Position numbers and translations under genes: made by a program | Sequence record: PV654397.1 | DNA length: 64,000 nucleotides | Reading direction: 5' to 3' (one strand) | The notes under the pieces: model-generated | The model's database searches: none | Told to the model about the DNA's origin: nothing | What the model saw: only the letters and a program-made list of their open reading frames with translations | Shown here: piece by piece, positions 1-64,000 of the stretch | Position numbering within the stretch: the stretch's first letter is position 1 | How the letters are laid out: each line of letters starts with the position of its first letter

Positions 1-31
1 GCCCCAAATGAGGCATCAAATGAAATTCAAA

Positions 32-727
32 TTAGACCCACTCTTCCACGCCACCGCGACGTTTGACGAGATACTTACCTTCTTCGTTGCGTGGACCAAG
101 GATGATACCATCAATGAAACCATGTTCACCGTATTCGAGTGCTTCTTCAGCGTTCAACCACAGGTCACGATCCGCATCTTTCAGTAGTTGTTCGTGTGAT
201 ACACCAACTGCTTCAGCAATTTCTTTAGTCAGTAGTGTGTTCAATGCATCAGAGTGTTTCAAGGAAATCTTCTGATCAGTAATCAGACCCTGAGTACCGG
301 AACTTACTTGGTGACACATGAAGTAAGAACGCTTCCCGCCTAGACGGAAACCTTTAGTACCAACTACTGATTGTGTATAGCAACCCATTGATGCTGCATA
401 ACCCATTACTACTGTACGGATAGGAGATACACAAGACTTAGCAATGTCAGCGATACCTAAACCTGCGTGTACTGAACCACCAGGAGAACTAATGTAGAAG
501 GTAATTGGTTCAGAACCCTGAGAATCCAACCACACCAATTGTTGCTTGATGATATGTGCCATTTGGTCATTGAAGTCAGTATCAAGGAAAATGATACGGT
601 CTTGCATCATACGAGATGCTAGATCATAAGTACGTTCTGCACCATTAACTTTTTCAACTACATAAGGAATAGAAATGTCGCGAACTTCACCACCAGCATA
701 ACCACCAAAATTGAATTGTTCAACCAT
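32..727 (-). CDS. clpP: ATP-dependent Clp protease proteolytic subunit
   Basis: IPYVVE..ERTYDL.SR..DRIIFL N-terminus, SPGGSV, catalytic Ser (AASMG), His (MCHQ), Asp (DRDLW), EALEYG..ID. Confidence 0.95.
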   Translation of the reverse strand: MVEQFNFGGYAGGEVRDISIPYVVEKVNGAERTYDLASRMMQDRIIFLDTDFNDQMAHIIKQQLVWLDSQGSEPITFYISSPGGSVHAGLGIADIAKSCVSPIRTVVMGYAASMGCYTQSVVGTKGFRLGGKRSYFMCHQVSSGTQGLITDQKISLKHSDALNTLLTKEIAEAVGVSHEQLLKDADRDLWLNAEEALEYGEHGFIDGIILGPRNEEGKYLVKRRGGVEEWV

Positions 728-761
728 TGTTATTTTCCTCTATTGTTTCATTGATGTGAGT

Positions 762-789
762 ATTATATCACAGTGTTCGTATTTGTCTA
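762..789 (-). promoter_or_regulatory. sigma70-type promoter of clpP
   Basis: TAGACA-N16-TATAAT with extended -10 TGA. Confidence 0.65.
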
Positions 790-1170
790 CAAGTTTCTTA
801 AAAAATCGAGTAAACCGCAAATTGTATGTTTATTAAACATATCGTGGTCAATCTTTAACAACTTAACCATAGCATTATCATACACCGTAGAGTCGGTAAT
901 GTCAAACAAAGAATTTGTGTAATAACGTTCATTTTCTACATAAATGTATAATTCATTTGATTTGTCAAGATCTTCATAGAAGTTAGCATCAAAGTACTCT
1001 GCATTTCCATCAATCCAAACCTCAACTGAATCATCATCTAAGCAGTAGTTTCTTGCTTCTTTTGAATATATTTCCAGCTTTCTGGCTGCACTGGAGTAAT
1101 GTTTATAACCATTAATTACGTACTTTATTTCATCATTGTACTCAATTACATACACAACGATATTTTCCAT
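787..1170 (-). CDS. hypothetical protein
   Basis: 127-aa ORF, start overlaps upstream stop. Confidence 0.7.
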   Translation of the reverse strand: MENIVVYVIEYNDEIKYVINGYKHYSSAARKLEIYSKEARNYCLDDDSVEVWIDGNAEYFDANFYEDLDKSNELYIYVENERYYTNSLFDITDSTVYDNAMVKLLKIDHDMFNKHTICGLLDFLRNL

Positions 1171-1565
1171 CAGTACACCCCTATTGACGCAAGAGTATGA
1201 AGAAATTCATATCGTATACCAACTGGGATGTCATCAAAATCAATCTCAATCATTCTTAGTGAATTTGAAAATTGTTCGTATTTAAAGAACGTATTAATTG
1301 ATAAAGTACTGAATGGTAACACATCACCACGACTATCATCATGTACAAGAACATACACCTTTCCCACAAATGAATCCAAATCGTCTGCTTGTCTTACATC
1401 ACTGGTGAAGTTATACCTATCTTTCATCACAGTGCCAGTACCATCAGGATTGTAGTATTGGGTTTTATCACAAGAGTATAGTATACGCATACCCCATCGT
1501 CGATACAAATGACAGCTACCCAATATAACAAGCATTTTGTCTTTTATATGCAATGTATATATCAT
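1170..1565 (-). CDS. hypothetical protein
   Basis: 131-aa ORF in operon context. Confidence 0.7.
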   Translation of the reverse strand: MIYTLHIKDKMLVILGSCHLYRRWGMRILYSCDKTQYYNPDGTGTVMKDRYNFTSDVRQADDLDSFVGKVYVLVHDDSRGDVLPFSTLSINTFFKYEQFSNSLRMIEIDFDDIPVGIRYEFLHTLASIGVY

Positions 1566-1574
1566 AGTAATTCC

Positions 1575-2366
1575 TTAGATTTCAAATACAAATTTAGGAT
1601 CGTAATCGAAGTTCTCACATGCACCACTGTAAGATTCATAACCTCTTGGATTACAAATGATACGAGTTTTCCCAATGTTGTAGTCAAAGCTACTATGAAC
1701 GTGACCATGAATCCAAACATCAGCACCCAAATCTTCGATGTACTGGTCCATATCAGAACAATAACATCCATTCAGTGAGTCATTCTTGTATCTCGGAGAT
1801 ACACTCTGATAACTTGGTGCATGATGTGTTACCACCACAACCTTGAAATCATTATCATTCATTAGACGAACTGTGTTAACTGAATTTTTGATAAATTGTT
1901 TATCCTGATGATGCATGAACTCAACATCATCAGGTTTGAGCTTACGTTTCCACGGTTCTGATGTTGTTCCATGACGAATGTGTTTATAATCATTCATCTT
2001 TTGTTGAGCATCAAACTTAACCAGTGCGTTGCCTTTATCAAAGTCAGTCCACAGTGTACTACCAACCAGCAGTACACCATCCAGCCATACAAATTTGTTT
2101 TGCAAAAAGATGAAATTTGGAATCTCATCTTGCATATCGGACAGTACTTTATTAGTCTTGTGAATGTTTGAACCGTAGTACTCATGATTACCAGGAACCA
2201 GTACTACATTCTTGAACTGCTTGCACAGGGATTCGATACCAGTACGATAACGACTGCGTTTAGCTTCATCAAAGTCCCCTGCAATAATCAGTACTGTATC
2301 ACTGTAATCACCACTATGGAGGTAATCAGTGCCACCGTGTACGTCTGACGTTACAACAAATTTCAT
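1575..2366 (-). CDS. calcineurin-like metallophosphoesterase
   Basis: SDVH, AGD, GNHE, THH, HGHVH motifs; GAGG SD. Confidence 0.9.
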   Translation of the reverse strand: MKFVVTSDVHGGTDYLHSGDYSDTVLIIAGDFDEAKRSRYRTGIESLCKQFKNVVLVPGNHEYYGSNIHKTNKVLSDMQDEIPNFIFLQNKFVWLDGVLLVGSTLWTDFDKGNALVKFDAQQKMNDYKHIRHGTTSEPWKRKLKPDDVEFMHHQDKQFIKNSVNTVRLMNDNDFKVVVVTHHAPSYQSVSPRYKNDSLNGCYCSDMDQYIEDLGADVWIHGHVHSSFDYNIGKTRIICNPRGYESYSGACENFDYDPKFVFEI

Positions 2367-2385
2367 AATTACCTCCTATAAATGA

Positions 2386-3804
2386 TTAACCAAGTGATTC
2401 AAGAATACTGTTAGAGAACACCTCAACAGCACTATCACGAATTTCTAAGATACGAGTATAGTCGTCACAGGTGTTTTTGTCAAATCTAAATTCAATAAAC
2501 ACTGGTAAAAATAGTGATGGCTCGCCAGTTCTCTTATCGAACACAATATCATTGCACTCTACTGTCACTACTTGACCAATGAGTTCTTGCATTCTTTCCC
2601 AAATGGTTTTAAACGTCCATTCTGCGTCTTTCTCTTTAATTCCAGTACCTACATTAACTTTCAATGTACCACAAGCACTTTCCAGTTGTAAAGAACCAAG
2701 GCTACCTTTACGCTTACCTTCACCTTCATTGAAACCAACAATACGCAAGTCCAATTGCATTTTAAGTTTCATTTTCAATTGCTTAGGAGAAGTGTGAGAT
2801 TTCCATATACCATCTTCACATTTCAGTACTGAACCCTCTTCACCTTCGTTCATTAGTTCACTATTGTACTCAAATGCTTCTTTGATGTTTAGAACTTTAC
2901 GGAATCCAACCATACGAACAAAATCACTACCGAGTTCGTTAATTGCATCTACTAAGATCTCGCGGCGTTCTTTACGTTTTACATTCCATACACCTTCACA
3001 AAATGCATCATATGGAACAACATCCCATAGAACGAATACAGTACGCATTGCTTCATTTTGACTGATGCTATCTTTACCAGCTTTCTGAATGATACCGTTA
3101 CCAGTAGTGCGTGGGAGAATGGTTTCTCCATCATTGTCCAGTACTACACCTTCACCCATAAAGACTACACCACTACTAAAACGTTCATCTTTACTTTGGA
3201 TGATGTGAGCAAGACCTGCCATTTCACCATCACGACAACCCAGGAAGTCGTATAGTTTGCCATTACGGGATGTAGAAGTTAATGAACCATTAATGACAAC
3301 GTGGTTCAAGTACTGACCATCCATCTTCACTTCTGATATAGCATAACCATAATCTTTGAAGTTAATGTTCTTTGCAGTCTTTTTGTCAATCAAAGAACAA
3401 CGCATGTATGGTTCGTCTTTGATGAAACCTTTCCCGAACACATCATTACAGTTCTTTTCTTGGATACCACAATCAAGGTTCTTCGTGAGCATTTTACGAA
3501 GAACTTCCTGGTCATCTTCTGATACAGAACCCAGTACTGAAGAAATGAAGTCACGCCCAGCATTTCCGGTCACACCACGTTTGTAAATGCATTCTAGCTT
3601 ATCAATTGCTTCGTCTAATGTCATATGTTGGTATAGATCATCAGCTTGTGGTAGCTTTTTATATCCACTTACAATTGAAGGGTCTAGTGTATATTTCAGT
3701 ACTTTTTGTAATGTTTGATTATCTTTGTTTTGTTCAAGGATAGCTTTTTTACCCAGAGTACTGCTAGTATTTTTAATGCTTTCAAGAATTGCTAAAATGC
3801 TCAT
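2386..3804 (-). CDS. lig: ATP-dependent DNA ligase (T4 gp30-like)
   Basis: EVKMDG adenylation motif, MGEG, WDVV, EGSVLK, C-terminal OB fold with VGTG and LFLPVF..R.DK. Confidence 0.95.
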   Translation of the reverse strand: MSILAILESIKNTSSTLGKKAILEQNKDNQTLQKVLKYTLDPSIVSGYKKLPQADDLYQHMTLDEAIDKLECIYKRGVTGNAGRDFISSVLGSVSEDDQEVLRKMLTKNLDCGIQEKNCNDVFGKGFIKDEPYMRCSLIDKKTAKNINFKDYGYAISEVKMDGQYLNHVVINGSLTSTSRNGKLYDFLGCRDGEMAGLAHIIQSKDERFSSGVVFMGEGVVLDNDGETILPRTTGNGIIQKAGKDSISQNEAMRTVFVLWDVVPYDAFCEGVWNVKRKERREILVDAINELGSDFVRMVGFRKVLNIKEAFEYNSELMNEGEEGSVLKCEDGIWKSHTSPKQLKMKLKMQLDLRIVGFNEGEGKRKGSLGSLQLESACGTLKVNVGTGIKEKDAEWTFKTIWERMQELIGQVVTVECNDIVFDKRTGEPSLFLPVFIEFRFDKNTCDDYTRILEIRDSAVEVFSNSILESLG

Positions 3805-3815
3805 TGTATATTCCC

Positions 3816-5018
3816 TTATAGATAATACTTTCCAATGTAAAGTTTATTACTTAGTGATAGCTGGACGTGACAAGGTTTTTCTTGGTAGTAACGAGTTGAT
3901 GCTGTTTTATTTTCAGTTGGTGGGAAGAAAGGAGAACGGTATCCATTCCATGTACCAAATGATACATGTTCGTTTAAATCCACATCCATTGTCATAATTC
4001 CATTAGCATCAATTTCAACTGGATATGCACTGTATCGTTCAAATGTATCAGTGTATTGAAGAATATAATCACCATTACGACCATAATAACTTCTGGTTGT
4101 ATTGTTCTTTACACCAAAGAAAACACGATATGCTTGGTCACCAACTTTAGTCATGAACGGTACGTTCTCGTTGAATCGTCCATTACTCATTATATCATCA
4201 GGATTGATTTCTTCGTACTTTACTTTCAAATCTTGTGCTTTAAACGACTTATCACTTATCAGTACTGGAATATTGCTTTCACATAATGGGTTACTGCGAT
4301 TTCGTTGGATATTTTGCCAAAATGCATTAGCTTTAACAATTTCATCTTGAACTGTAGTTTTTACATTCAGTGCAGCACTTGGTTCTAACGCATAAGTTTC
4401 AAGACGAGCATTAAGAGCATATGTCCCACGAGTAGTATTATATACTAAGTGATACTTGGAACTCTTATCAGAAAATGAAAACTCTTTAGTTTTCTTGATA
4501 CAAATAGCATTTACTTTACCACAATAATAGTAATCTTCCTTATTGTGTCTAAAACCATCACCCACTTTCAATTTAGAAACAACTTCTTTTTGATGTTCTT
4601 TCTTATTCTCCTTCTCAACCAATTTAGCAAAGGTTTTAGTTTTACCGTTAATTAGTTCTAAACTATTATTAAAGAACATAGGTTCAACAAATACACCCTT
4701 AACAATATCATTGTTGATGATAAGGTCGTTCATGTTTTTAGCACTCACCAAGAACTCGAAACCTTCAGGGTGACGTATGGTGAAGTATGTTTCGCGAGCA
4801 TGAACAGTGAGCTTATGTACCACAGAAAACCCAATTGTAGGCACATTATCAATCCATAGTGAAGGTAGATTGTTTTTCTTAGCCCAGTACTCGGCCTTTT
4901 CTTTTTTAGTCTCAAACGCTTTTGTGTGTGATTTTGTGGCATCTATAATGTAACCAGTAACTTGGTTATGATTTACATATGAACGAGCCACAAATAACTT
5001 CTCTGGAAAATCCATCAA
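3816..5018 (-). CDS. hypothetical protein
   Basis: 400-aa ORF, no recognised catalytic motif. Confidence 0.8.
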   Translation of the reverse strand: MMDFPEKLFVARSYVNHNQVTGYIIDATKSHTKAFETKKEKAEYWAKKNNLPSLWIDNVPTIGFSVVHKLTVHARETYFTIRHPEGFEFLVSAKNMNDLIINNDIVKGVFVEPMFFNNSLELINGKTKTFAKLVEKENKKEHQKEVVSKLKVGDGFRHNKEDYYYCGKVNAICIKKTKEFSFSDKSSKYHLVYNTTRGTYALNARLETYALEPSAALNVKTTVQDEIVKANAFWQNIQRNRSNPLCESNIPVLISDKSFKAQDLKVKYEEINPDDIMSNGRFNENVPFMTKVGDQAYRVFFGVKNNTTRSYYGRNGDYILQYTDTFERYSAYPVEIDANGIMTMDVDLNEHVSFGTWNGYRSPFFPPTENKTASTRYYQEKPCHVQLSLSNKLYIGKYYL

Positions 5019-5434
5019 ACAGTCCTCATTGTGCTAATTGCTTTTAATGTGTTAAACAATGCACCATATTTTACTTGCATTAGTTGATCCCCAGCAGGAA
5101 GATTCATACGCATAACAGACATGTCTTCAACCATTTCAGATGTACATAGTACTGCTACACATGTAGTTGCATCATTTAATCCGGCTTCATTGAATTTAGC
5201 GAATGGCACTTTTCCCTGCTTACAAAGGTCATCATAATAAGAATTTAACTTATCATGACCACCAGCATTTAGTACTACAATAGTTTCGTGGTCATAATAC
5301 CATTCATCAATAATAGTACTGAAAGCAGTACCTTCATATTCTTTAATTAGTTTTATGCCAGCATGAAATGCTTGAATGCCAGCTTGGACACCTTGACAGT
5401 ACATGTTTGTTAAGCAATATAATTTCATTTCCAT
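5015..5434 (-). CDS. putative peptidyl-tRNA hydrolase type 2 (Pth2)-like protein
   Basis: QAGIQAFHA, W...HETIVVLN.G, F.EAGLNDATTCVAV pattern resembles Pth2 fold. Confidence 0.55.
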   Translation of the reverse strand: MEMKLYCLTNMYCQGVQAGIQAFHAGIKLIKEYEGTAFSTIIDEWYYDHETIVVLNAGGHDKLNSYYDDLCKQGKVPFAKFNEAGLNDATTCVAVLCTSEMVEDMSVMRMNLPAGDQLMQVKYGALFNTLKAISTMRTV

Positions 5435-5652
5435 ACCTCTTGTTTTTCTACAAACCCTTTACCATCACAATGTGGACAAGCATAATAACTGCGATAGTCT
5501 TCAGATGGAACTTGTTGTGTACCATTACATGTAGGGCACACTTTACGTGCTCCAGAAATAATACGTTCATGGTGTTCAGCTTGTTTTGCTGAATCAAAAA
5601 TACGACCATCTTCAGTTTGGTATTTTTCTACCATAACTTGAATTACTTTCAT
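5425..5652 (-). CDS. small DnaJ-type zinc-finger protein
   Basis: CPTCNG...CPHCDGKG. Confidence 0.75.
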   Translation of the reverse strand: MKVIQVMVEKYQTEDGRIFDSAKQAEHHERIISGARKVCPTCNGTQQVPSEDYRSYYACPHCDGKGFVEKQEVWK

Positions 5653-5662
5653 TTCTATTTCC

Positions 5663-5932
5663 TTATAAAAATGTTAAATCTTCAGTACTTAATTGTAATA
5701 ATTTACCATCATATTCAATTTCAACATATACATTTTGGTCATAAACAGCAACTACACGACTAATAACTCCACTCTTCACCACATTCTTTTTGTAGTTGAA
5801 TTCAACTGAGCAACCAATAAGTTTCTTTGATAGAATCTCACGTATTTGATTAGCATGGTCTTTTAGGATAGAATTAATAGATTTTTTCACAACATATCTA
5901 TCATTTAAGTATTTTTTAACTACATCATGCAT
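5663..5932 (-). CDS. family C paralog
   Basis: helix then KKLIGCSVEF; ATG 5932 after AGGT SD. Confidence 0.7.
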   Translation of the reverse strand: MHDVVKKYLNDRYVVKKSINSILKDHANQIREILSKKLIGCSVEFNYKKNVVKSGVISRVVAVYDQNVYVEIEYDGKLLQLSTEDLTFL

Positions 5933-5936
5933 ATTA

Positions 5937-6680
5937 TTACCTTTTGAAGCGGTTAAATGAGTACTCATCTTTTTCTTTACGTAAGTATCTCATCCCACCA
6001 CTTTGGGGAGTTGCAAGAGTCAAATCACCAGTTAAGAACTGACTATCAATCCAGATACGATTACCATAAATGAGTGGGTCGGATACTGCGGTATGACCAC
6101 TAAAGACGCAATGGATACCATCAAGTCTAGGGACGTAATATGTGTTATTTTTCTTGCAGTAGTCGAATGTATCACGGTCCCACAAGCACTTCTCAATTAT
6201 ATCAGCACTAAGTGATTTTGTCCCACTAACGAAACGTTCCCATGTGGTATATTCCAAAGGAACACCAGCATGAACCAGTCCAATCTTCAATCCTCGGTGA
6301 TTGATTTGGATAATCATAGGGAGATCCTTTAAGTACTGACGGAAGAACTGTATACCTGTCTCACCAACTTCATCAATGAACTTATCTCCACCATTTTGTA
6401 CCCAACAGTGATGCCAGTCACGGTGAGTTTCAGAATCAACGCACATGATCTCGTGGTTACCAGCAATCATAAAACGGTTTTCACCGAAAAGGAATTCAAA
6501 CAGTAGTTTGGAATTCTGGTCACCACGGTCAATAACATCACCTACACAAAAAACATAGTCATTATTGGTGATACCAAATTCTTTCTTGGTAGCATCCCAC
6601 AGTTTTCCATTGCCGTGTAAATCACCAACGATATATAAATCTTTATCATCCGGTACTGTAACTTCCAAAAAATGTTTCAT
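5937..6680 (-). CDS. Ser/Thr protein phosphatase (NinI/PphA-like)
   Basis: GDLHG, GDVIDRG, GNHE, HAG, FSGHT; ATG 6680 overlaps upstream TAA. Confidence 0.92.
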   Translation of the reverse strand: MKHFLEVTVPDDKDLYIVGDLHGNGKLWDATKKEFGITNNDYVFCVGDVIDRGDQNSKLLFEFLFGENRFMIAGNHEIMCVDSETHRDWHHCWVQNGGDKFIDEVGETGIQFFRQYLKDLPMIIQINHRGLKIGLVHAGVPLEYTTWERFVSGTKSLSADIIEKCLWDRDTFDYCKKNNTYYVPRLDGIHCVFSGHTAVSDPLIYGNRIWIDSQFLTGDLTLATPQSGGMRYLRKEKDEYSFNRFKR

Positions 6681-6934
6681 TATTGTTCCAACCATATAAT
6701 GTTAGTGTGTTTTGTAACTTGTGTACCTGCAAAAGAACCATCTTTAAGATACGTATTAACTTTGAAACGCCATTCACCACCGCTAATATACATATCAGCG
6801 ATAATGTACTTCCCATAACCCCTTGAGTTTATCAAACGTACTTCTTGTCCAATATACTTCGGCTTCAAATCATTAATAAAATCATCAGCCAAAGACATAA
6901 GATATCGCAAATGTGAATAGTCGGTGTTGAACAT
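6680..6934 (-). CDS. family C paralog
   Basis: DLKPKYIGQEVRL; TAATG-coupled start. Confidence 0.7.
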   Translation of the reverse strand: MFNTDYSHLRYLMSLADDFINDLKPKYIGQEVRLINSRGYGKYIIADMYISGGEWRFKVNTYLKDGSFAGTQVTKHTNIIWLEQ

Positions 6935-7149
6935 TATTTCTTTCTCTTGAAGTGGGATATGATATCTTTTGTTATTGAGATAAAAAGATACACCATAGTT
7001 ACAGGCCAAATTATAGCCATTAGTGCTGCTGATTGTAGACTCATTGCAGTTATGATTTCATCTTTGAAACATTTCCAATTCAGTACTAGAAAGTTACATA
7101 TAAATGAGCAAAACGCAACAAATCCATATATTGCAAAAAAGGTAGTCAT
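6934..7149 (-). CDS. small membrane protein
   Basis: two hydrophobic segments, IIWP motif. Confidence 0.75.
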   Translation of the reverse strand: MTTFFAIYGFVAFCSFICNFLVLNWKCFKDEIITAMSLQSAALMAIIWPVTMVYLFISITKDIISHFKRKK

Positions 7150-7151
7150 TA

Positions 7152-7484
7152 TTATTCCTCATCAACTTGAATAAGATATTCTAAACTTATTTCATCACCA
7201 AAGGCAGCGGCATCAATTGCATCGTGATTGATGTATTCTACTTGTGCAATTAAACGTATACCGTATTTCATAATTTCAATAATTCTCATTCTTGTATTGG
7301 GATTTATGTACTGGTAGTATGATTCATACTCTGGATCATCGTCCATTTCCGCATATCGGTTGATGTACTCGTCAGTAAATTTTACTATCTTACCGACGAG
7401 TTCTGTTTCTGCACTTTTATAGAAATCATCTTTCATTTGATGCAACGCAATCAAGTACTGATTATATTGTGCAAGATGTTTCAT
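7152..7484 (-). CDS. family C paralog
   Basis: ETELVGKIVKF. Confidence 0.7.
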   Translation of the reverse strand: MKHLAQYNQYLIALHQMKDDFYKSAETELVGKIVKFTDEYINRYAEMDDDPEYESYYQYINPNTRMRIIEIMKYGIRLIAQVEYINHDAIDAAAFGDEISLEYLIQVDEE

Positions 7485-7486
7485 TG

Positions 7487-8083
7487 TTAATCACAGCTAC
7501 CGGAACTTGAACTAGAGCTTGAATCACAGCTAGAGCTATCATATGAACCAGTATCAGCAGAAGAGATATATGGCGTTACGATTGCTGCGGTGGTGGCTGC
7601 TGTAATAATATGGGAAGTATGGTCGTGTGTACCTTGTTGTGGTTCATCTTGGACTTTGTTTTTATTCTTCCCTTTAGTATAGCGAGCTTTCTTTGTAGTT
7701 TTGGTGTTCTTTGGTGCTTTAGTACTTTTCGGTGCTGCTTTAGGCTTTACTTCATTAACTACAGGAACAACAGTAACATTAACTTTAGGGTCAGATTCAT
7801 CAAGTGCATTGTGAACATTCACTTGCATTTGAACTTCAACTTTAAGTTCTTCTTGTTCTTCAGGAATAACTTTTTCAGGTTCTGGTGTAACCTGATCACG
7901 TTTATCATTAATCATGAAGTTGATATTACGTTCACCTAGCACTAATAAAGTAACGATGGTGAGTACTGGGGTTAGTACTAGACTAAGTAGTACATAGCCG
8001 ATGACACTACGATTGTAATTGTATGCAAGCATACCTGCAATAACTACACCAAGTACACTAATAACTGCTGCGATTGTTAACAT
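7487..8083 (-). CDS. membrane-anchored protein with Lys-rich linker and Ser-rich tail
   Basis: two N-terminal TM segments; C-terminus SYDSSSCDSSSSSSSGSCD. Confidence 0.8.
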   Translation of the reverse strand: MLTIAAVISVLGVVIAGMLAYNYNRSVIGYVLLSLVLTPVLTIVTLLVLGERNINFMINDKRDQVTPEPEKVIPEEQEELKVEVQMQVNVHNALDESDPKVNVTVVPVVNEVKPKAAPKSTKAPKNTKTTKKARYTKGKNKNKVQDEPQQGTHDHTSHIITAATTAAIVTPYISSADTGSYDSSSCDSSSSSSSGSCD

Positions 8084-8387
8084 ATTCTACTCCTTTGTAT
8101 ATAAATTTACCAATATCTTCGATGTATAAACAGATTCCACCTCGATCATTTAACACAAGCCAATCACCAAAACCACAACTGATGTTGCATATATTAAATT
8201 CTTCAATACCATCCGGTGAATACGCAATGAATGGACATATTTCATCTGATATACCATTTACATAGTTATTACATATTAAATCAAATGTATGTGAACTATA
8301 AGAATTATCAGTACTGAAAATGTGCATTAATGAACTAGATAGAATTACTATTGTTTTTTCCCACATTTTTAAAAAATCGTTATTCAC
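8058..8387 (-). CDS. hypothetical protein
   Basis: GTG start after GGAG SD; TGATATAAT upstream near 8420. Confidence 0.7.
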   Translation of the reverse strand: MNNDFLKMWEKTIVILSSSLMHIFSTDNSYSSHTFDLICNNYVNGISDEICPFIAYSPDGIEEFNICNISCGFGDWLVLNDRGGICLYIEDIGKFIYKGVEYVNNRSSY

Positions 8388-8444
8388 AACAACTACTCCA
8401 TGTCAGTGTTGTAATGAAATTATATCACCGAATCAAGATATGTC

Positions 8445-8750
8445 TCATGAGATTCGCATTTCATCCAGATATAAACTACATGCTTCGAAATTGTTGTCAG
8501 CACTTAAACCTAAATCAACCATCAGACCACAATGCGTTCCACAGAATTTCTTTATGTATAGTTTCTTATTGTTTGTACCTAAGTCGTATACATATTCATT
8601 TTCGAAAATAGTTTTTAAATCATTACAAATACTTTTTACTATCTTCATTACATCATTATGATACTCATATGGTATTCCATCTAGTTCATCAATGATAATA
8701 GCAAAACCATTGTCATAGTACTTTAGTTTATTGAATGTTTGTATATCCAT
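8445..8750 (-). CDS. hypothetical protein, probable family C
   Basis: NDLKTIFENEYVY. Confidence 0.65.
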   Translation of the reverse strand: MDIQTFNKLKYYDNGFAIIIDELDGIPYEYHNDVMKIVKSICNDLKTIFENEYVYDLGTNNKKLYIKKFCGTHCGLMVDLGLSADNNFEACSLYLDEMRIS

Positions 8751-9047
8751 TTAATATATAATCTCACTTACTTCTATGGTGTAGACACCATCATCAGTCA
8801 TTAATCTAACTGCAACTTTAATATTACTAGACATTCGTGTAACTATCAATCCAATAATTATACCATTCTTTAAAGTACCATTATGGTATCTAACTTTTAC
8901 TTCAGTTTTATTATCAATTAAGTATCTTCTAATTATGTGTATTTCCGTTCTAAACAGTTCTAAATAAACTTCACTATACTCCTTATCAGAACCATCAGCA
9001 CAGCTATACAATAAATGTACCTGTTCTAACAAAAGTTTTAAATTCAT
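8751..9047 (-). CDS. family C paralog
   Basis: helix then EVKVRY..G.IIG. Confidence 0.7.
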   Translation of the reverse strand: MNLKLLLEQVHLLYSCADGSDKEYSEVYLELFRTEIHIIRRYLIDNKTEVKVRYHNGTLKNGIIIGLIVTRMSSNIKVAVRLMTDDGVYTIEVSEIIY

Positions 9048-9346
9048 AAGAACCTCACAGATTTAATATTACTTGTTACATGTTTAAACACAGTGTTATC
9101 GAACTTGTAAACAATTGTATTAAGTGATTTATGAAAATTAACCTCGCACACTAATGCCTTGGAACCATTGATTGTACAGACCGTGGATGGTAAGTTGTTT
9201 GCTAATATCTCTTTTTCATCTAAACATAGTGAACTAATACAATCATAATAGAGAGGTTCAAGAACTTTTTCAGTACTAAGAAAATCGAAAGCAAGATCAT
9301 CTATTTGTTTTATGTAATTGAATAAATTTTGATAGTACTCATTCAT
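9044..9346 (-). CDS. hypothetical protein, probable family C
   Basis: ATG 9346 after GGA SD. Confidence 0.65.
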   Translation of the reverse strand: MNEYYQNLFNYIKQIDDLAFDFLSTEKVLEPLYYDCISSLCLDEKEILANNLPSTVCTINGSKALVCEVNFHKSLNTIVYKFDNTVFKHVTSNIKSVRFL

Positions 9347-9593
9347 GGTCGATCCTCTTGAATTTAGCATTATTCGAATAAGTATATGAATGTCCAAAAT
9401 CATTTACACCATGCACATTCAATACACCGTCAATGAAATAGATTCGGTCGATTGTTAGTTCACGTTTATAATCCGAATCATCATACCAGCACAGAACACG
9501 AATACCTTTATACTTTGTAGTTAGCTCTTTTTCTAATGTAACTAAGTACTCGATATAACTTTTGAATAGCTCTAAGTCCTGCTCAAACATCAT
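9339..9593 (-). CDS. family C paralog
   Basis: ELTTKYKGIRV. Confidence 0.7.
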   Translation of the reverse strand: MMFEQDLELFKSYIEYLVTLEKELTTKYKGIRVLCWYDDSDYKRELTIDRIYFIDGVLNVHGVNDFGHSYTYSNNAKFKRIDHE

Positions 9594-9850
9594 TGTTCCT
9601 CGTATAATTCCATGTCATCAACTCCAACTTGGCGAATTGCAGTACTTCTTTTAAATGTACCTTTTTCATATAAACATACAGTTAAACGTATTTCACACTT
9701 CAATGCACTGTAATAAATCATATCAATAACACCATATGTTTCATACATTTCTAAGTATACATTTCGTCCTAAGTACTTTTCTTCTAAATCAGTAATTAGA
9801 CTATTGATAAGATTACCTATCTGTGATATATCTGTGTGAAATTTATCCAT
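9590..9850 (-). CDS. family C paralog
   Basis: DLEEKYLGRNV. Confidence 0.7.
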   Translation of the reverse strand: MDKFHTDISQIGNLINSLITDLEEKYLGRNVYLEMYETYGVIDMIYYSALKCEIRLTVCLYEKGTFKRSTAIRQVGVDDMELYEEQ

Positions 9851-10095
9851 TACAATAATCCTCTCACATAAAACATTGATGAAAATAGATAATCTTCAGT
9901 ACTAGAATTTAGTAGTTTATCAAAACTATATTTTTTATGCTTATTTTTATACAAAGACATTCTATAGAATCTTTCTATATTTTCTAAGTATTCATTTCGT
10001 AATAACATCTGTGTTGTTACATTCACTATAATGTACCTTAAAAGAAAAAGGGACCAATATATGATCCCTTTTGTATTAGAAATTACCTTCAGCAA
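9850..10095 (-). CDS. hypothetical protein (start uncertain)
   Basis: fills gap between coupled genes. Confidence 0.4.
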   Translation of the reverse strand: MLKVISNTKGIIYWSLFLLRYIIVNVTTQMLLRNEYLENIERFYRMSLYKNKHKKYSFDKLLNSSTEDYLFSSMFYVRGLL

Positions 10096-11008
10096 CTTGC
10101 ATTACTTTCAACCCAAGTAGCTTACGCCACATGAATACAACTTGTGATCTATCATCATAAACCTTTTTAACATCGTAATGATCAACCACATTTTTCATGT
10201 ACAGGTCGAATTTTACAACATCATCAGGACGTTTGTCATCGATGCCTCGCATAAACAACGCATCATAAGGAACACCCCAATTCTTAAGCCACTGTTCGGT
10301 ATCAGCACGACACCCTTCAGTACGCCCACTCATGACGATAATCTTGCGTTTATGAAAAACTGCTTCAGCGATAACAGATAAAATAACTTCTTCGTCTGGT
10401 GTATCCTGGAGTACAGTACTTTCATCGAACGGGTTACGGCCCCATTTATGAGCAAGAGTACCGTCGATATCAACGATAATAGCAGCTTCTCGTGAATTAC
10501 CATAGTAACCAATGTGCAATGCTTTACTATAATAGTACGTATCTGCCATAGTGTCAATGATATTATCTTGTACTGAACGCTCACGCTGGAGGTTATATTT
10601 CTTACAAAGTTTTACGAACTCTTTAATCTTAAAGAATTCATGAACATCTGCACCACGGTCTTCATTAGGTACAAAATCATCATAGAAGTTCTTTTCTTTG
10701 TAATCATAACCATTATCTATAGCCCATACTTTCCATAGATTACGGAAATGTTGTTTAAGGTTCGTATCGGATATGATGATGTTCCAACCATTCTCTGCTG
10801 CTGAATTTGCTGCACTGAACTGTAAATTAGTTACGTACTGCTCATTAGCATCGTTGAATTTGTAAGCATCATGTGAGCCAGCCATAGATTCACGAATATC
10901 ATCACGGTTGATGTTGATAGTCTTGGATTTGGCTTTTTTAATCTCTTGCACTGCCCATGTAGTTTTACCACACCCAGGCAATCCAACTGTTAGTGTGATA
11001 GTTGGCAT
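10076..11008 (-). CDS. pseT: polynucleotide 5'-kinase/3'-phosphatase
   Basis: GLPGCGKT P-loop, NRDDIR, HAD motif VDIDGT, SGR, YDDR. Confidence 0.95.
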   Translation of the reverse strand: MPTITLTVGLPGCGKTTWAVQEIKKAKSKTININRDDIRESMAGSHDAYKFNDANEQYVTNLQFSAANSAAENGWNIIISDTNLKQHFRNLWKVWAIDNGYDYKEKNFYDDFVPNEDRGADVHEFFKIKEFVKLCKKYNLQRERSVQDNIIDTMADTYYYSKALHIGYYGNSREAAIIVDIDGTLAHKWGRNPFDESTVLQDTPDEEVILSVIAEAVFHKRKIIVMSGRTEGCRADTEQWLKNWGVPYDALFMRGIDDKRPDDVVKFDLYMKNVVDHYDVKKVYDDRSQVVFMWRKLLGLKVMQVAEGNF

Positions 11009-11011
11009 CCT

Positions 11012-11341
11012 TTAATCCTCTAAAAATTTAACATGCTCTATATTATGATATGTGAGCCATTCCTGTGGTGTTCCCTTGCGTATTAAAACACCAATATACG
11101 CAATACCATTAATTAGACCATTACTATCAGTATTCACATCAACTTTCACAATCTCGGAATCGTACCAGTGTTTGAATGTGTAATCCCAACATCTGACTTT
11201 CTTTCCAATAAGATTGCTCTTGTATTTGTCAATCATTTCATCGACGATAGTTTGTACTGAATTTTTAATTTCAGCTTCTACTGACTTTATATATAGTAAA
11301 TTACTTTGTGCATTGTTTATCATTGTATTTCCCAATCCCAA
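11012..11341 (-). CDS. family C paralog
   Basis: KSNLIGKKVRC. Confidence 0.7.
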   Translation of the reverse strand: MGLGNTMINNAQSNLLYIKSVEAEIKNSVQTIVDEMIDKYKSNLIGKKVRCWDYTFKHWYDSEIVKVDVNTDSNGLINGIAYIGVLIRKGTPQEWLTYHNIEHVKFLED

Positions 11342-11537
11342 ATCGCTTGGAGATTTTCACAAGTACAGATTCATCACAACGAATACTAGCAGTATCATTG
11401 GATGAACTGTACTTTAATGGGGTCCACTGTAATTGAGATTCTTCTAGGAACTTGATACATCTGAAATAATCTTTCAAGGAAAGAAATTTAACTACTGACA
11501 TATCCTGAACAATACTATGCTGAACTTCAACTTTCAT
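11301..11537 (-). CDS. hypothetical protein
   Basis: 78-aa ORF after GGAG SD. Confidence 0.6.
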   Translation of the reverse strand: MKVEVQHSIVQDMSVVKFLSLKDYFRCIKFLEESQLQWTPLKYSSSNDTASIRCDESVLVKISKRFGIGKYNDKQCTK

Positions 11538-11546
11538 ATGAACTCC

Positions 11547-11804
11547 TTATAGTGGGTCGAATTTATTTTCACGTTTCGATGTATAGCGAGTTACATCATG
11601 TATTCTCGGCTTAACACCTTTTGGTTTCCTTTTCTTCTTGTATTCAGTACTACTACACCCGAAAGTATTCTCGATTCGTTTCTTACTAATCTTCACACCT
11701 TTCTTAGAGCGTTTGTGCTGTAATTCATCGATTTCTTCTTGTATTTTCCTGAATTCTGTCGGAGAAAGGGAACCGTCATTTTTATACTTAGGTTTAGCCA
11801 TCAC
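11547..11804 (-). CDS. small highly basic protein
   Basis: Lys/Arg-rich 85 aa, GGAG SD. Confidence 0.65.
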   Translation of the reverse strand: MMAKPKYKNDGSLSPTEFRKIQEEIDELQHKRSKKGVKISKKRIENTFGCSSTEYKKKRKPKGVKPRIHDVTRYTSKRENKFDPL

Positions 11805-11830
11805 TTCTCCTTGTGCTAGGCTAGATAGTA

Positions 11831-12973
11831 CTAAAAATCCTTTAGTACAATTTTCATGTACTTAATAAGAGTCTCTTTGTAATCGACTTTCTTATTGTTG
11901 TACATTGCAAAGGCCAAGCCCTGACGATTCAGTTCATTAGTTAAACACTCCTGAACCTTCTTAGCGAATTCCTTTCGCTCCAAGTGCTTGTGTTCCTTGA
12001 CGAAGCTTTCAACTTCATCTTGTAAAGCATTATAGCACGAAAAGACTAGTTGTTCCATTCTTAATATCTTTTGGGTAGCATATTCGTCAGTACTGAACAA
12101 CTGTTTTAAATCATCACTCGAACCATTTAATACAGCTTCATATAAATGGGAATCGATTATAATACTGTCTTTCGTTAAATGCAAAGAACAATACCAGTCG
12201 GTTTTGATTTTGCACATTGTACCATTATTTAGGATGCACACAAAACCTTCAATGTCAAGCATTTTCTTAACTTCTTCAACACTTTCTTTGAATGTAGCAC
12301 GAACAGGGAAAGTGTAATGAATATCTTTACCTGTCATGTTAGTACTGTACTGTGCAAGGCATGGAAACTTGTTACGTAATGCAGAACCACATAATAGTTC
12401 ACCACTCTTGCGATGGCGAACGTTTAGTACAAATATTTGTTCAACCTGGTATGGTAATACAATACGGTACTCTGGACTTGTATACTCCAGATTAACAGTA
12501 TAGCCCAAACGGTCTGCTTCGTCAATGTATTGATACAAATTTTGGTTCTCATTGAGAAGACGAGTACTGTTAATCGCATGATCTGAATACAATGCAGTAT
12601 GTGATTTACAACGAATTACACCATCATTATCACGGTAAGTACTGATTACTGAACCATCCAACTTAGGCATCACTACTGCAATGTCATCGAATGTGGTATC
12701 AGAAGGGAACATTGTAGCAGGATTTTCGTAAGCATTGAAGAACTTTTTCATAGTACGAGCAGCACAACGAATCATATCACCGTCTTCATCAATTTCCCAC
12801 ATAGAACCACGGGTTTCTAATGCATTGGGTTGCATGAAATCGGTATATGATGCTAGACGATAACTGAATACACGATATGTTCCACCAGCAGGACTTTTAT
12901 GATCCACATAAAAGAAAGCCTCACGAGTATTACATAAGTGCATTAAATCTTCATATATTTGTAAAAGGGTCAT
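11831..12973 (-). CDS. rnlA: RNA ligase 1 (T4 Rnl1-like)
   Basis: FSYRLASY, KFFN, PKLDGS, NLEY, EGFV, KIKT.WY. Confidence 0.93.
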   Translation of the reverse strand: MTLLQIYEDLMHLCNTREAFFYVDHKSPAGGTYRVFSYRLASYTDFMQPNALETRGSMWEIDEDGDMIRCAARTMKKFFNAYENPATMFPSDTTFDDIAVVMPKLDGSVISTYRDNDGVIRCKSHTALYSDHAINSTRLLNENQNLYQYIDEADRLGYTVNLEYTSPEYRIVLPYQVEQIFVLNVRHRKSGELLCGSALRNKFPCLAQYSTNMTGKDIHYTFPVRATFKESVEEVKKMLDIEGFVCILNNGTMCKIKTDWYCSLHLTKDSIIIDSHLYEAVLNGSSDDLKQLFSTDEYATQKILRMEQLVFSCYNALQDEVESFVKEHKHLERKEFAKKVQECLTNELNRQGLAFAMYNNKKVDYKETLIKYMKIVLKDF

Positions 12974-13233
12974 TTTATTACCTCTATATCTACATCTGTG
13001 CCATAGTAGGAAACGTAACCATTATCTGAATTACATTGAATTGATAACTCTGATTCATAGTATGTTACTTTGATCACTGTTAGAACTTTTTCATCAATTT
13101 TTCCCGTTAAATAATCCATTTCACGAACACGAACTTTGGTTCCTTTTGGGAGTTCTTGTGCAATTTTATTAACAAGTTCAAAAGCAGCTTCTTCAAGTGT
13201 GTGCAACAATTGCAATCTATCTTGGATATTCAT
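12970..13233 (-). CDS. family C paralog
   Basis: ELPKGTKVRV. Confidence 0.7.
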   Translation of the reverse strand: MNIQDRLQLLHTLEEAAFELVNKIAQELPKGTKVRVREMDYLTGKIDEKVLTVIKVTYYESELSIQCNSDNGYVSYYGTDVDIEVIK

Positions 13234-13234
13234 A

Positions 13235-13924
13235 TTATTTCCACCAAGTTGTATCACGACCACCAGACAAAGATTCATTGTACTGATGCCTGAAATTAGT
13301 ATTTGGATTATTTGTCATTGTACTAATAAAATCAAATTTAACATTCTCTTGAATGTAATTAATAACATTATCTTTAAATTTAATAGTACTGAAATCTAAA
13401 TCCAAATGTTCATACAATACCGGATGACAAAACTCATGTGTACGCAACGATGGCATGGTATCCTTAATGTATTGCACCGTGTTAATCATTGCATTGTATT
13501 CAGGCATAGCACGCATCATCATTAGCTGAAAGTGTTCTTCCTCTGACATTGACTCATCCAAATCAATAACGACTTCATCATTTTTAGAGTCATATACTTT
13601 AATGGAACTCTTGGTTGGATCAAGCATAGCCCACTCTGGATACAGGCATGTTTTCCAAAAAGGATTATTGCACTGAAACATACTAATTAGATTTTGATTT
13701 TTATCAAAAATAGCAAATCCAAGATCCGAACTTGGCTGTACTTCACATACACAAATATCGTAAGGCGAGTCTTCAGTACTGAATGATCCAACTACATTTG
13801 ATATATGTGAATATGGAGTTTCTCTTGATTTTAATTCAAAGGCTCTCTCCATACGATTAACCTGTGGTTGTAATGTAATTACACCCCTCAGTACATATAA
13901 AATTCTATCTAAATCTTTAATCAA
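13235..13924 (-). CDS. isolated family A-motif protein
   Basis: MSEEEHFQLMM. Confidence 0.75.
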   Translation of the reverse strand: MIKDLDRILYVLRGVITLQPQVNRMERAFELKSRETPYSHISNVVGSFSTEDSPYDICVCEVQPSSDLGFAIFDKNQNLISMFQCNNPFWKTCLYPEWAMLDPTKSSIKVYDSKNDEVVIDLDESMSEEEHFQLMMMRAMPEYNAMINTVQYIKDTMPSLRTHEFCHPVLYEHLDLDFSTIKFKDNVINYIQENVKFDFISTMTNNPNTNFRHQYNESLSGGRDTTWWK

Positions 13925-13928
13925 AATT

Positions 13929-14228
13929 CTATCCTCTTAGTTTAATAGTACTGGCTGGGTAATCTACCATAGTACTATCTGGTAATCCTATACAGTAATA
14001 AGGAAAATATCCCATCATATTAATACCAATTAACATTCCTGTTTTATATGAAGTATTAATTTCATAGTAGTCGTCTATATCAACCGCCAGTCCATATAAG
14101 GATATGTTACAATCCTTGATGTATCGTTCAAAGATTTTATACATTGATGGGTATACAGTTCCATTGGATTCTCTCACTACATCAGCCAACAACTTTATAG
14201 TACTGTTAATTAAATCTATACTAATCAT
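13929..14228 (-). CDS. probable family C paralog
   Basis: helix then LYGLAVDI, C-terminal YPASTIKL. Confidence 0.65.
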   Translation of the reverse strand: MISIDLINSTIKLLADVVRESNGTVYPSMYKIFERYIKDCNISLYGLAVDIDDYYEINTSYKTGMLIGINMMGYFPYYCIGLPDSTMVDYPASTIKLRG

Positions 14229-14241
14229 CTTTGTACCTGCG

Positions 14242-14266
14242 AAAAAAGACCAGCAAACGCTGGCCT
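14242..14266 (-). terminator. intrinsic terminator
   Basis: GGCCAGC-gttt-GCTGGTC then T6. Confidence 0.8.
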
Positions 14267-14272
14267 AAAAAT

Positions 14273-14554
14273 TTAAATTATTTCATATAGACAATATACA
14301 CCATCAACGCCATCACAAGGAAAATCAACATAGAAATTCACACTAACAGTATCATAATCAATCTCAGTGATGCGTCCGGTTTTACCTACACTCTTCACGA
14401 ATAGGTCAGAGCCAAGATATACAAACTCAAACTCATCTGCATACTCTTTTATAATATCAGCAAAATCACAACCATATCTGGGATCAGTATTAATAATCTC
14501 AAGATATAATGTAATGTATTGTTCGTATGACCATGTGTGTAGGTAAAAATCCAT
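14273..14554 (-). CDS. family C paralog
   Basis: FVYLGSDLFV..G.ITEI. Confidence 0.7.
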   Translation of the reverse strand: MDFYLHTWSYEQYITLYLEIINTDPRYGCDFADIIKEYADEFEFVYLGSDLFVKSVGKTGRITEIDYDTVSVNFYVDFPCDGVDGVYCLYEII

Positions 14555-14563
14555 AACAGTTCC

Positions 14564-15301
14564 TTAGAAATATACCATACCCATCAATTCTGAATCTTCA
14601 GGGCGAGTATAGCCTTGTTTCTTAACTTTAAAGTAGAAGGATTCATTGTCTTCTAAATTATAACGTTTCTTCAAGCAACGGGTATATGTCTGGCAATTAG
14701 GATGAACCCATTCATATATATGAACACCATCTTCATTATAACCATTTATACTACAACGGTTGCCTTCATGTTTCTTGTAGTTCTTGCTTTTCTCGGTAAA
14801 TTCTTTTACAGCAGTAGTACTTGGTGATTTATATTCAAAAGGAACTTCAGTCATACGGAAATAATAATATTGATCGTCTTCATCATATCCCAAGAGCACT
14901 GTGTTAGTTTCACGTACATTGTAATGATTCTTACTTTTCAATTCATTTTCATATATATCTTGAAGTACTTCTGCAAATACTGTAGTACTGTCAGCATTTG
15001 GGTTGGATACACCTGATACTCTTCGTTCAATAATAAAATCAGTATATTTGCGGTCTTCTGCAATGTCTTCATTCATATAAAGACTAACGAACTTATCCTT
15101 GTACGTCTTTACACTGTATTGTTTACTTTGAACTTCGCTATATACATCTGCTAACATATTCTCCTGACCGCACTGCACACCACTTACAGAATAAGCACAT
15201 GCATGTTCAGCCATCACTGATGTTAACATTTGAAAATTTGCCATGTTTAATTCATTCGCCATCTCTGTAGCGAAACGGATACGGTCAAGCACTTTCCACA
15301 C
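14564..15301 (-). CDS. hypothetical protein, possible PD-(D/E)xK-like nuclease
   Basis: AEHACA...LADV...QYSVKT; GTG 15292 after AGGAG is the likelier start. Confidence 0.4.
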   Translation of the reverse strand: MWKVLDRIRFATEMANELNMANFQMLTSVMAEHACAYSVSGVQCGQENMLADVYSEVQSKQYSVKTYKDKFVSLYMNEDIAEDRKYTDFIIERRVSGVSNPNADSTTVFAEVLQDIYENELKSKNHYNVRETNTVLLGYDEDDQYYYFRMTEVPFEYKSPSTTAVKEFTEKSKNYKKHEGNRCSINGYNEDGVHIYEWVHPNCQTYTRCLKKRYNLEDNESFYFKVKKQGYTRPEDSELMGMVYF

Positions 15302-15350
15302 TCCTTGTGTTAGTTATTGTTCCTTATCCATTATTATATCACTACTTGAG

Positions 15351-15596
15351 CTATCGTCCCGCTTTGTAACAATAAAGATTCTCAAATTTAAAGTTCTCTA
15401 TATCACATTCCTCACGAACTCGGTTCTTGTTCCAGAACAGAATACGAATCCTTTCATAATCACGATAAACACTAATAATACTTCTGTGTTTAGATTTATA
15501 ATATTCTTTTACAATATCAATATACATTGACCTAAGTAACGATTTCACTGGATAAGACAAATCCTGTGCCGTAGTAATAAAGTAAATCATATTCAT
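15351..15596 (-). CDS. probable family C paralog (start uncertain)
   Basis: IVKEYYKSK. Confidence 0.55.
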   Translation of the reverse strand: MNMIYFITTAQDLSYPVKSLLRSMYIDIVKEYYKSKHRSIISVYRDYERIRILFWNKNRVREECDIENFKFENLYCYKAGR

Positions 15597-15615
15597 TGTT
15601 TCAGCAATAAGAACT

Positions 15616-15798
15616 TCATTTGTTGTATTTGTCATTGTAATCCTTACATACACTATGTAAAGTAAATCCTAAACCAACACCAACAATTGGGAATAGTAAA
15701 TTAACATACCATGTGTTCATTGTTAAAAAGGAATAAGCACCTGAAGCTGTCAGTACTGCCAGTGAGAAAAGACTCCAGATAAAAAATAATGCTCTCAT
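15616..15798 (-). CDS. small membrane protein
   Basis: two TM segments. Confidence 0.7.
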   Translation of the reverse strand: MRALFFIWSLFSLAVLTASGAYSFLTMNTWYVNLLFPIVGVGLGFTLHSVCKDYNDKYNK

Positions 15799-16085
15799 AA
15801 AAATGTTACCTCGTTAGATGAGTAGTTACGATATATTTGTGAATTATGTTCCACACCATGAATTGTTATATGCCCGTTGTAGAAAAAAGTAATATCTACA
15901 ACTTTGAGTTCTTTACGTTTTTTAGTACTGAAATATCTACCCACTAACGCAGCATATATATAATCCCTGTACTCTTGAGTAATGAATTTATACATATTAT
16001 GATTTGCACTACACTTTTCATCATAAGTATTAGTATATTCTTTCATCAGTATAGCATATGTTTTTTGTATCAATATAATATTCAT
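15795..16085 (-). CDS. family C paralog
   Basis: MNIILIQKTY...ALVGRYF. Confidence 0.75.
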   Translation of the reverse strand: MNIILIQKTYAILMKEYTNTYDEKCSANHNMYKFITQEYRDYIYAALVGRYFSTKKRKELKVVDITFFYNGHITIHGVEHNSQIYRNYSSNEVTFL

Positions 16086-16345
16086 CTATAGTTTAATATT
16101 GAAATGGGTAGACTATATATATGTACGTAAAGTTTATCAACTCTTTCCATATTCACTTTTAAAGTACTTCCAAGACGACTGATGCTATCTATGCGATAAA
16201 GCACGTCATTCAGCATCATTACGGTATCGGTGTAATCTTCACTAAGAGATTCAATGTAGATATCTTCAAGTTTCACATCCGTGCGTGGGATATCTAAATC
16301 CCTCAATAAACGCAGTGTTTGCACGATCAGTTCAGCTTTAGTCAT
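16082..16345 (-). CDS. probable family C paralog
   Basis: ATG 16345 overlaps end of upstream zinc-ribbon gene. Confidence 0.65.
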   Translation of the reverse strand: MTKAELIVQTLRLLRDLDIPRTDVKLEDIYIESLSEDYTDTVMMLNDVLYRIDSISRLGSTLKVNMERVDKLYVHIYSLPISILNYR

Positions 16346-16538
16346 GGATACGCTCACAATTAAGGCAATAAATGCACTCAATGTCAGGTCGCCATGATTT
16401 ATCAAAATCTTTGTGCTGTTCTTCAGTGTATTCCGAATCATCATTGATGGGAAAGAAATCACCAGCACCAGTGGCCCAGTCTGAATCTAAACGGAAACGA
16501 GCTAATTGAGTACTGTTGCAATATGGACATTTATTCAA
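16338..16538 (-). CDS. small zinc-ribbon protein
   Basis: CPYC ... CLNC. Confidence 0.7.
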   Translation of the reverse strand: MNKCPYCNSTQLARFRLDSDWATGAGDFFPINDDSEYTEEQHKDFDKSWRPDIECIYCLNCERIHD

Positions 16539-16815
16539 AATTTATTCCTTCTAACTGATATACGTTTAATGAAAATGACCCACTATTATTATCGCATCTG
16601 AAACACAGTGTTAAAGAACCATTAAAACTAACAACATCAGTACATATACATTTTTCACCATTGGATATGATAGATTTTCCTATATATAAATCTCTTACTA
16701 TAGTACGGTAATGTTGCCATAAAAAATAATACACACTTTCATAGTACTCATCTTTTACATATGACAAGTATAAGAATTTATAAAATACTTGTATTTCCTT
16801 TAAGTTGTTTTTCAT
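16531..16815 (-). CDS. family C paralog
   Basis: KEIQVFYK...DLYIGKSI. Confidence 0.75.
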   Translation of the reverse strand: MKNNLKEIQVFYKFLYLSYVKDEYYESVYYFLWQHYRTIVRDLYIGKSIISNGEKCICTDVVSFNGSLTLCFRCDNNSGSFSLNVYQLEGINFE

Positions 16816-17086
16816 TCTCCAACTCCAGTAAATTTACACCAATCCAACCCTGTCCTTCTGTATATAATTCTAATCGTAGCTTACCACTATGACTGACAAC
16901 ATCTTTACAAGTGTAAATTCTACCATCACGAACAATGCGAACACTACCGTAATACGCTTTTAATTCATCTAAAAAATCAATCCATATCGTTCGAAAGGTT
17001 TCATAATAGTGATAGTCTTTAGGATCAGTATGAGAGTACTCCATGTATAAAACTCTATATGTGAATTGTATATCATTAAGATTCAT
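16778..17086 (-). CDS. family C paralog
   Basis: MNLNDIQFTY. Confidence 0.75.
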   Translation of the reverse strand: MNLNDIQFTYRVLYMEYSHTDPKDYHYYETFRTIWIDFLDELKAYYGSVRIVRDGRIYTCKDVVSHSGKLRLELYTEGQGWIGVNLLELENEKQLKGNTSIL

Positions 17087-17096
17087 ATGTCAATCC

Positions 17097-17408
17097 TTAT
17101 AGGTCCGTTAACTTCAAAACTTTGATCTCCATAAATTCCCTATCAGTTTTTTCAAGAAATTCTACATGGATAATACCTTGATAAGATTTGACACCTGAAT
17201 ATTCGAATATATCATCTCCATCAGTGTAAGTACTGTAATTCTTTTTTATATATTCAGCAATAGAATCTAAGTAATCATAGTAATTATGAATAAATGGTGA
17301 TTCTTTTGATTCTACATGTTCACCAATCTTCCCACTAAAAAGATACATGTCATACAAACCGTATATATTTTTATATGTGAATTGAACATCATTCAAATTT
17401 AATTTCAA
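17097..17408 (-). CDS. family C paralog
   Basis: LNLNDVQFTY. Confidence 0.75.
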   Translation of the reverse strand: MKLNLNDVQFTYKNIYGLYDMYLFSGKIGEHVESKESPFIHNYYDYLDSIAEYIKKNYSTYTDGDDIFEYSGVKSYQGIIHVEFLEKTDREFMEIKVLKLTDL

Positions 17409-17665
17409 GGGAATATCTCCAGAGGAACACTCGTAAATCCAAAATCTGTGAAGAACTGTACCTCAACTTTACCATCGAGCTTAATGATTATATCTGAAAA
17501 TTCTGCATGATCGTTATTAATAATTACAGTACTGAATTTTTCTTTAATCCTCTCACGCACAGTATTAATCATTTCATTACATGTATCTTCTAAAAATATA
17601 CTATTATTTTTATTTGCTAGGTCACGAATGCACTTGAATGTTAATTGGAAATCTTTATAATTCAT
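17405..17665 (-). CDS. family C paralog
   Basis: MNYKDFQLTF. Confidence 0.75.
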   Translation of the reverse strand: MNYKDFQLTFKCIRDLANKNNSIFLEDTCNEMINTVRERIKEKFSTVIINNDHAEFSDIIIKLDGKVEVQFFTDFGFTSVPLEIFP

Positions 17666-17931
17666 ATATTCACCAAATCCACAGAGAATAGGTCGTTATC
17701 AAATTTATATGAAAGTACTAATCTACCACCGAAACTATCTACTCTAAGTATCTTTCGTTTTTTTCCATTAATGACAATTTCAGTATTAACAAAATACTCA
17801 CGTAATTCTTCTAGATAATTTGACCATATTTTATGGGTAAACGCATTTTTATTAATTGTGTTAGTACTTCGGTGATTGTGGTGTAATTTAAATAATTCCA
17901 TATAAGTGAATTGTATATGTTTGTAATTCAT
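17662..17931 (-). CDS. family C paralog
   Basis: MNYKHIQFTY. Confidence 0.75.
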   Translation of the reverse strand: MNYKHIQFTYMELFKLHHNHRSTNTINKNAFTHKIWSNYLEELREYFVNTEIVINGKKRKILRVDSFGGRLVLSYKFDNDLFSVDLVNI

Positions 17932-17943
17932 ATTTCCCCTTAC

Positions 17944-17972
17944 AAAAATAGCCCGAACTTATGTCGGGCTAT
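17944..17972 (-). terminator. intrinsic terminator
   Basis: ATAGCCCGA-cataagt-TCGGGCTAT then T-run. Confidence 0.8.
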
Positions 17973-17977
17973 ATGTA

Positions 17978-18592
17978 TTATTCATCGTCATCATCGTCGT
18001 CGAGATCTAGGTAAATGTCACTATCACCATCATCGAAGTACTCAACCACTACACCAGGAATGTTCAGTGCTGTGAACATCGCATCATATTTTTCATCAGA
18101 TGGGATAAGAACAAACTCATCAATGCTTTGAATTTCAGGCATACGATCTTCAGGAATACCCATTTGCAATAAGGATTGGATGATTTTTTCTTTGTATTCT
18201 TGGAACTTCTCTTCTGATTCAAAATCCATAATAAGTTGTGCTACATAACCATCTTCGTTACCAAATGCGATTGACATTTGTGCATCAGTACCGACATATG
18301 ACCATGTACGCTTGCCAGTATTTTTCTCAATGAAGTTCTGAATTTCAAGAACGATTTCATGACGAGAACTATTGGCAATGTTGTTAAGGTTAGCAACACC
18401 AGCAATAATTTCTGAACTGTCATTGGATTCTTCGAATGTGCCATAGTCACCTAATACATATTGAACACCATCACAATGTAATGCATATGCATAATCCAAA
18501 TCAGCAAGTGAATCACACTTACCACGGATTGGGCGTAGGGAAAGCCCTAGGCGAAGATAACGAAAGTATGTATTAGTATTTGTATTTGTCAA
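17978..18592 (-). CDS. hypothetical protein with acidic tail
   Basis: TTG start 7 nt after AGGAG; ends DLDDDDDDE. Confidence 0.7.
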   Translation of the reverse strand: MTNTNTNTYFRYLRLGLSLRPIRGKCDSLADLDYAYALHCDGVQYVLGDYGTFEESNDSSEIIAGVANLNNIANSSRHEIVLEIQNFIEKNTGKRTWSYVGTDAQMSIAFGNEDGYVAQLIMDFESEEKFQEYKEKIIQSLLQMGIPEDRMPEIQSIDEFVLIPSDEKYDAMFTALNIPGVVVEYFDDGDSDIYLDLDDDDDDE

Positions 18593-18881
18593 CGTAATGC
18601 TCCTTAACAATATAAAAGTAGTTGCTGTTGTTGTCAAAAAAGATGACTAATCCTTTGTAGACATTTACACCAATCTTGATTTGGCATATTTTATTCGATT
18701 TACAAGCCTCAGTCAATAACATTTTGTGCTCTTTACTGAAAGTGTGGAAGAGTGGTTTTACATGCCACATCTCCACACCATCTAGTACTGGAAAATGTTC
18801 ACTGAATTTGATCATTGATTCTTGCAAAAAATAACCTGTTAGATTCGAATCATCAGACATGTAAGTTCGCCAGGAAGTCAA
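18573..18881 (-). CDS. hypothetical protein
   Basis: ORF in operon context. Confidence 0.6.
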   Translation of the reverse strand: MTSWRTYMSDDSNLTGYFLQESMIKFSEHFPVLDGVEMWHVKPLFHTFSKEHKMLLTEACKSNKICQIKIGVNVYKGLVIFFDNNSNYFYIVKEHYVDKYKY

Positions 18882-19146
18882 TTACTTCGTCATGTGTTAA
18901 CTTATCACTACGCTCTAGAACATTGATGATGAATGGTGTTTGACTATATAATTCAGCCAGAAACGCAACTTCATCAGATGTATAAGAATATCCCATAGGA
19001 ACAACTTGTGCAGTCCAGTTTCCTAAAGTTTTGTTTGCAATGATTGCAACCACCGTATTACCTTTGAATTCAACATGGATTGAACGGAAACCCGAATCCT
19101 CATTCTGATCCCAAAGTACTGGGTTAGTTTTAAACAGTACTGACAT
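18853..19146 (-). CDS. hypothetical protein
   Basis: 97-aa ORF. Confidence 0.7.
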   Translation of the reverse strand: MSVLFKTNPVLWDQNEDSGFRSIHVEFKGNTVVAIIANKTLGNWTAQVVPMGYSYTSDEVAFLAELYSQTPFIINVLERSDKLTHDEVIDFLANLHV

Positions 19147-19148
19147 AG

Positions 19149-19682
19149 TTATTTCCTCATGTATTTTATTACATCTTCAAATAGTTTAGTTTTCAGTGCA
19201 TCATCATTACCAGGTAGAAAAGTACTGAAGCTATTAAAATCTTCATTCTTGGCAAACTCACGCATCTGTGTGGAACTGTAGCGACTTATATTTCGGTCAA
19301 TTCCAGCTTGAACTGCCTTGATTGAACAAAAATTATATAACTTCCCATTGTACGTGTCAAGTGTTTTTTGGAATGGTTCAAGTCTATCTGAACCACATAT
19401 GAAAAGAACATCTAAGTACTTTCCATCCAGTTCTCTCATTATATCAAACAGATTATCTTCTGTATAGATATTTTCTTGTACAGATGGGTAAAATCCTTCT
19501 GTATAGTACATTTTCAGTTCAGGAGGTAATGGGTTTTTGATGGCATCAGTACTGGTACTAAGGAATATTTTCAAATCAGCATTGTACTGTTCTTGTAGTG
19601 CTTGTGCTTTTTCAAACACTAAGCCATGTCCGTGATGTATTGGGTTACATCTCATGAATGATAGTATACATGTTTCTTTCAT
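19149..19682 (-). CDS. HIGH-motif nucleotidyltransferase (cytidylyltransferase/NMNAT-like)
   Basis: RCNPIHHGH, CGSDR, SSTQMR. Confidence 0.85.
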   Translation of the reverse strand: MKETCILSFMRCNPIHHGHGLVFEKAQALQEQYNADLKIFLSTSTDAIKNPLPPELKMYYTEGFYPSVQENIYTEDNLFDIMRELDGKYLDVLFICGSDRLEPFQKTLDTYNGKLYNFCSIKAVQAGIDRNISRYSSTQMREFAKNEDFNSFSTFLPGNDDALKTKLFEDVIKYMRK

Positions 19683-20203
19683 ATGTTCTTCATCACCTGA
19701 CCAATAGATTTAAGATGGTTGATTTTAGCTGGAGTCAAATACTTATCCAGTACTATTAAACAACTAGGGAATGGAGCACTGTCAGTCTTTTTATCTGGTT
19801 CTTCAGGGATACCGAACTTTAAGCGACCTTTTATAAAACAAATACAATCACAAACTTTCGCAGCATAATCCTGAAAGGCTATAGTATCAGTTCTTGATGG
19901 TACGAGAATCAGTACTGTAGCACCTTTGTTATATGCATCAACTGCCTTAGATAACCACGTTTTCAAATCACTGTACGGTGGGTTGAGCCACACGATATTG
20001 TTTCCCCAGTCCTGTTCAAGTGAATTGTCTTCTGGTGTAAAGAACTTATCACACAATGCAGTTTCTTTGACACACGCTGCATCTAGTGTAAATTCCCAGA
20101 GTTCATCCAAATCTTCAAAGAAATCCTTTGGAGTAGTCCAGTTATCTTTTCCAGTACTGAAATGTACTGATTGTTTTTTCTTCGAAGCATCCTTCTTCGA
20201 CAT
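19679..20203 (-). CDS. phage DNA N6-adenine methyltransferase (PF05869-type)
   Basis: WTTP, FTLDAA, WLNPPYS, LVPSRT, GRLKF, APFPS. Confidence 0.92.
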   Translation of the reverse strand: MSKKDASKKKQSVHFSTGKDNWTTPKDFFEDLDELWEFTLDAACVKETALCDKFFTPEDNSLEQDWGNNIVWLNPPYSDLKTWLSKAVDAYNKGATVLILVPSRTDTIAFQDYAAKVCDCICFIKGRLKFGIPEEPDKKTDSAPFPSCLIVLDKYLTPAKINHLKSIGQVMKNI

Positions 20204-20219
20204 ACATAATTTCCTTTGA

Positions 20220-20765
20220 TTATAGACAGTTAAGTACTATGTCATCAAAAGTACTACTGTCAATGTTGTATTCATATAAAAATTTAAAATGTGATCCATA
20301 ACGCATCATCAGATTAAACTCTTCTTCAGTATTAAATTTGTAATCATGAAGAGTTTCAAGGGTACATGTTAAACCTAAAAACTCAATAATTTCTGATGTT
20401 ACATCATTTCCTGAATTGAAGTATTTAACCCAAACACATTTTCCTTGTGGGTTGAATTTTCTATATTCTCCTTCTAGTTCTCCATTGACGATATGTGCTT
20501 TCGCACTGATTAGATTATTACTATAACGCTCTTCGTAGTAGTTCCCATAACGAGCTTTAAGAATTGTAGGCTTCTTGGTTGGAAATAACTTAATGGAAGT
20601 TAATTCAAAACCGCACTGCAACTCTTTGATGTACGAAATACATCCCTTTTCTTTAATCACAACAAAACCAGTAAAATTCTCTTGGTCTTGGTTCTGATTG
20701 TCTGAATCAACAAATTCTAGTGTTTTATAAGTGACGCTTTTAGATTTTTTAATAAATGACATCAT
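20220..20765 (-). CDS. protein with MORN/YwqK-like repeat and family A-like C-terminal motif
   Basis: NGELEGEYRKFNPQGKCVWVKYFNSG; NTEEEFNLMM. Confidence 0.65.
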   Translation of the reverse strand: MMSFIKKSKSVTYKTLEFVDSDNQNQDQENFTGFVVIKEKGCISYIKELQCGFELTSIKLFPTKKPTILKARYGNYYEERYSNNLISAKAHIVNGELEGEYRKFNPQGKCVWVKYFNSGNDVTSEIIEFLGLTCTLETLHDYKFNTEEEFNLMMRYGSHFKFLYEYNIDSSTFDDIVLNCL

Positions 20766-20820
20766 TATTCCTATGGAAACATCAATGACTGTACATGGCG
20801 TTGACTGCATCAACACCAGT

Positions 20821-20851
20821 CGAATTATACACGCTTCGCATGTCTAATTCG
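20821..20851 (-). promoter_or_regulatory. hairpin with GCGAAGC loop and TATAAT in one arm
   Basis: CGAATTAGACATGC-GAA-GCGTGTATAATTCG. Confidence 0.6.
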
Positions 20852-21384
20852 ACGAAAGTACTATGATTTGTTTTAATTAATATTGACGGGGTTTGCTTGA
20901 GCATATTTCATCCCCCCGCAGGGGAAAGAACAAAAAAAAGTTTGACGCTGGTGGCCTTCACATAGTTCATATCACGAATTCTCTTACGAGGCGAAAGCGG
21001 GTTGCTCTGTTTCTCTCTATCGCGGTTCTTGTAGCAACGGTCGTCGGTCTTAAACATCCCGACACATAATACAAATACCATATGACCAGTACTTGTATTT
21101 GATTTCACGAATTTTGGACGCAACTATATTGTATAAATTACGACCGCAAATTTCTCATGAAATCTCCCTTAGATAATTGGTAAGGTGCGATCCTTATATG
21201 TCTATCGAGGAACTCTCTTTATCCTATTGGAGTTCTTTATACAGCCGCATTGCCGTGAGTGGTTCAAACTATGCCATCATCTAACGGGTTTCATTTGCTG
21301 TTCGTACTGAAAGGACTACTCATCTACCCTCTACTTTTCGAGTGGATTAGGCTTTAATCATTTCCATATGGAACCTTTCAGGAT
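20852..21384. ncRNA. putative large structured non-coding RNA or cis element (unclassified)
   Basis: GC-richer intergenic island with several perfect helices, no credible ORF. Confidence 0.45.
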
Positions 21385-21419
21385 TAAAAAAAGGCGACAA
21401 CATATTCTGCTGTCACCTT
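21385..21419 (-). terminator. intrinsic terminator
   Basis: AAGGTGACAGC-agaatat-GTTGTCGCCTT then T-run. Confidence 0.8.
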
Positions 21420-21421
21420 AC

Positions 21422-21449
21422 ATTATATCATAAACTTATGGTCTGTCTC
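21422..21449 (-). promoter_or_regulatory. extended -10 promoter directly upstream of terminator
   Basis: GAGACA-N16-TATAAT with TGA extension. Confidence 0.5.
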
Positions 21450-22296
21450 AGTTGTATTCTGTTTTTTCAGTGAAATTAGTTAAGATATCTGCACTTAAGC
21501 TTCTCATAACCTCAATCTTACTTGGCATGAACCTGTGCTTGTTTTTTACATACAACTCATCATCTTCAATGAAAGATGTGAACATGAATACCATATCTTC
21601 ACGTGGAATTGAGAGAATATTACAGTTTTCATTTTCAGCAACAGGGGAATCATTGTAGTACTTAGAGAATGCAGTACTTTGACGACCGATTATGATAGAA
21701 TTTCGGATTAGAAAATTACTACAGTACTGAAAATCTTTGTAGTACTTGTCAAGGATATATGGCATTATCGCTTCTTTCACTTCTTCATATCCATTGGTAC
21801 TATCAATTTCAGTACAATAATCTTCTCGGTCTTTTTTCCCTCGATGATTATCAAACTCGTACTCAAAGAATAAATTTTTATTTAATGAATCATTTGAACC
21901 AACTGATCCACTATAGTATGATTTTCTATCATTCATTCGATCATCGGGGCATGATGCATACATAGAAATGTCATGTGTTGACGTACCGATATAAATTTTC
22001 TTAGTAATGTGATTGTACGCGATGTAATCATAATCTTGTACTCCAGTGAGCATTAACTGGAACATCAATTCATCAGGAACATCAATTAACGGGTACTCAA
22101 ACTTCGAATATCTACTACGACAGAAATTCTTTTCAAATGCTCGATATGCGATGAAATCTTTTAGGTTTGTAATAGATTCATGCTCATGTGTACTACTGGT
22201 GCGTACATTGACATTAGTAGACGAGCAATACCCTTCAGATTCTTCTGCGTAGTCATAATAACCCTTATTGTAGTCAACGATTAGATAAAGTTTCAT
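21448..22296 (-). CDS. hypothetical protein
   Basis: 282-aa ORF, GGAG SD. Confidence 0.8.
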   Translation of the reverse strand: MKLYLIVDYNKGYYDYAEESEGYCSSTNVNVRTSSTHEHESITNLKDFIAYRAFEKNFCRSRYSKFEYPLIDVPDELMFQLMLTGVQDYDYIAYNHITKKIYIGTSTHDISMYASCPDDRMNDRKSYYSGSVGSNDSLNKNLFFEYEFDNHRGKKDREDYCTEIDSTNGYEEVKEAIMPYILDKYYKDFQYCSNFLIRNSIIIGRQSTAFSKYYNDSPVAENENCNILSIPREDMVFMFTSFIEDDELYVKNKHRFMPSKIEVMRSLSADILTNFTEKTEYN

Positions 22297-22308
22297 ATAT
22301 CTCCAGAC

Positions 22309-22340
22309 AAAAAAAAGACGAGATATTATATCCCGTCCTT
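22309..22340 (-). terminator. intrinsic terminator with TATAAT in loop
   Basis: GACGGGA-tataata-TCTCGTC then T-run. Confidence 0.75.
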
Positions 22341-22347
22341 TGGTTTA

Positions 22348-22653
22348 TTAGTGGCTTGCCCAGCAGTAAACAGGACGTAGATTTTCCATTGGGTTTACTT
22401 CAGGCTTCAGTACTGTAACACGAACTTCATACGGAGTACCATCTGCATGATGGAACGTTTCGTAATGAATACTCTCAATGAAGGTTTCATATTCTTCTTG
22501 AGAACGTGAACGAACTGATGGGGAATATTTCTTTTTGGTATCTGATTTTAGTGTAACACTTACTAGTTCTGATTCTTCACCATTTTCAAGTTTATTGAAA
22601 TCGAACTCTGGTACACCTTCAAACATATCAAATTTCATTCCGTTGTCTTCCAT
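22348..22653 (-). CDS. hypothetical protein
   Basis: 101-aa ORF, AGGA SD. Confidence 0.75.
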   Translation of the reverse strand: MEDNGMKFDMFEGVPEFDFNKLENGEESELVSVTLKSDTKKKYSPSVRSRSQEEYETFIESIHYETFHHADGTPYEVRVTVLKPEVNPMENLRPVYCWASH

Positions 22654-22704
22654 TTTAAATTCCTTTTTATATAATGTTAGTTAGATAGTTTTTAATAAAT
22701 CAGA

Positions 22705-23091
22705 TTAGATTACGTCATACGGTAGAGTACCGTGACGGAATTTATCAAGTTGTGCAAGAACTTCTTTTCGTTCAACAATCTCTGGCACATCTTCTTGCAG
22801 TTGGTCACATACTTCAACGATGAAATCCCAATCGCTCTCACAACTCACACGTACTGCTTCAATTGTTTTCCAATCAGCACTAATTTCACCTTCAGGATTT
22901 ACATACGAAGGCCATACCTTTCCATAGTCTTGTACTGATTTGTCGTTAAGAACACGAATAGCATTGAAAATCTGTCCAGTACTGAAGTGTTTAGTATTCT
23001 TCATGTCTTCTAAGCAACATAGCTTAGGTTCACCCTGGACTTCAATCAGAAGTACACCACCAATAGCTTTTAGAACAGAACTTGTATTCAT
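22705..23091 (-). CDS. hypothetical protein
   Basis: 128-aa ORF, GGAG SD. Confidence 0.75.
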   Translation of the reverse strand: MNTSSVLKAIGGVLLIEVQGEPKLCCLEDMKNTKHFSTGQIFNAIRVLNDKSVQDYGKVWPSYVNPEGEISADWKTIEAVRVSCESDWDFIVEVCDQLQEDVPEIVERKEVLAQLDKFRHGTLPYDVI

Positions 23092-23124
23092 CTATATCTC
23101 CATTTATCAAAAAAAGATGTGAAC

Positions 23125-23152
23125 ATTATATCACAAGGAATTGTCATGTCCA
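23125..23152 (-). promoter_or_regulatory. sigma70-type promoter
   Basis: TGGACA-N16-TATAAT with TGA extension. Confidence 0.65.
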
Positions 23153-23162
23153 CAATATTTTA

Positions 23163-23456
23163 TCAAATAGTCAAACTTTCGTGCCAGTTATTGAAATCGT
23201 TAATAGCCAGCATAAACATATTCTCATCATTAAATTCTAGAATATGTTCATTGTATAAGTAGCTAATGTACTTATTACTACAATGTTTGCTATTCATAAT
23301 TAGCATTTCAACTGCACGTTCATACGAACATGGGCTGAGATACAATTTTGTTCCATCAGGGTGCTCAATCTCCACTGCACCAGGTGGAATAAAACGTTCA
23401 CCAGTATAAGGGATATACGGCTCTGTTTTGAAAATAAGTTTGAATTTAGTATCCAT
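23163..23456 (-). CDS. hypothetical protein
   Basis: 97-aa ORF. Confidence 0.7.
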   Translation of the reverse strand: MDTKFKLIFKTEPYIPYTGERFIPPGAVEIEHPDGTKLYLSPCSYERAVEMLIMNSKHCSNKYISYLYNEHILEFNDENMFMLAINDFNNWHESLTI

Positions 23457-23472
23457 ACCAAATCCTCCATAA

Positions 23473-24321
23473 TTACATTGTTTCTTTTATGTTGCGTAAC
23501 ATAGTATTAACTATGTTCATCTTCCCGCCTAACTTGAAGTAATATTCCAATTTATTAATAATATTACTTTTTAATATCTCAAATATTTGATATTCATTTG
23601 TTTCGAAACTAAGTTCGAATTGGAAAGTATATAAATTGTTGAATAGATGTACCAACGATGCATCAGGTGATTCCATTGTAAATGTGTAGTTGGCACGATA
23701 ACCAGTACTAATCACTACTTCCGATGATTCACCTTTCATGGATATGTCAATATTATACATCATTGGGCGACCAGTTGCAATATCTTTCATTCGGAAGAAT
23801 GCAGTACTACGATACACAACACCATCTTCGGTAACCTTTTCTTGTATAGTTATATTTGAAACTTCACTCTCTTTGAATTTGGATTCGAATGAATGAATAC
23901 GATTTGATTTTTCATCATCCGTATACATAGTGCATGTATATTTTCCAAAATCATCTCTAGATGTATATGATTTATCGCTGGCGGTTTTATAAAACGAAAC
24001 CCCATTGATGTGTTCTTCTTTGTACATCATTGTGTCATTGGATTTGTAGTATGAACAATTAGGTGTTGAAAGAGATTCAAAATTGTTCACATCATGACAG
24101 TAAGAAATAGAAGAATCGCTATACAGTACTACATCACGAATTGCAACTTCTTTTGAAGTACCTTTTTTGACAGAAATTTGAAAGTCATTGCATGGGAAGA
24201 TTCTATATCCATCGTATGTATCTGATGTACTGATACCAAATGGTGTTGGGGAATTCAGAAATTCGTTGATATGTTCAAGTACTGAATACTTTTTGAAATT
24301 ACGAAAATCTGTTGTATCCAT
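23473..24321 (-). CDS. hypothetical protein
   Basis: 282-aa ORF, AGGAG SD. Confidence 0.8.
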   Translation of the reverse strand: MDTTDFRNFKKYSVLEHINEFLNSPTPFGISTSDTYDGYRIFPCNDFQISVKKGTSKEVAIRDVVLYSDSSISYCHDVNNFESLSTPNCSYYKSNDTMMYKEEHINGVSFYKTASDKSYTSRDDFGKYTCTMYTDDEKSNRIHSFESKFKESEVSNITIQEKVTEDGVVYRSTAFFRMKDIATGRPMMYNIDISMKGESSEVVISTGYRANYTFTMESPDASLVHLFNNLYTFQFELSFETNEYQIFEILKSNIINKLEYYFKLGGKMNIVNTMLRNIKETM

Positions 24322-24348
24322 AGTAATACAATCTCCTAAATTTCGGAC

Positions 24349-24377
24349 AAAAAATTAGTCGAGAATAAATCTCGACT
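24349..24377 (-). terminator. intrinsic terminator
   Basis: AGTCGAGA-tttat-TCTCGACT then AA-T6. Confidence 0.7.
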
Positions 24378-24486
24378 TGTGTTTTACTTTACCATTCTTC
24401 ATTGCTTTTTTACGGTCCACATGTGTTTGAGGTTTATTAAACTCATTCATATGCTTTTGTACAAAGTTGTTTACATTTTTAGCCAT
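24355..24486 (-). CDS. 43-aa basic protein missed by ORF track
   Basis: MAKNVNNFVQKHMNEFNKPQTHVDRKKAMKNGKVKHKSRFILD; GGAG SD. Confidence 0.75.
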   Translation of the reverse strand: MAKNVNNFVQKHMNEFNKPQTHVDRKKAMKNGKVKHKSRFILD

Positions 24487-24488
24487 AC

Positions 24489-24962
24489 TTACTCCAAATC
24501 GGGATCTTTAACTGTTAGGCTTTCAATATCACTTGCGTAAAGAACTACATTAGTTTGTGTCTCTGATACTTTAAAATCATGATAACTATCTTTCACTTTA
24601 AAATTATCCAAAATAAACCCTTTACTACAACACATCATGATTTTATCATCTTTGATAGTGTATGTATTCTTTTTCTTACGTACTTCAGATTGTGGGGTAA
24701 TATTATCATTGTTACGAATAACACAATCAATGTACTCGTCATTTGTACTCATAGGCATACCCATGATAAACGAATTACTAGTACTGATTGTTAGTATGAA
24801 AACATTAGTATTTGGATTGTGAAAGAAGTCGTGCATAGTTTTACTGCATAAAAACAAGCACTGAATTATGTCCTTTACATTGAACATTATATCATGAACT
24901 TTGAATGCGTCCAACTCTAAAATGTCATCTATCTTTCCATTCTCAACAGTTTTAATCTCCAT
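24489..24962 (-). CDS. hypothetical protein
   Basis: 157-aa ORF. Confidence 0.75.
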   Translation of the reverse strand: MEIKTVENGKIDDILELDAFKVHDIMFNVKDIIQCLFLCSKTMHDFFHNPNTNVFILTISTSNSFIMGMPMSTNDEYIDCVIRNNDNITPQSEVRKKKNTYTIKDDKIMMCCSKGFILDNFKVKDSYHDFKVSETQTNVVLYASDIESLTVKDPDLE

Positions 24963-25004
24963 GATCTATCCTTGATCTTCAAAGGCACTCCATGTGCACA
25001 TATA

Positions 25005-25505
25005 TTAGGTCACAGCTTTGTATTTCTCCATTGCTTCGGTGATATTCAATACTGCTTGCGGTACGTCACTTTTGTTGTATGCAGTGGTTAGTTTTTCCAT
25101 GTTATTGAGAAGACTTAGAAACAATGGAAGTACTTCTGCATTGTCACTGAAGTTACAATCATTGACAGTACTCAATTGGAATAACTCACCTGCATCAACA
25201 TTGAGTGTGTTGTATTCTTTAACAATGTTTTCTTCAGTATTGAAGATGTAGAATACAGTCCCCATGTGGTGTAAGTATACACCAGTATCATTCTGAATAT
25301 GACATGGGGTGATTACAATTGCTGTGTTATCAATATTATTTACTATTGTCAAACGAAGACTATGTAACCCAAAGATTACAGTACAATCCTTTGTACTGTG
25401 TTGGATCTGGTCACTAGTAAAGGAAGACCCACTATGATTTTTAGATCCATTTAGTATTTCTTTGATAATTTTAAATGAATACTTCATCGAATTAGTTAAA
25501 AGCAT
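25005..25505 (-). CDS. family A paralog
   Basis: DAGELFQLSTV. Confidence 0.8.
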   Translation of the reverse strand: MLLTNSMKYSFKIIKEILNGSKNHSGSSFTSDQIQHSTKDCTVIFGLHSLRLTIVNNIDNTAIVITPCHIQNDTGVYLHHMGTVFYIFNTEENIVKEYNTLNVDAGELFQLSTVNDCNFSDNAEVLPLFLSLLNNMEKLTTAYNKSDVPQAVLNITEAMEKYKAVT

Positions 25506-25905
25506 GAACTTTACCTTTAAGTAAATTAATTAATGTTCGCATAGATTCAGTACTGACAGTACCAAAATCAACACCTAAGCACTCGTATTGAAAGAACTCA
25601 ATAGAATCAATTGAGTCCAAAGGAATCTCAACAACCTGATTCCCTATACCAGACATAGTAACATTGCTTTTATTAATCGTCAAGAAGTTTTTTGAATAAG
25701 TATTAAATTTTAGTGAAATCGCATCGGGGTGCTTTGTAACAATGCAGTACTGGGAGCCATACACATATAGTACTTTACTTTCACTAAGATCCGTTTTAAA
25801 AAAATGAATCCCATTGAAGTATTTCTCATTGGCTTTCATCGCCGCGATTAGTTCATCTGTTGTTGTTAACCTTGTTTCGTTCTTCGTTAAACTGTTGAAA
25901 AGCAT
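25492..25905 (-). CDS. family A paralog
   Basis: DSIEFFQYECL. Confidence 0.75.
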   Translation of the reverse strand: MLFNSLTKNETRLTTTDELIAAMKANEKYFNGIHFFKTDLSESKVLYVYGSQYCIVTKHPDAISLKFNTYSKNFLTINKSNVTMSGIGNQVVEIPLDSIDSIEFFQYECLGVDFGTVSTESMRTLINLLKGKVHAFN

Positions 25906-26326
25906 AGAATACTACCTTAACCATTTGTAGTGTTTCAGACATTACTTCTGATGAAAATTCAACATCATTGAATTTCAGCATAGTGTTCTGTGTAAAGAAA
26001 GTTGCTTCTAAGTCTTCCAGATTGAAGGGTTCATCAAACAAATTAGTACTGAACATGTCAGTCTTCTTCTTGTATGTGAACAAGAATTTGGAATTATAAC
26101 GAAGAACTATTTCATCTTTATTAACCAAAATACGTGCAATGTTCTGACGTGTCAATGTGGTAATGTTTAAATTGAACACGTTCTTGCGTGTTTCAGTGAT
26201 ATCAACAAAATACCCATCTCCCTGATGGATATTACATCGTACATCCAACCCTTTCTGTACTGTATTGAACAGTGCATCTTGAATAAAATAATTTGCTGTA
26301 TCGATGTTTCCTAAAATGTCTAACAT
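25853..26326 (-). CDS. family A paralog (degenerate motif)
   Basis: DLEATFFTQNTM. Confidence 0.65.
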   Translation of the reverse strand: MLDILGNIDTANYFIQDALFNTVQKGLDVRCNIHQGDGYFVDITETRKNVFNLNITTLTRQNIARILVNKDEIVLRYNSKFLFTYKKKTDMFSTNLFDEPFNLEDLEATFFTQNTMLKFNDVEFSSEVMSETLQMVKVVFYAFQQFNEERNKVNNNR

Positions 26327-26838
26327 AACTTCTCCTTGATTGCTGTCATATTTAGAAGAAATTCTTCAAGCAATTCCTCTGTAACATACTCAACATACCA
26401 GAATATCACAATATCTTTTGAAAGTCGAGTATTCTTAAAAATATCTACTAACTCTTTGTAGTACTCAAGATCATATACATCTTTTATAATTAGTGAGTAC
26501 TGAAATAGTGATTCTTCAGTTAACTTAAATTCTGGATATAGTAAGTCATTAAATTCTAATGATTCTGATTGTACTTTTATTTTAGTGAAGTCATTTGTTA
26601 ATCCACCATTACATCCATATAATGCAGCGTAATTCACGAACTTGGCTTTTGGATTAAAATCAAGAACAGTTTCACCATTATATGACAATCGGTGGAACGC
26701 CGTGAACTTTGTAATTTGCCACGGTTGCTTAATATCTAAGTCATTTATGTCTTTATTATTGTACATAAGAACAGTGAATATTTCAGCAATCTTCAATAAT
26801 AATTTAGTACGTGCTAGTACTGTCATAGGTTCAATCAT
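26320..26838 (-). CDS. family A paralog
   Basis: LTEESLFQYSLI. Confidence 0.8.
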   Translation of the reverse strand: MIEPMTVLARTKLLLKIAEIFTVLMYNNKDINDLDIKQPWQITKFTAFHRLSYNGETVLDFNPKAKFVNYAALYGCNGGLTNDFTKIKVQSESLEFNDLLYPEFKLTEESLFQYSLIIKDVYDLEYYKELVDIFKNTRLSKDIVIFWYVEYVTEELLEEFLLNMTAIKEKLC

Positions 26839-27251
26839 TATACACCTTCATATTCATCAAGGAAATCTTCGATGATCATTTCTGCGTCATCCATGTGCAT
26901 AGCATCAACTTCAACAATGCGAACCTTAGACGTATCCCAAATCATATAGCTAGGAACTGTATCTGGTTCGTAATCGTTTTTGTACTGAACTGCATCATAG
27001 CCGTTAATTTCGCAGTACTCAATCACTCCACGCCATTCGTCGTCACTGCCCATATCCGTCCACAGAAGCACGTTATCAACATCAACTTCTAAGGTATGTA
27101 AGTATACTGTATCAGCGTCAACAACGTTCAGTGGGCTTCTCAGCTTGCGTAATGCAGCTTCTAAAGCACTGTGTTTGCCACCCATATGAAGGCCACCATA
27201 CGGGATATAAAAGTTATCAATTTTTACAGTACTCGCATGATACAGTTTCAT
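26838..27251 (-). CDS. putative ADP-ribosyltransferase-fold protein (ART-PolyVal-like)
   Basis: LYHAS, GLHMG, GYDAVQYKNDYE...SY.IWD. Confidence 0.55.
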   Translation of the reverse strand: MKLYHASTVKIDNFYIPYGGLHMGGKHSALEAALRKLRSPLNVVDADTVYLHTLEVDVDNVLLWTDMGSDDEWRGVIEYCEINGYDAVQYKNDYEPDTVPSYMIWDTSKVRIVEVDAMHMDDAEMIIEDFLDEYEGV

Positions 27252-27260
27252 TATTCATTC

Positions 27261-27845
27261 CTATTTCAGTACTTTGACCAGGGCTTTAACCGCTGTTTCA
27301 AGTTGTGCAAAGTCGTTGATTGTAAGATAATGAATACCCAATGTACTCATTTCTGAATCTATTTTACTATACAAATCGAACATGTCAAGTAGATATTGAT
27401 ATGTATATGACTCCGATGACACACATGATTCTTGAAATAGACGTTCTTCCATATCATTTACTACTTCATCATTTGCGTCTCGAATCACACCATCTTTGTA
27501 TGTGTAGTAAATCTCATCCCATTCATCTGATAAGCGGAATAGTAAAGGTTTACCATTAAACATCTCAAGGTCATATGCATTGACTTCACTCAATAACATA
27601 TCATCAGGATCAGGTGTGAAATCGAATTGAGCGAGTGAAGAACCATCATAATCCTTAAGGAATACACCAATAGCATTCAATTTAACTTCGCCATAATTGC
27701 CATTCTTGAACTTTACACGAATATTAATATCAATGTTTTGAACAGTATCATCATCTTGGAATTGATAATCAATTTTATACTTTTCCCAAAGTTTTTTAAT
27801 ATCTTTAAAGTACTTAATTTTACTTTCTATTTCTTTAAAGTTCAT
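27261..27845 (-). CDS. family A paralog
   Basis: MEERLFQESCV. Confidence 0.8.
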   Translation of the reverse strand: MNFKEIESKIKYFKDIKKLWEKYKIDYQFQDDDTVQNIDINIRVKFKNGNYGEVKLNAIGVFLKDYDGSSLAQFDFTPDPDDMLLSEVNAYDLEMFNGKPLLFRLSDEWDEIYYTYKDGVIRDANDEVVNDMEERLFQESCVSSESYTYQYLLDMFDLYSKIDSEMSTLGIHYLTINDFAQLETAVKALVKVLK

Positions 27846-28437
27846 CTGGAACCGCCATCTCTTGTATGTTCTTGCATTTTATCATTGCACAATTAGTATG
27901 TAAAATGATAGCGTACTTGTGTAATGATTTAATTTTATAACACTCATTAAGTACTGAAATGATTCCCCATAACTCTTCTACATCAATAGTGATAGGTTCA
28001 CTAGTACTAAGTTGCATTAGTGCTGCTTCCACATCATCTTTGTTATTGATTTTGAACTGCATACCACGTTTCAGTATTTTGGTTTTTGGGTTATACTCTG
28101 CCATTACATCACCTTCAGGGTAACCCTCGTGTAATAATAATGTAGTCTCATAATCTCCACAATTGAAATTAATTTCATCATAGTCAGGAACACAAATCAT
28201 TCCTTCACCATATTGATTATCTACTGATTCGATTGTTAAAATACGCTGATGTTCATTACTCAGGATAATAGAATCATGCCAGTACTGCGTAGTGAATTTA
28301 CTACGTTTCTTTTGACAGCACATACTTGACATGGGACCATACTTTTTATATAGGGACTTCTTGAATGCTATCGCATCAGGAGCCACCTTAATAACTTCTC
28401 GAATTAGGTCAATAGCTTCTTGATAACTTTTTCTCAT
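27835..28437 (-). CDS. family A paralog (degenerate motif)
   Basis: VEAALMQLSTS; ATGA-coupled start. Confidence 0.7.
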   Translation of the reverse strand: MRKSYQEAIDLIREVIKVAPDAIAFKKSLYKKYGPMSSMCCQKKRSKFTTQYWHDSIILSNEHQRILTIESVDNQYGEGMICVPDYDEINFNCGDYETTLLLHEGYPEGDVMAEYNPKTKILKRGMQFKINNKDDVEAALMQLSTSEPITIDVEELWGIISVLNECYKIKSLHKYAIILHTNCAMIKCKNIQEMAVPDEL

Positions 28438-28985
28438 TTGTCGTACCCATATAAAATATGATCTAAAGTGCATTGAACTTCTTCATGGAAGAACAGTGGG
28501 TAAATTTGTATCAATTTTTCTTTAAGTTCAAGTGAATGGCATAATTCTAATGCTTTGATACAATCTTCATATTGAACTAAGCTATGTATTGTACTTAACT
28601 GGAAATGTTGTTCTTCAGAGTAAGCTAAATCATATACCAAATTATCATCTAAAAGGTTTGATTTCTTTGAAGGATCAAGTACTGTGTTGCTATGACCTAC
28701 CCAGAAAAATGCATTGGTGTTCATATTATTACAACCCCAACCTGCCCCCATTTTCTGGTGAATAGCAAAGACACAACTATCATAGAGATTAATACCAAGA
28801 CGCTCTTCGTTGACATAAATCGTAACACCATCGATTGTCATGGTTATTTGGAAACGCATTGAACCTTCACTTCGTGAACGTGCACAGAAGCCAAGATAAC
28901 GGTTGATAATTGTATTGATTTTATCTGCCCATCCTTCCACATCTTTGGATGCACATAATTTAAAAAGATCATGACTTTGATTCAT
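28434..28985 (-). CDS. family A paralog
   Basis: SEEQHFQLSTIH. Confidence 0.8.
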   Translation of the reverse strand: MNQSHDLFKLCASKDVEGWADKINTIINRYLGFCARSRSEGSMRFQITMTIDGVTIYVNEERLGINLYDSCVFAIHQKMGAGWGCNNMNTNAFFWVGHSNTVLDPSKKSNLLDDNLVYDLAYSEEQHFQLSTIHSLVQYEDCIKALELCHSLELKEKLIQIYPLFFHEEVQCTLDHILYGYDK

Positions 28986-28996
28986 GTAGTTCTCCG

Positions 28997-29578
28997 TTAA
29001 TCAAGCATAAGTGGCATCATCGCCCATATCTTTTTCATAATCATATCTTCAGTAAAAACAAACGTTTTAGGTGCAGTATATGATATTGACAACCCAAATG
29101 GAAGTACGATTGCATCATCAATTATATTATGAATATCAAACCATGTTTTTACACAATCATATGGTGGAAGTTCATGTATTGTACTTAACTGAAAGTATTG
29201 TTCTTCACCAAATGTACTGCAATCAATATCACAAATTTTAGTGAATTGTTGATTCCATTTAGATATAATACTGTTTTTATTATTGAACATATTAGTTCTA
29301 TGCATGAAACCATTTCTGCTAATATGATTTGATATTGCGTTTTCTTCAATATCATTGCTTATTTTAAAATTCATGTCAAAGTTGTAGTGCGAACTCGACG
29401 ATTCTTTGAATTTTAAATGAAAATAACGATTGTTATTAATTTCCATTTCAATACAAAACACATCTGAATCAAAACGATTAAACTTGTAATCGTTGTCTTC
29501 AGGTAGAGTCTGTAATTTTTTCATAACACCAAGCATAGGGTGCACTAAGCTTCTAATAAAATCATTAGTTATTTTCAT
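28997..29578 (-). CDS. family A paralog
   Basis: GEEQYFQLSTIH. Confidence 0.8.
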   Translation of the reverse strand: MKITNDFIRSLVHPMLGVMKKLQTLPEDNDYKFNRFDSDVFCIEMEINNNRYFHLKFKESSSSHYNFDMNFKISNDIEENAISNHISRNGFMHRTNMFNNKNSIISKWNQQFTKICDIDCSTFGEEQYFQLSTIHELPPYDCVKTWFDIHNIIDDAIVLPFGLSISYTAPKTFVFTEDMIMKKIWAMMPLMLD

Positions 29579-30071
29579 AGTATTCCTTTAGAACTTTAAA
29601 TGATTCAACAATACTATCTTGTGTGTAATTAGAACTATATACAATTGCATTTGATTTGATTGACCACAGATATGACATAAAGGTTATAACACTACTACAT
29701 GAACTTAATGTATTGTTTTGGAATTCATTTTCTTCAATGTTATCAGTACTGGTATTGATGAATTGGATAGTATCTTGTTTCTGATTAGACATTGAAACTA
29801 AAGTACAATCAGTATAAGGAGTGTACAAAAACGTCTCATTACTAATTGAACTATCATTAGTATATGATGGTTTGGTAATATAAATCAAACGCATGATATC
29901 ACGCTCAATACCCGATTTACGACTTTCCACTAAAGAAATCATATCTATATTTTTCATATGATCAACATTGACATGGAACTTTTTGTTTAGAATTACATCT
30001 TTTGGGGAATTTTTATATGAAGATAAGATCTCATACATCTCAACTAATTCTCGTGCATTTAATAAACTCAT
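29565..30071 (-). CDS. family A paralog
   Basis: IEENEFQNNTL. Confidence 0.75.
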   Translation of the reverse strand: MSLLNARELVEMYEILSSYKNSPKDVILNKKFHVNVDHMKNIDMISLVESRKSGIERDIMRLIYITKPSYTNDSSISNETFLYTPYTDCTLVSMSNQKQDTIQFINTSTDNIEENEFQNNTLSSCSSVITFMSYLWSIKSNAIVYSSNYTQDSIVESFKVLKEYYENN

Positions 30072-30496
30072 GTTTTGTCTCTTAATGAAAGAATATCCTT
30101 AGTATAAACTGATATAGAAATGTGATTGTATTTCATCATTAATTTATACACATAAGAAGCTAGTACTAAATCGTAAATTAATTTAGTATCATACAGTACT
30201 CCGTATTGTAAAGCAAGTGAATCAATATCATCTTTACTTTCAATATCCAGAAATGTGCCGAAATATGTAGTACCGTGGAGATGAAAATTGGAATTAATGC
30301 AATCAATGCATTCATTGTCCAACAGAGTAGATGATGATGCCCTCGGTGAATCCCAAATAGTCACTGCGTGTATGCCCTCAACGAACAAATCTATCCATAT
30401 TTTGTGTCGTTGTCTTTTTTTTGTTTTATAATTTTCTGGATTTGAAAGTGTAGTTTCAATTATATCCCATATGTATAAGCATTCATCTCTTGTCAT
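30068..30496 (-). CDS. family A paralog (degenerate motif)
   Basis: DIDSLALQYGVLYD. Confidence 0.65.
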   Translation of the reverse strand: MTRDECLYIWDIIETTLSNPENYKTKKRQRHKIWIDLFVEGIHAVTIWDSPRASSSTLLDNECIDCINSNFHLHGTTYFGTFLDIESKDDIDSLALQYGVLYDTKLIYDLVLASYVYKLMMKYNHISISVYTKDILSLRDKT

Positions 30497-31074
30497 TATA
30501 GCACCTTGTCCATTGCTGCATTTAATGCTTTTAAACGATCAACATTCAAAGTATTGAAGATGTACGTTCCTAAAATGTGGAAATCGAACTGGTTCTTTTT
30601 GTATGTGTGATAAATTAAACTACAAAAAACAACAGTACTAAGAACCTCTTCCGGTATAACGGTGCTCATCTGAAACAGTTCTTCATCAACTGTACTTGAT
30701 TCTGGATTGATAGCTTTTAACTCATACTCTTTATCACCGAATAGTACTTTAATATTATATAAAACACCAACAGTACTAATATGAAATGGATGGTGTGAAA
30801 AACTTCCATCATCATTAATTTGGATATCGGATCTAATCTCGCACTCTTCATTACTTTTACTATTATTTTTTACAATACAAATATTCCTGGCACCAGAAAT
30901 AGTAAGAATACCGTGATCGTAATATTCTTTGGACATACATTTAGATGAAAATGACACATCACGAATGAGGTAATGTTTGTTAATTTCTTTTGCACTACCA
31001 ACAATGTGTAGCATCTTTGTACTGATATCATATAGCTGTTGGTGGCGGTCTGTCATATAACTATAAGCGTTCAT
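30496..31074 (-). CDS. family A paralog
   Basis: VDEELFQMSTVI. Confidence 0.8.
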   Translation of the reverse strand: MNAYSYMTDRHQQLYDISTKMLHIVGSAKEINKHYLIRDVSFSSKCMSKEYYDHGILTISGARNICIVKNNSKSNEECEIRSDIQINDDGSFSHHPFHISTVGVLYNIKVLFGDKEYELKAINPESSTVDEELFQMSTVIPEEVLSTVVFCSLIYHTYKKNQFDFHILGTYIFNTLNVDRLKALNAAMDKVL

Positions 31075-31645
31075 ATGTATCCTTGATGTTTTTGATTGCC
31101 GTGTGTAGCTCTTTTAATGTATCGGATTCACAGTTAATGAACTTACTATACATTACCAATTCGCCAGTGTCAATAGCTTTTGCAGTTTCATAGCAAAGCA
31201 TCATGTACTCAAATTCCTTGAAGTTGTCAAGTACTGATCTCTGGAAAATGTATGCTTCACGAATGTCTTCACTTTGATCTAGTTCTGGTGGAATTTCCAA
31301 ATATGTATCATTCTCTACGTCATCAAAATTAGATTCAACAATTCGATTAATATCTTCGTGTAAAGCATTGACAAATATCATGTTTGGAGTAATGGAACCG
31401 ATTTGCTCACTATGCCTTGATGTGCGGATATACATTGCCATAGTATCCCATGAACCTTTTTTCGTCGTTCCATAATCGTAAACTTTATAAGACTCCAGTA
31501 CTACTGAACCAAAACGATATGGTGATTTGCATTCAACTTTAAGACGATAATTTCCAATAGGCTCATGTTCAGTAATGTTGTGCTTTTCAGATAGTTCTGC
31601 AATGTCATGCATCAATTTCATAATTTGAATGTGTTCAGCTTGCAT
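31061..31645 (-). CDS. family A paralog
   Basis: REAYIFQRSVL. Confidence 0.8.
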   Translation of the reverse strand: MQAEHIQIMKLMHDIAELSEKHNITEHEPIGNYRLKVECKSPYRFGSVVLESYKVYDYGTTKKGSWDTMAMYIRTSRHSEQIGSITPNMIFVNALHEDINRIVESNFDDVENDTYLEIPPELDQSEDIREAYIFQRSVLDNFKEFEYMMLCYETAKAIDTGELVMYSKFINCESDTLKELHTAIKNIKDTYERL

Positions 31646-32208
31646 TATAAGTCCTCTAATTTAACAGGTACATGTTCATTGATGAACGTCTTAAGAGCCA
31701 GTACTAGATCTTCTAATTCTTCTGTACTGAATTTTAATATAGTTTTAAAGATTATCAATTCATTTCTTTCTATAATCTTTGGAATTTCATATGCTAACAT
31801 AAGATTGCGAACAGTACCAGCGTTGTGTATGAGGTTCGCATTGAATAAAAGTACATCGTACTCGTCTTTTTTAATTTTATAATTGTACTCTTCAATTACT
31901 TCATGTGTGTATGTATTCTTATAGGCAATTTTATTTTTATGAAATTTATAACCAACAGTAACACTATCATCATAAAATGTAGAACGATAATCTTGTTTTC
32001 TATCGCCGGACGAAATGATGTGTAATGCTGTGTATTTGTCCTCAACATCTAACTCAATGTTTGCATAACTGTTAACGGTTTCATTCTTTAGGACGTTAAT
32101 GTTATATTTCTCATTAACTTTAATGTACTGGCGTGCACCATTATCATCAATGAACTTAAAACAATGCTTTACCAACAATGTGATTTCTTTAATTAATTCA
32201 GTACTCAT
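31645..32208 (-). CDS. family A paralog (degenerate motif)
   Basis: EYDVLLFNANLIH. Confidence 0.65.
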   Translation of the reverse strand: MSTELIKEITLLVKHCFKFIDDNGARQYIKVNEKYNINVLKNETVNSYANIELDVEDKYTALHIISSGDRKQDYRSTFYDDSVTVGYKFHKNKIAYKNTYTHEVIEEYNYKIKKDEYDVLLFNANLIHNAGTVRNLMLAYEIPKIIERNELIIFKTILKFSTEELEDLVLALKTFINEHVPVKLEDL

Positions 32209-32235
32209 ATCTTCTCCTGTACTCTGTTAAAAGCG

Positions 32236-32264
32236 ATTATAACACACCTGAATGCTCATGTAAA
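32236..32264 (-). promoter_or_regulatory. sigma70 promoter
   Basis: TTTACA-N17-TATAAT. Confidence 0.8.
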
Positions 32265-32275
32265 GCACTAAACAC

Positions 32276-32296
32276 AAAAAGACCCATGAGGGTCTT
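32276..32296 (-). terminator. intrinsic terminator
   Basis: AAGACCC-tcat-GGGTCTT then T-run. Confidence 0.75.
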
Positions 32297-32814
32297 TATT
32301 TTGGTAAAACGCTGTCAATGTACGCTAGAGCCTCATCTCGGAGGTACGTTCCATCTATTGTTATGTAATAGTTCTTAGGGATATCACTACCAATCTTCTC
32401 GTAAATTTTCATACATGATATCACATCTTCATCACAAATGGTACTCAATTGAAACTGTACTTCATCAGTTAAAGGTACGATATCATGTTTAGATGGGGGG
32501 TTGGTATTTTCATTCAAAACAATATCAAACAAATTAGGAGTATTCTTTGACGAAATGTAACGATGTTTACTACGAATTACCATTCTCGACAGAGAAATAC
32601 TGGAACTCCATCTTGGGTCCACATCTTCGTATGTTAACGCAATTAACATTTCATAATAATCTTGGAATTTCATTGATGCATAATATGTTTTGTCCTCACC
32701 GTACATTCCAAATGATTTGAATTCAATGTCACCTACATTGTGTGTATCGCTATCACTATTCACGAATTTTAACAGACTGTTGATTAGTCTGATTAGAATA
32801 TCATCTTTATTCAT
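32296..32814 (-). CDS. family A paralog
   Basis: LTDEVQFQLSTI. Confidence 0.8.
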   Translation of the reverse strand: MNKDDILIRLINSLLKFVNSDSDTHNVGDIEFKSFGMYGEDKTYYASMKFQDYYEMLIALTYEDVDPRWSSSISLSRMVIRSKHRYISSKNTPNLFDIVLNENTNPPSKHDIVPLTDEVQFQLSTICDEDVISCMKIYEKIGSDIPKNYYITIDGTYLRDEALAYIDSVLPK

Positions 32815-33373
32815 TATCAGATAACTCCCTGTGCATGTTGTATAAATCTCTAAAGTCCTGATAGAAATCTTTTTCTTCAAGAATATCTTTTAAACTAGGA
32901 ATCTCATCCATAATCTCATCGATATCAGTTTCAATAGTAAAACCTGATTTATAATTTTGTAAGAGATAACTAAAAGCAACAAGATAAAGAATTTCATTTG
33001 GTTTATGAATTAACATGTGTTGGAACATAACTGATTCTAAATCAGATTCAGTACTAAGGTCAGCATAACATGTATCGTTGGTGTCAATTCGTACTGTACT
33101 TGAATTTGGATTCCATGTAAAGCAATGTGTTCCAACTGTTCCCAAACATCCTACTCTTGTACTATCATTTGTTCCCAAAAAGATATAAAAATACGTTTCA
33201 TCTGTATAATCGTATTTTTGTACTTTACCTTTTTTAAGGCATAAATCATTATCCTTTCGAAAAGTTTTAGATGATAGTGTATCAATGATGCACATTAATG
33301 TTTTTGCAAATGCAATACAATGACGTAATTCAAGTCTATGGAAATTATAATTAGTAAAATTCATAAAATTCAT
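32807..33373 (-). CDS. family A paralog
   Basis: LESVMFQHMLIH. Confidence 0.8.
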   Translation of the reverse strand: MNFMNFTNYNFHRLELRHCIAFAKTLMCIIDTLSSKTFRKDNDLCLKKGKVQKYDYTDETYFYIFLGTNDSTRVGCLGTVGTHCFTWNPNSSTVRIDTNDTCYADLSTESDLESVMFQHMLIHKPNEILYLVAFSYLLQNYKSGFTIETDIDEIMDEIPSLKDILEEKDFYQDFRDLYNMHRELSDNE

Positions 33374-33915
33374 AATTGTACCTTCAATATTTTATCAGCA
33401 ATTGATATAACCTTATCACTGAATACATTACCAATCTCAATTCTTATATACATCGCAGGTGGAATCTTTCCCTGAAGTGCATAATATGTTTGTATACCTA
33501 AGTACTCATTATTTGATAATGAAAATTTGATTCTCTCCATATCTATGTCTGATTTTGGTAAATCTAAGAATTCATGATGGTAGTCAACATTTTCAGTGTA
33601 TATCTGTTCGACGTAATTTGAATAGTCACTACTAATGTAGATGCTATCATCACGAACAATTACTTTATAATCAGAAGGTTCAAACTTATCTTTAGGAGAA
33701 AAGAAGACATCATCTATCTTCTCTTCTCGGACACCGAATAACAATTTACCATCGTACTTTACATCAAGCATACTACCTAGAATAGTAATTACACAATGAT
33801 CATCAATATTATGACGTAAAGAACGAGTCTTGTATTTTGGGTTAATGAAAATTTTCATTAATTTTATACAAATGTCGGCAATGCATTTTACATTATCATT
33901 TTCTATGTACATCAA
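33370..33915 (-). CDS. probable family A paralog (degenerate motif)
   Basis: DIDMERIKFSLS at the equivalent position. Confidence 0.6.
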   Translation of the reverse strand: MMYIENDNVKCIADICIKLMKIFINPKYKTRSLRHNIDDHCVITILGSMLDVKYDGKLLFGVREEKIDDVFFSPKDKFEPSDYKVIVRDDSIYISSDYSNYVEQIYTENVDYHHEFLDLPKSDIDMERIKFSLSNNEYLGIQTYYALQGKIPPAMYIRIEIGNVFSDKVISIADKILKVQL

Positions 33916-34378
33916 AAACCCTCTTTAATTCTTTTACATTTTTAATGAATACTTTCATTGCAGAGATCTCAAAAGATAATGATTTAAAATTGCAGTACTT
34001 TTTAAAGTACGACATAATGAATAGCATCTTGAGTTCTTTTTCTGTGTAAATTAAACTATTTTGAAAGTAACTTTCTTCTGATAAATCATCAAGAAACGGA
34101 TATAAAACTCCATTTGGAGTCAAGAACATGACACGTTCACTCCAAGATCTAAATGAAATGTAATCAGTCTTACCACATTCATATAAGGAGTTTATCATGC
34201 CATCAATCATTAAGGAGAACTCAATACTGTATCCTAATCGTTGACATTTGTATCTCTTATCTTCTTTCTTTGTAATTACGAAGTGGCGACCCAATGAGTC
34301 TTTGTTATCGAAAATGAAATCAACTGTCTCTAAACACTCCTTAGCGAACTTCATAGTTTCTCTGTACTTTCGGTTCAT
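33896..34378 (-). CDS. family A paralog
   Basis: LSEESYFQNSLIY. Confidence 0.8.
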   Translation of the reverse strand: MNRKYRETMKFAKECLETVDFIFDNKDSLGRHFVITKKEDKRYKCQRLGYSIEFSLMIDGMINSLYECGKTDYISFRSWSERVMFLTPNGVLYPFLDDLSEESYFQNSLIYTEKELKMLFIMSYFKKYCNFKSLSFEISAMKVFIKNVKELKRVFDVHRK

Positions 34379-34791
34379 TAGTCTCTCCAAACTTTACCAG
34401 GGAAGTGTTTCTCGTAGAACTCATTATCACTTAACATATAATCAGGTGTTTCTACTTCTATGGGTTTGTAGAATGTTTCTGGAATGTGTGTGATTTTATT
34501 TGGTTGTACTTTATGTTCGCGTAAAACCTTCTGTATAGCTCCTAGACGTTGTAAATCAATACAGCCCGGTAGAACTAAGCTGTACTGAAATAGCTCATCA
34601 GGGGTCATTATAGATACATCTTTGGCTTGTTTGATTTTATTGTTGGCATTAATGAATATATCAAATCCAAGTACTGCATTATAGCTTACATATGTTGTTT
34701 TGTTTTTGTCAATAGCTGCACTTAAACTATATCCATATATTCCATGTTGGTCAACAATGCATCGTTGCATAATTTTAATCATTTCGAACAT
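34378..34791 (-). CDS. family A paralog
   Basis: TPDELFQYSLV. Confidence 0.8.
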   Translation of the reverse strand: MFEMIKIMQRCIVDQHGIYGYSLSAAIDKNKTTYVSYNAVLGFDIFINANNKIKQAKDVSIMTPDELFQYSLVLPGCIDLQRLGAIQKVLREHKVQPNKITHIPETFYKPIEVETPDYMLSDNEFYEKHFPGKVWRD

Positions 34792-35137
34792 AATTTACCT
34801 CGTATGTGTTATAATTCCACGTTTTAACACTATCCATTTGTATATCCTGAACTTCATGGAAATATTTAAGTACCTTCTGGTATTCCATTAGTTCGTACAC
34901 ATCGTCAGTATTGACAGTGCTCTCCTGAAACAATTCCTCTTCTGATAAAGTACTATAATCAGGGATTTTTATTTCAGAATATATCTCATTCATATATGAA
35001 TCATTTTGGTAAATCTGTAGATAAAACTGATTATATTCAGGGATATAGGTTACGAAATGGTTCTTGATGAATTCATATCTTGAAGCAAAGCAATCATTGC
35101 CATCCGTCATGTACTGAATTGTTGTTGTATTATGCAT
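34775..35137 (-). CDS. family A paralog
   Basis: LSEEELFQESTV. Confidence 0.8.
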   Translation of the reverse strand: MHNTTTIQYMTDGNDCFASRYEFIKNHFVTYIPEYNQFYLQIYQNDSYMNEIYSEIKIPDYSTLSEEELFQESTVNTDDVYELMEYQKVLKYFHEVQDIQMDSVKTWNYNTYEVNYVRND

Positions 35138-35612
35138 TCAAATAATCCACGCATTTATGGTATACATCTAAATCTAAAAAGAATCGTTGTTTGTATTTGT
35201 AATGATGAAGTAGTGCACCATAAAGTAATATAGCATTAAGTACTTTTGCATCATGAATACAAGACCCTTGGAAGTACATTTCTTCTGTCATGAAAACTAA
35301 CTCATTGTACGGGATAAGCACTGAATCTCTAAATGTATCAATGTTAATCTTCAAATCGGACCCTTGGCAATATGAAATATATTCACCTCGGTAATGAAAG
35401 TCATTATCGTCAAAGTACTCAGCATATACTTGATTGTTCCTATTATTTTTAAAGGCAAGTCTTCCTTTGGTTGAACTGAATTGGTCATATTGGAACATTC
35501 CACCAAAAGGCATTCCACCGAAAGGTTGGGGACTTCTGAACTCCTTTGCAATGCGATGAATGTTAGATGCAAATTCTAAAACACCATCGTAATCATATTC
35601 TGTTGTAATCAT
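35130..35612 (-). CDS. family A paralog
   Basis: TEEMYFQGSCIH. Confidence 0.8.
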   Translation of the reverse strand: MITTEYDYDGVLEFASNIHRIAKEFRSPQPFGGMPFGGMFQYDQFSSTKGRLAFKNNRNNQVYAEYFDDNDFHYRGEYISYCQGSDLKINIDTFRDSVLIPYNELVFMTEEMYFQGSCIHDAKVLNAILLYGALLHHYKYKQRFFLDLDVYHKCVDYLNA

Positions 35613-36088
35613 AGACCATTTTTCTCCATGTACTCAATGATTTCATCTACGAAGTTTAAATCCATATAGAATCTATCATTTGCGTCATTGAGTTCATCTT
35701 TAAGTACTGTAAAAATTGTAGAACTAAACACGATTCTCTCATTGTACAAAGTACTGTACTGGAAGAATTCTTCTTCTGATCTAACATTAAATGTGTCATA
35801 TTCATCATCATCATTAGATCTAGGATGATAGTACTTAAAACTATCAGATGTATGGAAACAATATGAGATAAAATCCCCTGATGGTGCATCGTCAAGTACA
35901 CGAATACCACAGAAATTCTCATCTGTAGTATGCAACAAATTGCTATTCATTGACAAATAATTTTTGTACGCATAAAGTGTGCATCGTGGGAGAATTATAT
36001 TCTCTTTAACTGTTACAAAGAACTTATGAAGTTTAATGATATTTTGTGCGATTTTTTGTGCATTGCTAAATGATAGGTCTTTGGACAT
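35609..36088 (-). CDS. family A paralog
   Basis: SEEEFFQYSTLY. Confidence 0.8.
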   Translation of the reverse strand: MSKDLSFSNAQKIAQNIIKLHKFFVTVKENIILPRCTLYAYKNYLSMNSNLLHTTDENFCGIRVLDDAPSGDFISYCFHTSDSFKYYHPRSNDDDEYDTFNVRSEEEFFQYSTLYNERIVFSSTIFTVLKDELNDANDRFYMDLNFVDEIIEYMEKNGL

Positions 36089-36121
36089 TGTGATATAACC
36101 CTTTACAATTAATATAAAGAG

Positions 36122-36151
36122 ATTATATCACAAAGATTTGGAGGGTGTCAA
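36122..36151 (-). promoter_or_regulatory. sigma70 promoter
   Basis: TTGACA-N18-TATAAT with TGA extension. Confidence 0.75.
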
Positions 36152-36681
36152 GAGTTCTCACGAAGTTCTACCATTTCTTTCCATACTAAATGGTAATCTT
36201 CTAAGTCCAGATAGAAGTCTTCATTTAAGTGCTCATATAAGTACTTGTACATGAATAGTACACCTAAATTGTATTCAGTATTAAGTAATGATTGTTGGAA
36301 GTAGTTTTCTTCATTTAGTTCTATATCCATGAACTCAAATCTACCTAGACCTTTTAATGTACGTATCTCAACATGTGAAGTATCTGTTTTACTGAAGCAC
36401 ATGAATCCACCTCTAAATTCGGGATCATATTCACATTCATACTGTCCACTGTTATTATAGAAATCTCTCCCATTTACTTTATCTTTTGGCTTTAGAACTG
36501 ATACATGAATGTCGTCATCTTTGTACATTGAATGATTTATCTTTTTTAAACATTTTATCTTATTTTCTTTAATGTACTTGATAATATCAATTATATCTTG
36601 TGCAGTACTGATAGCTGCCTCAAACGTATCCAACTTAAGATGATTGTATAGAGTTCCCTCGTTCTTTATTTTATCTAACAT
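36148..36681 (-). CDS. family A paralog
   Basis: NEENYFQQSLL. Confidence 0.8.
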   Translation of the reverse strand: MLDKIKNEGTLYNHLKLDTFEAAISTAQDIIDIIKYIKENKIKCLKKINHSMYKDDDIHVSVLKPKDKVNGRDFYNNSGQYECEYDPEFRGGFMCFSKTDTSHVEIRTLKGLGRFEFMDIELNEENYFQQSLLNTEYNLGVLFMYKYLYEHLNEDFYLDLEDYHLVWKEMVELRENS

Positions 36682-36688
36682 ACTAACC

Positions 36689-37027
36689 TCATAGTTCATA
36701 CATCTTTGATTTGAATTGCATTGGTCCACCAACTTCACATGGATAATTTTCCATAATACGATTCAAAAGTATCTGGTACTGTTGTAGTACTTCAATTTCC
36801 AAATGTATACTACTATCCAGTACTAATGACTCCTGGAACAATTCACCTGTATCTAAACATGAAAAATCATTTATAGTTAGCATTGGCTTATCATTGGTAC
36901 GCAATGTAAATGATTCCTCATTTCGGATTAATGTACAGAATTCATTATGTTTTCTGTTATAATTCATTTTAACCAATAATAACTTAGTGTGAGTTGCGTA
37001 CATTATTTTTACTAATTCAGTCTTCAT
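36689..37027 (-). CDS. family A paralog (short form)
   Basis: DTGELFQESLVL. Confidence 0.8.
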   Translation of the reverse strand: MKTELVKIMYATHTKLLLVKMNYNRKHNEFCTLIRNEESFTLRTNDKPMLTINDFSCLDTGELFQESLVLDSSIHLEIEVLQQYQILLNRIMENYPCEVGGPMQFKSKMYEL

Positions 37028-37376
37028 AACGGAATAAAATTCTCCTGTACTGCTCCGGCTTAGTACTCAATCTCTTCACCGGATAATTGTCGAAGATCCT
37101 TTTCATTTCTTTCTGGATTAAACAAAGAAAATCAAAATCACAATAGTATTTTTTATCCCATACTAAACTTTCTTGAAACAACTCATCTTCTTGCATTAGC
37201 GTAGTATCAATTGTATCTTCACGTGTATTTGAGTACGCTTCATGACATTGAAAACCATCCTCGGATAATCCTAATGTATATGCCGCCATTTCAAACATAT
37301 CATCATTTGTCTTTAACGAAAGTAAACAACAAACGTATTTTTTCGTTGTGTAGTAAGTAATGCTAATGGTATTCAT
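37017..37376 (-). CDS. family A paralog (short form)
   Basis: QEDELFQESLVWD. Confidence 0.8.
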   Translation of the reverse strand: MNTISITYYTTKKYVCCLLSLKTNDDMFEMAAYTLGLSEDGFQCHEAYSNTREDTIDTTLMQEDELFQESLVWDKKYYCDFDFLCLIQKEMKRIFDNYPVKRLSTKPEQYRRILFRYED

Positions 37377-37381
37377 TGGAT

Positions 37382-37984
37382 TTAAACCTCAGTATAAAGC
37401 TTACAATAGCTTTCATCGAAATCAAAAATACTTCTCAAGAACTGACAAAGGTCAGTAAAAATATTTACATTTGCTATATACACATTATCAAATTCTGTTC
37501 TTTCGAAGAATGTATGCATAGAATTTGTAATATATCTCATTGCAGATTCACGCTGCATTGTTATATCATTTGTGAACATCGCATCTTCATCAGTACTGAC
37601 TAATTCAATATCAAATGATTGCATATATGGGATACTCTTCCCTAGTGCAAAGCTATCACCGTATGATGCTTCAACTGCACCTTTAGAATACACCAATTGA
37701 TATAAGTCCGAAATAGGGTTATAAAAAGTACGACATATTGATGAACATAATTTATTATCTATCCAAAAGAAAACCCTATTTGTATTACCGTCAAATGCTA
37801 TACGCAATCCATCACCATCTAACGATATATCACCATCGAGATTAAAAGAGAACTGAACTAATGCTTTTTCTAAGTCCATTCTTTTGTGATAAATGATTTC
37901 TTGCATATAGATAATATCATTTACTAATTTCTTAAAATACAAATGAACCTCAGTACTACAACATTTATTTGCATTTAATAACAT
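37382..37984 (-). CDS. family A paralog (degenerate motif)
   Basis: TDEDAMFTNDI. Confidence 0.65.
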   Translation of the reverse strand: MLLNANKCCSTEVHLYFKKLVNDIIYMQEIIYHKRMDLEKALVQFSFNLDGDISLDGDGLRIAFDGNTNRVFFWIDNKLCSSICRTFYNPISDLYQLVYSKGAVEASYGDSFALGKSIPYMQSFDIELVSTDEDAMFTNDITMQRESAMRYITNSMHTFFERTEFDNVYIANVNIFTDLCQFLRSIFDFDESYCKLYTEV

Positions 37985-38529
37985 AGTAGATCCTTATACA
38001 TTGCATGTATTCTTACAATGTCTCTGTAATAACTCATATCTTCACGATTATCATTAAAAACAGTAACACTGAACACAGCAGTACTAATTGAACTATCAAC
38101 AATGTACTCTTTTAATTTATTATAAAGATATATGCACTTAGTAGATGTATCATCCCACATAAGACTATTTTGAAAGATGTTTTCTTCTGTGTTAGGATAT
38201 AAGTACTGCTCAATCTTGTACCCCAATGAACTATCACAGTTTTTATATACAGAAATAGATGGGACATTCATATTGCACATAATACTAATAACATTATCAT
38301 TGTATGTAGAAATTAAACTGGTACTGGATGCTACACTTTCATCGTAATTCAGTACTGAAATTCTTGCATTATCTGTGCAGTACAGATGTTTCATTCCACC
38401 TCTCATAGCCATAGTAAGAAATTTATCAGTGAACCATATTCCTTTTGTTTTCAGTATAGTTTCATGCATAAGATAAGTTTCAATGAAGATTTTTACACGC
38501 TCAAATGCCAAGTCAAGTTCATTGTACAT
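37975..38529 (-). CDS. family A paralog
   Basis: TEENIFQNSLMWD. Confidence 0.8.
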   Translation of the reverse strand: MYNELDLAFERVKIFIETYLMHETILKTKGIWFTDKFLTMAMRGGMKHLYCTDNARISVLNYDESVASSTSLISTYNDNVISIMCNMNVPSISVYKNCDSSLGYKIEQYLYPNTEENIFQNSLMWDDTSTKCIYLYNKLKEYIVDSSISTAVFSVTVFNDNREDMSYYRDIVRIHAMYKDLLCY

Positions 38530-38746
38530 AACGGATATCCTTCTGTAAAGAATCAATATATTCTTTAACAACTTGTTCCTGATACTGTGTACCCAAATAC
38601 ATCAGTACTTTTAACTCTTTGAATTCAGTACTATATGAGTTGATTTGCATCATTCTTTTAGAGTATATACCGAATAGTTTGTTAATGTCATCTTGGTCTA
38701 TTATTTTCATAAATTCTCTTTTTGACCTTATTTTGTAAGTACTCAA
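38519..38746 (-). CDS. family B paralog
   Basis: YLGTQYQEQVV. Confidence 0.8.
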   Translation of the reverse strand: MSTYKIRSKREFMKIIDQDDINKLFGIYSKRMMQINSYSTEFKELKVLMYLGTQYQEQVVKEYIDSLQKDIRYVQ

Positions 38747-38915
38747 TATAACCCTTCATCGCAACATCCTGTTTGTTAGAGCCAACGAAGAACAAAAGCT
38801 TGTATTCATGATAATTCATATTGGGCTTAGTGTTGAACCATATATCCCACACTGCACTCACAGTTCTTGTATATTCAATTCTATTAAATGTCTTTGAATA
38901 CTTCATCGAAATCAA
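38688..38915 (-). CDS. family B paralog
   Basis: FVGSNKQDVAM. Confidence 0.75.
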   Translation of the reverse strand: MISMKYSKTFNRIEYTRTVSAVWDIWFNTKPNMNYHEYKLLFFVGSNKQDVAMKGYIEYLQNKVKKRIYENNRPR

Positions 38916-39420
38916 CCTTTAATAAATTGATATTTAAATTACTGTTAAATGCCATCTGTAATTCCATATAGAACTGAATGATAGCATAGTTTGGTTCAGT
39001 ACAAGAAAGTTGAAAGCACTGTTCGTCGAATGAATGATAGTTATATTTTGGCATATTAATAGTGTACATTACTTCAGGATGCCCCCACTTCATAGCGTAT
39101 ACACTAATGTCATTGTTCTTTTTCTTTTTCTTAAACGATAATTGTTGGATATTACCATCTTTATCAAGTAAAATAGAATTACCCGATACTGAAGAACCAA
39201 TTGAAAGCAATGATGTATCAATGACGTGTTTCTCACGTATCTCACACTTCTGGAATGCACCATTCCCTTGTAGAAGTTTATGGAAATCGTACTTCTCACT
39301 AATAACTGTACTAGGATCAATTAATCCAGTACTGCATTTTTTCAGTACTGGTACGATAGTGCGAATCTTTTTTGATAAATCTTGTAATGCATCATAATCA
39401 TTAATGTTAATTTTTCTCAA
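38884..39420 (-). CDS. family A paralog
   Basis: FDEQCFQLSCT. Confidence 0.8.
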   Translation of the reverse strand: MRKININDYDALQDLSKKIRTIVPVLKKCSTGLIDPSTVISEKYDFHKLLQGNGAFQKCEIREKHVIDTSLLSIGSSVSGNSILLDKDGNIQQLSFKKKKKNNDISVYAMKWGHPEVMYTINMPKYNYHSFDEQCFQLSCTEPNYAIIQFYMELQMAFNSNLNINLLKVDFDEVFKDI

Positions 39421-39863
39421 ACGGATGCCTCTTCTATAGTAACGAAATCAACTAACCTATCAAGTTTTTCAGTGTCTAGGTAAAATATATCCAGTACTGA
39501 CTTCTGATATAGTACACTAAATGTACATAGATTGTCTAGTGTTCCTTCATTATAAACAGTACTTCCCTGGAAGTACCCTTCTTCTGTACTCAGAGATAAA
39601 ATATCAGAAATTTTAAAAGATTCTTCATTCTCATGACGCTCTATCGTAACTTCATCATATTTTCTGTTCAATGAAATATAATCGTATGCTAATTCAATAG
39701 TACTACAGTTGTTGTTGCTAGTGTCAAATAAAGAATCAATTGTAATCTTCGTGCCATTAGAAACTTCTCTTCGTTCATCATCTACGTATTCAGGATTTTC
39801 TTTGAAGAACTTAACAACTTTTAGAATATCATTTGCTTTCTTGATTGCACTTTCGTAACTCAT
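39417..39863 (-). CDS. family A paralog
   Basis: TEEGYFQGSTVY. Confidence 0.8.
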   Translation of the reverse strand: MSYESAIKKANDILKVVKFFKENPEYVDDERREVSNGTKITIDSLFDTSNNNCSTIELAYDYISLNRKYDEVTIERHENEESFKISDILSLSTEEGYFQGSTVYNEGTLDNLCTFSVLYQKSVLDIFYLDTEKLDRLVDFVTIEEASV

Positions 39864-40303
39864 TTTTTTCTGGACTCCATATATATCACCTGATTTAGTT
39901 CATATACATAATCTAAATCAATGAATATAGAATTATTAAAGTTCTCTTTCAGGAATGCATTAAAAACTACTAAAGCTCTTAACGCCCCATTTGGGTATAT
40001 AGTACTGTACTGGAAGTAAGCATCTTCTGAATTTAAAAATAGTACTTCTTCTTCTGTGAATTCAAAATATTTGCCATCTTCCTCTATAGAATAGAAAGTT
40101 CCAGAATCCCATACGAAGTACTTGAATTCCAAATCATAATCATGTGACTCGTACTTATATTCATTACCTAATCCTAGTATATCTGTTCCAACACTTATAG
40201 TACTAATATATGCCCCTTTATAGTCTAAGTACTTTACATTATTTTGAAAGAACTTTACTATATTAACTAATTCTTCAGCGTGCTTAAGAACACTTTCGTA
40301 CAT
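39860..40303 (-). CDS. family A paralog
   Basis: SEDAYFQYSTIY. Confidence 0.8.
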   Translation of the reverse strand: MYESVLKHAEELVNIVKFFQNNVKYLDYKGAYISTISVGTDILGLGNEYKYESHDYDLEFKYFVWDSGTFYSIEEDGKYFEFTEEEVLFLNSEDAYFQYSTIYPNGALRALVVFNAFLKENFNNSIFIDLDYVYELNQVIYMESRKK

Positions 40304-40617
40304 TATATTTCAATCTCTATATATTTTTGGGTAATTAAGTAATCCCAGTAGTACTTCACTTGTTTTTGTATCTCAAGTAAAGCATAAAAATTAATTCTCT
40401 TATCCCATACAAGTGATTCCTGAAAAATAAATGATTCATGATCATCTCTGTAATCGCATTCAAGGAAGTCAGGAATATAATCACAATCGTGAAGATATTC
40501 AATCATTAAAGATTCATTACATCTTCTAATGGCAAGGAGCTGGAAATTATCATGATCGAAGAAATACATTAAACTAATTGTACCAGGAATGTACTGAATA
40601 CTGTATAAGAATTTCAT
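40303..40617 (-). CDS. family A paralog (short form)
   Basis: ESFIFQESLVWD. Confidence 0.8.
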   Translation of the reverse strand: MKFLYSIQYIPGTISLMYFFDHDNFQLLAIRRCNESLMIEYLHDCDYIPDFLECDYRDDHESFIFQESLVWDKRINFYALLEIQKQVKYYWDYLITQKYIEIEI

Positions 40618-41057
40618 CGTTTGCCCTTATATGCTTCACGTACATATTCATAATCCAAATAAAATCTTGTACTATCAATACTTTTAAAGTACCACATAAT
40701 AACTAAAGTATCTAGTACTTCATCATCATACAAAGTACTATTCTGAAAGTAATACTCTTCACTATCCCACGGACCTTTCAGTACTTCAAAGTTCAATTTT
40801 AAAGGTCTGCTGCGATTATAAAAACGGATTTCACCACCATAAGCATAACTGATAAATTCTGCATCTGGATTGTATTGTGAAAAATCTGCGGGACTTTTGG
40901 AATTCAGCCCAAGAATAACTGTAGTTGTGGTAAAATCACTATCCTTGTAGTAGTTACCATTCTCGGCTTTGTATACTTCTTCGAACTTCCCAGCCTTGAT
41001 ATCTTCAATATATACCTGTAGTTCTTTTGCTTTATCCAGAGCACTTTGTAATGACAT
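40614..41057 (-). CDS. family A paralog
   Basis: WDSEEYYFQNSTLY. Confidence 0.8.
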   Translation of the reverse strand: MSLQSALDKAKELQVYIEDIKAGKFEEVYKAENGNYYKDSDFTTTTVILGLNSKSPADFSQYNPDAEFISYAYGGEIRFYNRSRPLKLNFEVLKGPWDSEEYYFQNSTLYDDEVLDTLVIMWYFKSIDSTRFYLDYEYVREAYKGKR

Positions 41058-41523
41058 TATCTTCCCCTACAGTATTCTCTACGTATTCATAATCGAAATA
41101 GAAACTATCAGAACCAATACTTTTAAAGTACCACATAATTACAATAACATCTAATTCTTCTTCATTGTACACAGTACTGTTCTGGAAGTAATATTCTTCA
41201 CTATCCCACGGACCTTCTAGTACTGAATACGGAATGATTGTGTCATAATCATCGTAATCAGGGCTGTAAATTATAATATCTTCATCTCTACAATAACTAA
41301 TGTACTGATTGTACATATGATATTCACAGTCATCAGTATCACCCGTATCAGTGTGTAGTACTAATGTTTCTGCACATATCTCTGACTCATCATAATCGTC
41401 GCGGTCTTTTACAAAAAATTCAGTATCAGATGTTTTATACACACCAGGCACTGAACCTTCTTGTACCATAATCATGTACTCATGAATCTTCTTTGCTTCT
41501 TTCAATGCACTTTCTAATGACAT
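41032..41523 (-). CDS. family A paralog
   Basis: WDSEEYYFQNSTVY. Confidence 0.8.
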   Translation of the reverse strand: MSLESALKEAKKIHEYMIMVQEGSVPGVYKTSDTEFFVKDRDDYDESEICAETLVLHTDTGDTDDCEYHMYNQYISYCRDEDIIIYSPDYDDYDTIIPYSVLEGPWDSEEYYFQNSTVYNEEELDVIVIMWYFKSIGSDSFYFDYEYVENTVGEDNVITKCSG

Positions 41524-41525
41524 TA

Positions 41526-41966
41526 CTAATCCCCTGTACTTAAATATTCACATGCTCCCCAGTCAAGGAAGAAGGGTTCAAAATTCAATTCCTTAAAGTA
41601 CCACAAAACAACCAAGGAATCAAGCATTTCTTGGTTAAAAATAAGACTCTGTTGGAAGTAATACTCTTCAGTACCCCACGGCCCATCAAGTACCCCGAAG
41701 TCAACAGGTGTATTTGATGTGTCAAAAGTAATCTTAGTACCTGGAATATATACAAAAAAACTAGTATATTGACTACATGAAGAGTACTGTATAGTATTGT
41801 CTTTATCATGGCCCATAAGTAAAATATCATCAGAGTATGTCTTTATACCTGATAGATAATACTCATTACCAAATGCACTTACTTTATCACCATAGAAACC
41901 ACTTTTTATGTTATCGTGGAAGTGATGTATTTTGTGTGCCAGTTTAAGTGCACTTGCTAAACTCAT
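41526..41966 (-). CDS. family A paralog
   Basis: WGTEEYYFQQSLIF. Confidence 0.8.
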   Translation of the reverse strand: MSLASALKLAHKIHHFHDNIKSGFYGDKVSAFGNEYYLSGIKTYSDDILLMGHDKDNTIQYSSCSQYTSFFVYIPGTKITFDTSNTPVDFGVLDGPWGTEEYYFQQSLIFNQEMLDSLVVLWYFKELNFEPFFLDWGACEYLSTGD

Positions 41967-42433
41967 ATATCCTCTTTAATAACTCGTAGTAGATCCAAGT
42001 CCAGATAGAAGCTAGGACAATCGGTATTATTAAAGTACCACAGAATGACAAGCTTGTCAAGCACATATTCCTCGTAGATAGTATTCTGCTGGAAGTAGAA
42101 CTCTTCACTTCCCCAGTCATTATCCAGTACTGAATACGGAAGATGTTTCTCTGCTGCACCAGTTATAATGTCAGTATATTGTATTAAAATATCAGCATCA
42201 CGACAGAAGTACATGTAATTATCTTCCAGGTTAACATCACACCCAGTGAGTGTTGTTTCAGAAGAATCTAAGTTTTCTTCGTACATGTGAATGTACTCAC
42301 TACTGTCATCGTATATCATTCGACAATAAGCTTTACCTTCCTTGAATAGATACCCATTGAGTTGATTGAGTACTATTTCCTTTTTACATAAATCAATTAA
42401 CTTAGCAATTTCTAATGCTCTTGCAAAACTCAT
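41963..42433 (-). CDS. family A paralog
   Basis: WGSEEFYFQQNTIY. Confidence 0.8.
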   Translation of the reverse strand: MSFARALEIAKLIDLCKKEIVLNQLNGYLFKEGKAYCRMIYDDSSEYIHMYEENLDSSETTLTGCDVNLEDNYMYFCRDADILIQYTDIITGAAEKHLPYSVLDNDWGSEEFYFQQNTIYEEYVLDKLVILWYFNNTDCPSFYLDLDLLRVIKEDI

Positions 42434-42434
42434 A

Positions 42435-42620
42435 TCAACTCCTGTGTTGTGTCTTGATATAATCTCGGTAAACCATGTGAATATTAGCTATATACAATTC
42501 ACTAATATCATATGTACCGAAGTACATATCATTCCTAATGCTGTTGTTATGTCTAATATCAATTACGAATCGTCGAAGTATTGTATTCATAAATGATTCC
42601 ATTTGTTCTTTTTTATTCAT
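42435..42620 (-). CDS. small hypothetical protein
   Basis: 61 aa, ATGA-coupled. Confidence 0.65.
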   Translation of the reverse strand: MNKKEQMESFMNTILRRFVIDIRHNNSIRNDMYFGTYDISELYIANIHMVYRDYIKTQHRS

Positions 42621-42961
42621 AGCTTAAAACGATACCTATCTTTGGAATCAGTCTCTATGCAGATTCTTCTATATTCTTTCATCTTCTGTTGGAGTTCAAT
42701 TACTTCCTCTAGTGTACACAAGTACTTCTTGTCAAATATTAATGACTCTTGAAATATTTCAGCCTCACCCTGTACTGTTGTATAGTCTTTCATATTTTCT
42801 ACAATTGTTCCTTTGGACTGATAATCAATGAAACTAAAGTAAGCACCATTAAATTTAATGTACTGATCCATTTTGTGTTCATAATCACCTTTGTTAAGAT
42901 TGCAATACACTTCCAGTGAAGTACTAATCTTAGGTATAAACATTGAATAATCATATTTCAT
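42617..42961 (-). CDS. family A paralog (short form)
   Basis: EAEIFQESLIFD. Confidence 0.8.
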   Translation of the reverse strand: MKYDYSMFIPKISTSLEVYCNLNKGDYEHKMDQYIKFNGAYFSFIDYQSKGTIVENMKDYTTVQGEAEIFQESLIFDKKYLCTLEEVIELQQKMKEYRRICIETDSKDRYRFKL

Positions 42962-42962
42962 A

Positions 42963-43328
42963 TTACTTACCTGCATTGAAATAATAGTTACTTGTTGTTG
43001 GGGTAGATGTATCAAAGGTGTTTTCTTTAACATATCTCTTCATTTCATTTTGTATAAAAATCATATCTTCTATTGTACATGAGTACTTATTCTTGTCAAA
43101 CACCAAAGAAGCTTGAAATAGTTCAACATCATCCAGTACTGTATAATCTGTAATACTTTCAGAGTTATAGTCGAAGTCATCATGCAATACATCAATGAAA
43201 TTAAAACACAAATCCGAGTACTGAATATATAAACTCAACTCATGTTCCGAATCACCCTTGACAAGATTACAGCACAAATCCCACCCCGTTCTGGACTTAC
43301 AAACGTACATTGAATAATCATATGTCAT
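42963..43328 (-). CDS. family A paralog (short form)
   Basis: DVELFQASLVFD. Confidence 0.8.
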   Translation of the reverse strand: MTYDYSMYVCKSRTGWDLCCNLVKGDSEHELSLYIQYSDLCFNFIDVLHDDFDYNSESITDYTVLDDVELFQASLVFDKNKYSCTIEDMIFIQNEMKRYVKENTFDTSTPTTSNYYFNAGK

Positions 43329-43684
43329 TCTGGTATTCCTATATTGAATTTGTATTCTTGATTAATACTGACATTGCCTTTATTCAAAGAGTCATACTCT
43401 TTCATTTCATTTTGTATTGCAATAACTTCTTCAAATGTACACAAGTACTTCTTATCAAATACTAATGACTCCTGGAATAGTTCAGCGGCATCCATTACTG
43501 TATAATCCGGCATATCCTGATGCGGATACTGTAATGAATTGTAATCAATGAATGTAAATTTACCCTGAGTGAAATGAATATACTCATTTGCACTGTGCAT
43601 CAAATCACCTTTGTTTAAATTACAAAAGTACTGAAAACTGTTCTTAAAAGAATGTACTGATATTACAAAATCAAATTCCATCAC
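43325..43684 (-). CDS. family A paralog (short form)
   Basis: AAELFQESLVFD. Confidence 0.8.
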   Translation of the reverse strand: MMEFDFVISVHSFKNSFQYFCNLNKGDLMHSANEYIHFTQGKFTFIDYNSLQYPHQDMPDYTVMDAAELFQESLVFDKKYLCTFEEVIAIQNEMKEYDSLNKGNVSINQEYKFNIGIPE

Positions 43685-44064
43685 TCTTCTCCTAGATTAA
43701 AAAATTTCCAGAAATCAACTTCACCAGTACTGCACCAGATATCTATACATTCCTTGTGAATACATTTAATTCTATGCTGGATTTCAACCATCTCTTCTAA
43801 TGTACAGATGTACTTCTTATCAAATACTAATGCCTCCTGAAACAGTGCAGCATCATCAAGTACTGTATAGTCCTGCATCTCGATAGATATCCCATGAAAC
43901 CCAGTACTAAAATCCATCAAATAAAAGTCAGCATTCCAGTACTTTAAAATCTTGTCCCTGGCGTAGTTTAAATCACCCTTGTATAAGTTACAATGCGTAA
44001 CTAACTCACCAGTGTACATGAATGTCCTTGCACAAAATTCATTATATTTTATTTGCATCTTCAT
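43681..44064 (-). CDS. family A paralog (short form)
   Basis: DAALFQEALVFD. Confidence 0.8.
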   Translation of the reverse strand: MKMQIKYNEFCARTFMYTGELVTHCNLYKGDLNYARDKILKYWNADFYLMDFSTGFHGISIEMQDYTVLDDAALFQEALVFDKKYICTLEEMVEIQHRIKCIHKECIDIWCSTGEVDFWKFFNLGEE

Positions 44065-44109
44065 TTCAATCGTAATCTCTACTATAATTAATAAGGTAAA
44101 CGCCAATAT

Positions 44110-44268
44110 AAGGAGAACGTTTGCGGCGGGGTATTTTTTGTTTCAGGAAACATGANNNNNNNNNNNNNNNNNNNNNNNNNNNNNNNNNNNNNNNNNNNNN
44201 NNNNNACATGTTTTTCAGCGAAAATTTTTTTGACCCCCCCCTGCGGCCTGTGAAAACAAAACGTCTCT
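44110..44268. other. 50-N assembly gap (44156-44205) flanked by imperfect inverted repeat
   Basis: AAACATG left and CATGTTT right, GGCGGGGT versus ACCCCCCC.TGC, GAGAACGTTT versus AAACGTCTC. Confidence 0.7.
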
Positions 44269-44491
44269 ATTTATTCAGCCTAGAAAGCTTGATTTCTTCA
44301 ATCCTTTTCATCGCACAAAGCCTTCGACTCGTCTTCTCGTATATATTCAATACTCGTTGTACTGCATTATCTGCATCATCTGCAACTGCAATCTGAACCA
44401 AATATGTATCCTTCAAAATCGAATCCATCATGTATTCAAAACCTTTCACACTATAACAATATACCACTTCCGGCTCTTCAAACGTAATCAT
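44267..44491 (-). CDS. small hypothetical protein
   Basis: 74 aa. Confidence 0.65.
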   Translation of the reverse strand: MITFEEPEVVYCYSVKGFEYMMDSILKDTYLVQIAVADDADNAVQRVLNIYEKTSRRLCAMKRIEEIKLSRLNK

Positions 44492-44681
44492 AATTCCAAT
44501 CCCCTATCCCATCTAACCTTCTAAGATATCTTGCGTAAATTATTTCGAAATATCTGTGCAACGAAATTACGGATTGCTCATAATCATCATTCCTGTACAT
44601 TGTGCATGTAAGAAAATCATTTAAACCGTAATCTAAACTGCACTTGAACTTCTCCTTTGCAACATCTCTAAAATTATCCAT
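44478..44681 (-). CDS. small hypothetical protein
   Basis: 67 aa, GAGGA SD. Confidence 0.65.
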   Translation of the reverse strand: MDNFRDVAKEKFKCSLDYGLNDFLTCTMYRNDDYEQSVISLHRYFEIIYARYLRRLDGIGDWNYDYV

Positions 44682-44835
44682 AATATGTCCTCTGCACAGC
44701 GTAGGTGTACTGTGAACTCAGCACCGTTAATAGGTAATCTATGTTGTAAGCACGATTTCCTCGTTGACTAGCACGACTAGAATAAAGAATATTATCCACA
44801 TATGTATCGAACTGTTCTTCAAATAACTCTTTCAT
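44674..44835 (-). CDS. 53-aa protein missed by ORF track
   Basis: MKELFEEQFDTYVDNILYSS...QRTYYG; fills gap between coupled genes. Confidence 0.55.
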   Translation of the reverse strand: MKELFEEQFDTYVDNILYSSRASQRGNRAYNIDYLLTVLSSQYTYAVQRTYYG

Positions 44836-44844
44836 CAGCACCCT

Positions 44845-45399
44845 TTAGCACCCTTTAACAACTTTTGAAATGTAATCTTCTAATGCACCAATGTTCTTTG
44901 TATTCGTTCGAACTAAAAGATAACTTAAATTCTCGAACTCCTGAACATAATGCTTAACAGCGTACATGCATCGTAATTCAAAATCTGTATGAACCGTTTT
45001 GTACTGAAATAACATCTCTTCTGAAGCATCTAAAAGCTCTGTAGCTTGTTCTGTACTGAACTTAAAGGGATTCTGTACTCCTGAACTAAAACACTTTTGT
45101 TCGTTCGTCTGGACACCCTGTGATAGATATAATCCTGTGCTACCATCTTGTGTTGATATCGAATTGAAACCATTACTTGCAACCATTAAATCTGAACTCA
45201 ATACAAATAATAATTTATCTTCCTTATGAATTAATAAATCTGACTTCAGGGATTTTATTCCTGTACTGGTTATATCACCTATACTAAGATTGTCACTGAA
45301 CTTCTCAGCGTTGTTCGCAATGCTCTGGACAAGATTTTTTAATCTCTTAATGGCACTTCTGTCTTTTTCTAATGTATCTAATAAACTCATTGAACTCAT
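44845..45399 (-). CDS. family A paralog
   Basis: SEEMLFQYKTVH. Confidence 0.8.
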   Translation of the reverse strand: MSSMSLLDTLEKDRSAIKRLKNLVQSIANNAEKFSDNLSIGDITSTGIKSLKSDLLIHKEDKLLFVLSSDLMVASNGFNSISTQDGSTGLYLSQGVQTNEQKCFSSGVQNPFKFSTEQATELLDASEEMLFQYKTVHTDFELRCMYAVKHYVQEFENLSYLLVRTNTKNIGALEDYISKVVKGC

Positions 45400-45409
45400 T
45401 GTACTTTCC

Positions 45410-45754
45410 TTACATATTTGTACCGAACAAAACGGAACTTTGAATGCCATTAATCGACACTTCATGTACATATATATTTTGTCTGAATACCTGAAGCAAT
45501 TGAACTAAACTTTGTTGCATAATAATATGCATCGCTAAATTATCAAAGGCCGTTTCGTGTTGGAATCGTGCAGCTTCATCTTCTATGAAATTCGGAACTT
45601 GGACTGGATTCTCAAAATTTGTCCTTGTACTGAACTGTACATCATTGTCCTGTACCTTAATACCATATGAATTATCATTGTTATCAACTACATCAAATTC
45701 AATTAAACTACCATCTTTACTGACGTTTACTATATAAACTGAAAATCTACTCAT
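45410..45754 (-). CDS. family A paralog (short form)
   Basis: DEAARFQHETA. Confidence 0.75.
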   Translation of the reverse strand: MSRFSVYIVNVSKDGSLIEFDVVDNNDNSYGIKVQDNDVQFSTRTNFENPVQVPNFIEDEAARFQHETAFDNLAMHIIMQQSLVQLLQVFRQNIYVHEVSINGIQSSVLFGTNM

Positions 45755-46269
45755 AATCCTATTTCCTTTAAATCTTCCAAAAATGTTTCATAATCACTTA
45801 AGGAAAAAAAGATATCCGTATCGATGTTCGCATCTAATACATTATACAAATTCTGCATCTGTAACACATCAGGAGCATCAATCAATGATTGCTGGAAATA
45901 TGCAGCTTCATCTTCTAAAATATCCCTGAATGTTCTCTCTCGTACTCTGTGGTGTACTGAATTGAATATTGTTTTCTCATCCTTAAGCATTGGTAGGTAT
46001 CGAATGTACATGTGTTCTCTTAGCTCAGGACTGATGGAACCCCTGAACTGTAACACGTATTCGAAGCACATAGCAACATCCTGAAGGTAATTGGCACTGT
46101 AATTATTGCTGTAAACAATCTTATGACTTCTGAACTCATCATCATTTCTGAACCAATTGTCACCTACTCTGGTGTACTTATGACTAAGCAATCCACCCTC
46201 TAACGCTTTGATGATCTTCAAAATGTTGTGTGCAAATGCATATGATGTATTGTACTTGGCCTGATACAT
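45751..46269 (-). CDS. family A paralog
   Basis: DEAAYFQQSLI; ATG 46269 after GAGG. Confidence 0.8.
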   Translation of the reverse strand: MYQAKYNTSYAFAHNILKIIKALEGGLLSHKYTRVGDNWFRNDDEFRSHKIVYSNNYSANYLQDVAMCFEYVLQFRGSISPELREHMYIRYLPMLKDEKTIFNSVHHRVRERTFRDILEDEAAYFQQSLIDAPDVLQMQNLYNVLDANIDTDIFFSLSDYETFLEDLKEIGL

Positions 46270-46282
46270 GTGTGCCTCAACC

Positions 46283-46477
46283 TTATCTTGTGTTAAAATA
46301 TTCACTGAAATGATTATAACACAAAAGCACCACGATGTTAAGCACTCTGTTGTCAAAATCATCTTGTGATGTAGGATGCAAGGACGCATTGATGTTAAAA
46401 TTCACTATATCATTGTGGAATTGGTATGTGAACAAATCAAACTTCGTATGCCTTTGTTTGATATCATAGGCGGTCAT
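46283..46477 (-). CDS. small hypothetical protein
   Basis: 64 aa. Confidence 0.55.
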   Translation of the reverse strand: MTAYDIKQRHTKFDLFTYQFHNDIVNFNINASLHPTSQDDFDNRVLNIVVLLCYNHFSEYFNTR

Positions 46478-46478
46478 A

Positions 46479-47087
46479 TTATATATTCAACCCTTTAACA
46501 ATGGAAATAAATTCTTTGTAAACATTTTCAGGTAAAGCTCTACTACCATAAAGAACACTAAATTCAGGTAACATATCCGAAATCTCTTTCGCTAAATTTA
46601 TTTCATCCCTGAACATTTGCACAGGCATGATATCCTGTACCAATGATAACTGAAAGAAAAATGATTCAATATCTTCATGCACCTCTGAATTTAAATAAAT
46701 CTCTTCTGGAAACTGGGCTGTACTGTAATAATAAAATACATCAATTCTTTTTTCATTATTTTGTACAAGAGGTAAATTTCTTTCGTCTCTCTTATTAATA
46801 TTTGTTTTCCATGACTCAATGTTATTCGGAACCCAAAACTCATAAGGTGTCTTCTCTCCTGAAATATTATCCAGCTTCAATCCATAATATTCACTTTCGC
46901 CGTACTTTTGCTTCAAAACAATACCTGTACTACTGATGTTTACAATGTACGTATCAACAATCCCTTCTGTGGTAAAAGGAATATTTAACTCTGAACCTTC
47001 AGGGTACTTAGCATTGAATGCATCTAATGCTTTACTTAGCACTGGAATTGTATTTGTACTGTACTTCATTAATTGGTCTATGTTCAT
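46479..47087 (-). CDS. family A paralog
   Basis: IESFFFQLSLV. Confidence 0.8.
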   Translation of the reverse strand: MNIDQLMKYSTNTIPVLSKALDAFNAKYPEGSELNIPFTTEGIVDTYIVNISSTGIVLKQKYGESEYYGLKLDNISGEKTPYEFWVPNNIESWKTNINKRDERNLPLVQNNEKRIDVFYYYSTAQFPEEIYLNSEVHEDIESFFFQLSLVQDIMPVQMFRDEINLAKEISDMLPEFSVLYGSRALPENVYKEFISIVKGLNI

Positions 47088-47659
47088 TTTAATTCCCCTG
47101 TAATCACTGCATTTACTGCACTTGATGCAAATAAACTGATATTTGAACGATACATATCGTACACTGTACTTTCTTTCTTGTGCACAATGAAATCATAAAG
47201 ATCGACGAATGCAGGAATAATAATCTTGAATGATTTATTTGGGTACGTCCCAAAATCAACTGTACTCAATTTTGCAACGAGCATAACAACAAAGATTTCT
47301 TCTGGACTATGCAATGTACTGTACTGAAAATATTCCTCAGCACTCATGGCACTTATTGCATTTATATCTTGTGTTTGTAATGTAATATTAAGATATTCAA
47401 AAATAGAATAAAACTCTGATTTTGTTTGTATTTTGTATTTGTCAATTGGGGTATCTCTCATGAACCATAAACGATCTTGTCCATAAAAAGGAATGATTGA
47501 ATTTGGGGAAGCCAGAAATACTTCTTCTCTATCAATATCCTTTAACTCAATTTGCATACCGGATGAATTGGCAATAATTAATTCATTAAAAATATAATGA
47601 ACCTTGTGTACAATCTCTTGTACTGAATTGAAATCATCTGGTATTTTAAAATTTTCCAT
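47084..47659 (-). CDS. family A paralog
   Basis: SAEEYFQYSTLH. Confidence 0.8.
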   Translation of the reverse strand: MENFKIPDDFNSVQEIVHKVHYIFNELIIANSSGMQIELKDIDREEVFLASPNSIIPFYGQDRLWFMRDTPIDKYKIQTKSEFYSIFEYLNITLQTQDINAISAMSAEEYFQYSTLHSPEEIFVVMLVAKLSTVDFGTYPNKSFKIIIPAFVDLYDFIVHKKESTVYDMYRSNISLFASSAVNAVITGELK

Positions 47660-47686
47660 AGGTATCTCCTTAAAAAATGATTACAC

Positions 47687-47715
47687 ATTGTACCATGCAT
47701 TTGTACTCGTGTCAA
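47687..47715 (-). promoter_or_regulatory. sigma70 promoter
   Basis: TTGACA-N17-TACAAT with TG extension; GTAC in spacer and in -10. Confidence 0.8.
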
Positions 47716-47717
47716 AC

Positions 47718-47746
47718 AAAAAAAGCCCATATCTTACGATACAGGC
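47718..47746 (-). terminator. intrinsic terminator
   Basis: GCCTGTATC-gtaa-GATATGGGC then T-run. Confidence 0.8.
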
Positions 47747-48231
47747 ATGTTTATTTGAATTTCATTGTACAAATCATCAATATATAGACATGAAAACGAT
47801 AAACTTTCTTTAACTATATTGTTGTGATAAAGCATTTTAAATGCAATATAGAAAAATAAATCAATATCATCATGTACTAAATTCTGCTGGAACCACCACT
47901 CTTCTGTTAAATCTTGTGCATTAAAATCATCAGGAACTACAATTGACGACATATCAGCATCTTCTTTGTACTCAAACCACATGTCGTCATTTGGATAACG
48001 TTCATGCTTCTCTGGGTAACAATTGCTGGGATTAAATGCTAAAATATAAAATGCCGTCGCAGAATGTTCTTTATTATAAAATGAATTATTCCACACCTGA
48101 TACCTTTCACCAACATCAAACTCTTTTGATACTGATGTTATTGCACATAATGTACGATATATTGTTTCTATTTTGTGAACAAATTTAAAGGCTGCATCTA
48201 AACTGAACTCTAAATCAGACATGCGGTGCAT
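47734..48231 (-). CDS. family A paralog
   Basis: LTEEWWFQQNLVH. Confidence 0.8.
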   Translation of the reverse strand: MHRMSDLEFSLDAAFKFVHKIETIYRTLCAITSVSKEFDVGERYQVWNNSFYNKEHSATAFYILAFNPSNCYPEKHERYPNDDMWFEYKEDADMSSIVVPDDFNAQDLTEEWWFQQNLVHDDIDLFFYIAFKMLYHNNIVKESLSFSCLYIDDLYNEIQINMPVS

Positions 48232-48551
48232 AAAATTACCTCAACTAAAATAAGAACGGTATTGAATTCGATGCAACCTTTGATACCTTGATTGTACATG
48301 TACTTTGCTACTACATATTTCTGTACTAAATTATAATTATTAAATTCCTCAAAATTGTAATTTAGAATGAAATTTGTACTCAAAAATAACTTATGCATCT
48401 CTAATGCACTCTGATAATATTTGTACAACTCTCTGATATCAATACTTTGTAAATCACTTTGTTCATATCTATGATAAGGAATGGCTTCAATTTCAATACT
48501 ATAAAACCATTCTCTTAACTTCTTAATATCAAATGTATTATTCAGCTTCAT
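48210..48551 (-). CDS. hypothetical protein
   Basis: 113 aa, overlaps both neighbours. Confidence 0.65.
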   Translation of the reverse strand: MKLNNTFDIKKLREWFYSIEIEAIPYHRYEQSDLQSIDIRELYKYYQSALEMHKLFLSTNFILNYNFEEFNNYNLVQKYVVAKYMYNQGIKGCIEFNTVLILVEVILCTACLI

Positions 48552-49107
48552 AACTCAATACCTCCATTAAGCACTCATAAACACCATCAATCGCATAAGC
48601 ACAAAAACTGAAATTAATTTTGTTATTCTTGTGTAATGGACTATTGTATACTGTACTCAACATAACACTATAAAACAAAGAACGTTCATGTGTAAATAAT
48701 GATTCCTGAAAAAATGCTTCCTCTGATTTAATTTTATTATATTCAATCGATTGATCATTAGAATAAAATGAATCTTGATTTGAATTGTACCATGTGTAAT
48801 CCAAATCATTCTTTGATATAACTGGTGTTGGATTAAACTGTAAAAGACTAATAACACTACGGGCATTTGGGGTATCAGGTGTATTGAATCGTTTGTCAAA
48901 ATAACTTGTGCACGCAATATGTGAATCAAAATCAGATGGTTTAAACCCCATGAATGCGTTAATGATTCTTGTATATGGTTTTTTATTATGTGCTGCTTTT
49001 TGTACATTATATAAGGCTGCAACAATACAAGCTAACTTTTGTCCCATTAGGATTGCATTAGCGTAGGTGTACTGAATTTCATTGCTGGTACGGTACTTCG
49101 AGATCAT
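48538..49107 (-). CDS. family A paralog
   Basis: SEEAFFQESLF. Confidence 0.8.
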   Translation of the reverse strand: MISKYRTSNEIQYTYANAILMGQKLACIVAALYNVQKAAHNKKPYTRIINAFMGFKPSDFDSHIACTSYFDKRFNTPDTPNARSVISLLQFNPTPVISKNDLDYTWYNSNQDSFYSNDQSIEYNKIKSEEAFFQESLFTHERSLFYSVMLSTVYNSPLHKNNKINFSFCAYAIDGVYECLMEVLSYEAE

Positions 49108-49429
49108 GGAACAGCCTCACTTTGCCTAACTCGTCATTGGATATTAATTCGTTAACAGCTTTCTGTATATTCCTTAATAATAGCACATCAAATCCTTTTG
49201 TGTCAAGCACACATTGCATTTGGAAGAATTCTTCTTCTGATAATGTATTAAAATCCACAAAATTGTCTAATATTACGTCATTATCCAAATGTGCCATGTG
49301 CCATGTATTTCTTTCGGAGCGTTTAATAAAATTCCATCCATCTGGATAATCGGGTTCTAATTCTACATATATCCCTGATAATGTATAAAGCATTTTATAC
49401 TTCATAACTATTGTACTCATTGCTTTCAC
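49079..49429 (-). CDS. family A paralog (short form)
   Basis: LSEEEFFQMQCV. Confidence 0.8.
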   Translation of the reverse strand: MKAMSTIVMKYKMLYTLSGIYVELEPDYPDGWNFIKRSERNTWHMAHLDNDVILDNFVDFNTLSEEEFFQMQCVLDTKGFDVLLLRNIQKAVNELISNDELGKVRLFHDLEVPYQQ

Positions 49430-49737
49430 TGTACGTCGATGTCATAATACGCTCCTACTTCATAATCTTTCTTGCTTTGGAATTCATTAACGACTTTCTG
49501 TATATTTCTTAATGTTACCATGTCATGTCCGTACATGTCAACCACCAATTGCATTTGGAAAAATTCTTCTTCAGATAATGTATTAAAATCTATAAAATAA
49601 TCCGTAACAACATGTGCGTCTAAATTTGCCATGTACCATTGATTGGTATCGACCTCTTTAACCAAATTCCATGCATCTGAATCGGATTCTAATTCTACAT
49701 ATATTAATGTTAATGTATACAGCATTTTATACTTCAT
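49426..49737 (-). CDS. family A paralog (short form)
   Basis: LSEEEFFQMQLV. Confidence 0.8.
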   Translation of the reverse strand: MKYKMLYTLTLIYVELESDSDAWNLVKEVDTNQWYMANLDAHVVTDYFIDFNTLSEEEFFQMQLVVDMYGHDMVTLRNIQKVVNEFQSKKDYEVGAYYDIDVQ

Positions 49738-50233
49738 AACTATATCCTTGCATTAATAAATCATAAACGTTTGAAAGGTGCGGAATTTTGATATAAAATT
49801 TAAAACCCTTAATTAAAGGATTCGCGTACAATGAACTGAATAACTTTAGATAATGTATTTGACGAGGACTGTATAATAACGATTTCTGAAATAATTCAGC
49901 ACTACAATCTGAACTAATATCAATTAAATCAATTCGTGCTTCTACTTCATCATCTTGTTTCAAAACATAAAAGAAATAATCGTTTGTGTTGACCCACAAA
50001 TACCCTTCACTATTTTCGTATATAACAGGAGATGCTTGTTCTGGATTGCCTTGGGCAAATGCTGCAAAACAAACTTTTGCATTACTTTCATCTTTAAACA
50101 TAAACGATAATTTATCATATCTATCTTCTATGCGTAAATCACCTATAAAAATGTACTTATGCATAGAATGATTATTCTTGAGCATAAGCATTACTGTACT
50201 AATCTTGTGTGCTAATAATTCTATCTCATTCAT
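49727..50233 (-). CDS. family A paralog
   Basis: SAELFQKSLLY. Confidence 0.8.
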   Translation of the reverse strand: MNEIELLAHKISTVMLMLKNNHSMHKYIFIGDLRIEDRYDKLSFMFKDESNAKVCFAAFAQGNPEQASPVIYENSEGYLWVNTNDYFFYVLKQDDEVEARIDLIDISSDCSAELFQKSLLYSPRQIHYLKLFSSLYANPLIKGFKFYIKIPHLSNVYDLLMQGYSYEV

Positions 50234-50239
50234 ATATTA

Positions 50240-50320
50240 TTACCTATTGATAGATACATCGTCATTGACTTCTAATTCAACATAAATCATATCTTTTGTA
50301 TACAGCATTTTATACTTCAT
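50240..50320 (-). pseudogene. truncated copy of the 49426-49737 paralog
   Basis: MKYKMLYTKDMIYVELEVNDDVSINR-stop; 43-bp exact repeat 49714-49756 and 50297-50339. Confidence 0.7.
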
Positions 50321-50870
50321 AACTATATCCTTGCATTAAAAGATCATAAGCAATATCAACTAATTCTAAACGAATGAAAAATTTTAAATTATCTTTCAAT
50401 GGATTCAAATGCATTGTACTAAACAACATAAGATACTTCATTTGATTTGTATTGTATATTAGGGATGTCTGAAATACTTCTGCTTCATTGTAAGGATCAA
50501 TGAATTTTATACCTTCTTCACTATAATCCGTTTTGGAATTTTGATATATAAAATAATCATCACCATAATTGTACCACAAATAACCTTCAAAACTGGAATC
50601 AAATTCTGAATTTTCATTTCGCATTAAAGGTGATACTGAAATTGGATTTGAACCAACTGTTGCACAAACCTCAATGAAAGCATCTTCATTTCCCTTAACT
50701 TCTTCTTTGATTTTATCATTGTACTGTCCTGCAAAACCAGCTTTTACTTCCAAATATAAACTACTCCCAACTTTATTAATTCTTAAAAGGGAACTCTGTA
50801 CTGTATTCGCATTGTTCAGCACTAACGATATTGTGCAAATCTTATGTACCAATAACTCAATATCATTCAT
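50310..50870 (-). CDS. family A paralog
   Basis: EAEVFQTSLIY. Confidence 0.8.
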   Translation of the reverse strand: MNDIELLVHKICTISLVLNNANTVQSSLLRINKVGSSLYLEVKAGFAGQYNDKIKEEVKGNEDAFIEVCATVGSNPISVSPLMRNENSEFDSSFEGYLWYNYGDDYFIYQNSKTDYSEEGIKFIDPYNEAEVFQTSLIYNTNQMKYLMLFSTMHLNPLKDNLKFFIRLELVDIAYDLLMQGYSYEV

Positions 50871-50881
50871 ATTGGTATTCC

Positions 50882-51064
50882 TTAATTTGGTGGATTTGGA
50901 TGTAATAACTGATCTATATAATTTAAATGTTCTATTGTAACTAATGAAAGATAATAATTGTAATTATCTATACCACCCTTTAAATGTATATTGTAATACA
51001 TCTTGATACTTACTAATAAAGAATCATTTAAATCATTTATTGCTTTTGTATTAACGGTTTTCAT
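50882..51064 (-). CDS. small hypothetical protein
   Basis: 60 aa, TAATG-coupled. Confidence 0.6.
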   Translation of the reverse strand: MKTVNTKAINDLNDSLLVSIKMYYNIHLKGGIDNYNYYLSLVTIEHLNYIDQLLHPNPPN

Positions 51065-51186
51065 TAATGTTCTTCTCTTAAAAAACGCTTAATGGCACAA
51101 TCTAAATAAAAATCATAATACATCATATCTCTATTCTTAACCCATACACAATAATCTGCATTAATATTTCTTAATAATATATTCAT
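51064..51186 (-). CDS. 40-aa protein missed by ORF track
   Basis: MNILLRNINADYCVWVKNRDMMYYDFYLDCAIKRFLREEH. Confidence 0.5.
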   Translation of the reverse strand: MNILLRNINADYCVWVKNRDMMYYDFYLDCAIKRFLREEH

Positions 51187-51203
51187 ATTATAATCTTCAC
51201 ACC

Positions 51204-51614
51204 CTAATCGTGCCATTTAATAGGATACTCCGTTCCATTTATTGTATAAGATATAATCCATCCGTAATGAATAGGATGATTTTTGTCTGAATCAGGAATA
51301 AAATATAAAGATGTACTGGGGTTATAACTGAATAAATCGTTGTTACCAATTGTAAAATGTGATAACTCAATCTTCCTTGTACCTGTACTTGGACGAAGAA
51401 CATTCTTAACACCGAAGACTGTACCTTGATATTTCTCGGAAAATTCAAACAATGCATCTGCAATTAAATCACGAAACTCCGCATGTATGGTTTCAAAAAA
51501 ATCTATATTACACGATGTTTTAATATCCTTGAACTCCTTATATAAAGAGCTTCTTGTATTCAAAAGAAATATTACTTTTTTAAGATCCTGAACTATTTCT
51601 GGATTCATATTCAT
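51204..51614 (-). CDS. hypothetical protein, family C-like
   Basis: FSEKYQGTVF. Confidence 0.65.
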   Translation of the reverse strand: MNMNPEIVQDLKKVIFLLNTRSSLYKEFKDIKTSCNIDFFETIHAEFRDLIADALFEFSEKYQGTVFGVKNVLRPSTGTRKIELSHFTIGNNDLFSYNPSTSLYFIPDSDKNHPIHYGWIISYTINGTEYPIKWHD

Positions 51615-51843
51615 TTATCTCATTCTGTAACTTATGCATCAAAATTTGTATATTAATTTTTCGTCCAAGGTGATTGAGAAATTTCTGTACCATTTCTTCT
51701 TGTACTGATGTACCAAGATAAAATAACATATTAAATTCCGATAACCTCAGAGCAAAATCGTCATCTCCCCCTTGTAAACAAAAATCCCTGTACTTTGATG
51801 CATACAAATAACGGTTTATTTTTTTGTACATTTGGGTCTGCAT
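51580..51843 (-). CDS. family B paralog
   Basis: YLGTSVQEEMV. Confidence 0.8.
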   Translation of the reverse strand: MQTQMYKKINRYLYASKYRDFCLQGGDDDFALRLSEFNMLFYLGTSVQEEMVQKFLNHLGRKINIQILMHKLQNEINEYESRNSSGS

Positions 51844-52028
51844 TGTATCTCCTTTTTCATGCACCTTATTAGATTATCAACGTATTGATCCTGTACTATT
51901 GTCCCTAGATAAAATGATACTTCGAACTCTGATAATTTTATATTGAAAGGATCTACATATACATCTTTAATAAACTCTTTGTACTTCAACATATATGCAT
52001 TAGGTATATTCTTATATATCGATTTCAA
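51816..52028 (-). CDS. family B paralog
   Basis: YLGTIVQDQYV. Confidence 0.8.
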   Translation of the reverse strand: MKSIYKNIPNAYMLKYKEFIKDVYVDPFNIKLSEFEVSFYLGTIVQDQYVDNLIRCMKKEIQCRPKCTKK

Positions 52029-52323
52029 TGATCCTCCCTGACATACCTTGTATTAGCTTATCATACATATCGAGCATCACTTTTTGAATACTAATTAATA
52101 CTGGCATCGTGCAAATATCAATGTCGTATATTAAGCTGTACTGGAATAATTCCTCTTCCTGCATGTGTACTAAATTAGGTAAAAGATAATTGTCTGCCTC
52201 TTCATCCTGGTACTTGAAATGCATAACACCATCCTTTTTGTACAAAAGAATGTCAATATCACCTAACTCTTCTGCATAACCAAAAATACATATACTCGAT
52301 GTTTTTGCTATATTAAATTTCAT
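52012..52323 (-). CDS. family A paralog (short form)
   Basis: QEEELFQYSLIYD. Confidence 0.8.
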   Translation of the reverse strand: MKFNIAKTSSICIFGYAEELGDIDILLYKKDGVMHFKYQDEEADNYLLPNLVHMQEEELFQYSLIYDIDICTMPVLISIQKVMLDMYDKLIQGMSGRIIEIDI

Positions 52324-52332
52324 ATTCTTCTC

Positions 52333-52656
52333 TTATATGTAGAATTCACATACGCGTTGAACAAAATTCTTTGGAAGATGACAATGTGCAATCATCTGCT
52401 TTTGTACTTCCTTCATGTCTTCGAATGTAAATCCTAAAGAATCATCATGTACTAACAAGTACTGAAACTCTTCTTCTTCAGAGATAGAACATAAATTCGG
52501 TACTGAAATTGTTTTTGCTTTTCTTGCACCCAATTTCCAATGAAAAGAATTATTGCATTTTCTGTACTCAAATATCTTCAACCCAGAACCTGTATTAAAA
52601 TCAGCTACTACAATGTAACATGAATTCTTACGTACAATACAATTGAACTTACGCAT
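52333..52656 (-). CDS. family A paralog (short form)
   Basis: SEEEEFQYLLVHD. Confidence 0.8.
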   Translation of the reverse strand: MRKFNCIVRKNSCYIVVADFNTGSGLKIFEYRKCNNSFHWKLGARKAKTISVPNLCSISEEEEFQYLLVHDDSLGFTFEDMKEVQKQMIAHCHLPKNFVQRVCEFYI

Positions 52657-52901
52657 TATCTCCACCTCTCTCCGTCTGTACAAGAGTACTGGTACGTTGT
52701 CGTTAGGGTAGGGACCATGTTTGTAATGGGCATGTTGTTAACAATAACCGTAACAGGCATAAGAATCGTCTCTACTCTACTCTGTCCTGTCCTTGTACAA
52801 TTCATCTTCTGCATTTCATCTGAATCCATGAAATACAATACAAATGGTGCAATCCCAAGAACAATACACAAGACGATAAGGAAATTTAAAAAATTCAACA
52901 T
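52656..52901 (-). CDS. small membrane-anchored protein
   Basis: N-terminal TM segment, Cys pair. Confidence 0.7.
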   Translation of the reverse strand: MLNFLNFLIVLCIVLGIAPFVLYFMDSDEMQKMNCTRTGQSRVETILMPVTVIVNNMPITNMVPTLTTTYQYSCTDGERWR

Positions 52902-52930
52902 AATTTTTACCCCATGATTAACGTACAGGT

Positions 52931-52959
52931 ACTATATCAGTAATGAAAAGTACTGTCAA
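52931..52959 (-). promoter_or_regulatory. sigma70 promoter
   Basis: TTGACA-N17-TATAGT with TGA extension; AGTACT shares the last A of -35. Confidence 0.8.
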
Positions 52960-52960
52960 G

Positions 52961-53335
52961 CTAGTATTGCACTGTTCTAATGAAAGTACCTTTACTCATG
53001 GATTTAAGCTTATGAACCTCTTCCTGCATACCCTTAATTAACCCTAAAGGTATAGGTAAATCATGTACTAAGCTGTACTGAAAGTATTCTTCTTCAGATA
53101 AAGTACTAACATCTGGAATGCCAATTTTAGTTAGATAATCTTGATGTGTTGACCAATAAATTATATCTTCAGTACTATTGTACTCCCCATATACTGAACA
53201 ATATTGATGAATATCTTTCCTGTACCCTTGAGCAATAAAGAACTTATCTACTGCATTACCAGCATTAATAGAATTCACTTCGATTGTCACAGTACTTGAG
53301 CTTGTTTTTCCTTTACTATGCATATTAATCCCCAA
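52961..53335 (-). CDS. family A paralog (short form)
   Basis: LSEEEYFQYSLVHD. Confidence 0.8.
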   Translation of the reverse strand: MGINMHSKGKTSSSTVTIEVNSINAGNAVDKFFIAQGYRKDIHQYCSVYGEYNSTEDIIYWSTHQDYLTKIGIPDVSTLSEEEYFQYSLVHDLPIPLGLIKGMQEEVHKLKSMSKGTFIRTVQY

Positions 53336-53511
53336 ATTAGATATCGAACACTATCAGCTTGATAGTTAGTTCCTACTGTGTGTTTTAATATTAACTCATC
53401 TTTCAGTACTGAACATTCTGCATTAGATATAGGAAGAGAATTAATTCTTTGAATTTCTGGTCGCAAAATACCGCGAAGCTTGCGGTAATCTTCGTATGAT
53501 AATATTTTCAT
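53287..53511 (-). CDS. family B paralog
   Basis: TVGTNYQADSV. Confidence 0.8.
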   Translation of the reverse strand: MKILSYEDYRKLRGILRPEIQRINSLPISNAECSVLKDELILKHTVGTNYQADSVRYLIWGLICIVKEKQAQVL

Positions 53512-53514
53512 TGT

Positions 53515-53859
53515 TTAGTACTCAACGATGTGTTCTTCATAATCACCATTAGGCTCCTGTTTAGATTCTTTCATTAGTACTACCATTTTATGTACTAATG
53601 GCATAGGAAACTCCAAATCCCATACTAATGATTCTTGAAAGTATTCCTCTTCAGATAAAGTACTTAAATCTTTAATATCAACGTGCTTGTATATTTTATT
53701 TTCGTAATTAACAAATGATATATATAAATCACTAACATAAGAATCATAGGTAATTGTGAATGGTTTACCCTTGTAATCCATTACATCTCTACATAGACTA
53801 CTTTTGATATATGTATGTTCAAATGATTTATATACCTTGAGTTGTATATTAGTTTTCAT
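53515..53859 (-). CDS. family A paralog (short form)
   Basis: LSEEEYFQESLVWD. Confidence 0.8.
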   Translation of the reverse strand: MKTNIQLKVYKSFEHTYIKSSLCRDVMDYKGKPFTITYDSYVSDLYISFVNYENKIYKHVDIKDLSTLSEEEYFQESLVWDLEFPMPLVHKMVVLMKESKQEPNGDYEEHIVEY

Positions 53860-54100
53860 ATTTCTCTTTATTAGCTTGTTTAGATTGTGTGGTTTTATAG
53901 TGAATTAAATCTATTAATGTAATCAAGTACAACGTCAAATAGTACTCTTGTTGATCTGTACCTAATGATACAAAGAACTTGTGCTCATAGATTAAAACCT
54001 GTTTCTCTTCAAATGGACATTTAATCCTCTGTATAGGCTTAAGTAAATGATAGTACTTATTAAATCTATGATACATTTCTAGTTCTGTCAGTACTTTCAT
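53849..54100 (-). CDS. family B paralog
   Basis: LGTDQQE. Confidence 0.8.
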   Translation of the reverse strand: MKVLTELEMYHRFNKYYHLLKPIQRIKCPFEEKQVLIYEHKFFVSLGTDQQEYYLTLYLITLIDLIHYKTTQSKQANKEKYEN

Positions 54101-54101
54101 A

Positions 54102-54323
54102 TTAAACACGTACTCCATTAGCTGTAGCATCACGTAAAGCTGTCAAATACTTCTGTACTGCTTGCTCTTGCTTATTTGTACCTAAAAGTATATACATCCA
54201 TAATTCACTGTAATGTACATCTTCTGTATAAGGGTTGTTGTAACTTTTTGATAATATAGCATCAAATTCAGATGCATGAACCCTTGCGAACTTAAGCATA
54301 TCTTGTTGTGTTATGATTCTCAT
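54102..54323 (-). CDS. family B paralog
   Basis: LGTNKQE. Confidence 0.8.
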   Translation of the reverse strand: MRIITQQDMLKFARVHASEFDAILSKSYNNPYTEDVHYSELWMYILLGTNKQEQAVQKYLTALRDATANGVRV

Positions 54324-54535
54324 ATCTTTTCCTGTACTATCTGCATAAGAATCTCTATGTGTGAATTAACAGTTCTCTCTTGATGCTGTGTTCCTAAGAG
54401 TGTCAGTACTATCATATCTGAACGCAAAAGATTTTTCTGAAGTTCACTTATATCAGTTCTTGAATCAAGTGCCATATATTTGTGATTATTCTTCCTGAAT
54501 AGTGCCAAGTACTCTTGATTTGATATTTCCTTCAT
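54320..54535 (-). CDS. family B paralog
   Basis: LGTQHQE. Confidence 0.8.
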   Translation of the reverse strand: MKEISNQEYLALFRKNNHKYMALDSRTDISELQKNLLRSDMIVLTLLGTQHQERTVNSHIEILMQIVQEKI

Positions 54536-54762
54536 AGTTTATCCCTGATGCCATTTAAAAGTGCTCTAATATGCTCCTGTACGAATTTGTACTGACTGTC
54601 TGTTCCTAGAGTGAGTAGTAATCTTAAATCTGAACTTTTGATATGATATTCTAAATCATTATTTGATTCTTGCATCAGTTTCTTAAAGGATGAGAAGTTT
54701 GCAGCCATTAGTTCAATGTATTCTGCTGTTCCTAGGGGTTTGTGTATTGGCTGTTTGTGCAT
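54532..54762 (-). CDS. family B paralog
   Basis: LGTDSQY. Confidence 0.8.
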   Translation of the reverse strand: MHKQPIHKPLGTAEYIELMAANFSSFKKLMQESNNDLEYHIKSSDLRLLLTLGTDSQYKFVQEHIRALLNGIRDKL

Positions 54763-54974
54763 TTTAATTTTATTACCCTTTTGAGTGTATTAATGTAATT
54801 ATACACATTGGCTTCTTGATAGTTAGTTCCCAGTGTAGCTTGAACATAGATTTCATTTAACTTAATAATTTTATCAGTATCTGGTAGTTTTGATGTGTTA
54901 ATGGCAAATAACTTCAAAAACAGTCCATTTAAGATTGTTAGGTATTCTTCGTCGGTAATGATTCGCATTTGCAT
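54732..54974 (-). CDS. family B paralog
   Basis: LGTNYQE. Confidence 0.8.
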   Translation of the reverse strand: MQMRIITDEEYLTILNGLFLKLFAINTSKLPDTDKIIKLNEIYVQATLGTNYQEANVYNYINTLKRVIKLKCTNSQYTNP

Positions 54975-55180
54975 TGGATAAACCTTTTTAGTTCTTTGAT
55001 GTAATCATTAATATTGTATTCTTGATAGTTAGTCCCTAGTGTAGCTTGAACATAGATTTCACTCATTAGAATATTTTTTTCTTCATCAAGTAAATCTGTG
55101 GTCTTTGCTATATACAATTTTAGAATTAAACTACTTAATAGTTCGTGGTATTCACTTGGTGAAAGGATTTTCATTTGCAT
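54938..55180 (-). CDS. family B paralog
   Basis: LGTNYQE. Confidence 0.8.
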   Translation of the reverse strand: MQMKILSPSEYHELLSSLILKLYIAKTTDLLDEEKNILMSEIYVQATLGTNYQEYNINDYIKELKRFIQCKCESLPTKNT

Positions 55181-55386
55181 GTTCTCAGTACAGATTCTTT
55201 AAGTTCATCGATGTAGTCCTCAACGAATTGCTCTTGGAAGTTAGTTCCAACATATAAAAGAACTCTTAAATCTGCTCTAAGTAACTCTTTTTCATCCTCA
55301 TCTATATCAGACAATGTTATGTTTAAGAATTTACTTGTATTAAAGATTAACAATTCTGTTTGTTCACTGTGGTTTAAAATTTTCAT
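55171..55386 (-). CDS. family B paralog
   Basis: VGTNFQE. Confidence 0.8.
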   Translation of the reverse strand: MKILNHSEQTELLIFNTSKFLNITLSDIDEDEKELLRADLRVLLYVGTNFQEQFVEDYIDELKESVLRTCK

Positions 55387-55594
55387 AATCTCTTTTTGCT
55401 TTCCTCGCCAAAAGGTACATATACGATTCTTCGTATTGTGCTTGGAAGTTTGTGTTTAAGAGTCGAAACAACTTCTGTTCTTCTAGAACGAGTTGCTTAT
55501 CTTCATAACAACGGTAGCGTATCAACTTTTTGTATTCGATGTTGATTACATCCATTACTATAAGCCCATGTTCATCATCTGTCAAGTGCTTCAT
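55364..55594 (-). CDS. family B paralog
   Basis: LNTNFQA. Confidence 0.8.
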   Translation of the reverse strand: MKHLTDDEHGLIVMDVINIEYKKLIRYRCYEDKQLVLEEQKLFRLLNTNFQAQYEESYMYLLARKAKRDYENFKPQ

Positions 55595-55833
55595 GCTTTT
55601 TTTCTTTTCCTGATGTGTTTAGTTAAAAGGTATATTAGTTTTCTGATGTATTCTTCTTGATAGTTTGTTCCTAGGAGTGCAAGAAGTTTTGCTTCAACTA
55701 AAGCTAATTGACGTTCTTCAAATGTGTGTTCCAGTATGTACTTTGGGTTTGATTTTTTAGAAATTGCACTATTAGTTTTCATTACAATCTTATGATATTC
55801 ATTAACTGTTAGGATTTTTAAATTCTTGAGCAT
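55591..55833 (-). CDS. family B paralog
   Basis: LGTNYQE. Confidence 0.8.
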   Translation of the reverse strand: MLKNLKILTVNEYHKIVMKTNSAISKKSNPKYILEHTFEERQLALVEAKLLALLGTNYQEEYIRKLIYLLTKHIRKRKKA

Positions 55834-56059
55834 GTATCTTTTCCTTTATAGAGAATTTAAGATATCGAAGCATACTTTCAATGTAATACTCTTGTCTGTC
55901 AGTTCCAAGAAAGTACAGGAGTTGAATGTATAAAACTTCTGCACTCCTTTCGGCATGTGACTTGTTTGTGTCGTTTGGAAGTTGATTTGTAAGTTTTCTG
56001 GATTTAATTAATCGTTCTTTTAACTCATCGTCTGTTAAGTATATCATTTTATTTTGCAT
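55802..56059 (-). CDS. family B paralog
   Basis: LGTDRQE. Confidence 0.8.
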   Translation of the reverse strand: MQNKMIYLTDDELKERLIKSRKLTNQLPNDTNKSHAERSAEVLYIQLLYFLGTDRQEYYIESMLRYLKFSIKEKIHAQEFKNPNS

Positions 56060-56279
56060 TTACTTTTTCCTTAATACTCATTACAAGATGTTCAATCATA
56101 TTTTGAACCATAAATTCTTGTTTATCAGTTCCAAGAACGTATGGTAGCTTCTGAAACAATACATTCGCAGACATTTCATATATTGATTGATTTGGAACGA
56201 ACTTAAGAGTAATGTTATTGGCTTTTAACATCTTCTCTTGAAATTCTTCATTCGTTAAGTATATCATTTCACTTTGCAT
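56049..56279 (-). CDS. family B paralog
   Basis: LGTDKQE. Confidence 0.8.
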   Translation of the reverse strand: MQSEMIYLTNEEFQEKMLKANNITLKFVPNQSIYEMSANVLFQKLPYVLGTDKQEFMVQNMIEHLVMSIKEKVNAK

Positions 56280-56505
56280 TTACTTTTTCCATAATAGTAA
56301 TTTTGAGATATTTAATTATACGTTCAACGTGATACTCCTGCCTATCAGTTCCAAGAAGGTATGGTAATGACTGGAATAAAACTTCTGCACTCCTTTCTGC
56401 TGGGGTTTGGTTTGGGTTGTGTGGAAGATATTTTGTAAGTTTTTTGGATTTATCTAGTCTTTCTGTTAACTCATCATGTGTTAAGTATATCATTTCATTT
56501 TGCAT
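56269..56505 (-). CDS. family B paralog
   Basis: LGTDRQE. Confidence 0.8.
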   Translation of the reverse strand: MQNEMIYLTHDELTERLDKSKKLTKYLPHNPNQTPAERSAEVLFQSLPYLLGTDRQEYHVERIIKYLKITIMEKVNAK

Positions 56506-56732
56506 TTAATGTTTCTTACATAAATTGTCTGGATTAAACAATCAATCCAAGTTTGAATATATTGGTTTTGATACTGTGTGCCTAAGAGACTCTGCATTTT
56601 AAACTCTGCTTCAAGTTCATATCTCTTTTCTATAGAAAAGCTCAAATGACCATATTCTTTATCGTATCTTCTCAGTGCTTCCCCAATTCTATCAAATCTT
56701 TCTGCTAATCTGATGTTATTCACAATATTCAT
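56490..56732 (-). CDS. family B paralog
   Basis: LGTQYQN. Confidence 0.8.
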   Translation of the reverse strand: MNIVNNIRLAERFDRIGEALRRYDKEYGHLSFSIEKRYELEAEFKMQSLLGTQYQNQYIQTWIDCLIQTIYVRNIKCKMK

Positions 56733-57007
56733 CGATCAGTACACCTCAGTGGTTGGGTCATTTGATGAAAGTACAGCTTACCTTTGATTTCCAATAGTAA
56801 CTCAGCAATTAATCGATTTACTTCTGGCTCTTGATAGTTTGTTCCCAATAATACACCCATCTTTAACTCACGCATCATAATCATTTTCTTACTGTGTTGA
56901 ATTTTTTGGTTGTGATAGATTGTATTACGTTTGTGCGTAATTTTTGTCATACGCTCGGTATATTCATCTTTACTTAAATTGATCATTTGCATGTTCATCA
57001 ACCTCAC
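56729..57007 (-). CDS. family B paralog
   Basis: LGTNYQE. Confidence 0.8.
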   Translation of the reverse strand: MRLMNMQMINLSKDEYTERMTKITHKRNTIYHNQKIQHSKKMIMMRELKMGVLLGTNYQEPEVNRLIAELLLEIKGKLYFHQMTQPLRCTDR

Positions 57008-57218
57008 ATTTATTTTCGATACAAATCATGAGTTCTCTAAGATAGTTTTTTATCTTACCTTCCTGATGGTTCGTCCCCAGGAAGTTGCATAACTCTGCTT
57101 CTATTATTTTGATTCTTCTGGTGTCAGGTTTCAATCTTTTGTTATTGAAGATTTGAATCCTTATATCCCTTGATGCATTTAAACGTTTTTGATATTCATG
57201 GAAAGATAAATTAATCAT
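56970..57218 (-). CDS. family B paralog
   Basis: LGTNHQE. Confidence 0.8.
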   Translation of the reverse strand: MINLSFHEYQKRLNASRDIRIQIFNNKRLKPDTRRIKIIEAELCNFLGTNHQEGKIKNYLRELMICIENKCEVDEHANDQFK

Positions 57219-57433
57219 TTACTTTGTATCTCTCTCTTGAGGGCATCAATTAACAACAGTACAGCATTCTCTTGATAGTTTGTTCCTAAGACTGAAAGCA
57301 TCTTAATCTCATTTACTACAATCAACTTCTTTGAGCGTTCAATAATGTTACTATTATAAACGGCGTTACGTGCTGGATAAGTTTTTGCAAGACGTTCATA
57401 ATATTCATCTTTACTTAAATTAATCATTTGCAT
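57215..57433 (-). CDS. family B paralog
   Basis: LGTNYQE. Confidence 0.8.
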   Translation of the reverse strand: MQMINLSKDEYYERLAKTYPARNAVYNSNIIERSKKLIVVNEIKMLSVLGTNYQENAVLLLIDALKREIQSK

Positions 57434-57642
57434 TTACTTTTGACCTCCTTGACTAATGCATCAACCCACATGTCTATATACATTTGTTGATAGTTTGTCC
57501 CTATGAGTGCCCCTGCATAGAGTTCAGCTATCATTGCATGTTTTAGGTTGGCAGGGATGCTCTTATCAGATTGAATCTTTACTCTTCTGTTGGCACATGT
57601 TTTCAGGAGTCTGATGTATTCAAAGCCTTGTAATTTTCTCAT
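57424..57642 (-). CDS. family B paralog
   Basis: IGTNYQQ. Confidence 0.8.
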   Translation of the reverse strand: MRKLQGFEYIRLLKTCANRRVKIQSDKSIPANLKHAMIAELYAGALIGTNYQQMYIDMWVDALVKEVKSKCK

Positions 57643-57854
57643 TCTTTTGATATCACCTTGTTACGTAAGGCACTTAACAATACGTCAGTGTAGATGTTTT
57701 GATAGTTTGTTCCTACGAAAGCACCCAACTTCATTTCAGCTATTATAACACATTTATCCTCTTGTGCAATAGACTTGTCTAAAGAAATACTAACAACTTT
57801 CCTTCTTATAGCTTGTAACCTCCAATGATACTGATACTCATTTAGGGTTATCAT
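57639..57854 (-). CDS. family B paralog
   Basis: VGTNYQN. Confidence 0.8.
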   Translation of the reverse strand: MITLNEYQYHWRLQAIRRKVVSISLDKSIAQEDKCVIIAEMKLGAFVGTNYQNIYTDVLLSALRNKVISKE

Positions 57855-58089
57855 TCTCTCGCCTCCATATCTCGGTTCTAATGTGTTGACATTGTGCTTC
57901 GATGAACATATCTATTGATTTGGCAATTGCGTTTTTATCTGTGCCAGTCATCAGTACAAGCATCTCGGCCTCACAGTGAAGTAAACGCATGATATCATAG
58001 GGTAATATTCCAGATACCGTGTCATAGTGTTTCTGTGCCAGTGTCTGTAATAGTTTACAATACATTTTGTGATTTAGTCTGTGTCGCAT
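57838..58089 (-). CDS. family B paralog (variant)
   Basis: MTGTDKNA. Confidence 0.7.
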   Translation of the reverse strand: MRHRLNHKMYCKLLQTLAQKHYDTVSGILPYDIMRLLHCEAEMLVLMTGTDKNAIAKSIDMFIEAQCQHIRTEIWRRENDNPK

Positions 58090-58325
58090 TTTTTATTCCA
58101 TTCTTTTTTGGCCTTGATGGTTTTATATTGGATTTGGTTTCTTAATGCTGATAAGTATCGTTGAATGAACAGATCTTGATAGTTTGTTCCAATGAATTTC
58201 ATAAGATAAAGTTCACCGTTGATAACATCCACTTCAGGTGCACCATATAAGGCATTGTTTTTTCTAAGGGCATGGATTAAAGAGAATAGGGCAGTTTGAT
58301 ACTCAACTCCTGATAAAGTCTTCAT
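58074..58325 (-). CDS. family B paralog
   Basis: IGTNYQD. Confidence 0.8.
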   Translation of the reverse strand: MKTLSGVEYQTALFSLIHALRKNNALYGAPEVDVINGELYLMKFIGTNYQDLFIQRYLSALRNQIQYKTIKAKKEWNKKCDTD

Positions 58326-58560
58326 GTTTTGTGAGCCAATAATCATCTAGTTTATCCTGTATAACATTCATTAATTGTTCGACATATTCTGTGCAAAACT
58401 TATCTTGATATTGAGTCCCCATAAAGTACAGCAACCATAGCTCATTAACTTTAGCTCGCATTTGGTTCCATGTAAGGCTGGGGTCATCGTAGACTATCCT
58501 TGCTATAGGGGTTAGTTTACGGACTATAGTTTCATATTCATCTAGTGTTAAGTGTTTCAT
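58303..58560 (-). CDS. family B paralog
   Basis: MGTQYQD. Confidence 0.8.
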   Translation of the reverse strand: MKHLTLDEYETIVRKLTPIARIVYDDPSLTWNQMRAKVNELWLLYFMGTQYQDKFCTEYVEQLMNVIQDKLDDYWLTKHEDFIRS

Positions 58561-58781
58561 TTACCTAAATCCCTGACATGACATTTTAAGGCCGTGATGT
58601 GGTTGTCAACCATAACCTCCTGATAGTTTGTTCCTACAAATGGTATTAATGTTGAGTCTGTTAGTATAACATACTTTTCATTGGATGTTAGTGATTCATC
58701 ATCGTAAACTTGAAGTCTAAAGTTCTTCCCTTGTTCTAATCGTTTAAGATATTCTTGGGTGTTTATGTCTTTCATTTGCAT
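58557..58781 (-). CDS. family B paralog
   Basis: VGTNYQE. Confidence 0.8.
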   Translation of the reverse strand: MQMKDINTQEYLKRLEQGKNFRLQVYDDESLTSNEKYVILTDSTLIPFVGTNYQEVMVDNHITALKCHVRDLGK

Positions 58782-58990
58782 TTGTCCCTTATTAGATCAG
58801 TGAGGGCAACTATGTGTGCAACAACATACTCTTCCTGAAAGTTCGTCCCCAGTACAGCCATCATGCGTATATCGGTGGTGTTTATCCTGTGTTCCCTTAC
58901 ACATAAACCTTCTGTGTGAGGAAGTGTAAAATATTTGTTTATTGCAGCAATGATAATTTTATTCTTCTCGTAATTACTTAAATGTTTCAT
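58772..58990 (-). CDS. family B paralog
   Basis: LGTNFQE. Confidence 0.8.
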   Translation of the reverse strand: MKHLSNYEKNKIIIAAINKYFTLPHTEGLCVREHRINTTDIRMMAVLGTNFQEEYVVAHIVALTDLIRDKCK

Positions 58991-59199
58991 AGTTTGCTCT
59001 TAATGTATTTCTGGAGTGCAATTATATACTCATTCAAGAAGTGCTCCTGATAATCTGTGCCGAGGAATGCACCCAATAGTATATCATTTTCCAATACTAA
59101 TGCTAAGTTCAAATCATCAGTCTCTTCATATACTATGAGAATTTCAAGTTGTCTTGCAGCGACGCGTTCGGTATATAGATTTGAGTTAATGCTATTCAT
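58987..59199 (-). CDS. family B paralog
   Basis: LGTDYQE. Confidence 0.8.
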   Translation of the reverse strand: MNSINSNLYTERVAARQLEILIVYEETDDLNLALVLENDILLGAFLGTDYQEHFLNEYIIALQKYIKSKL

Positions 59200-59408
59200 A
59201 GTTTACTCTTAATGTAATTCTGGAGTGCAATTAAGTATTCCCCTACATAATACACCTGAAAGTCTGTATCCAAAAATGCACCCATAAGTAAATCTTTTTC
59301 TAATACCCTTGATAAGTTAAGGTCTGCATTTGAATTGTATATAATTAAGATTTTATTCTGGACAGAAACAAAACGTATCTTATATTCTTCTGGTGTTAAA
59401 AAAATCAT
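59196..59408 (-). CDS. family B paralog
   Basis: LDTDFQV. Confidence 0.8.
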   Translation of the reverse strand: MIFLTPEEYKIRFVSVQNKILIIYNSNADLNLSRVLEKDLLMGAFLDTDFQVYYVGEYLIALQNYIKSKL

Positions 59409-59614
59409 AGTTTACTCTTAATATCTTCTATTAAAAAATGAATCCAATCGTCAACATACTCTTCCTGATGGTTTGTGTTCAGTACAGCCAACATGCGGAT
59501 CTCTGCTCTTGCAACTTGGATTTCAGTTTTAGAAAGGTCTTTGCTGATATCAAACATTAAGTCCATGTATTTCAAGATAAGACCGAATGATTGGGTTCGT
59601 GTTATAGTTTTCAT
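59405..59614 (-). CDS. family B paralog
   Basis: LNTNHQE. Confidence 0.8.
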   Translation of the reverse strand: MKTITRTQSFGLILKYMDLMFDISKDLSKTEIQVARAEIRMLAVLNTNHQEEYVDDWIHFLIEDIKSKL

Positions 59615-59811
59615 TGTTTCCTCGTGGACAATATTTCATTTTTCAATGCATCCATATATTGAATCACCCATCTTCCCTGATAGCTTGTACCCAATGTAAT
59701 CAAAAGGTATAACTCAATTCGTTCTAAGTTTGTGTCTGTGTTATAAATCTTTACCATGTTTTTACGTAACAGTTCTTGATAATCTTCTTTATTTAAAATA
59801 CGCATTTTCAT
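59611..59811 (-). CDS. family B paralog
   Basis: LGTSYQG. Confidence 0.8.
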   Translation of the reverse strand: MKMRILNKEDYQELLRKNMVKIYNTDTNLERIELYLLITLGTSYQGRWVIQYMDALKNEILSTRKQ

Positions 59812-60005
59812 AGTCTACCTTTTATGTCCCTTCGTAATTCTTGTAAGTATAGTTCGATATACTTTTCTTGATAGTTAGTTCCTATGAAAAGTTTCATAAC
59901 CAATTCACGCTTATATGCAATACCACGGATATGTGACATATGTAGGATATATGCCATGTTGGATATGAGTGTGTGGTTGTGCTCTTCTTGAGTTAAAATA
60001 CGCAT
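59808..60005 (-). CDS. family B paralog (first gene of the array)
   Basis: IGTNYQE; GGAG SD. Confidence 0.8.
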   Translation of the reverse strand: MRILTQEEHNHTLISNMAYILHMSHIRGIAYKRELVMKLFIGTNYQEKYIELYLQELRRDIKGRL

Positions 60006-60035
60006 AGGGACTCCATTAAAAATAATATCAATCCA

Positions 60036-60063
60036 ATAATATACGATTCATATAAAAAGTCAA
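60036..60063 (-). promoter_or_regulatory. sigma70 promoter of family B array
   Basis: TTGACT-N16-TATTAT. Confidence 0.7.
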
Positions 60064-60254
60064 TAACATTTTATAAGTAATACCCCTTTATCGAAGTCGC
60101 TAAGGTTACCCGCCCTTTAGCCCCCTACGCATTTTGCCATAGTCCAATCCCTTTTTATTCATAAAAGTCAAGGGATTACCTATGCATTTTTTTAACGCTG
60201 AAGTTTAAAAATGCCTTGACTTTTTTATGATTCAGTACTAAATCCCTTTACGCA

Positions 60255-60464
60255 TTAATCCTTCGTTACGCTTACGATTATCTGTGTATCCCCATAGTCC
60301 TGCCATACTTCCACGCCAGCCGTCGCCCTGGTTAGTCGTGCTGTCATCTGCTTAATGGTCTTAGGCTTTAGTGGAACCTGTTGCAGTACTGTACGCATAG
60401 TATCATCGACGTTATCGTGTACGCCTGCAATAGTGCCTAGGACGCTGTATACTGTATAGAACAT
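60255..60464 (-). CDS. early hypothetical protein
   Basis: 69 aa, GGAGG SD. Confidence 0.75.
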   Translation of the reverse strand: MFYTVYSVLGTIAGVHDNVDDTMRTVLQQVPLKPKTIKQMTARLTRATAGVEVWQDYGDTQIIVSVTKD

Positions 60465-60532
60465 ATGTATGCCCTCCTGATATAGTTAAGGCCGCTACAA
60501 GGCGGCCTATGATGTTTGGTGATGTGTAACGC

Positions 60533-60934
60533 TTACAGTCCTAAGATAGTGCGTGCTTCGTTACGTTCCGTGCACAGCTGCATGATGTGAGCAAGTAAGT
60601 CCTTGCTAATGTATCCGGTGTTCATAGCTTCACGAATAGATACATCATAAGCACCGAACCCCGTGCGAACGATACGCACATCATTCAGGTTAGTATTATA
60701 GATACCGCCGAGATCAACGGCTTCGAATACTACATCAACAGAATATTCATTGTTGCCATCGTGGAAGTTTTCCAGTGCAATAGTATTGGATACCGCCCAA
60801 CGTTTGCAGTTTCCAATGATGCGGCACTGTTCCGGTTGGATAGTGCCATTACTTACAGCGTACTCCAGTGCATCTTTACCAAAAGTCCGAGCCAGTACTA
60901 AAACGTCAGCGAAGGAAGTGATTGAGAAGGTCAT
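60533..60934 (-). CDS. early hypothetical protein
   Basis: ATG 60934 after AAGGAG. Confidence 0.8.
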   Translation of the reverse strand: MTFSITSFADVLVLARTFGKDALEYAVSNGTIQPEQCRIIGNCKRWAVSNTIALENFHDGNNEYSVDVVFEAVDLGGIYNTNLNDVRIVRTGFGAYDVSIREAMNTGYISKDLLAHIMQLCTERNEARTILGL

Positions 60935-60988
60935 GATAAAACTCCTTAATTTAGGAGGGAGAACCATTTCCCCCTCTCTATGTAAAAC

Positions 60989-61016
60989 ATTATACATGAA
61001 TCTAAGTACTATGCAA
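60989..61016 (-). promoter_or_regulatory. early promoter followed by leader hairpin
   Basis: TTGCAT-N16-TATAAT; AGTACT in spacer and upstream of -35. Confidence 0.8.
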
Positions 61017-61019
61017 GTA

Positions 61020-61355
61020 CTATTTCATTTTAATACCTGGATTCAGGTAACGGTGAGAGCCGTATTCTGGAGAGGTTTCGGTCCAGTACAGTAAATCGAT
61101 AGTCCCTTTAGCGTTAATCTTATCTACCAGCTTATTCATCTTAGCGTATACTACATCAGCATCGATGCGTTTAAAGCCAGTAGCTTTAGTGAAGTAGTAA
61201 TGATTTACTTCGCTATCGTTAAGGATATACCGAGAACCGTCAGCCGTTTGTGCGACAATGAATGAGAATGATACTTTACGATCAAGGCCGTCGCAGTATA
61301 CAGATGAATCATTGGTACGGATGAAAGCTTTAACGATATCGATTGAAGTACTCAT
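61020..61355 (-). CDS. early hypothetical protein
   Basis: 111 aa, AGGAG SD. Confidence 0.8.
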   Translation of the reverse strand: MSTSIDIVKAFIRTNDSSVYCDGLDRKVSFSFIVAQTADGSRYILNDSEVNHYYFTKATGFKRIDADVVYAKMNKLVDKINAKGTIDLLYWTETSPEYGSHRYLNPGIKMK

Positions 61356-61408
61356 GGTGAATCTCCTAACTTTGTGGGCCGTCGCACCGTTGCCGCCCTA
61401 CGAGATAC

Positions 61409-61437
61409 ATTATTGCAGTACTGATATACTTTGTCAA
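61409..61437 (-). promoter_or_regulatory. early promoter
   Basis: TTGACA-N17-AATAAT; AGTACT in spacer. Confidence 0.65.
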
Positions 61438-61546
61438 TACTTTTTTATTAATAGTTTTAGTTCCACCAGCAGATAGTTACTCACCGTTATTAACTATATA
61501 TTTTGGATACACCTATGCACCCTGTGGGCTAGTTTTTGTCTATGCG

Positions 61547-61588
61547 TATATAATAGCAAAGGGACTGACCGGAGTCAATCCCTTTTTT
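61547..61588 (-). repeat. terminator-promoter cassette, copy 1 (42-bp exact repeat)
   Basis: hairpin with UCCG loop carrying TTGACT-N17-TATTAT; identical at 63807-63848. Confidence 0.85.
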
Positions 61589-61601
61589 TATTCTTTTTTT
61601 G

Positions 61602-61802
61602 TTAGATGATTCTCCAATCATCAACGATCATGGTAAGATACCGAACCAGTGATTCGAGTGATTCGTGTTCTCGATAGTCTGCCGCTCCACCAGCGGTACA
61701 AGTACAGCCGATTAAGCCGTTTTGTAGTTCCTGGATCTTTACGTCGATCTGGTTGGCTTTAGCTTCTTTCAGTACTTCAACCAGGGCGATAGCGATAGAC
61801 AT
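61602..61802 (-). CDS. early hypothetical protein
   Basis: 66 aa, CxC, GGAG SD. Confidence 0.75.
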   Translation of the reverse strand: MSIAIALVEVLKEAKANQIDVKIQELQNGLIGCTCTAGGAADYREHESLESLVRYLTMIVDDWRII

Positions 61803-61857
61803 AATGTTTTACTCCAAACTATTGGCGGGAGAACTATTCCCCCGCTCTATGTAAAAC

Positions 61858-61885
61858 ATTATACATTACTGGTTAGTACTGTCAA
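61858..61885 (-). promoter_or_regulatory. early promoter followed by leader hairpin
   Basis: TTGACA-N16-TATAAT; AGTACT overlaps -35. Confidence 0.85.
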
Positions 61886-61892
61886 ATAGTTT

Positions 61893-62150
61893 TTATGAAA
61901 TATCTTCGATGTAGTCGGCCCATTTCATTTTTTCAGTACTGTCAATGGCTACCGGATTATTTGGATCAAACCATTCACCATCACCGCAATACATACCCAC
62001 GGCTACGGTTTTATAGCCATCCTGGGCCGTACACCACGACATTGCACGATAGATATGGCCTTTAACTGGTTGCAGTACTGGTAACGTTTTATGGTCTTCT
62101 ACGTAGGCCATAGCTTGAGGATTTACCCGATATTGTGTGAACTGATCCAT
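61893..62150 (-). CDS. early hypothetical protein
   Basis: 85 aa. Confidence 0.75.
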   Translation of the reverse strand: MDQFTQYRVNPQAMAYVEDHKTLPVLQPVKGHIYRAMSWCTAQDGYKTVAVGMYCGDGEWFDPNNPVAIDSTEKMKWADYIEDIS

Positions 62151-62178
62151 TATGTTTCCCCTTGTAGTTAGTAAAGTT

Positions 62179-62207
62179 ATTACATCAGTACTATCAAGCT
62201 ATGTCAA
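62179..62207 (-). promoter_or_regulatory. early promoter
   Basis: TTGACA-N17-TGTAAT; AGTACT in spacer and upstream. Confidence 0.7.
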
Positions 62208-62226
62208 TAGTACTGAAATAAAACTT

Positions 62227-62451
62227 TTAGATTAGATTATTGAGGCCGTCAATGGTAGACTCACTTTCTTCTTTCTCCCATTGTCGGTAGTACTTCCATG
62301 CTTCATGATAGGTGGCGATTAGTTCATCTTTTTGATCCTGGTTACATGCCAGTACTGAATCACGGTGAGCGGTGTTATAGATAGAATCGAATGATTTCTT
62401 CTCTTCTGCCAGGTTAGCTACTTCCCGCATCAGTTCATCAAAGTTAGCCAT
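62227..62451 (-). CDS. early hypothetical protein
   Basis: 74 aa, AGGAG SD. Confidence 0.75.
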   Translation of the reverse strand: MANFDELMREVANLAEEKKSFDSIYNTAHRDSVLACNQDQKDELIATYHEAWKYYRQWEKEESESTIDGLNNLI

Positions 62452-62498
62452 TTTATTACTCCTTTTAGTGGGGGAGGATATCTCCCCCTATGCAAAAC

Positions 62499-62526
62499 AT
62501 TATACTTTGTTTTAGTTATTATGCAA
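62499..62526 (-). promoter_or_regulatory. early promoter followed by leader hairpin
   Basis: AGTAC-TTGCAT-N16-TATAAT. Confidence 0.8.
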
Positions 62527-62782
62527 GTACTTTTTTCATATAAACATTAAATTCTACACCGCCGTAACCTTCCACGATGATATGTTTTGCGTTATCACGT
62601 TTGCACATAGTGAAACCGTTGTTGATATGTTCTGCATTTTCCAGGGCGACATCACCGATAGCGGCACATACGGCACTAATAACAGTATTCCGCAAAGTAC
62701 TGGTATCATTGGCGGTCATAGTAGTTTGCAGTACTACGTTGTCGTATACGTGTGCATTGATAGTGATTTCGATAGTGTTCAT
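62519..62782 (-). CDS. early hypothetical protein
   Basis: ATG 62782 after AGGAG. Confidence 0.75.
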   Translation of the reverse strand: MNTIEITINAHVYDNVVLQTTMTANDTSTLRNTVISAVCAAIGDVALENAEHINNGFTMCKRDNAKHIIVEGYGGVEFNVYMKKVLA

Positions 62783-62834
62783 GGTGTATCTCCTGGACTT
62801 GAGGGGAAACCATTTCCCCCTCTCGATATAAAAC

Positions 62835-62862
62835 ATTATACGTTAATCTAACTACAATGCAA
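62835..62862 (-). promoter_or_regulatory. early promoter followed by leader hairpin
   Basis: AGTAC-TTGCAT-N16-TATAAT. Confidence 0.8.
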
Positions 62863-62869
62863 GTACTTT

Positions 62870-63061
62870 TTAAATTTTATTTCCGATATAGTCCGGTCTA
62901 TTCTTTTCGGTCATACGCTTTGCTAATGTCTGCATATGGCTTATAGCGTTCAAGGTGTCTTCCTCCAGGGATGAATCAAGATAATCAGGATCATTCTTCA
63001 CCTTGCAATGATTATGATATCGTAGTACTGCCAGTACTTTTTTAACTTCTTCTACTGTCAT
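62870..63061 (-). CDS. early hypothetical protein
   Basis: 63 aa. Confidence 0.7.
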   Translation of the reverse strand: MTVEEVKKVLAVLRYHNHCKVKNDPDYLDSSLEEDTLNAISHMQTLAKRMTEKNRPDYIGNKI

Positions 63062-63330
63062 AATAAGTACCCCACTTCGTTAGCTTTCAGGTTAGTATCA
63101 ATCATCAGTGGATTTTTGTAGTTCACAAAACGATTAGTTTTTTCGATAGCAAATCCCATATAATCCAGCTTACTAACAGTACATTCATTCTTAAAAACTT
63201 CTTTCGCTGCATCGATTGCTGATTGCATGGATAACCGACCATCTAAATTAATGTTTCCAAATGATCCACCAGCAGAAGTAGGATTACCGTTCATATCTTT
63301 AATGATCATAGTAGCGGAGTAGCTAGACAT
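63058..63330 (-). CDS. early hypothetical protein
   Basis: 90 aa, AGGA SD. Confidence 0.75.
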   Translation of the reverse strand: MSSYSATMIIKDMNGNPTSAGGSFGNINLDGRLSMQSAIDAAKEVFKNECTVSKLDYMGFAIEKTNRFVNYKNPLMIDTNLKANEVGYLL

Positions 63331-63383
63331 AATTTTGTTTCCTTTTAGTATCGGGGAGAACTATTCTCCCCTTGATGTAAACT

Positions 63384-63411
63384 ATTATACAGTACTGGTA
63401 TACTTTGTCAA
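63384..63411 (-). promoter_or_regulatory. early promoter followed by leader hairpin
   Basis: TTGACA-N16-TATAAT; AGTACT in spacer. Confidence 0.85.
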
Positions 63412-63414
63412 TAC

Positions 63415-63636
63415 TTAATTACGGTTAAAATGATATGTGCCTTTATCATCCTGTACGCCCCATACTGATTTACCATCAACACCAGTGAAGCCGGATTGTA
63501 ATTCAATATGGAAACCATTATTATCAACTACAAAAACTTTTTTATTTTCATCCCGATAACATTGATATTCTGAATCAACATTAAAGGCCGCATCATTCAG
63601 TAGATTGGAAGCGTAAATGCAAGTCATTGTAGTCAT
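63415..63636 (-). CDS. early hypothetical protein
   Basis: 73 aa, AAGGA SD. Confidence 0.75.
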   Translation of the reverse strand: MTTMTCIYASNLLNDAAFNVDSEYQCYRDENKKVFVVDNNGFHIELQSGFTGVDGKSVWGVQDDKGTYHFNRN

Positions 63637-63687
63637 GATTTTATTCCTTATTGCCAGGGAGAACCGTTCCCCCTCTCGATATAAAAC

Positions 63688-63715
63688 ATTATACTTGATT
63701 CTAAGTACAATGCAA
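63688..63715 (-). promoter_or_regulatory. early promoter followed by leader hairpin
   Basis: AGTAC-TTGCAT-N16-TATAAT. Confidence 0.8.
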
Positions 63716-63806
63716 GTACTTTTTAAAAAATAGTTTTCAGTACTGAATACTTATATAATAGATACACTTCCGCACCCTATGGGTCAGTGAGTTATCTCTC
63801 AATGGA

Positions 63807-63848
63807 TATATAATAGCAAAGGGACTGACCGGAGTCAATCCCTTTTTT
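63807..63848 (-). repeat. terminator-promoter cassette, copy 2
   Basis: identical to 61547-61588. Confidence 0.85.
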
Positions 63849-63856
63849 AATCTTTT

Positions 63857-64000
63857 TTATCGTGTTACCTTACTTGCTGCCACATCACGCTTTTTATAGT
63901 ACTGATTCCAGATATTGCTGGTTAAACCGTAATCAAGTACTTTAATAAGTCCATTACGATCCTGGCCGATATTCTGTTTTCTGATATCTCTTATCGTTAG
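63857..64000 (-). CDS. C-terminal fragment of a Ser/Thr protein kinase-like gene (runs off window)
   Basis: RDIRKQNIG catalytic loop and KVLDYG (DFG equivalent); not in ORF track. Confidence 0.7.
   Translation of the reverse strand, partial: LTIRDIRKQNIGQDRNGLIKVLDYGLTSNIWNQYYKKRDVAASKVTR

What the first reader, a model, noticed from the sequence alone, without database searches (positions are those of the whole stretch)
53849..60005. 28 contiguous ~70-aa LGTNYQE mini-proteins in one operon (family B)
Seen: a head-to-tail array with about 220-bp period behind one promoter (60036-60063). The pattern is N-terminal [IL][ST]xxE[YF] helix, variable middle, E-L-x4-5-LGTNYQE-xx-V-xx-YI-xx-L. Five more copies lie at 38519, 38688, 51580, 51816 and 53287. 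Inference: a three-helix scaffold with a conserved turn and a hypervariable face, suited to an early-expressed panel of inhibitors or decoys, each matched to an allele of a host target.
Basis: partly seen in the sequence, partly recalled or inferred. Interest (0 to 1): 0.82.

Follow-up and report, generated by a model that had tools for sequence, protein, structure and literature searches.

The report
Tandem mini-protein gene array in jumbo coliphage
A giant E. coli phage carries 28 back-to-back genes (33 in the genome) for one family of tiny three-helix proteins of unknown function, placed right beside its terminal repeat; the block is real, under selection and diverges far faster than the rest of the genome, which suggests a diversified set of host- or competitor-directed binding proteins.

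Summary
The window is Escherichia phage WPEC5 (Asteriusvirus-type jumbo phage, 381 kb).

**The array**
- Window 53849-60005 (minus strand) holds 28 contiguous genes of 65-89 aa, period 218±14 bp.
- All 27 junctions overlap by 4-32 nt.
- The five outlying copies are real; a profile finds exactly 33 copies in the genome.

**Family and fold**
- The family is phrog_4148 (unknown function). It has no Pfam, NCBIfam or PDB relative.
- Only 99 clusters among 1.84 billion proteins match.
- AlphaFold gives a confident three-helix bundle (pLDDT 97 and 93) with only generic helical matches.
- The conserved GT..Q turn looks structural.

**Position**
- Gene 1 starts 98 bp inside the unique region next to a 21.7-kb direct terminal repeat.
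- It lies behind a sigma-70-like promoter conserved in five of six phages compared.

**Evolution**
- The paralogs are ancient (about 25% identity, no DNA-level repeat) and mostly keep positional orthologs across the genus (pooled dN/dS 0.38).
- The locus diverges much faster than its surroundings: 41% versus 79-95% protein identity to phage Turkey5.
- Whole units are gained and lost, and dS is mosaic from gene to gene.
- No site shows positive selection.

**Not tested:** expression timing and function.

**Best reading:** an early, non-virion panel of diversified binding proteins. It is a new family within a known kind (viral multigene families).

The parts
60087..60152 (-). Block of about 65 nt, invariant at nearly every position across six Asteriusvirus genomes, that spans the boundary of the 21.7-kb direct terminal repeat. 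The right repeat copy starts at window 60103. Probably the terminus-generating or packaging recognition site.
   Evidence: Window 60103 onward equals record position 1 onward at 100% identity. Alignment A2 shows the block is invariant at nearly every position, including in Turkey5. Terminal repeats of about 21 kb are confirmed experimentally in fEgEco12 (PMC13070987).
60036..60063 (-). Sigma-70-like promoter TTGACT-16-TATTAT, followed by a 5'UTR of about 30 nt with a GGAG ribosome-binding site before gene 1.
   Evidence: The -35 and a -10-like hexamer (TATTAT or TAAAAT) are conserved in WPEC5, phAPEC6, 121Q, UE-S1 and Turkey5 but deleted in SD-15_S21. Function is inferred, not shown.
53849..60005 (-). 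The array as a whole: 28 head-to-tail genes of one family, all junctions overlapping.
59808..60005 (-). Array gene 1 (65 aa)
   Evidence: Profile hit. AF2 model pLDDT 97.2. Only 58% identical to its orthologs.
59611..59811 (-). Array gene 2 (66 aa)
59405..59614 (-). Array gene 3 (69 aa)
59196..59408 (-). Array gene 4 (70 aa); more recent duplicate of gene 5 (56% identity).
58987..59199 (-). Array gene 5 (70 aa)
58772..58990 (-). Array gene 6 (72 aa)
58557..58781 (-). Array gene 7 (74 aa). It has no reciprocal-best ortholog in phAPEC6, SD-15, UE-S1 or 121Q (one only in Turkey5, 42%). Contigs of a related phage skip it.
   Evidence: Unit-size skip 58542->58763.
58303..58560 (-). Array gene 8 (85 aa)
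58074..58325 (-). Array gene 9 (83 aa from the annotated start)
57838..58089 (-). Array gene 10 (83 aa); the most divergent motif (TGTDKN, lacks the Q).
   Evidence: E 1.8e-17.
57639..57854 (-). Array gene 11 (71 aa)
57424..57642 (-). Array gene 12 (72 aa)
57215..57433 (-). Array gene 13 (72 aa). WPEC3 carries one extra unit here, flanked by a repeated 58-nt 5' segment.
56970..57218 (-). Array gene 14 (82 aa)
56729..56992 (-). Array gene 15 (87 aa)
   Evidence: AF2 model pLDDT 92.9 with the same fold and a disordered C-tail.
56490..56732 (-). Array gene 16 (80 aa). Deeply divergent allele (44-47% to orthologs, dS saturated). Contigs of a related phage skip it.
   Evidence: Skip 56508->56738.
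56269..56505 (-). Array gene 17 (78 aa); member of the more recent triplet 17/18/19.
56049..56279 (-). Array gene 18 (76 aa)
55802..56059 (-). Array gene 19 (85 aa)
55591..55833 (-). Array gene 20 (80 aa, pI 10)
55364..55594 (-). Array gene 21 (76 aa); the most conserved member (95-99% to orthologs).
55171..55386 (-). Array gene 22 (71 aa, pI 4.5)
54938..55180 (-). Array gene 23 (80 aa); more recent duplicate of gene 24 (53% identity).
54732..54968 (-). Array gene 24 (78 aa)
54532..54762 (-). Array gene 25 (76 aa)
54320..54535 (-). Array gene 26 (71 aa)
54102..54323 (-). Array gene 27 (73 aa)
53849..54118 (-). Array gene 28 (89 aa from the annotated start)
52961..53859 (-). Probable tail of the same transcription unit: a family-A gene (53515-53859), family-B copy 29 (53287-53511) and a family-A gene (52961-53335). 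They have no gap or predicted terminator before the next intergenic promoter-like site (52959-52931).
51816..52028 (-). Outlying family copy 30 (70 aa, TTG start)
51580..51843 (-). Outlying family copy 31 (87 aa)
38688..38915 (-). Outlying family copy 32 (75 aa, TTG start; GS instead of GT)
38519..38746 (-). Outlying family copy 33 (75 aa, TTG start)

Best explanation
**Shown.**
- The locus is a lineage-specific expansion of one family of small, soluble three-helix-bundle proteins (phrog_4148, no known function) in Asteriusvirus jumbo phages.
- Twenty-eight copies lie head to tail with overlapping stop and start codons. The block begins 98 bp inside the unique DNA that adjoins the 21.7-kb direct terminal repeat.
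- The copies are old paralogs (about 25% identity, no DNA-level repeat). Most keep a positional ortholog, and pooled dN/dS is about 0.38.
- The conserved residues are the buried heptad positions plus a G-T-x-x-Q turn.
- The locus is a hotspot of turnover. Whole units are gained and lost by in-register unequal recombination between the conserved 5' ends of neighbouring genes. Deeply diverged alleles sit beside near-identical ones. The block diverges several times faster than the flanking and core genes.

**Inferred.**
- The GT residue forms a beta-bridge to the N-terminus, and N/D...E looks like a helix N-capping box. The famous motif therefore holds the scaffold together rather than forming an active site.
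- Host RNA polymerase transcribes the block early from the conserved sigma-70-type promoter as one long polycistronic, translationally coupled message.
- The products are non-virion proteins that work as a panel of binders. One rigid helical scaffold presents many different surfaces, and each paralog engages a different host protein (takeover or anti-defence) or a competing-phage protein.
For: **Coding and family**
- All 33 copies hit the profile at E <= 3e-14.
- Pooled dN/dS is 0.37-0.38 against three phages.
- 32 of 33 copies match phrog_4148.

**Fold**
- AF2 pLDDT is 97.2 and 92.9 with the same topology.
- Per-column conservation follows a heptad core pattern. Variability among paralogs and among orthologs coincide (rho 0.71).

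**Position**
- The terminal-repeat boundary is at window 60103. The same 98-bp offset occurs in fEgEco12, whose repeats were verified by restriction digests.
- The promoter is conserved in 5 of 6 phages.
- All junctions overlap. The scan finds no strong terminator-like site on the coding strand within the array.

**Non-virion**
- None of the phAPEC6 array genes gp467c-489c appears in the phAPEC6 virion proteome.

**Age and orthology**
- TRF finds no DNA repeat.
- The array is collinear with orthologs.
- About 12-13 diverged copies occur in Alcyoneusvirus (RaK2, K64-1) and none in Mimasvirus, Eneladusvirus or Munch-like phages.

**Turnover**
- Genome-wide copy number is 22-33.
- WPEC3 has one extra unit flanked by a 58-nt repeat.
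- Unit-size skips occur in contigs of related phages.
- dS per gene ranges from 0 to saturation between neighbours.

**Fast divergence**
- Against Turkey5, array identity has a median of 41%. The seven adjacent terminal-repeat genes have a median of 95%, and three larger genes score 79-90%.

**Analogy**
- The SPO1 host-takeover module consists of 24 small early genes in the terminal redundancy (PMC10531801).
Against: - There is no direct evidence of transcription, timing, translation or any binding partner. The raw RNA-seq run had 0 reads on the locus, and the metatranscriptome contigs may be DNA.
- Sigma-70-like matches are not enriched over shuffles, and internal promoter-like sites exist, for example 55585-55557.
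- SD-15_S21 lacks the promoter segment.
- No pooled column reaches pN/pS >= 1. Gene-wide omega is only modestly above the flanking genes (0.38 against roughly 0.1-0.3). An arms race is therefore not demonstrated.
- Elevated dS suggests that recombination with diverged lineages explains much of the divergence.
- No sequence or fold relative has a known function.
Confidence: 0.45

Rival explanations
1. The proteins are subunits of one assembly. Translationally coupled, roughly equimolar paralogs would co-assemble (helical bundles packing side by side) into an intracellular structure or chaperone-like scaffold used early in infection.
For: All 27 junctions overlap, which favours coupled, near-stoichiometric synthesis. 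The models show long amphipathic helices 1 and 3. Residues just before the GT turn are paralog-specific but conserved within orthologs (profile columns 41-45), which could encode specific neighbour contacts.
Against: Copy number varies from 22 to 33 among genus members, and single units come and go between phages that are 98% identical. That is hard to reconcile with a fixed assembly. None of the proteins is in the virion proteome. The self-association prediction gave no verdict and is not evidence either way.
Confidence: 0.12
2. The proteins are small nucleic-acid-binding regulators (transcription-factor-like or RNA-binding). The family would have expanded to control many phage or host sites, as was proposed for the roughly 35-copy zinc-ribbon expansion of Bacillus phage G.
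For: The proteins are three-helix domains. The L-G-T-x-x-Q turn before helix 3 superficially recalls the turn and recognition helix of helix-turn-helix domains (sequence inspection). Twenty-two of 33 members are basic. The phage G precedent is in PMC7824862.
Against: Foldseek and VIA-align returned no significant helix-turn-helix or other nucleic-acid-binding match for either model (best E 1.7, best Z 6.5, all generic helical). The loop between helices 2 and 3 is six residues with a beta-bridge, unlike an HTH turn. Eleven members are acidic, down to pI 4.4. The PDB profile search found nothing.
Confidence: 0.12
3. The array is a dosage amplification ('gene accordion'). Copies would be functionally redundant and exist to raise the amount of one inhibitor.
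For: The arrangement is tandem and copy number varies through unequal recombination. A few younger duplicate pairs exist: 4/5, 13/15, 17/18/19 and 23/24 at 53-61% identity.
Against: Mean paralog identity is about 25% and no DNA-level repeat is detectable. Most copies have their own conserved ortholog across the genus under purifying selection. Surfaces and charge differ widely (pI 4.4-10). This points to old, differentiated paralogs.
Confidence: 0.08
4. The ORFs are evolutionary filler. Nearly neutral, dispensable ORFs would persist by hitch-hiking in a recombination-prone region and have no specific function.
For: The locus shows high divergence and turnover. Surface sites evolve near neutrality (pN/pS 0.7-0.9). 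Single units can be lost. One member in 121Q is truncated and one in SD-15_S21 has no start codon.
Against: dN/dS is clearly below 1 for almost every gene. The hydrophobic core, the GT..Q turn and the reading frames have been conserved since before the Asteriusvirus-Alcyoneusvirus split. About 6 kb is kept in every one of 36 genomes.
Confidence: 0.06

Closest known systems
PHROGs family phrog_4148 (unknown function), with satellite phrog_28039
   Same: This is the family itself. Thirty-two of 33 copies match phrog_4148 (best E 1e-24) and 12 also match phrog_28039.
   Different: PHROGs records only a cluster of sequences without function, structure or genomic arrangement. The tandem array, its position next to the terminal repeat, the fold and the evolutionary pattern are not described there or in any paper found.
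SPO1 host-takeover module (24 small early genes in the 13-kb terminal redundancy of Bacillus phage SPO1); from my own knowledge, also the terminal-repeat 'Tre' genes of Twort-like phages and the T5 pre-early region
   Same: These are clusters of small, non-structural genes of mostly unknown function at or next to a long terminal repeat, read by host RNA polymerase. Characterised members each inhibit a different host process (PMC10531801).
   Different: The SPO1 genes are not described as paralogs of one family and, from my own knowledge, are read from several promoters. They lie inside the repeat. Here one family is repeated 28 times in one overlapping block just outside the repeat. Early expression and host inhibition are untested here.
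Multigene families of large eukaryotic DNA viruses (African swine fever virus MGF110/360/505; poxvirus Bcl-2-like alpha-helical family). Comparison from established knowledge, not tested here.
   Same: These are tandem, terminus-proximal paralog families whose copy number changes by unequal recombination. In the poxvirus family one helical scaffold has diverged so that members bind different host immune proteins. This is the best analogy for how the array might work.
   Different: There is no sequence or fold relationship. The host is bacterial, the proteins are much smaller (65-89 aa), and no function is known.
Zinc-ribbon expansion (about 35 copies) in Bacillus jumbo phage G (Iyer et al. 2021, PMC7824862)
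   Same: It is a lineage-specific expansion of a very small domain to tens of copies in a jumbo phage, with function only guessed.
   Different: The fold is different (zinc ribbon against three-helix bundle), and a DNA-binding or transcription-factor role was proposed there. Whether that expansion is tandem is not stated in the passage read.
Tri-helical helix-turn-helix DNA-binding domains
   Same: Both have three helices and a Gly-containing turn followed by a polar Thr/Gln at the start of the last helix.
   Different: No HTH protein appears above noise in Foldseek or VIA-align searches. The loop is longer and is tied to the N-terminus by a beta-bridge. A third of the members are acidic.

Membership tests
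phrog_4148 | Significant match to the family HMM | tested here: met
   32 of 33 copies match at E <= 0.01, best 1.2e-24.
Tandem multigene family / lineage-specific expansion | Many significantly similar paralogs in one genome | tested here: met
   33 profile hits at E 3e-14 to 2e-24. Alignment A1.
Tandem multigene family / lineage-specific expansion | Head-to-tail contiguity | tested here: met
   28 consecutive genes with no foreign gene between them and all junctions overlapping.
Tandem multigene family / lineage-specific expansion | Expansion restricted to one lineage | tested here: met
   22-33 copies in seven Asteriusvirus genomes and 12-13 diverged copies in RaK2 and K64-1. There are none in GAP32, Munch or fHe-Yen9-04, and one doubtful hit in CBB. 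Only 99 clusters among 1.84 billion proteins match.
Tandem multigene family / lineage-specific expansion | Copy-number change by unit-wise recombination | tested here: met
   WPEC3 has one extra unit flanked by a 58-nt repeated 5' segment. Skips of 220 and 229 nt occur in contigs of related phages.
Early host-takeover module (SPO1 type) | Location in or next to the long terminal repeat | tested here: met
   Gene 1 starts 98 bp from the repeat boundary. The same offset occurs in fEgEco12. The array lies outside the repeat.
Early host-takeover module (SPO1 type) | Host sigma-70-type promoter | tested here: inconclusive
   A consensus-like site is conserved in 5 of 6 phages. Such matches are not enriched over shuffles, and the site is deleted in SD-15_S21.
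Early host-takeover module (SPO1 type) | Expression early in infection | not testable with these tools
   The raw RNA-seq run gave 0 reads. The other runs are contigs that may be DNA.
Early host-takeover module (SPO1 type) | Products inhibit host processes | not testable with these tools
   Requires expression and toxicity assays.
Known anti-defence proteins (anti-CRISPR, Ocr-like DNA mimics and similar) | Sequence or fold similarity to a characterised anti-defence protein | tested here: not met
   The PDB profile search was empty. Foldseek against PDB gave a best E of 1.7-2.3. T4 Vs.4 appears only at E 9.9 and TM 0.45, which is noise. BFVD hits are only family members.
Known anti-defence proteins (anti-CRISPR, Ocr-like DNA mimics and similar) | Signature of recurrent positive selection | tested here: not met
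   Pooled omega is 0.38 and no column reaches pN/pS >= 1. The method is pairwise and low-powered, so this does not exclude episodic selection.
Helix-turn-helix DNA-binding domain | Tri-helical HTH fold detectable by structure comparison | tested here: not met
   The only transcription-regulator row (2qtq) has E 1.7 and TM 0.39.
Virion structural protein | Detected in purified particles | tested here: not met
   The published phAPEC6 virion proteome (62 proteins) contains none of gp461c-gp499c (PMC7247149; gene map).

The most novel reading that the evidence does not exclude
The array, together with the neighbouring family-A expansion of 40 or more copies, would be a phage counterpart of the terminal multigene families of poxviruses and African swine fever virus. 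It would be a heritable repertoire of scaffolded mini-binders, each neutralising a different host defence or competitor protein. Cassette-like recombination among co-circulating phages would keep the repertoire diverse, and it would be delivered as the first unique-sequence operon after the terminal repeat. That would be a new class of phage counter-defence organisation and a natural library of three-helix binders.
Probability: 0.2. Interest if true: 0.85.

Novelty: new member of a known kind. Interest (0 to 1): 0.58.

Why it matters
**Scale.** Thirty-three genes (about 4% of the phage's 749 annotated features) belong to one uncharacterised mini-protein family. With the adjacent family-A expansion, about 35 kb next to the genome end consists of two expanded families.

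**Evolutionary signal.** The array is the fastest-diverging block in its neighbourhood, yet each copy is under purifying selection. That is the pattern expected of genes facing variable partners. Most jumbo-phage genes have no known function, and this locus gives a concrete, easily tested entry point.

**Ease of testing.**
- The proteins are tiny and are confidently predicted to fold.
- Asteriusvirus phages that plate on E. coli K-12 exist (Sharanji).
- The whole array can be deleted, or each member expressed alone.

**Practical use.** If the members prove to be specific inhibitors, they would be a ready-made panel of natural three-helix binders and probes of host defence.

**If dispensable.** The locus would document how large phage genomes accumulate and maintain paralog arrays.

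Tried and rejected
1. **Homology to known proteins.** The PDB profile search gave only E > 1 noise. NCBIfam and PADLOC gave only single-member marginal hits. No Pfam family is recorded on the array genes of related contigs. The ESM Atlas feature search gave no usable hit.
2. **Fold comparison of two confident models.** I used Foldseek against PDB and BFVD, VIA-align wide, and Atlas. The only results were family members or generic helical arrangements (Z <= 6.5).
3. **Self-association.** The two-copy complex prediction gave no verdict (score 0.02, controls not run). It is not evidence either way.
4. **'Rosetta stone' fusion.** P0098 (269 aa, in other Asteriusvirus genomes) joins a family domain to a 200-aa C-terminal part. 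That part has no relative in PHROGs, PDB, five related genomes or the 5.8-billion-protein index. This was a dead end.
5. **P0085.** This 1368-aa hit with seven stretches is a repetitive LG.DTRT protein and a chance match.
6. **Expression.** The only raw RNA-seq run offered had no reads on the locus. The wastewater metatranscriptome contigs cover it thinly and cannot be told from DNA.
7. **DNA-level tandem repeat or non-coding repeat element.** Rejected. TRF finds nothing and dN/dS is below 1.
8. **Literature.** No paper among the Asteriusvirus, RaK2-like or jumbo-phage reviews read mentions this family or array.

Full report
**Identity of the window.** The array region is 100% identical to Escherichia phage WPEC5 (PV654397.1, 381,326 bp). 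It is 82-98% identical to 35 other records, all PBECO4/121Q-like jumbo phages of E. coli and Salmonella; those carrying a taxonomy line are in genus Asteriusvirus. The window corresponds to record positions 299,563-363,562 in the same orientation.

**Observation.**
- ORF listing and a six-frame motif scan find 28 contiguous minus-strand genes from 60005 down to 53849.
- They are 65-89 aa (mean 76), spaced 218 +/- 14 bp. Every one of the 27 junctions overlaps by 4-32 nt, and twelve are ATGA overlaps.
- Each gene has an ATG start. GenBank annotates each as a hypothetical protein.
- The alignment of these 28 plus the five outlying copies (A1) has about 25% mean identity. G, T, Q and one L are conserved in at least 90% of copies.
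- A profile of A1 finds exactly 33 copies in the 381-kb genome, at E 3e-14 to 2e-24, all inside this window.
- Tandem Repeats Finder sees nothing at DNA level. The periodicity exists only at the protein level.

**Position in the genome.**
- Window 60103 onward is identical to record position 1 onward. The same offset holds for matches out to at least 20.5 kb. The record therefore carries direct terminal repeats of about 21.7 kb, and the array starts 98 bp inside the unique region beside the right-hand copy.
[quoted passage not shown] The array there starts at 21,091, the same 98-bp offset. Sharanji has a 20,668-bp repeat (PMC11895373).
- The 250-nt gap upstream of gene 1 contains a block of about 65 nt (window 60087-60152) that spans the repeat boundary. 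It is invariant at nearly every position in six phages and is probably the terminus or packaging site.
- After that block comes TTGACT-16-TATTAT (60063-60036) and a GGAG ribosome-binding site.
- The -35 and a -10-like hexamer at the same spacing are conserved in five of six phages. SD-15_S21 lacks this segment.
- Genes in the repeat, the array and everything downstream in the window are co-oriented on the minus strand.
- The array runs without a gap into three more genes (family A, family B copy 29, family A). The next intergenic promoter-like site is at 52959-52931.
- If the promoter is real, the transcription unit is therefore about 7.1 kb and 31 genes.
- Sigma-70-like matches are not enriched over shuffled sequence. 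The promoter call rests on its position and conservation.

**What the family is.**
- Thirty-two of 33 copies match phrog_4148, which has unknown function.
- NCBIfam and PADLOC give nothing meaningful. Pfam has no hit on the array genes of related contigs. A PDB profile search is empty.
- An exhaustive profile search of 1.84 billion representative proteins finds only 99 clusters.
- By tblastn a single member hits 36 phage records, all Escherichia or Salmonella.
- Genome-wide profile counts are 33 in WPEC5 and WPEC3, 32 in phAPEC6, 30 in UE-S1, 29 in SD-15_S21, 27 in 121Q and 22 in Turkey5.
- The Alcyoneusvirus phages RaK2 and K64-1 have 12-13 diverged, loosely clustered copies with the same motif.
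- GAP32, Munch and fHe-Yen9-04 have none, and CBB has one doubtful hit.

**Structure.**
- AlphaFold2 on member 1 (65 aa) gives pLDDT 97.2. On member 15 (87 aa, deeper alignment) it gives 92.9.
- Both models show a beta-bridge between residue 2-4 and the invariant Thr, plus three helices: a long H1, a shorter H2 and a long H3. Member 15 also has a disordered C-tail.
- Per-column analysis shows conserved hydrophobic positions in a heptad-like pattern (profile columns 4, 9, 13, 20, 23, 35, 40, 42, 46, 55, 58, 59, 62, 66).
- The conserved turn reads L46-G47-T48-N49-x-Q51-E52.
- From the DSSP strings and general helix-capping rules (my inference), G-T makes the turn and bridge, and N/D...E is an N-capping box for helix 3. 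The motif therefore looks structural.
- Foldseek (PDB), VIA-align (48,161 chains) and the ESM Atlas give only generic helical matches (best E 1.7, best Z 6.5). BFVD returns only family members.
- Isoelectric points range from 4.4 to 10.0, and 11 of 33 members are acidic.

**Evolution.**
- The array is collinear across phAPEC6, SD-15_S21, UE-S1 and 121Q. Most WPEC5 genes have a reciprocal-best ortholog at the corresponding position, at 44-99% identity.
- A few closer pairs (4/5, 13/15, 17/18/19, 23/24 at 53-61%) mark younger duplications.
- Gene 7 has no reciprocal-best ortholog in phAPEC6, SD-15_S21, UE-S1 or 121Q. It has one only in Turkey5, at 42%.
- Pooled Nei-Gojobori dN/dS is 0.37-0.38 against three phages. 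Flanking non-family genes mostly range from 0.1 to 0.3. The ORFs are therefore real genes under somewhat relaxed purifying selection.
- dS is strikingly mosaic, from 0 (gene 28 against phAPEC6) to saturated (gene 16) between neighbours. This indicates replacement of individual genes by diverged alleles through recombination.
- No pooled column reaches pN/pS >= 1. Variable, presumably exposed positions sit at 0.7-0.9 and core positions at 0-0.3.
- Positions just before the turn (columns 41, 43-45) differ among paralogs but are conserved within orthologs. They are candidates for paralog-specific function.

**Unit turnover.**
- WPEC3 is 98% identical to WPEC5 and has one extra unit. The same 58-nt 5' segment borders it on both sides.
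- Contigs of a related phage skip 229 nt (gene 16) and 220 nt (gene 7).
- These events fit in-register unequal recombination between the conserved N-terminal coding segments of neighbouring units.

**The locus as a divergence hotspot (median or range of protein identity to WPEC5).**

| Gene set | vs Turkey5 | vs 121Q |
|---|---|---|
| Seven genes just upstream, in the terminal repeat | 87-100% (median 95%) | not compared this way |
| Three larger genes elsewhere in the window | 79-90% | 92-94% |
| Array, reciprocal best hits | median 41%; only 12 of 28 have a reciprocal best hit | median 74% |

**Expression.**
- The only raw RNA-seq run offered had no reads on the locus. The other runs are assembled contigs that cannot separate RNA from DNA. 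Expression is untested.
- The published phAPEC6 virion proteome (62 proteins) lists none of gp461c-gp499c. The proteins are not detectable virion components.

**Interpretation.**
- Shown: this is a large, ancient, selectively maintained but rapidly turning-over tandem family of small three-helix proteins. It sits at the first unique position beside the terminal repeat, behind a conserved sigma-70-like promoter.
- Inferred: early polycistronic expression by host RNA polymerase, and function as a panel of diversified binders aimed at host or competitor proteins.
- The inference rests on four things: the position (compare the SPO1 host-takeover module, PMC10531801), the non-virion status, the scaffold-plus-variable-surface pattern, and the hotspot behaviour.
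- It is weakened by the absence of positive selection and of any functional homolog.
- Rivals are a co-assembling complex, nucleic-acid-binding regulators, simple dosage amplification and near-neutral filler. The report sections weigh each one. None is excluded, but copy-number plasticity, fold searches, deep divergence with orthology, and dN/dS below 1 argue against them respectively.

**Comparison with what is known, and novelty.**
- The family already exists as an unannotated PHROG and as 'hypothetical protein' in 36 GenBank records.
- No paper found describes the array.
- Multigene families near genome ends are well known in poxviruses and African swine fever virus (established knowledge). 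A roughly 35-copy zinc-ribbon expansion is noted in phage G (PMC7824862).
- This is therefore a new family within a known kind of genome feature. It is unusual among phages for its copy number, its single overlapping block and its exact placement at the terminal-repeat boundary.

**Dead ends.**
- The self-association prediction gave no verdict.
- A natural fusion protein, P0098, has an orphan C-terminal domain.
- A 1368-aa hit was a chance match to a repetitive protein.

The masked N run at 44156-44205 was left untouched.

Noticed in passing
window about 25000-53900, minus strand: A second, larger paralog expansion ('family A') of 100-215-aa proteins sharing a motif like S-E-E-E-[YF]-F-Q-x-S-[LT]. 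A regex finds about 35 clear matches, and eight or more further copies are visible in the ORF list, so there are 40 or more copies. The eight sampled members fall into several PHROGs of unknown function (13866, 15629, 33987, 9317, 12674, 30978). With family B it fills about 35 kb next to the terminal repeat, and five family-B copies are interleaved in it. It is also highly diverged in Turkey5 (26-47% for the three family-A genes compared).
   Followed up: partly
window 60087-60152: A block of about 65 nt, invariant at nearly every position (...GGGATTGGACTATG...ATGCGT.GGGGG...GCGGGTAACCTTAGCGACTTCG...), spans the terminal-repeat boundary at 60103 in six phages. It is probably the terminase recognition or cutting site that defines the genome ends.
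   Followed up: partly
window 61550-61585 and 63810-63845, minus strand: Two identical promoter-like sites have their -35 TTGACT embedded in a 12-bp-stem hairpin (AAAGGGATTGACTCCGGTCAGTCCCTTT, then GCTATTAT). Segments of up to about 230 nt from this region recur many times through the terminal repeat at 74-94% identity. This suggests a repeated regulatory cassette in front of the small terminal-repeat genes.
   Followed up: no
L006 (Salmonella phage SD-15_S21) 3087-3271 and about 4669: SD-15_S21 lacks the roughly 75-nt segment that holds the array promoter in the other phages. It also has one family copy without a start codon, probably a pseudogene. 121Q has a truncated 53-aa copy.
   Followed up: partly
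L014-L016, gene at 8001-8810 (protein P0098): Some Asteriusvirus genomes encode a 269-aa protein whose first roughly 65 residues are a family-B domain fused to an orphan 200-aa C-terminal region. Two of the carrying contigs (about 350 kb) sit in assemblies filed as E. coli genomes, that is, complete lytic jumbo-phage genomes inside bacterial assemblies.
   Followed up: partly
window 56508-56738 and 58542-58763: Contigs from a public run holding a related phage skip exactly one gene unit at each place (229 nt and 220 nt; at the second, 5 other letters stand between the two sides). This is natural copy-number polymorphism of the array.
   Followed up: partly
window 44156-44205: A masked run of 50 N lies inside the family-A region.
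   Followed up: no
L004 (Turkey5) 400-984: In Turkey5 a gene annotated as a serine/threonine protein kinase lies in the terminal repeat about 4 kb upstream of the array. The only fully invariant non-initiator residue of family B is a Thr (profile column 48). I did not examine any link, and the idea is purely speculative.
   Followed up: no

What the first reader, a model, noticed from the sequence alone, without database searches (positions are those of the whole stretch)
60989..63720. AGTACT sites are built into the early promoters
Seen: in this region every clear promoter outside the two cassettes has AGTACT overlapping or abutting the -35 or lying in the spacer (61005, 61016, 61417, 61875, 62187, 62209, 62526, 62862, 63391, 63715). 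The same holds at 52931-52959, with GTAC at 47687-47715. Established: Dam/GATC sites in promoters control Mu mom and pap. Inference: modification or protein binding at AGTACT times or discriminates early transcription.
Basis: partly seen in the sequence, partly recalled or inferred. Interest (0 to 1): 0.65.

Follow-up and report, generated by a model that had tools for sequence, protein, structure and literature searches.

The report
AGTACT palindrome in jumbo-phage early promoters
The AGTACT sites in these promoters are real and sit at fixed positions, but they are the densest part of a genome-wide, evolutionarily conserved AGTACT (TCAGTACTGA) word of this 381-kb E. coli jumbo phage, and whatever reads that word is unknown.

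Summary
The window is Escherichia phage WPEC5, an Asteriusvirus of the RaK2/PBECO4 group. The finding lies at the start of its 21.7-kb direct terminal repeat (DTR).

**Observation.** All ten listed AGTACT sites exist. Each sits in a sigma70-like promoter on the minus strand.

**Position in promoters.** Across the DTR, 36 of 43 such promoters carry AGTACT. The offsets are fixed: AGTAC|TTG at the upstream edge of the -35, and AGTACT(G)|TATAAT just before the -10. Promoter windows hold 21.4 sites/kb against 4.7/kb in the rest of the DTR. The same layout recurs in Klebsiella RaK2, Cronobacter GAP32 and a Yersinia phage.

AGTACT is about 8-fold over-represented across the whole genome (1,122 copies).
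- It occurs in all three codon phases.
- Its flanks are symmetric (TCAGTACTGA).
- It is conserved against PBECO4 more than its flanks are (74% vs 48%).
- In the E. coli chromosome, the extended forms counted there (CAGTACTG, TCAGTACTGA) are at chance level.
- An 8.5-kb island has 49 GTACT on one strand and no AGTAC. PBECO4 keeps this polarity.

**Reading.** AGTACT is a selected double-strand DNA word read by an unidentified symmetric factor. Its placement at early promoters would gate RNA polymerase. Methylation, timing and the direction of the effect are untested. I found no report of this in the papers searched.

The parts
1..64000 (.). Genome-wide AGTACT word: 205 copies in the window. Consensus with flanks is TC-AGTACT-GA.
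   Evidence: 205 copies vs 16.9 expected. Codon phases 71/46/65 plus 23 noncoding. C at -1 in 42% and G at +1 in 41% of sites.
60103..64000 (-). Start of the right copy of the 21,662-bp direct terminal repeat: small minus-strand genes, each with its own promoter.
   Evidence: Record bases 1-21662 are identical to 359665-381326. Window position = record position - 299562.
60989..61021 (-). Promoter: AGTAC|TTGCAT, then AGTACT directly after the -35, then TATAAT (sites 61016 and 61005).
   Evidence: offsets -27 and -16 from the -10.
61409..61437 (-). Promoter: TTGACA, 17-nt spacer ending in AGTACTGC, then AATAAT (site 61417).
   Evidence: offset -8; 11 of 12 consensus matches.
61858..61885 (-). 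Promoter: TTGAC|AGTACT overlapping the end of the -35, then TATAAT (site 61875).
   Evidence: offset -17; 12 of 12.
62179..62214 (-). Promoter: AGTACT-A-TTGACA, spacer ending in AGTACTGA, then TGTAAT (sites 62209 and 62187).
   Evidence: read by eye. My pattern missed it because of its TGTAAT -10.
62499..62531 (-). Promoter: AGTAC|TTGCAT ... TATAAT (site 62526).
   Evidence: offset -27.
62835..62867 (-). Promoter: AGTAC|TTGCAT ... TATAAT (site 62862).
   Evidence: offset -27.
63384..63411 (-). Promoter: TTGACA ... AGTACTG|TATAAT (site 63391).
   Evidence: offset -7; 12 of 12.
63688..63720 (-). Promoter: AGTAC|TTGCAT ... TATAAT (site 63715).
   Evidence: offset -27.
52931..52959 (-). Promoter outside the repeat: TTGAC|AGTACT ... 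TATAGT.
47687..47715 (-). Promoter inside the polar island. It carries AGTACA, not AGTACT: TTGACA-cg-AGTACA ... TACAAT.
43943..52458 (+). Polar island: 49 GTACT on the + strand (42 as TGTACT, flanked C..G) and no AGTAC on that strand. The genes are mostly not paralogous.
   Evidence: The PBECO4 orthologue (78% identity) has 47 vs 0.
19679..20203 (-). PF05869 Dam-type N6-adenine DNA methyltransferase. The only weak candidate reader found: it co-occurs with the enrichment, and its target is unknown.
61539..61598 (.). It contains no AGTACT.
63799..63858 (.).

Best explanation
**Shown.** AGTACT (extended consensus TCAGTACTGA) is a selected cis-acting word of double-stranded phage DNA. It runs through the whole genome at about one copy per 360 bp. 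It is densest in the terminal repeat, where it is built into the sigma70-type promoters at two fixed places about 20 bp apart:
- overlapping the first T of the -35 (AGTAC|TTGCAA or TTGACA);
- ending one or two bases before the -10 (AGTACTG|TATAAT).

**Inferred.** A symmetric reader recognises the word. The most likely candidate is an abundant dimeric DNA-binding protein made or carried by the phage. A modifying enzyme is less likely.
- Genome-wide, occupancy would mark or organise phage DNA. The word is about 35 times denser in the phage than in the E. coli chromosome.
- At early promoters, occupancy of two sites bracketing the -35 and abutting the -10 would control access of host RNA polymerase. 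The most plausible effect is shut-off of the roughly 45 early promoters of each repeat once the factor accumulates.

For: **A DNA-level word, not a coding artefact.**
- 8.1-fold excess genome-wide. It is the only strongly enriched 6-bp palindrome in a genome that otherwise lacks 22 GC-containing palindromes altogether.
- It occurs in all codon phases.
- Density is flat, 2.5/kb in coding and 2.9/kb in noncoding DNA outside the repeat.

**Symmetric recognition.**
- C at -1 and G at +1. CAGTACTG occurs 215 times against about 3.7 expected; TCAGTACTGA 53 times; GAGTACTC only 7.

**Selection.**
- 74% of sites are conserved against PBECO4, versus 47.6% of phase-matched flanking 6-mers (Fisher p = 4e-10).
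- One-letter neighbours of the word are not depleted.

**Conserved across genera.**
- 6-7-fold enrichment in RaK2, GAP32 and Yersinia fHe-Yen9-04.
- TCAGTACTGA counts: RaK2 73, CBB 30, GAP32 23, Yersinia 19, Agrobacterium Atu_ph07 0, E. coli K-12 3.

**Promoter placement.**
- Offsets -27 and -7/-8 dominate in WPEC5 and in RaK2, GAP32 and the Yersinia phage.
- 4.6-fold over the local background.

**Host polymerase.** A relative, PA5oct, depends on host RNA polymerase.
Against: - No reader has been identified, and no annotated repressor or HTH protein stands out in the record.
- No transcript 5' ends, binding data or methylation data exist. RNA-library contigs were uninformative.
- A plain repressor would not need about 900 conserved sites inside ORFs, so the genome-wide role is a separate and unknown function.
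- The strictly one-stranded island (49 vs 0) is hard to reconcile with a purely symmetric double-strand reader. It hints at a strand-specific process such as transcription, priming or an end-entering nuclease.
- The 18 published promoters of the relative CBB do not show AGTACT beside the -35.
Confidence: 0.45

Rival explanations
1. Epigenetic switch. A phage methyltransferase modifies AGTACT. Fully modified incoming DNA and newly replicated DNA then differ in early-promoter activity, as Dam/GATC does for Mu mom, pap or IS10.
For: - Sites lie where base modification can affect sigma70 contacts, at the -35 edge and at -19 to -14.
- A PF05869 adenine methyltransferase is present in all four lineages with the enrichment that were searched for it, and absent from Atu_ph07, which lacks the enrichment.
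- Some protection would be consistent with this phage tolerating about 1,100 ScaI sites while avoiding many other palindromes.
Against: - Characterised PF05869 enzymes target GATC (from memory, not tested here).
- The co-occurrence rests on five related genomes.
- Protection by methylation does not explain an 8-fold enrichment or site-by-site conservation in ORFs.
- The C5 methyltransferase is missing from the Yersinia phage, which has the enrichment.
- No methylation data exist. Published digests used other enzymes.
Confidence: 0.15
2. Intrinsic promoter element. The AGTAC before the -35 and the AGTACTG before the -10 are read by RNA polymerase itself, as a junction between the UP element and the -35 and as an extended -10. 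They make early promoters strong, with no separate reader.
For: - The positions abut the hexamers.
- An A-tract precedes the upstream copy.
- In promoters with a 17-bp spacer (AGTACTGG|CATAAT), the TG falls at -15/-14, the extended -10 position, and these promoters have weaker -10 hexamers.
Against: - The same hexamer serves at two or three different promoter positions.
- In promoters with a 16-bp spacer the TG is one base off the extended -10 position.
- The word is enriched and conserved inside ORFs, where polymerase recognition is irrelevant.
- Sigma70-like promoters outside the repeat mostly lack it.
Confidence: 0.15
3. The primary function is strand-specific and unrelated to promoters, for example a priming, recombination or nuclease-attenuating (Chi-like) signal read as GTACT/AGTAC on single strands. 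The palindrome simply serves both strands. Promoter copies persist because the repeat is the most exposed DNA.
For: - The polar island has 49 GTACT and 0 AGTAC, kept in PBECO4 at 78% identity.
- The non-palindromic variants are biased toward AGTACA on the coding strand.
- CAGTACTG ends in CTG on both strands.
- Density is highest in and beside the terminal repeats.
Against: - It does not explain the fixed offsets from the -10 in four genera.
- Only the full palindrome shows extra conservation. TGTACT, AGTACA and TGTACA do not.
Confidence: 0.15
4. No function at promoters. The promoter copies are inherited through duplication of one promoter and 5'-UTR module, on top of a high genomic background.
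For: - The promoter modules are repeats of 60-85% identity.
- 22 of 43 DTR promoters fall into one similarity cluster.
Against: - 12 of 16 clusters carry the site.
- The offsets are kept while the spacers differ.
- The same offsets occur in RaK2, GAP32 and the Yersinia phage.
- The excess over the local background is 4.6-fold.
Confidence: 0.07

Closest known systems
Bacillus phage SPO1 TF1 and phage phi29 p6 (abundant phage DNA-binding proteins that coat the phage genome and repress early promoters; SPO1's lie in its terminal redundancy). From memory.
   Same: - A block of strong early promoters for small host-takeover genes lies inside a long terminal repeat.
- The proposed reader would bind all along the phage DNA and at early promoters.
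   Different: - TF1 tells phage DNA apart by hydroxymethyluracil, and p6 by bendability. Here the mark would be a discrete palindromic word.
- No such protein has been found in this phage.
Stoperators of mycobacteriophage L5 and other cluster A phages (repressor sites at the early promoter and dispersed through the genome). From memory.
   Same: One short word occurs both in the early promoter and at many other places in the genome.
   Different: - Stoperators number 20-40, are asymmetric, lie in intergenic gaps in one orientation, and serve lysogeny.
- Here there are about 1,000 palindromic copies, mostly inside ORFs, in a virulent phage.
Dam/GATC-controlled promoters (Mu mom, pap, IS10 pIN).
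   Same: A short palindrome overlaps promoter elements.
   Different: - GATC is not enriched in those genomes to make this work.
- Here the word is AGTACT, no methylation is known, and GATC itself is at 0.53 of expectation.
Over-represented genomic words such as Chi (GCTGGTGG) and the uptake sequences of Haemophilus and Neisseria.
   Same: A word far denser in 'self' DNA than in other DNA, spread through coding sequence. The phage has about 35 times the host's density.
   Different: - Chi is asymmetric and oriented with replication.
- Uptake sequences spread by biased uptake.
- Neither is part of promoter architecture.
SlmA-binding site GTGAGTACTCAC of E. coli (PMC3020112).
   Same: It shares the AGTACT core, and SlmA is a factor of the hosts.
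   Different: - The phage flanks are C..G.
- G at -1 is depleted (7% of sites).
- GT.AGTACT.AC occurs twice and the full site never.
RpoD-like early promoters with UP-like elements described for the RaK2-like phages CBB and GAP32 (PMC5259590).
   Same: Same clade, the same kind of promoter, and the same location in and near the terminal repeat.
   Different: That work does not mention AGTACT, and its 18 listed CBB promoters lack it beside the -35.

Membership tests
Sigma70-type (RpoD-like) phage early promoter | -35 and -10 hexamers close to TTGACA and TATAAT, 16-18 bp apart | tested here: met
   Several are 11-12 of 12 matches. The TTGCAT/TTGCAA class scores 9.5-10.5.
Sigma70-type (RpoD-like) phage early promoter | Located upstream of genes, on the coding strand | tested here: met
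   AGTACT and the promoters peak 40-100 nt upstream of DTR start codons. All are on the minus strand, as the genes are.
Sigma70-type (RpoD-like) phage early promoter | Mapped transcription start, early timing, dependence on host RNA polymerase | not testable with these tools
   RNA-library contigs give no 5' ends. The only indirect support is rifampicin sensitivity of the relative PA5oct.
Methylation-controlled promoter (Dam/GATC type) | The methylatable site overlaps promoter elements | tested here: met
   (offsets -27, -16/-17, -7/-8).
Methylation-controlled promoter (Dam/GATC type) | A methyltransferase that modifies the site | tested here: inconclusive
   PF05869 and PF00145 methyltransferases exist. 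Only PF05869 co-occurs with the enrichment. Its specificity is unknown.
Methylation-controlled promoter (Dam/GATC type) | Promoter activity depends on methylation state | not testable with these tools
   Needs methylome data and reporter or in vitro assays.
Dispersed operator / phage nucleoid-protein sites (stoperator, TF1, p6 type) | The same word at early promoters and dispersed through the genome | tested here: met
Dispersed operator / phage nucleoid-protein sites (stoperator, TF1, p6 type) | An identified cognate DNA-binding protein | not tested
   No candidate appears in the annotation. I ran no systematic screen.
SlmA-binding sites | 12-bp GTGAGTACTCAC, or at least GT.AGTACT.AC | tested here: not met
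   0 and 2 copies respectively. GAGTACTC occurs 7 times against 215 for CAGTACTG.
LexA boxes | CTGT-N8-ACAG / TACTG-N10-CAGTA | tested here: not met
   2 and 3 copies in 360 kb.
Word enriched by biased mismatch repair (VSP-like) | One-letter neighbours of the word are depleted | tested here: not met
   Eight of nine neighbour classes are at or above expectation.

The most novel reading that the evidence does not exclude
TCAGTACTGA is a 'self' word of the enterobacterial RaK2-like jumbo phages. An undiscovered phage factor would read about 1,000 copies per genome. That reading would both set phage DNA apart from host DNA, in a phage without bulk base modification, and switch the roughly 90 terminal-repeat promoters. 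The conserved one-stranded island would show that reading can be strand-specific.
Probability: 0.3. Interest if true: 0.8.

Novelty: new variant of a known kind. Interest (0 to 1): 0.62.

Why it matters
- **Self-marking without base modification.** These are among the largest coliphages, and most of their genes are unexplained. A word about 35 times denser than in the host, conserved site by site and across at least five genera, points to a major unknown DNA-reading system. T4 achieves discrimination between phage and host DNA by base modification. This phage may do it by sequence.
- **A handle on early gene control.** The fixed placement at the promoters gives a direct experimental entry point to early-gene control in RaK2-like phages.
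- **Practical use.** The promoter set (AGTAC|TTGACA ... AGTACTG|TATAAT, followed by a 5' stem-loop) is a ready source of strong, possibly switchable, promoters.
- **Cheap first test.** Digest virion DNA with ScaI.

Tried and rejected
- **Nucleus-forming phage with its own RNA polymerase (my first guess).** Rejected. The window is 100% identical to WPEC5, an Asteriusvirus with T4-like replication and late-sigma genes. A relative is reported to lack chimallin.
- **Codon or dipeptide artefact.** Rejected, because the word occurs in all three phases.
- **SlmA sites and LexA boxes.** Rejected by counts.
- **Biased-repair sink.** Rejected, because the one-letter neighbours are not depleted.
- **By-product of avoiding GGTACC and CGTACG.** Rejected. 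GTAC as a whole is 2.3-fold enriched, and AGTACT (984) far exceeds TGTACA (206).
- **Periodic spacing of sites.** None found beyond the 20-23 bp pairs inside promoters.
- **Paralogy as the cause of AGTACT-free stretches.** True for 54.1-60.0 kb, a tandem array of more than 24 paralogues. Not true for the island at 43.9-52.5 kb.
- **Function of the island genes.** PHROGs and Pfam give only families of unknown function.
- **Rfam.** No match in 60000-64000.
- **Public RNA runs.** Only assembled contigs were available. Their breaks fall in the repeated promoter modules and give no transcript ends.
- **Literature.** Searches for AGTACT with phage, for PBECO4/121Q/RaK2/GAP32 promoters and for Asteriusvirus found no mention of this word.
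- **Masked bases.** The run of 50 N at 44156-44205 was left as it is.
Full report
**Where the window lies.** The window is 100% identical to Escherichia phage WPEC5 (PV654397.1, 381,326 bp), record bases 299563-363562. WPEC5 is an Asteriusvirus of the PBECO4/121Q/RaK2 group. It has T4-like replication, recombination, structural and late-sigma genes, and no phage RNA polymerase is annotated. Record bases 1-21662 equal 359665-381326 exactly, so the genome has a 21.7-kb direct terminal repeat (DTR). Its right copy starts at window 60103. Repeats of about 21 kb have been confirmed experimentally for close relatives. The finding therefore sits in the first 3.6 kb of the DTR. This stretch holds very small minus-strand genes, each with its own upstream promoter-like sequence. 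That these genes are 'early' is an inference. It rests on the promoter type and on the view taken for the relative CBB.

**The observation.** All ten coordinates are AGTACT. On the minus strand they fall into three layouts:
- AGTAC|TTGCAT, where the site shares the first T of the -35 (61016, 62526, 62862, 63715);
- directly after or overlapping the end of the -35 (61005, 61875);
- at the end of the spacer, one or two bases before the -10 (61417, 62187, 63391).

Site 62209 lies one base upstream of a TTGACA. The claims for 52931-52959 and 47687-47715 also hold. The two 'cassettes' are copies of a 12-bp-stem terminator-like hairpin whose stem happens to resemble TTGACT/TATTAT.

**Is it more than the local background?** I defined promoters without reference to AGTACT, as TTG, three more bases, a 16-18 nt spacer, and a TATAAT-like hexamer. 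This gave 43 candidates in the DTR.
- 36 of the 43 carry AGTACT within 45 nt upstream of the -10.
- The offsets are sharply peaked at -27 (18 cases) and -7/-8 (21 cases), with a few at -16/-17 and -29 to -31.
- Promoter windows make up 10% of the DTR but hold 47 of its 138 sites: 21.4/kb against 4.7/kb, binomial p = 3e-14.
- The promoters are partly duplicates. After clustering at 70% identity, 12 of 16 clusters still carry the site.
- The association is specific to the repeat. It holds for 37/44 intergenic sigma70-like hits in the DTR, 7/39 outside it, and 5/90 chance hits inside ORFs.

AGTACT is enriched everywhere.
- There are 205 copies in the window against 16.9 expected, and 1,122 in the genome. 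In the non-redundant 360 kb, 984 copies compare with 121 expected.
- Outside the DTR the density is flat: 2.5/kb in ORFs and 2.9/kb between them, with no gradient along genes. All three codon phases are used.
- The flanks are symmetric. C precedes and G follows in 42-47% of sites, and G before the site is rare. CAGTACTG occurs 215 times against about 3.7 expected, and TCAGTACTGA 53 times.
- The E. coli K-12 chromosome has these words at chance level: 78 and 3 copies in 4.64 Mb.
- The sites are under purifying selection. In an alignment with PBECO4 (85% identity), 74% of AGTACT sites in window 1-44155 are intact, against 47.6% of phase-matched neighbouring 6-mers (p = 4e-10). TGTACT, AGTACA and TGTACA show no such excess.
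- One-letter neighbours of the word are not depleted, which argues against a repair-driven sink.

The enrichment stands out against the rest of the genome's composition. Twenty-two GC-containing 6-bp palindromes have no copy at all, and GCGC is absent where 356 are expected.

**Relatives.**
- 40-kb samples of Yersinia fHe-Yen9-04, Klebsiella RaK2 and Cronobacter GAP32 show the same 6-7-fold enrichment, the same CAGTAC preference and no GCGC. Agrobacterium Atu_ph07 does not (3 copies vs 13.7 expected).
- Whole-record counts of TCAGTACTGA are 73 (RaK2), 30 (CBB), 23 (GAP32), 19 (Yersinia), 0 (Atu_ph07) and 3 (E. coli K-12).
- The promoter layout is also conserved, although the spacers differ. 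In RaK2 (226-244 kb) 21 of 25 promoter-like sites carry AGTACT, in GAP32 14 of 21, and in the Yersinia phage 6 of 10. Almost all of these sit at -27 to -29 and at -7 to -9.
- The 18 published CBB promoters do not show it. The genome-wide property is therefore the wider one.

**A polar island.** Between 43943 and 52458 there is no AGTAC on the + strand, while GTACT occurs 49 times, 42 of them as TGTACT with the usual C..G flanks. The next largest AGTAC-free gap in the window is 850 bp. The genes there are mostly not paralogous and have no known function. The PBECO4 orthologue, at only 78% identity, shows 47 vs 0. The polarity is therefore maintained by selection. The one promoter-like site examined in the island carries AGTACA. 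I cannot explain this. It is the main observation that a purely symmetric double-strand reader does not account for. The second AGTACT-poor stretch, 54.1-60.0 kb, is a tandem array of more than 24 paralogous small genes, and that origin explains it.

**How it most likely works.**

*Shown:* AGTACT is a selected, symmetric DNA word. It is genome-wide, conserved across genera, and placed at fixed positions in terminal-repeat promoters.

*Inferred:* a symmetric reader binds or modifies it. In promoter coordinates the two common positions span about -39 to -34 and -19 to -14. They lie about two helical turns apart. This is where a bound dimer would meet sigma region 4 and the alpha C-terminal domain at one site, and sigma region 3 at the other. 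A factor that accumulates during infection would then switch all early promoters together. The copies inside ORFs must serve a second, genome-wide role, such as marking, compaction or protection.

*Alternatives:*
- The methylation variant is possible but has no direct support. A PF05869 adenine methyltransferase co-occurs with the enrichment in five genomes, and a C5 enzyme does not. Published digests used enzymes that do not probe the site.
- A direct role in polymerase recognition fits the promoters with a 17-bp spacer, where TG falls at the extended -10 position. It does not fit the sites inside ORFs.
- A strand-specific process fits the island but not the fixed promoter offsets.

**Comparison with known systems.** The nearest functional parallels are SPO1 TF1 and phi29 p6 (genome-coating phage proteins that repress early promoters) and the stoperators of mycobacteriophage L5. 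They differ in how the DNA is recognised, and in the number, symmetry and location of sites. SlmA sites share the core but fail on the flanks. Dam/GATC control shares only the idea. RpoD-like promoters with UP-like elements are already described for this clade. The AGTACT word, its genome-wide selection and the island were not mentioned in any paper I could search.

**Verdict.** The feature is real and larger than reported, and its mechanism is open. The masked run of N at 44156-44205 was not filled.

Noticed in passing
window 43943-52458: 8.5-kb polar island: 49 GTACT and 0 AGTAC on the + strand, with TGTACT taking the place of AGTACT. The polarity is conserved in PBECO4 at 78% identity.
   Followed up: partly
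whole window and whole WPEC5 genome: Extreme avoidance of palindromes. GCGC has 0 copies where 356 are expected. Twenty-two 6-bp palindromes have no copy, among them GGATCC, GGTACC, CTGCAG, CCATGG and GTCGAC. All palindromes with only two G/C are near expectation. RaK2, GAP32 and the Yersinia phage also have no GCGC.
   Followed up: partly
window 54102-60005: Tandem array of at least 24 paralogous genes of about 65-90 aa, packed end to end just inside the right terminal repeat. It is almost free of GTAC.
   Followed up: partly
window 60940-63680 and the whole DTR (L002, L004): 30 of 43 predicted early transcripts begin with a GC-rich stem-loop of the GGGGAGAA ... TTCTCCCC type, with varied stems. 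It lies about 6 nt after the likely start and just before the ribosome-binding site. Mean folding energy is -9.9 kcal/mol, against -5.3 for shuffled sequence.
   Followed up: partly
window 61539-61598 and 63799-63858: Repeated hairpin with a 12-bp stem and T-runs on the + strand. It looks like a terminator against rightward (antisense) transcription. Its stem mimics a TTGACT/TATTAT promoter. Further copies lie in the DTR.
   Followed up: no
L004:8560-9700 (record 20.6-21.7 kb, inner end of the DTR; outside the window): About 1 kb without convincing genes. It holds iteron-like TAGCCRT/CCAGA repeats and the highest AGTACT density in the genome (12 per kb). It could be an origin or a packaging-related region.
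   Followed up: no
whole genome: Hexamers that are parts of Chi (CTGGTG, TGGTGG, GCTGGT-like) are 4-5-fold enriched. The full Chi octamer occurs 12 times on the + strand and 25 on the - strand. Whether this reflects coding repeats or selection was not examined.
   Followed up: no
window 60900-63900 (search result): Six Campylobacter phage records matched this E. coli phage repeat region in the megablast search. This is odd for the host and may reflect chimeric or contaminated records.
   Followed up: no
window 44156-44205: Run of 50 N (masked). It was left unfilled and lies at the left edge of the polar island.
   Followed up: no
L004:14672-32893 (record 26.7-44.9 kb; outside the window): About 15 tandem plus-strand paralogues annotated as RCC1/ATS1-like 'chromosome condensation regulator', just inside the left terminal repeat.
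   Followed up: no
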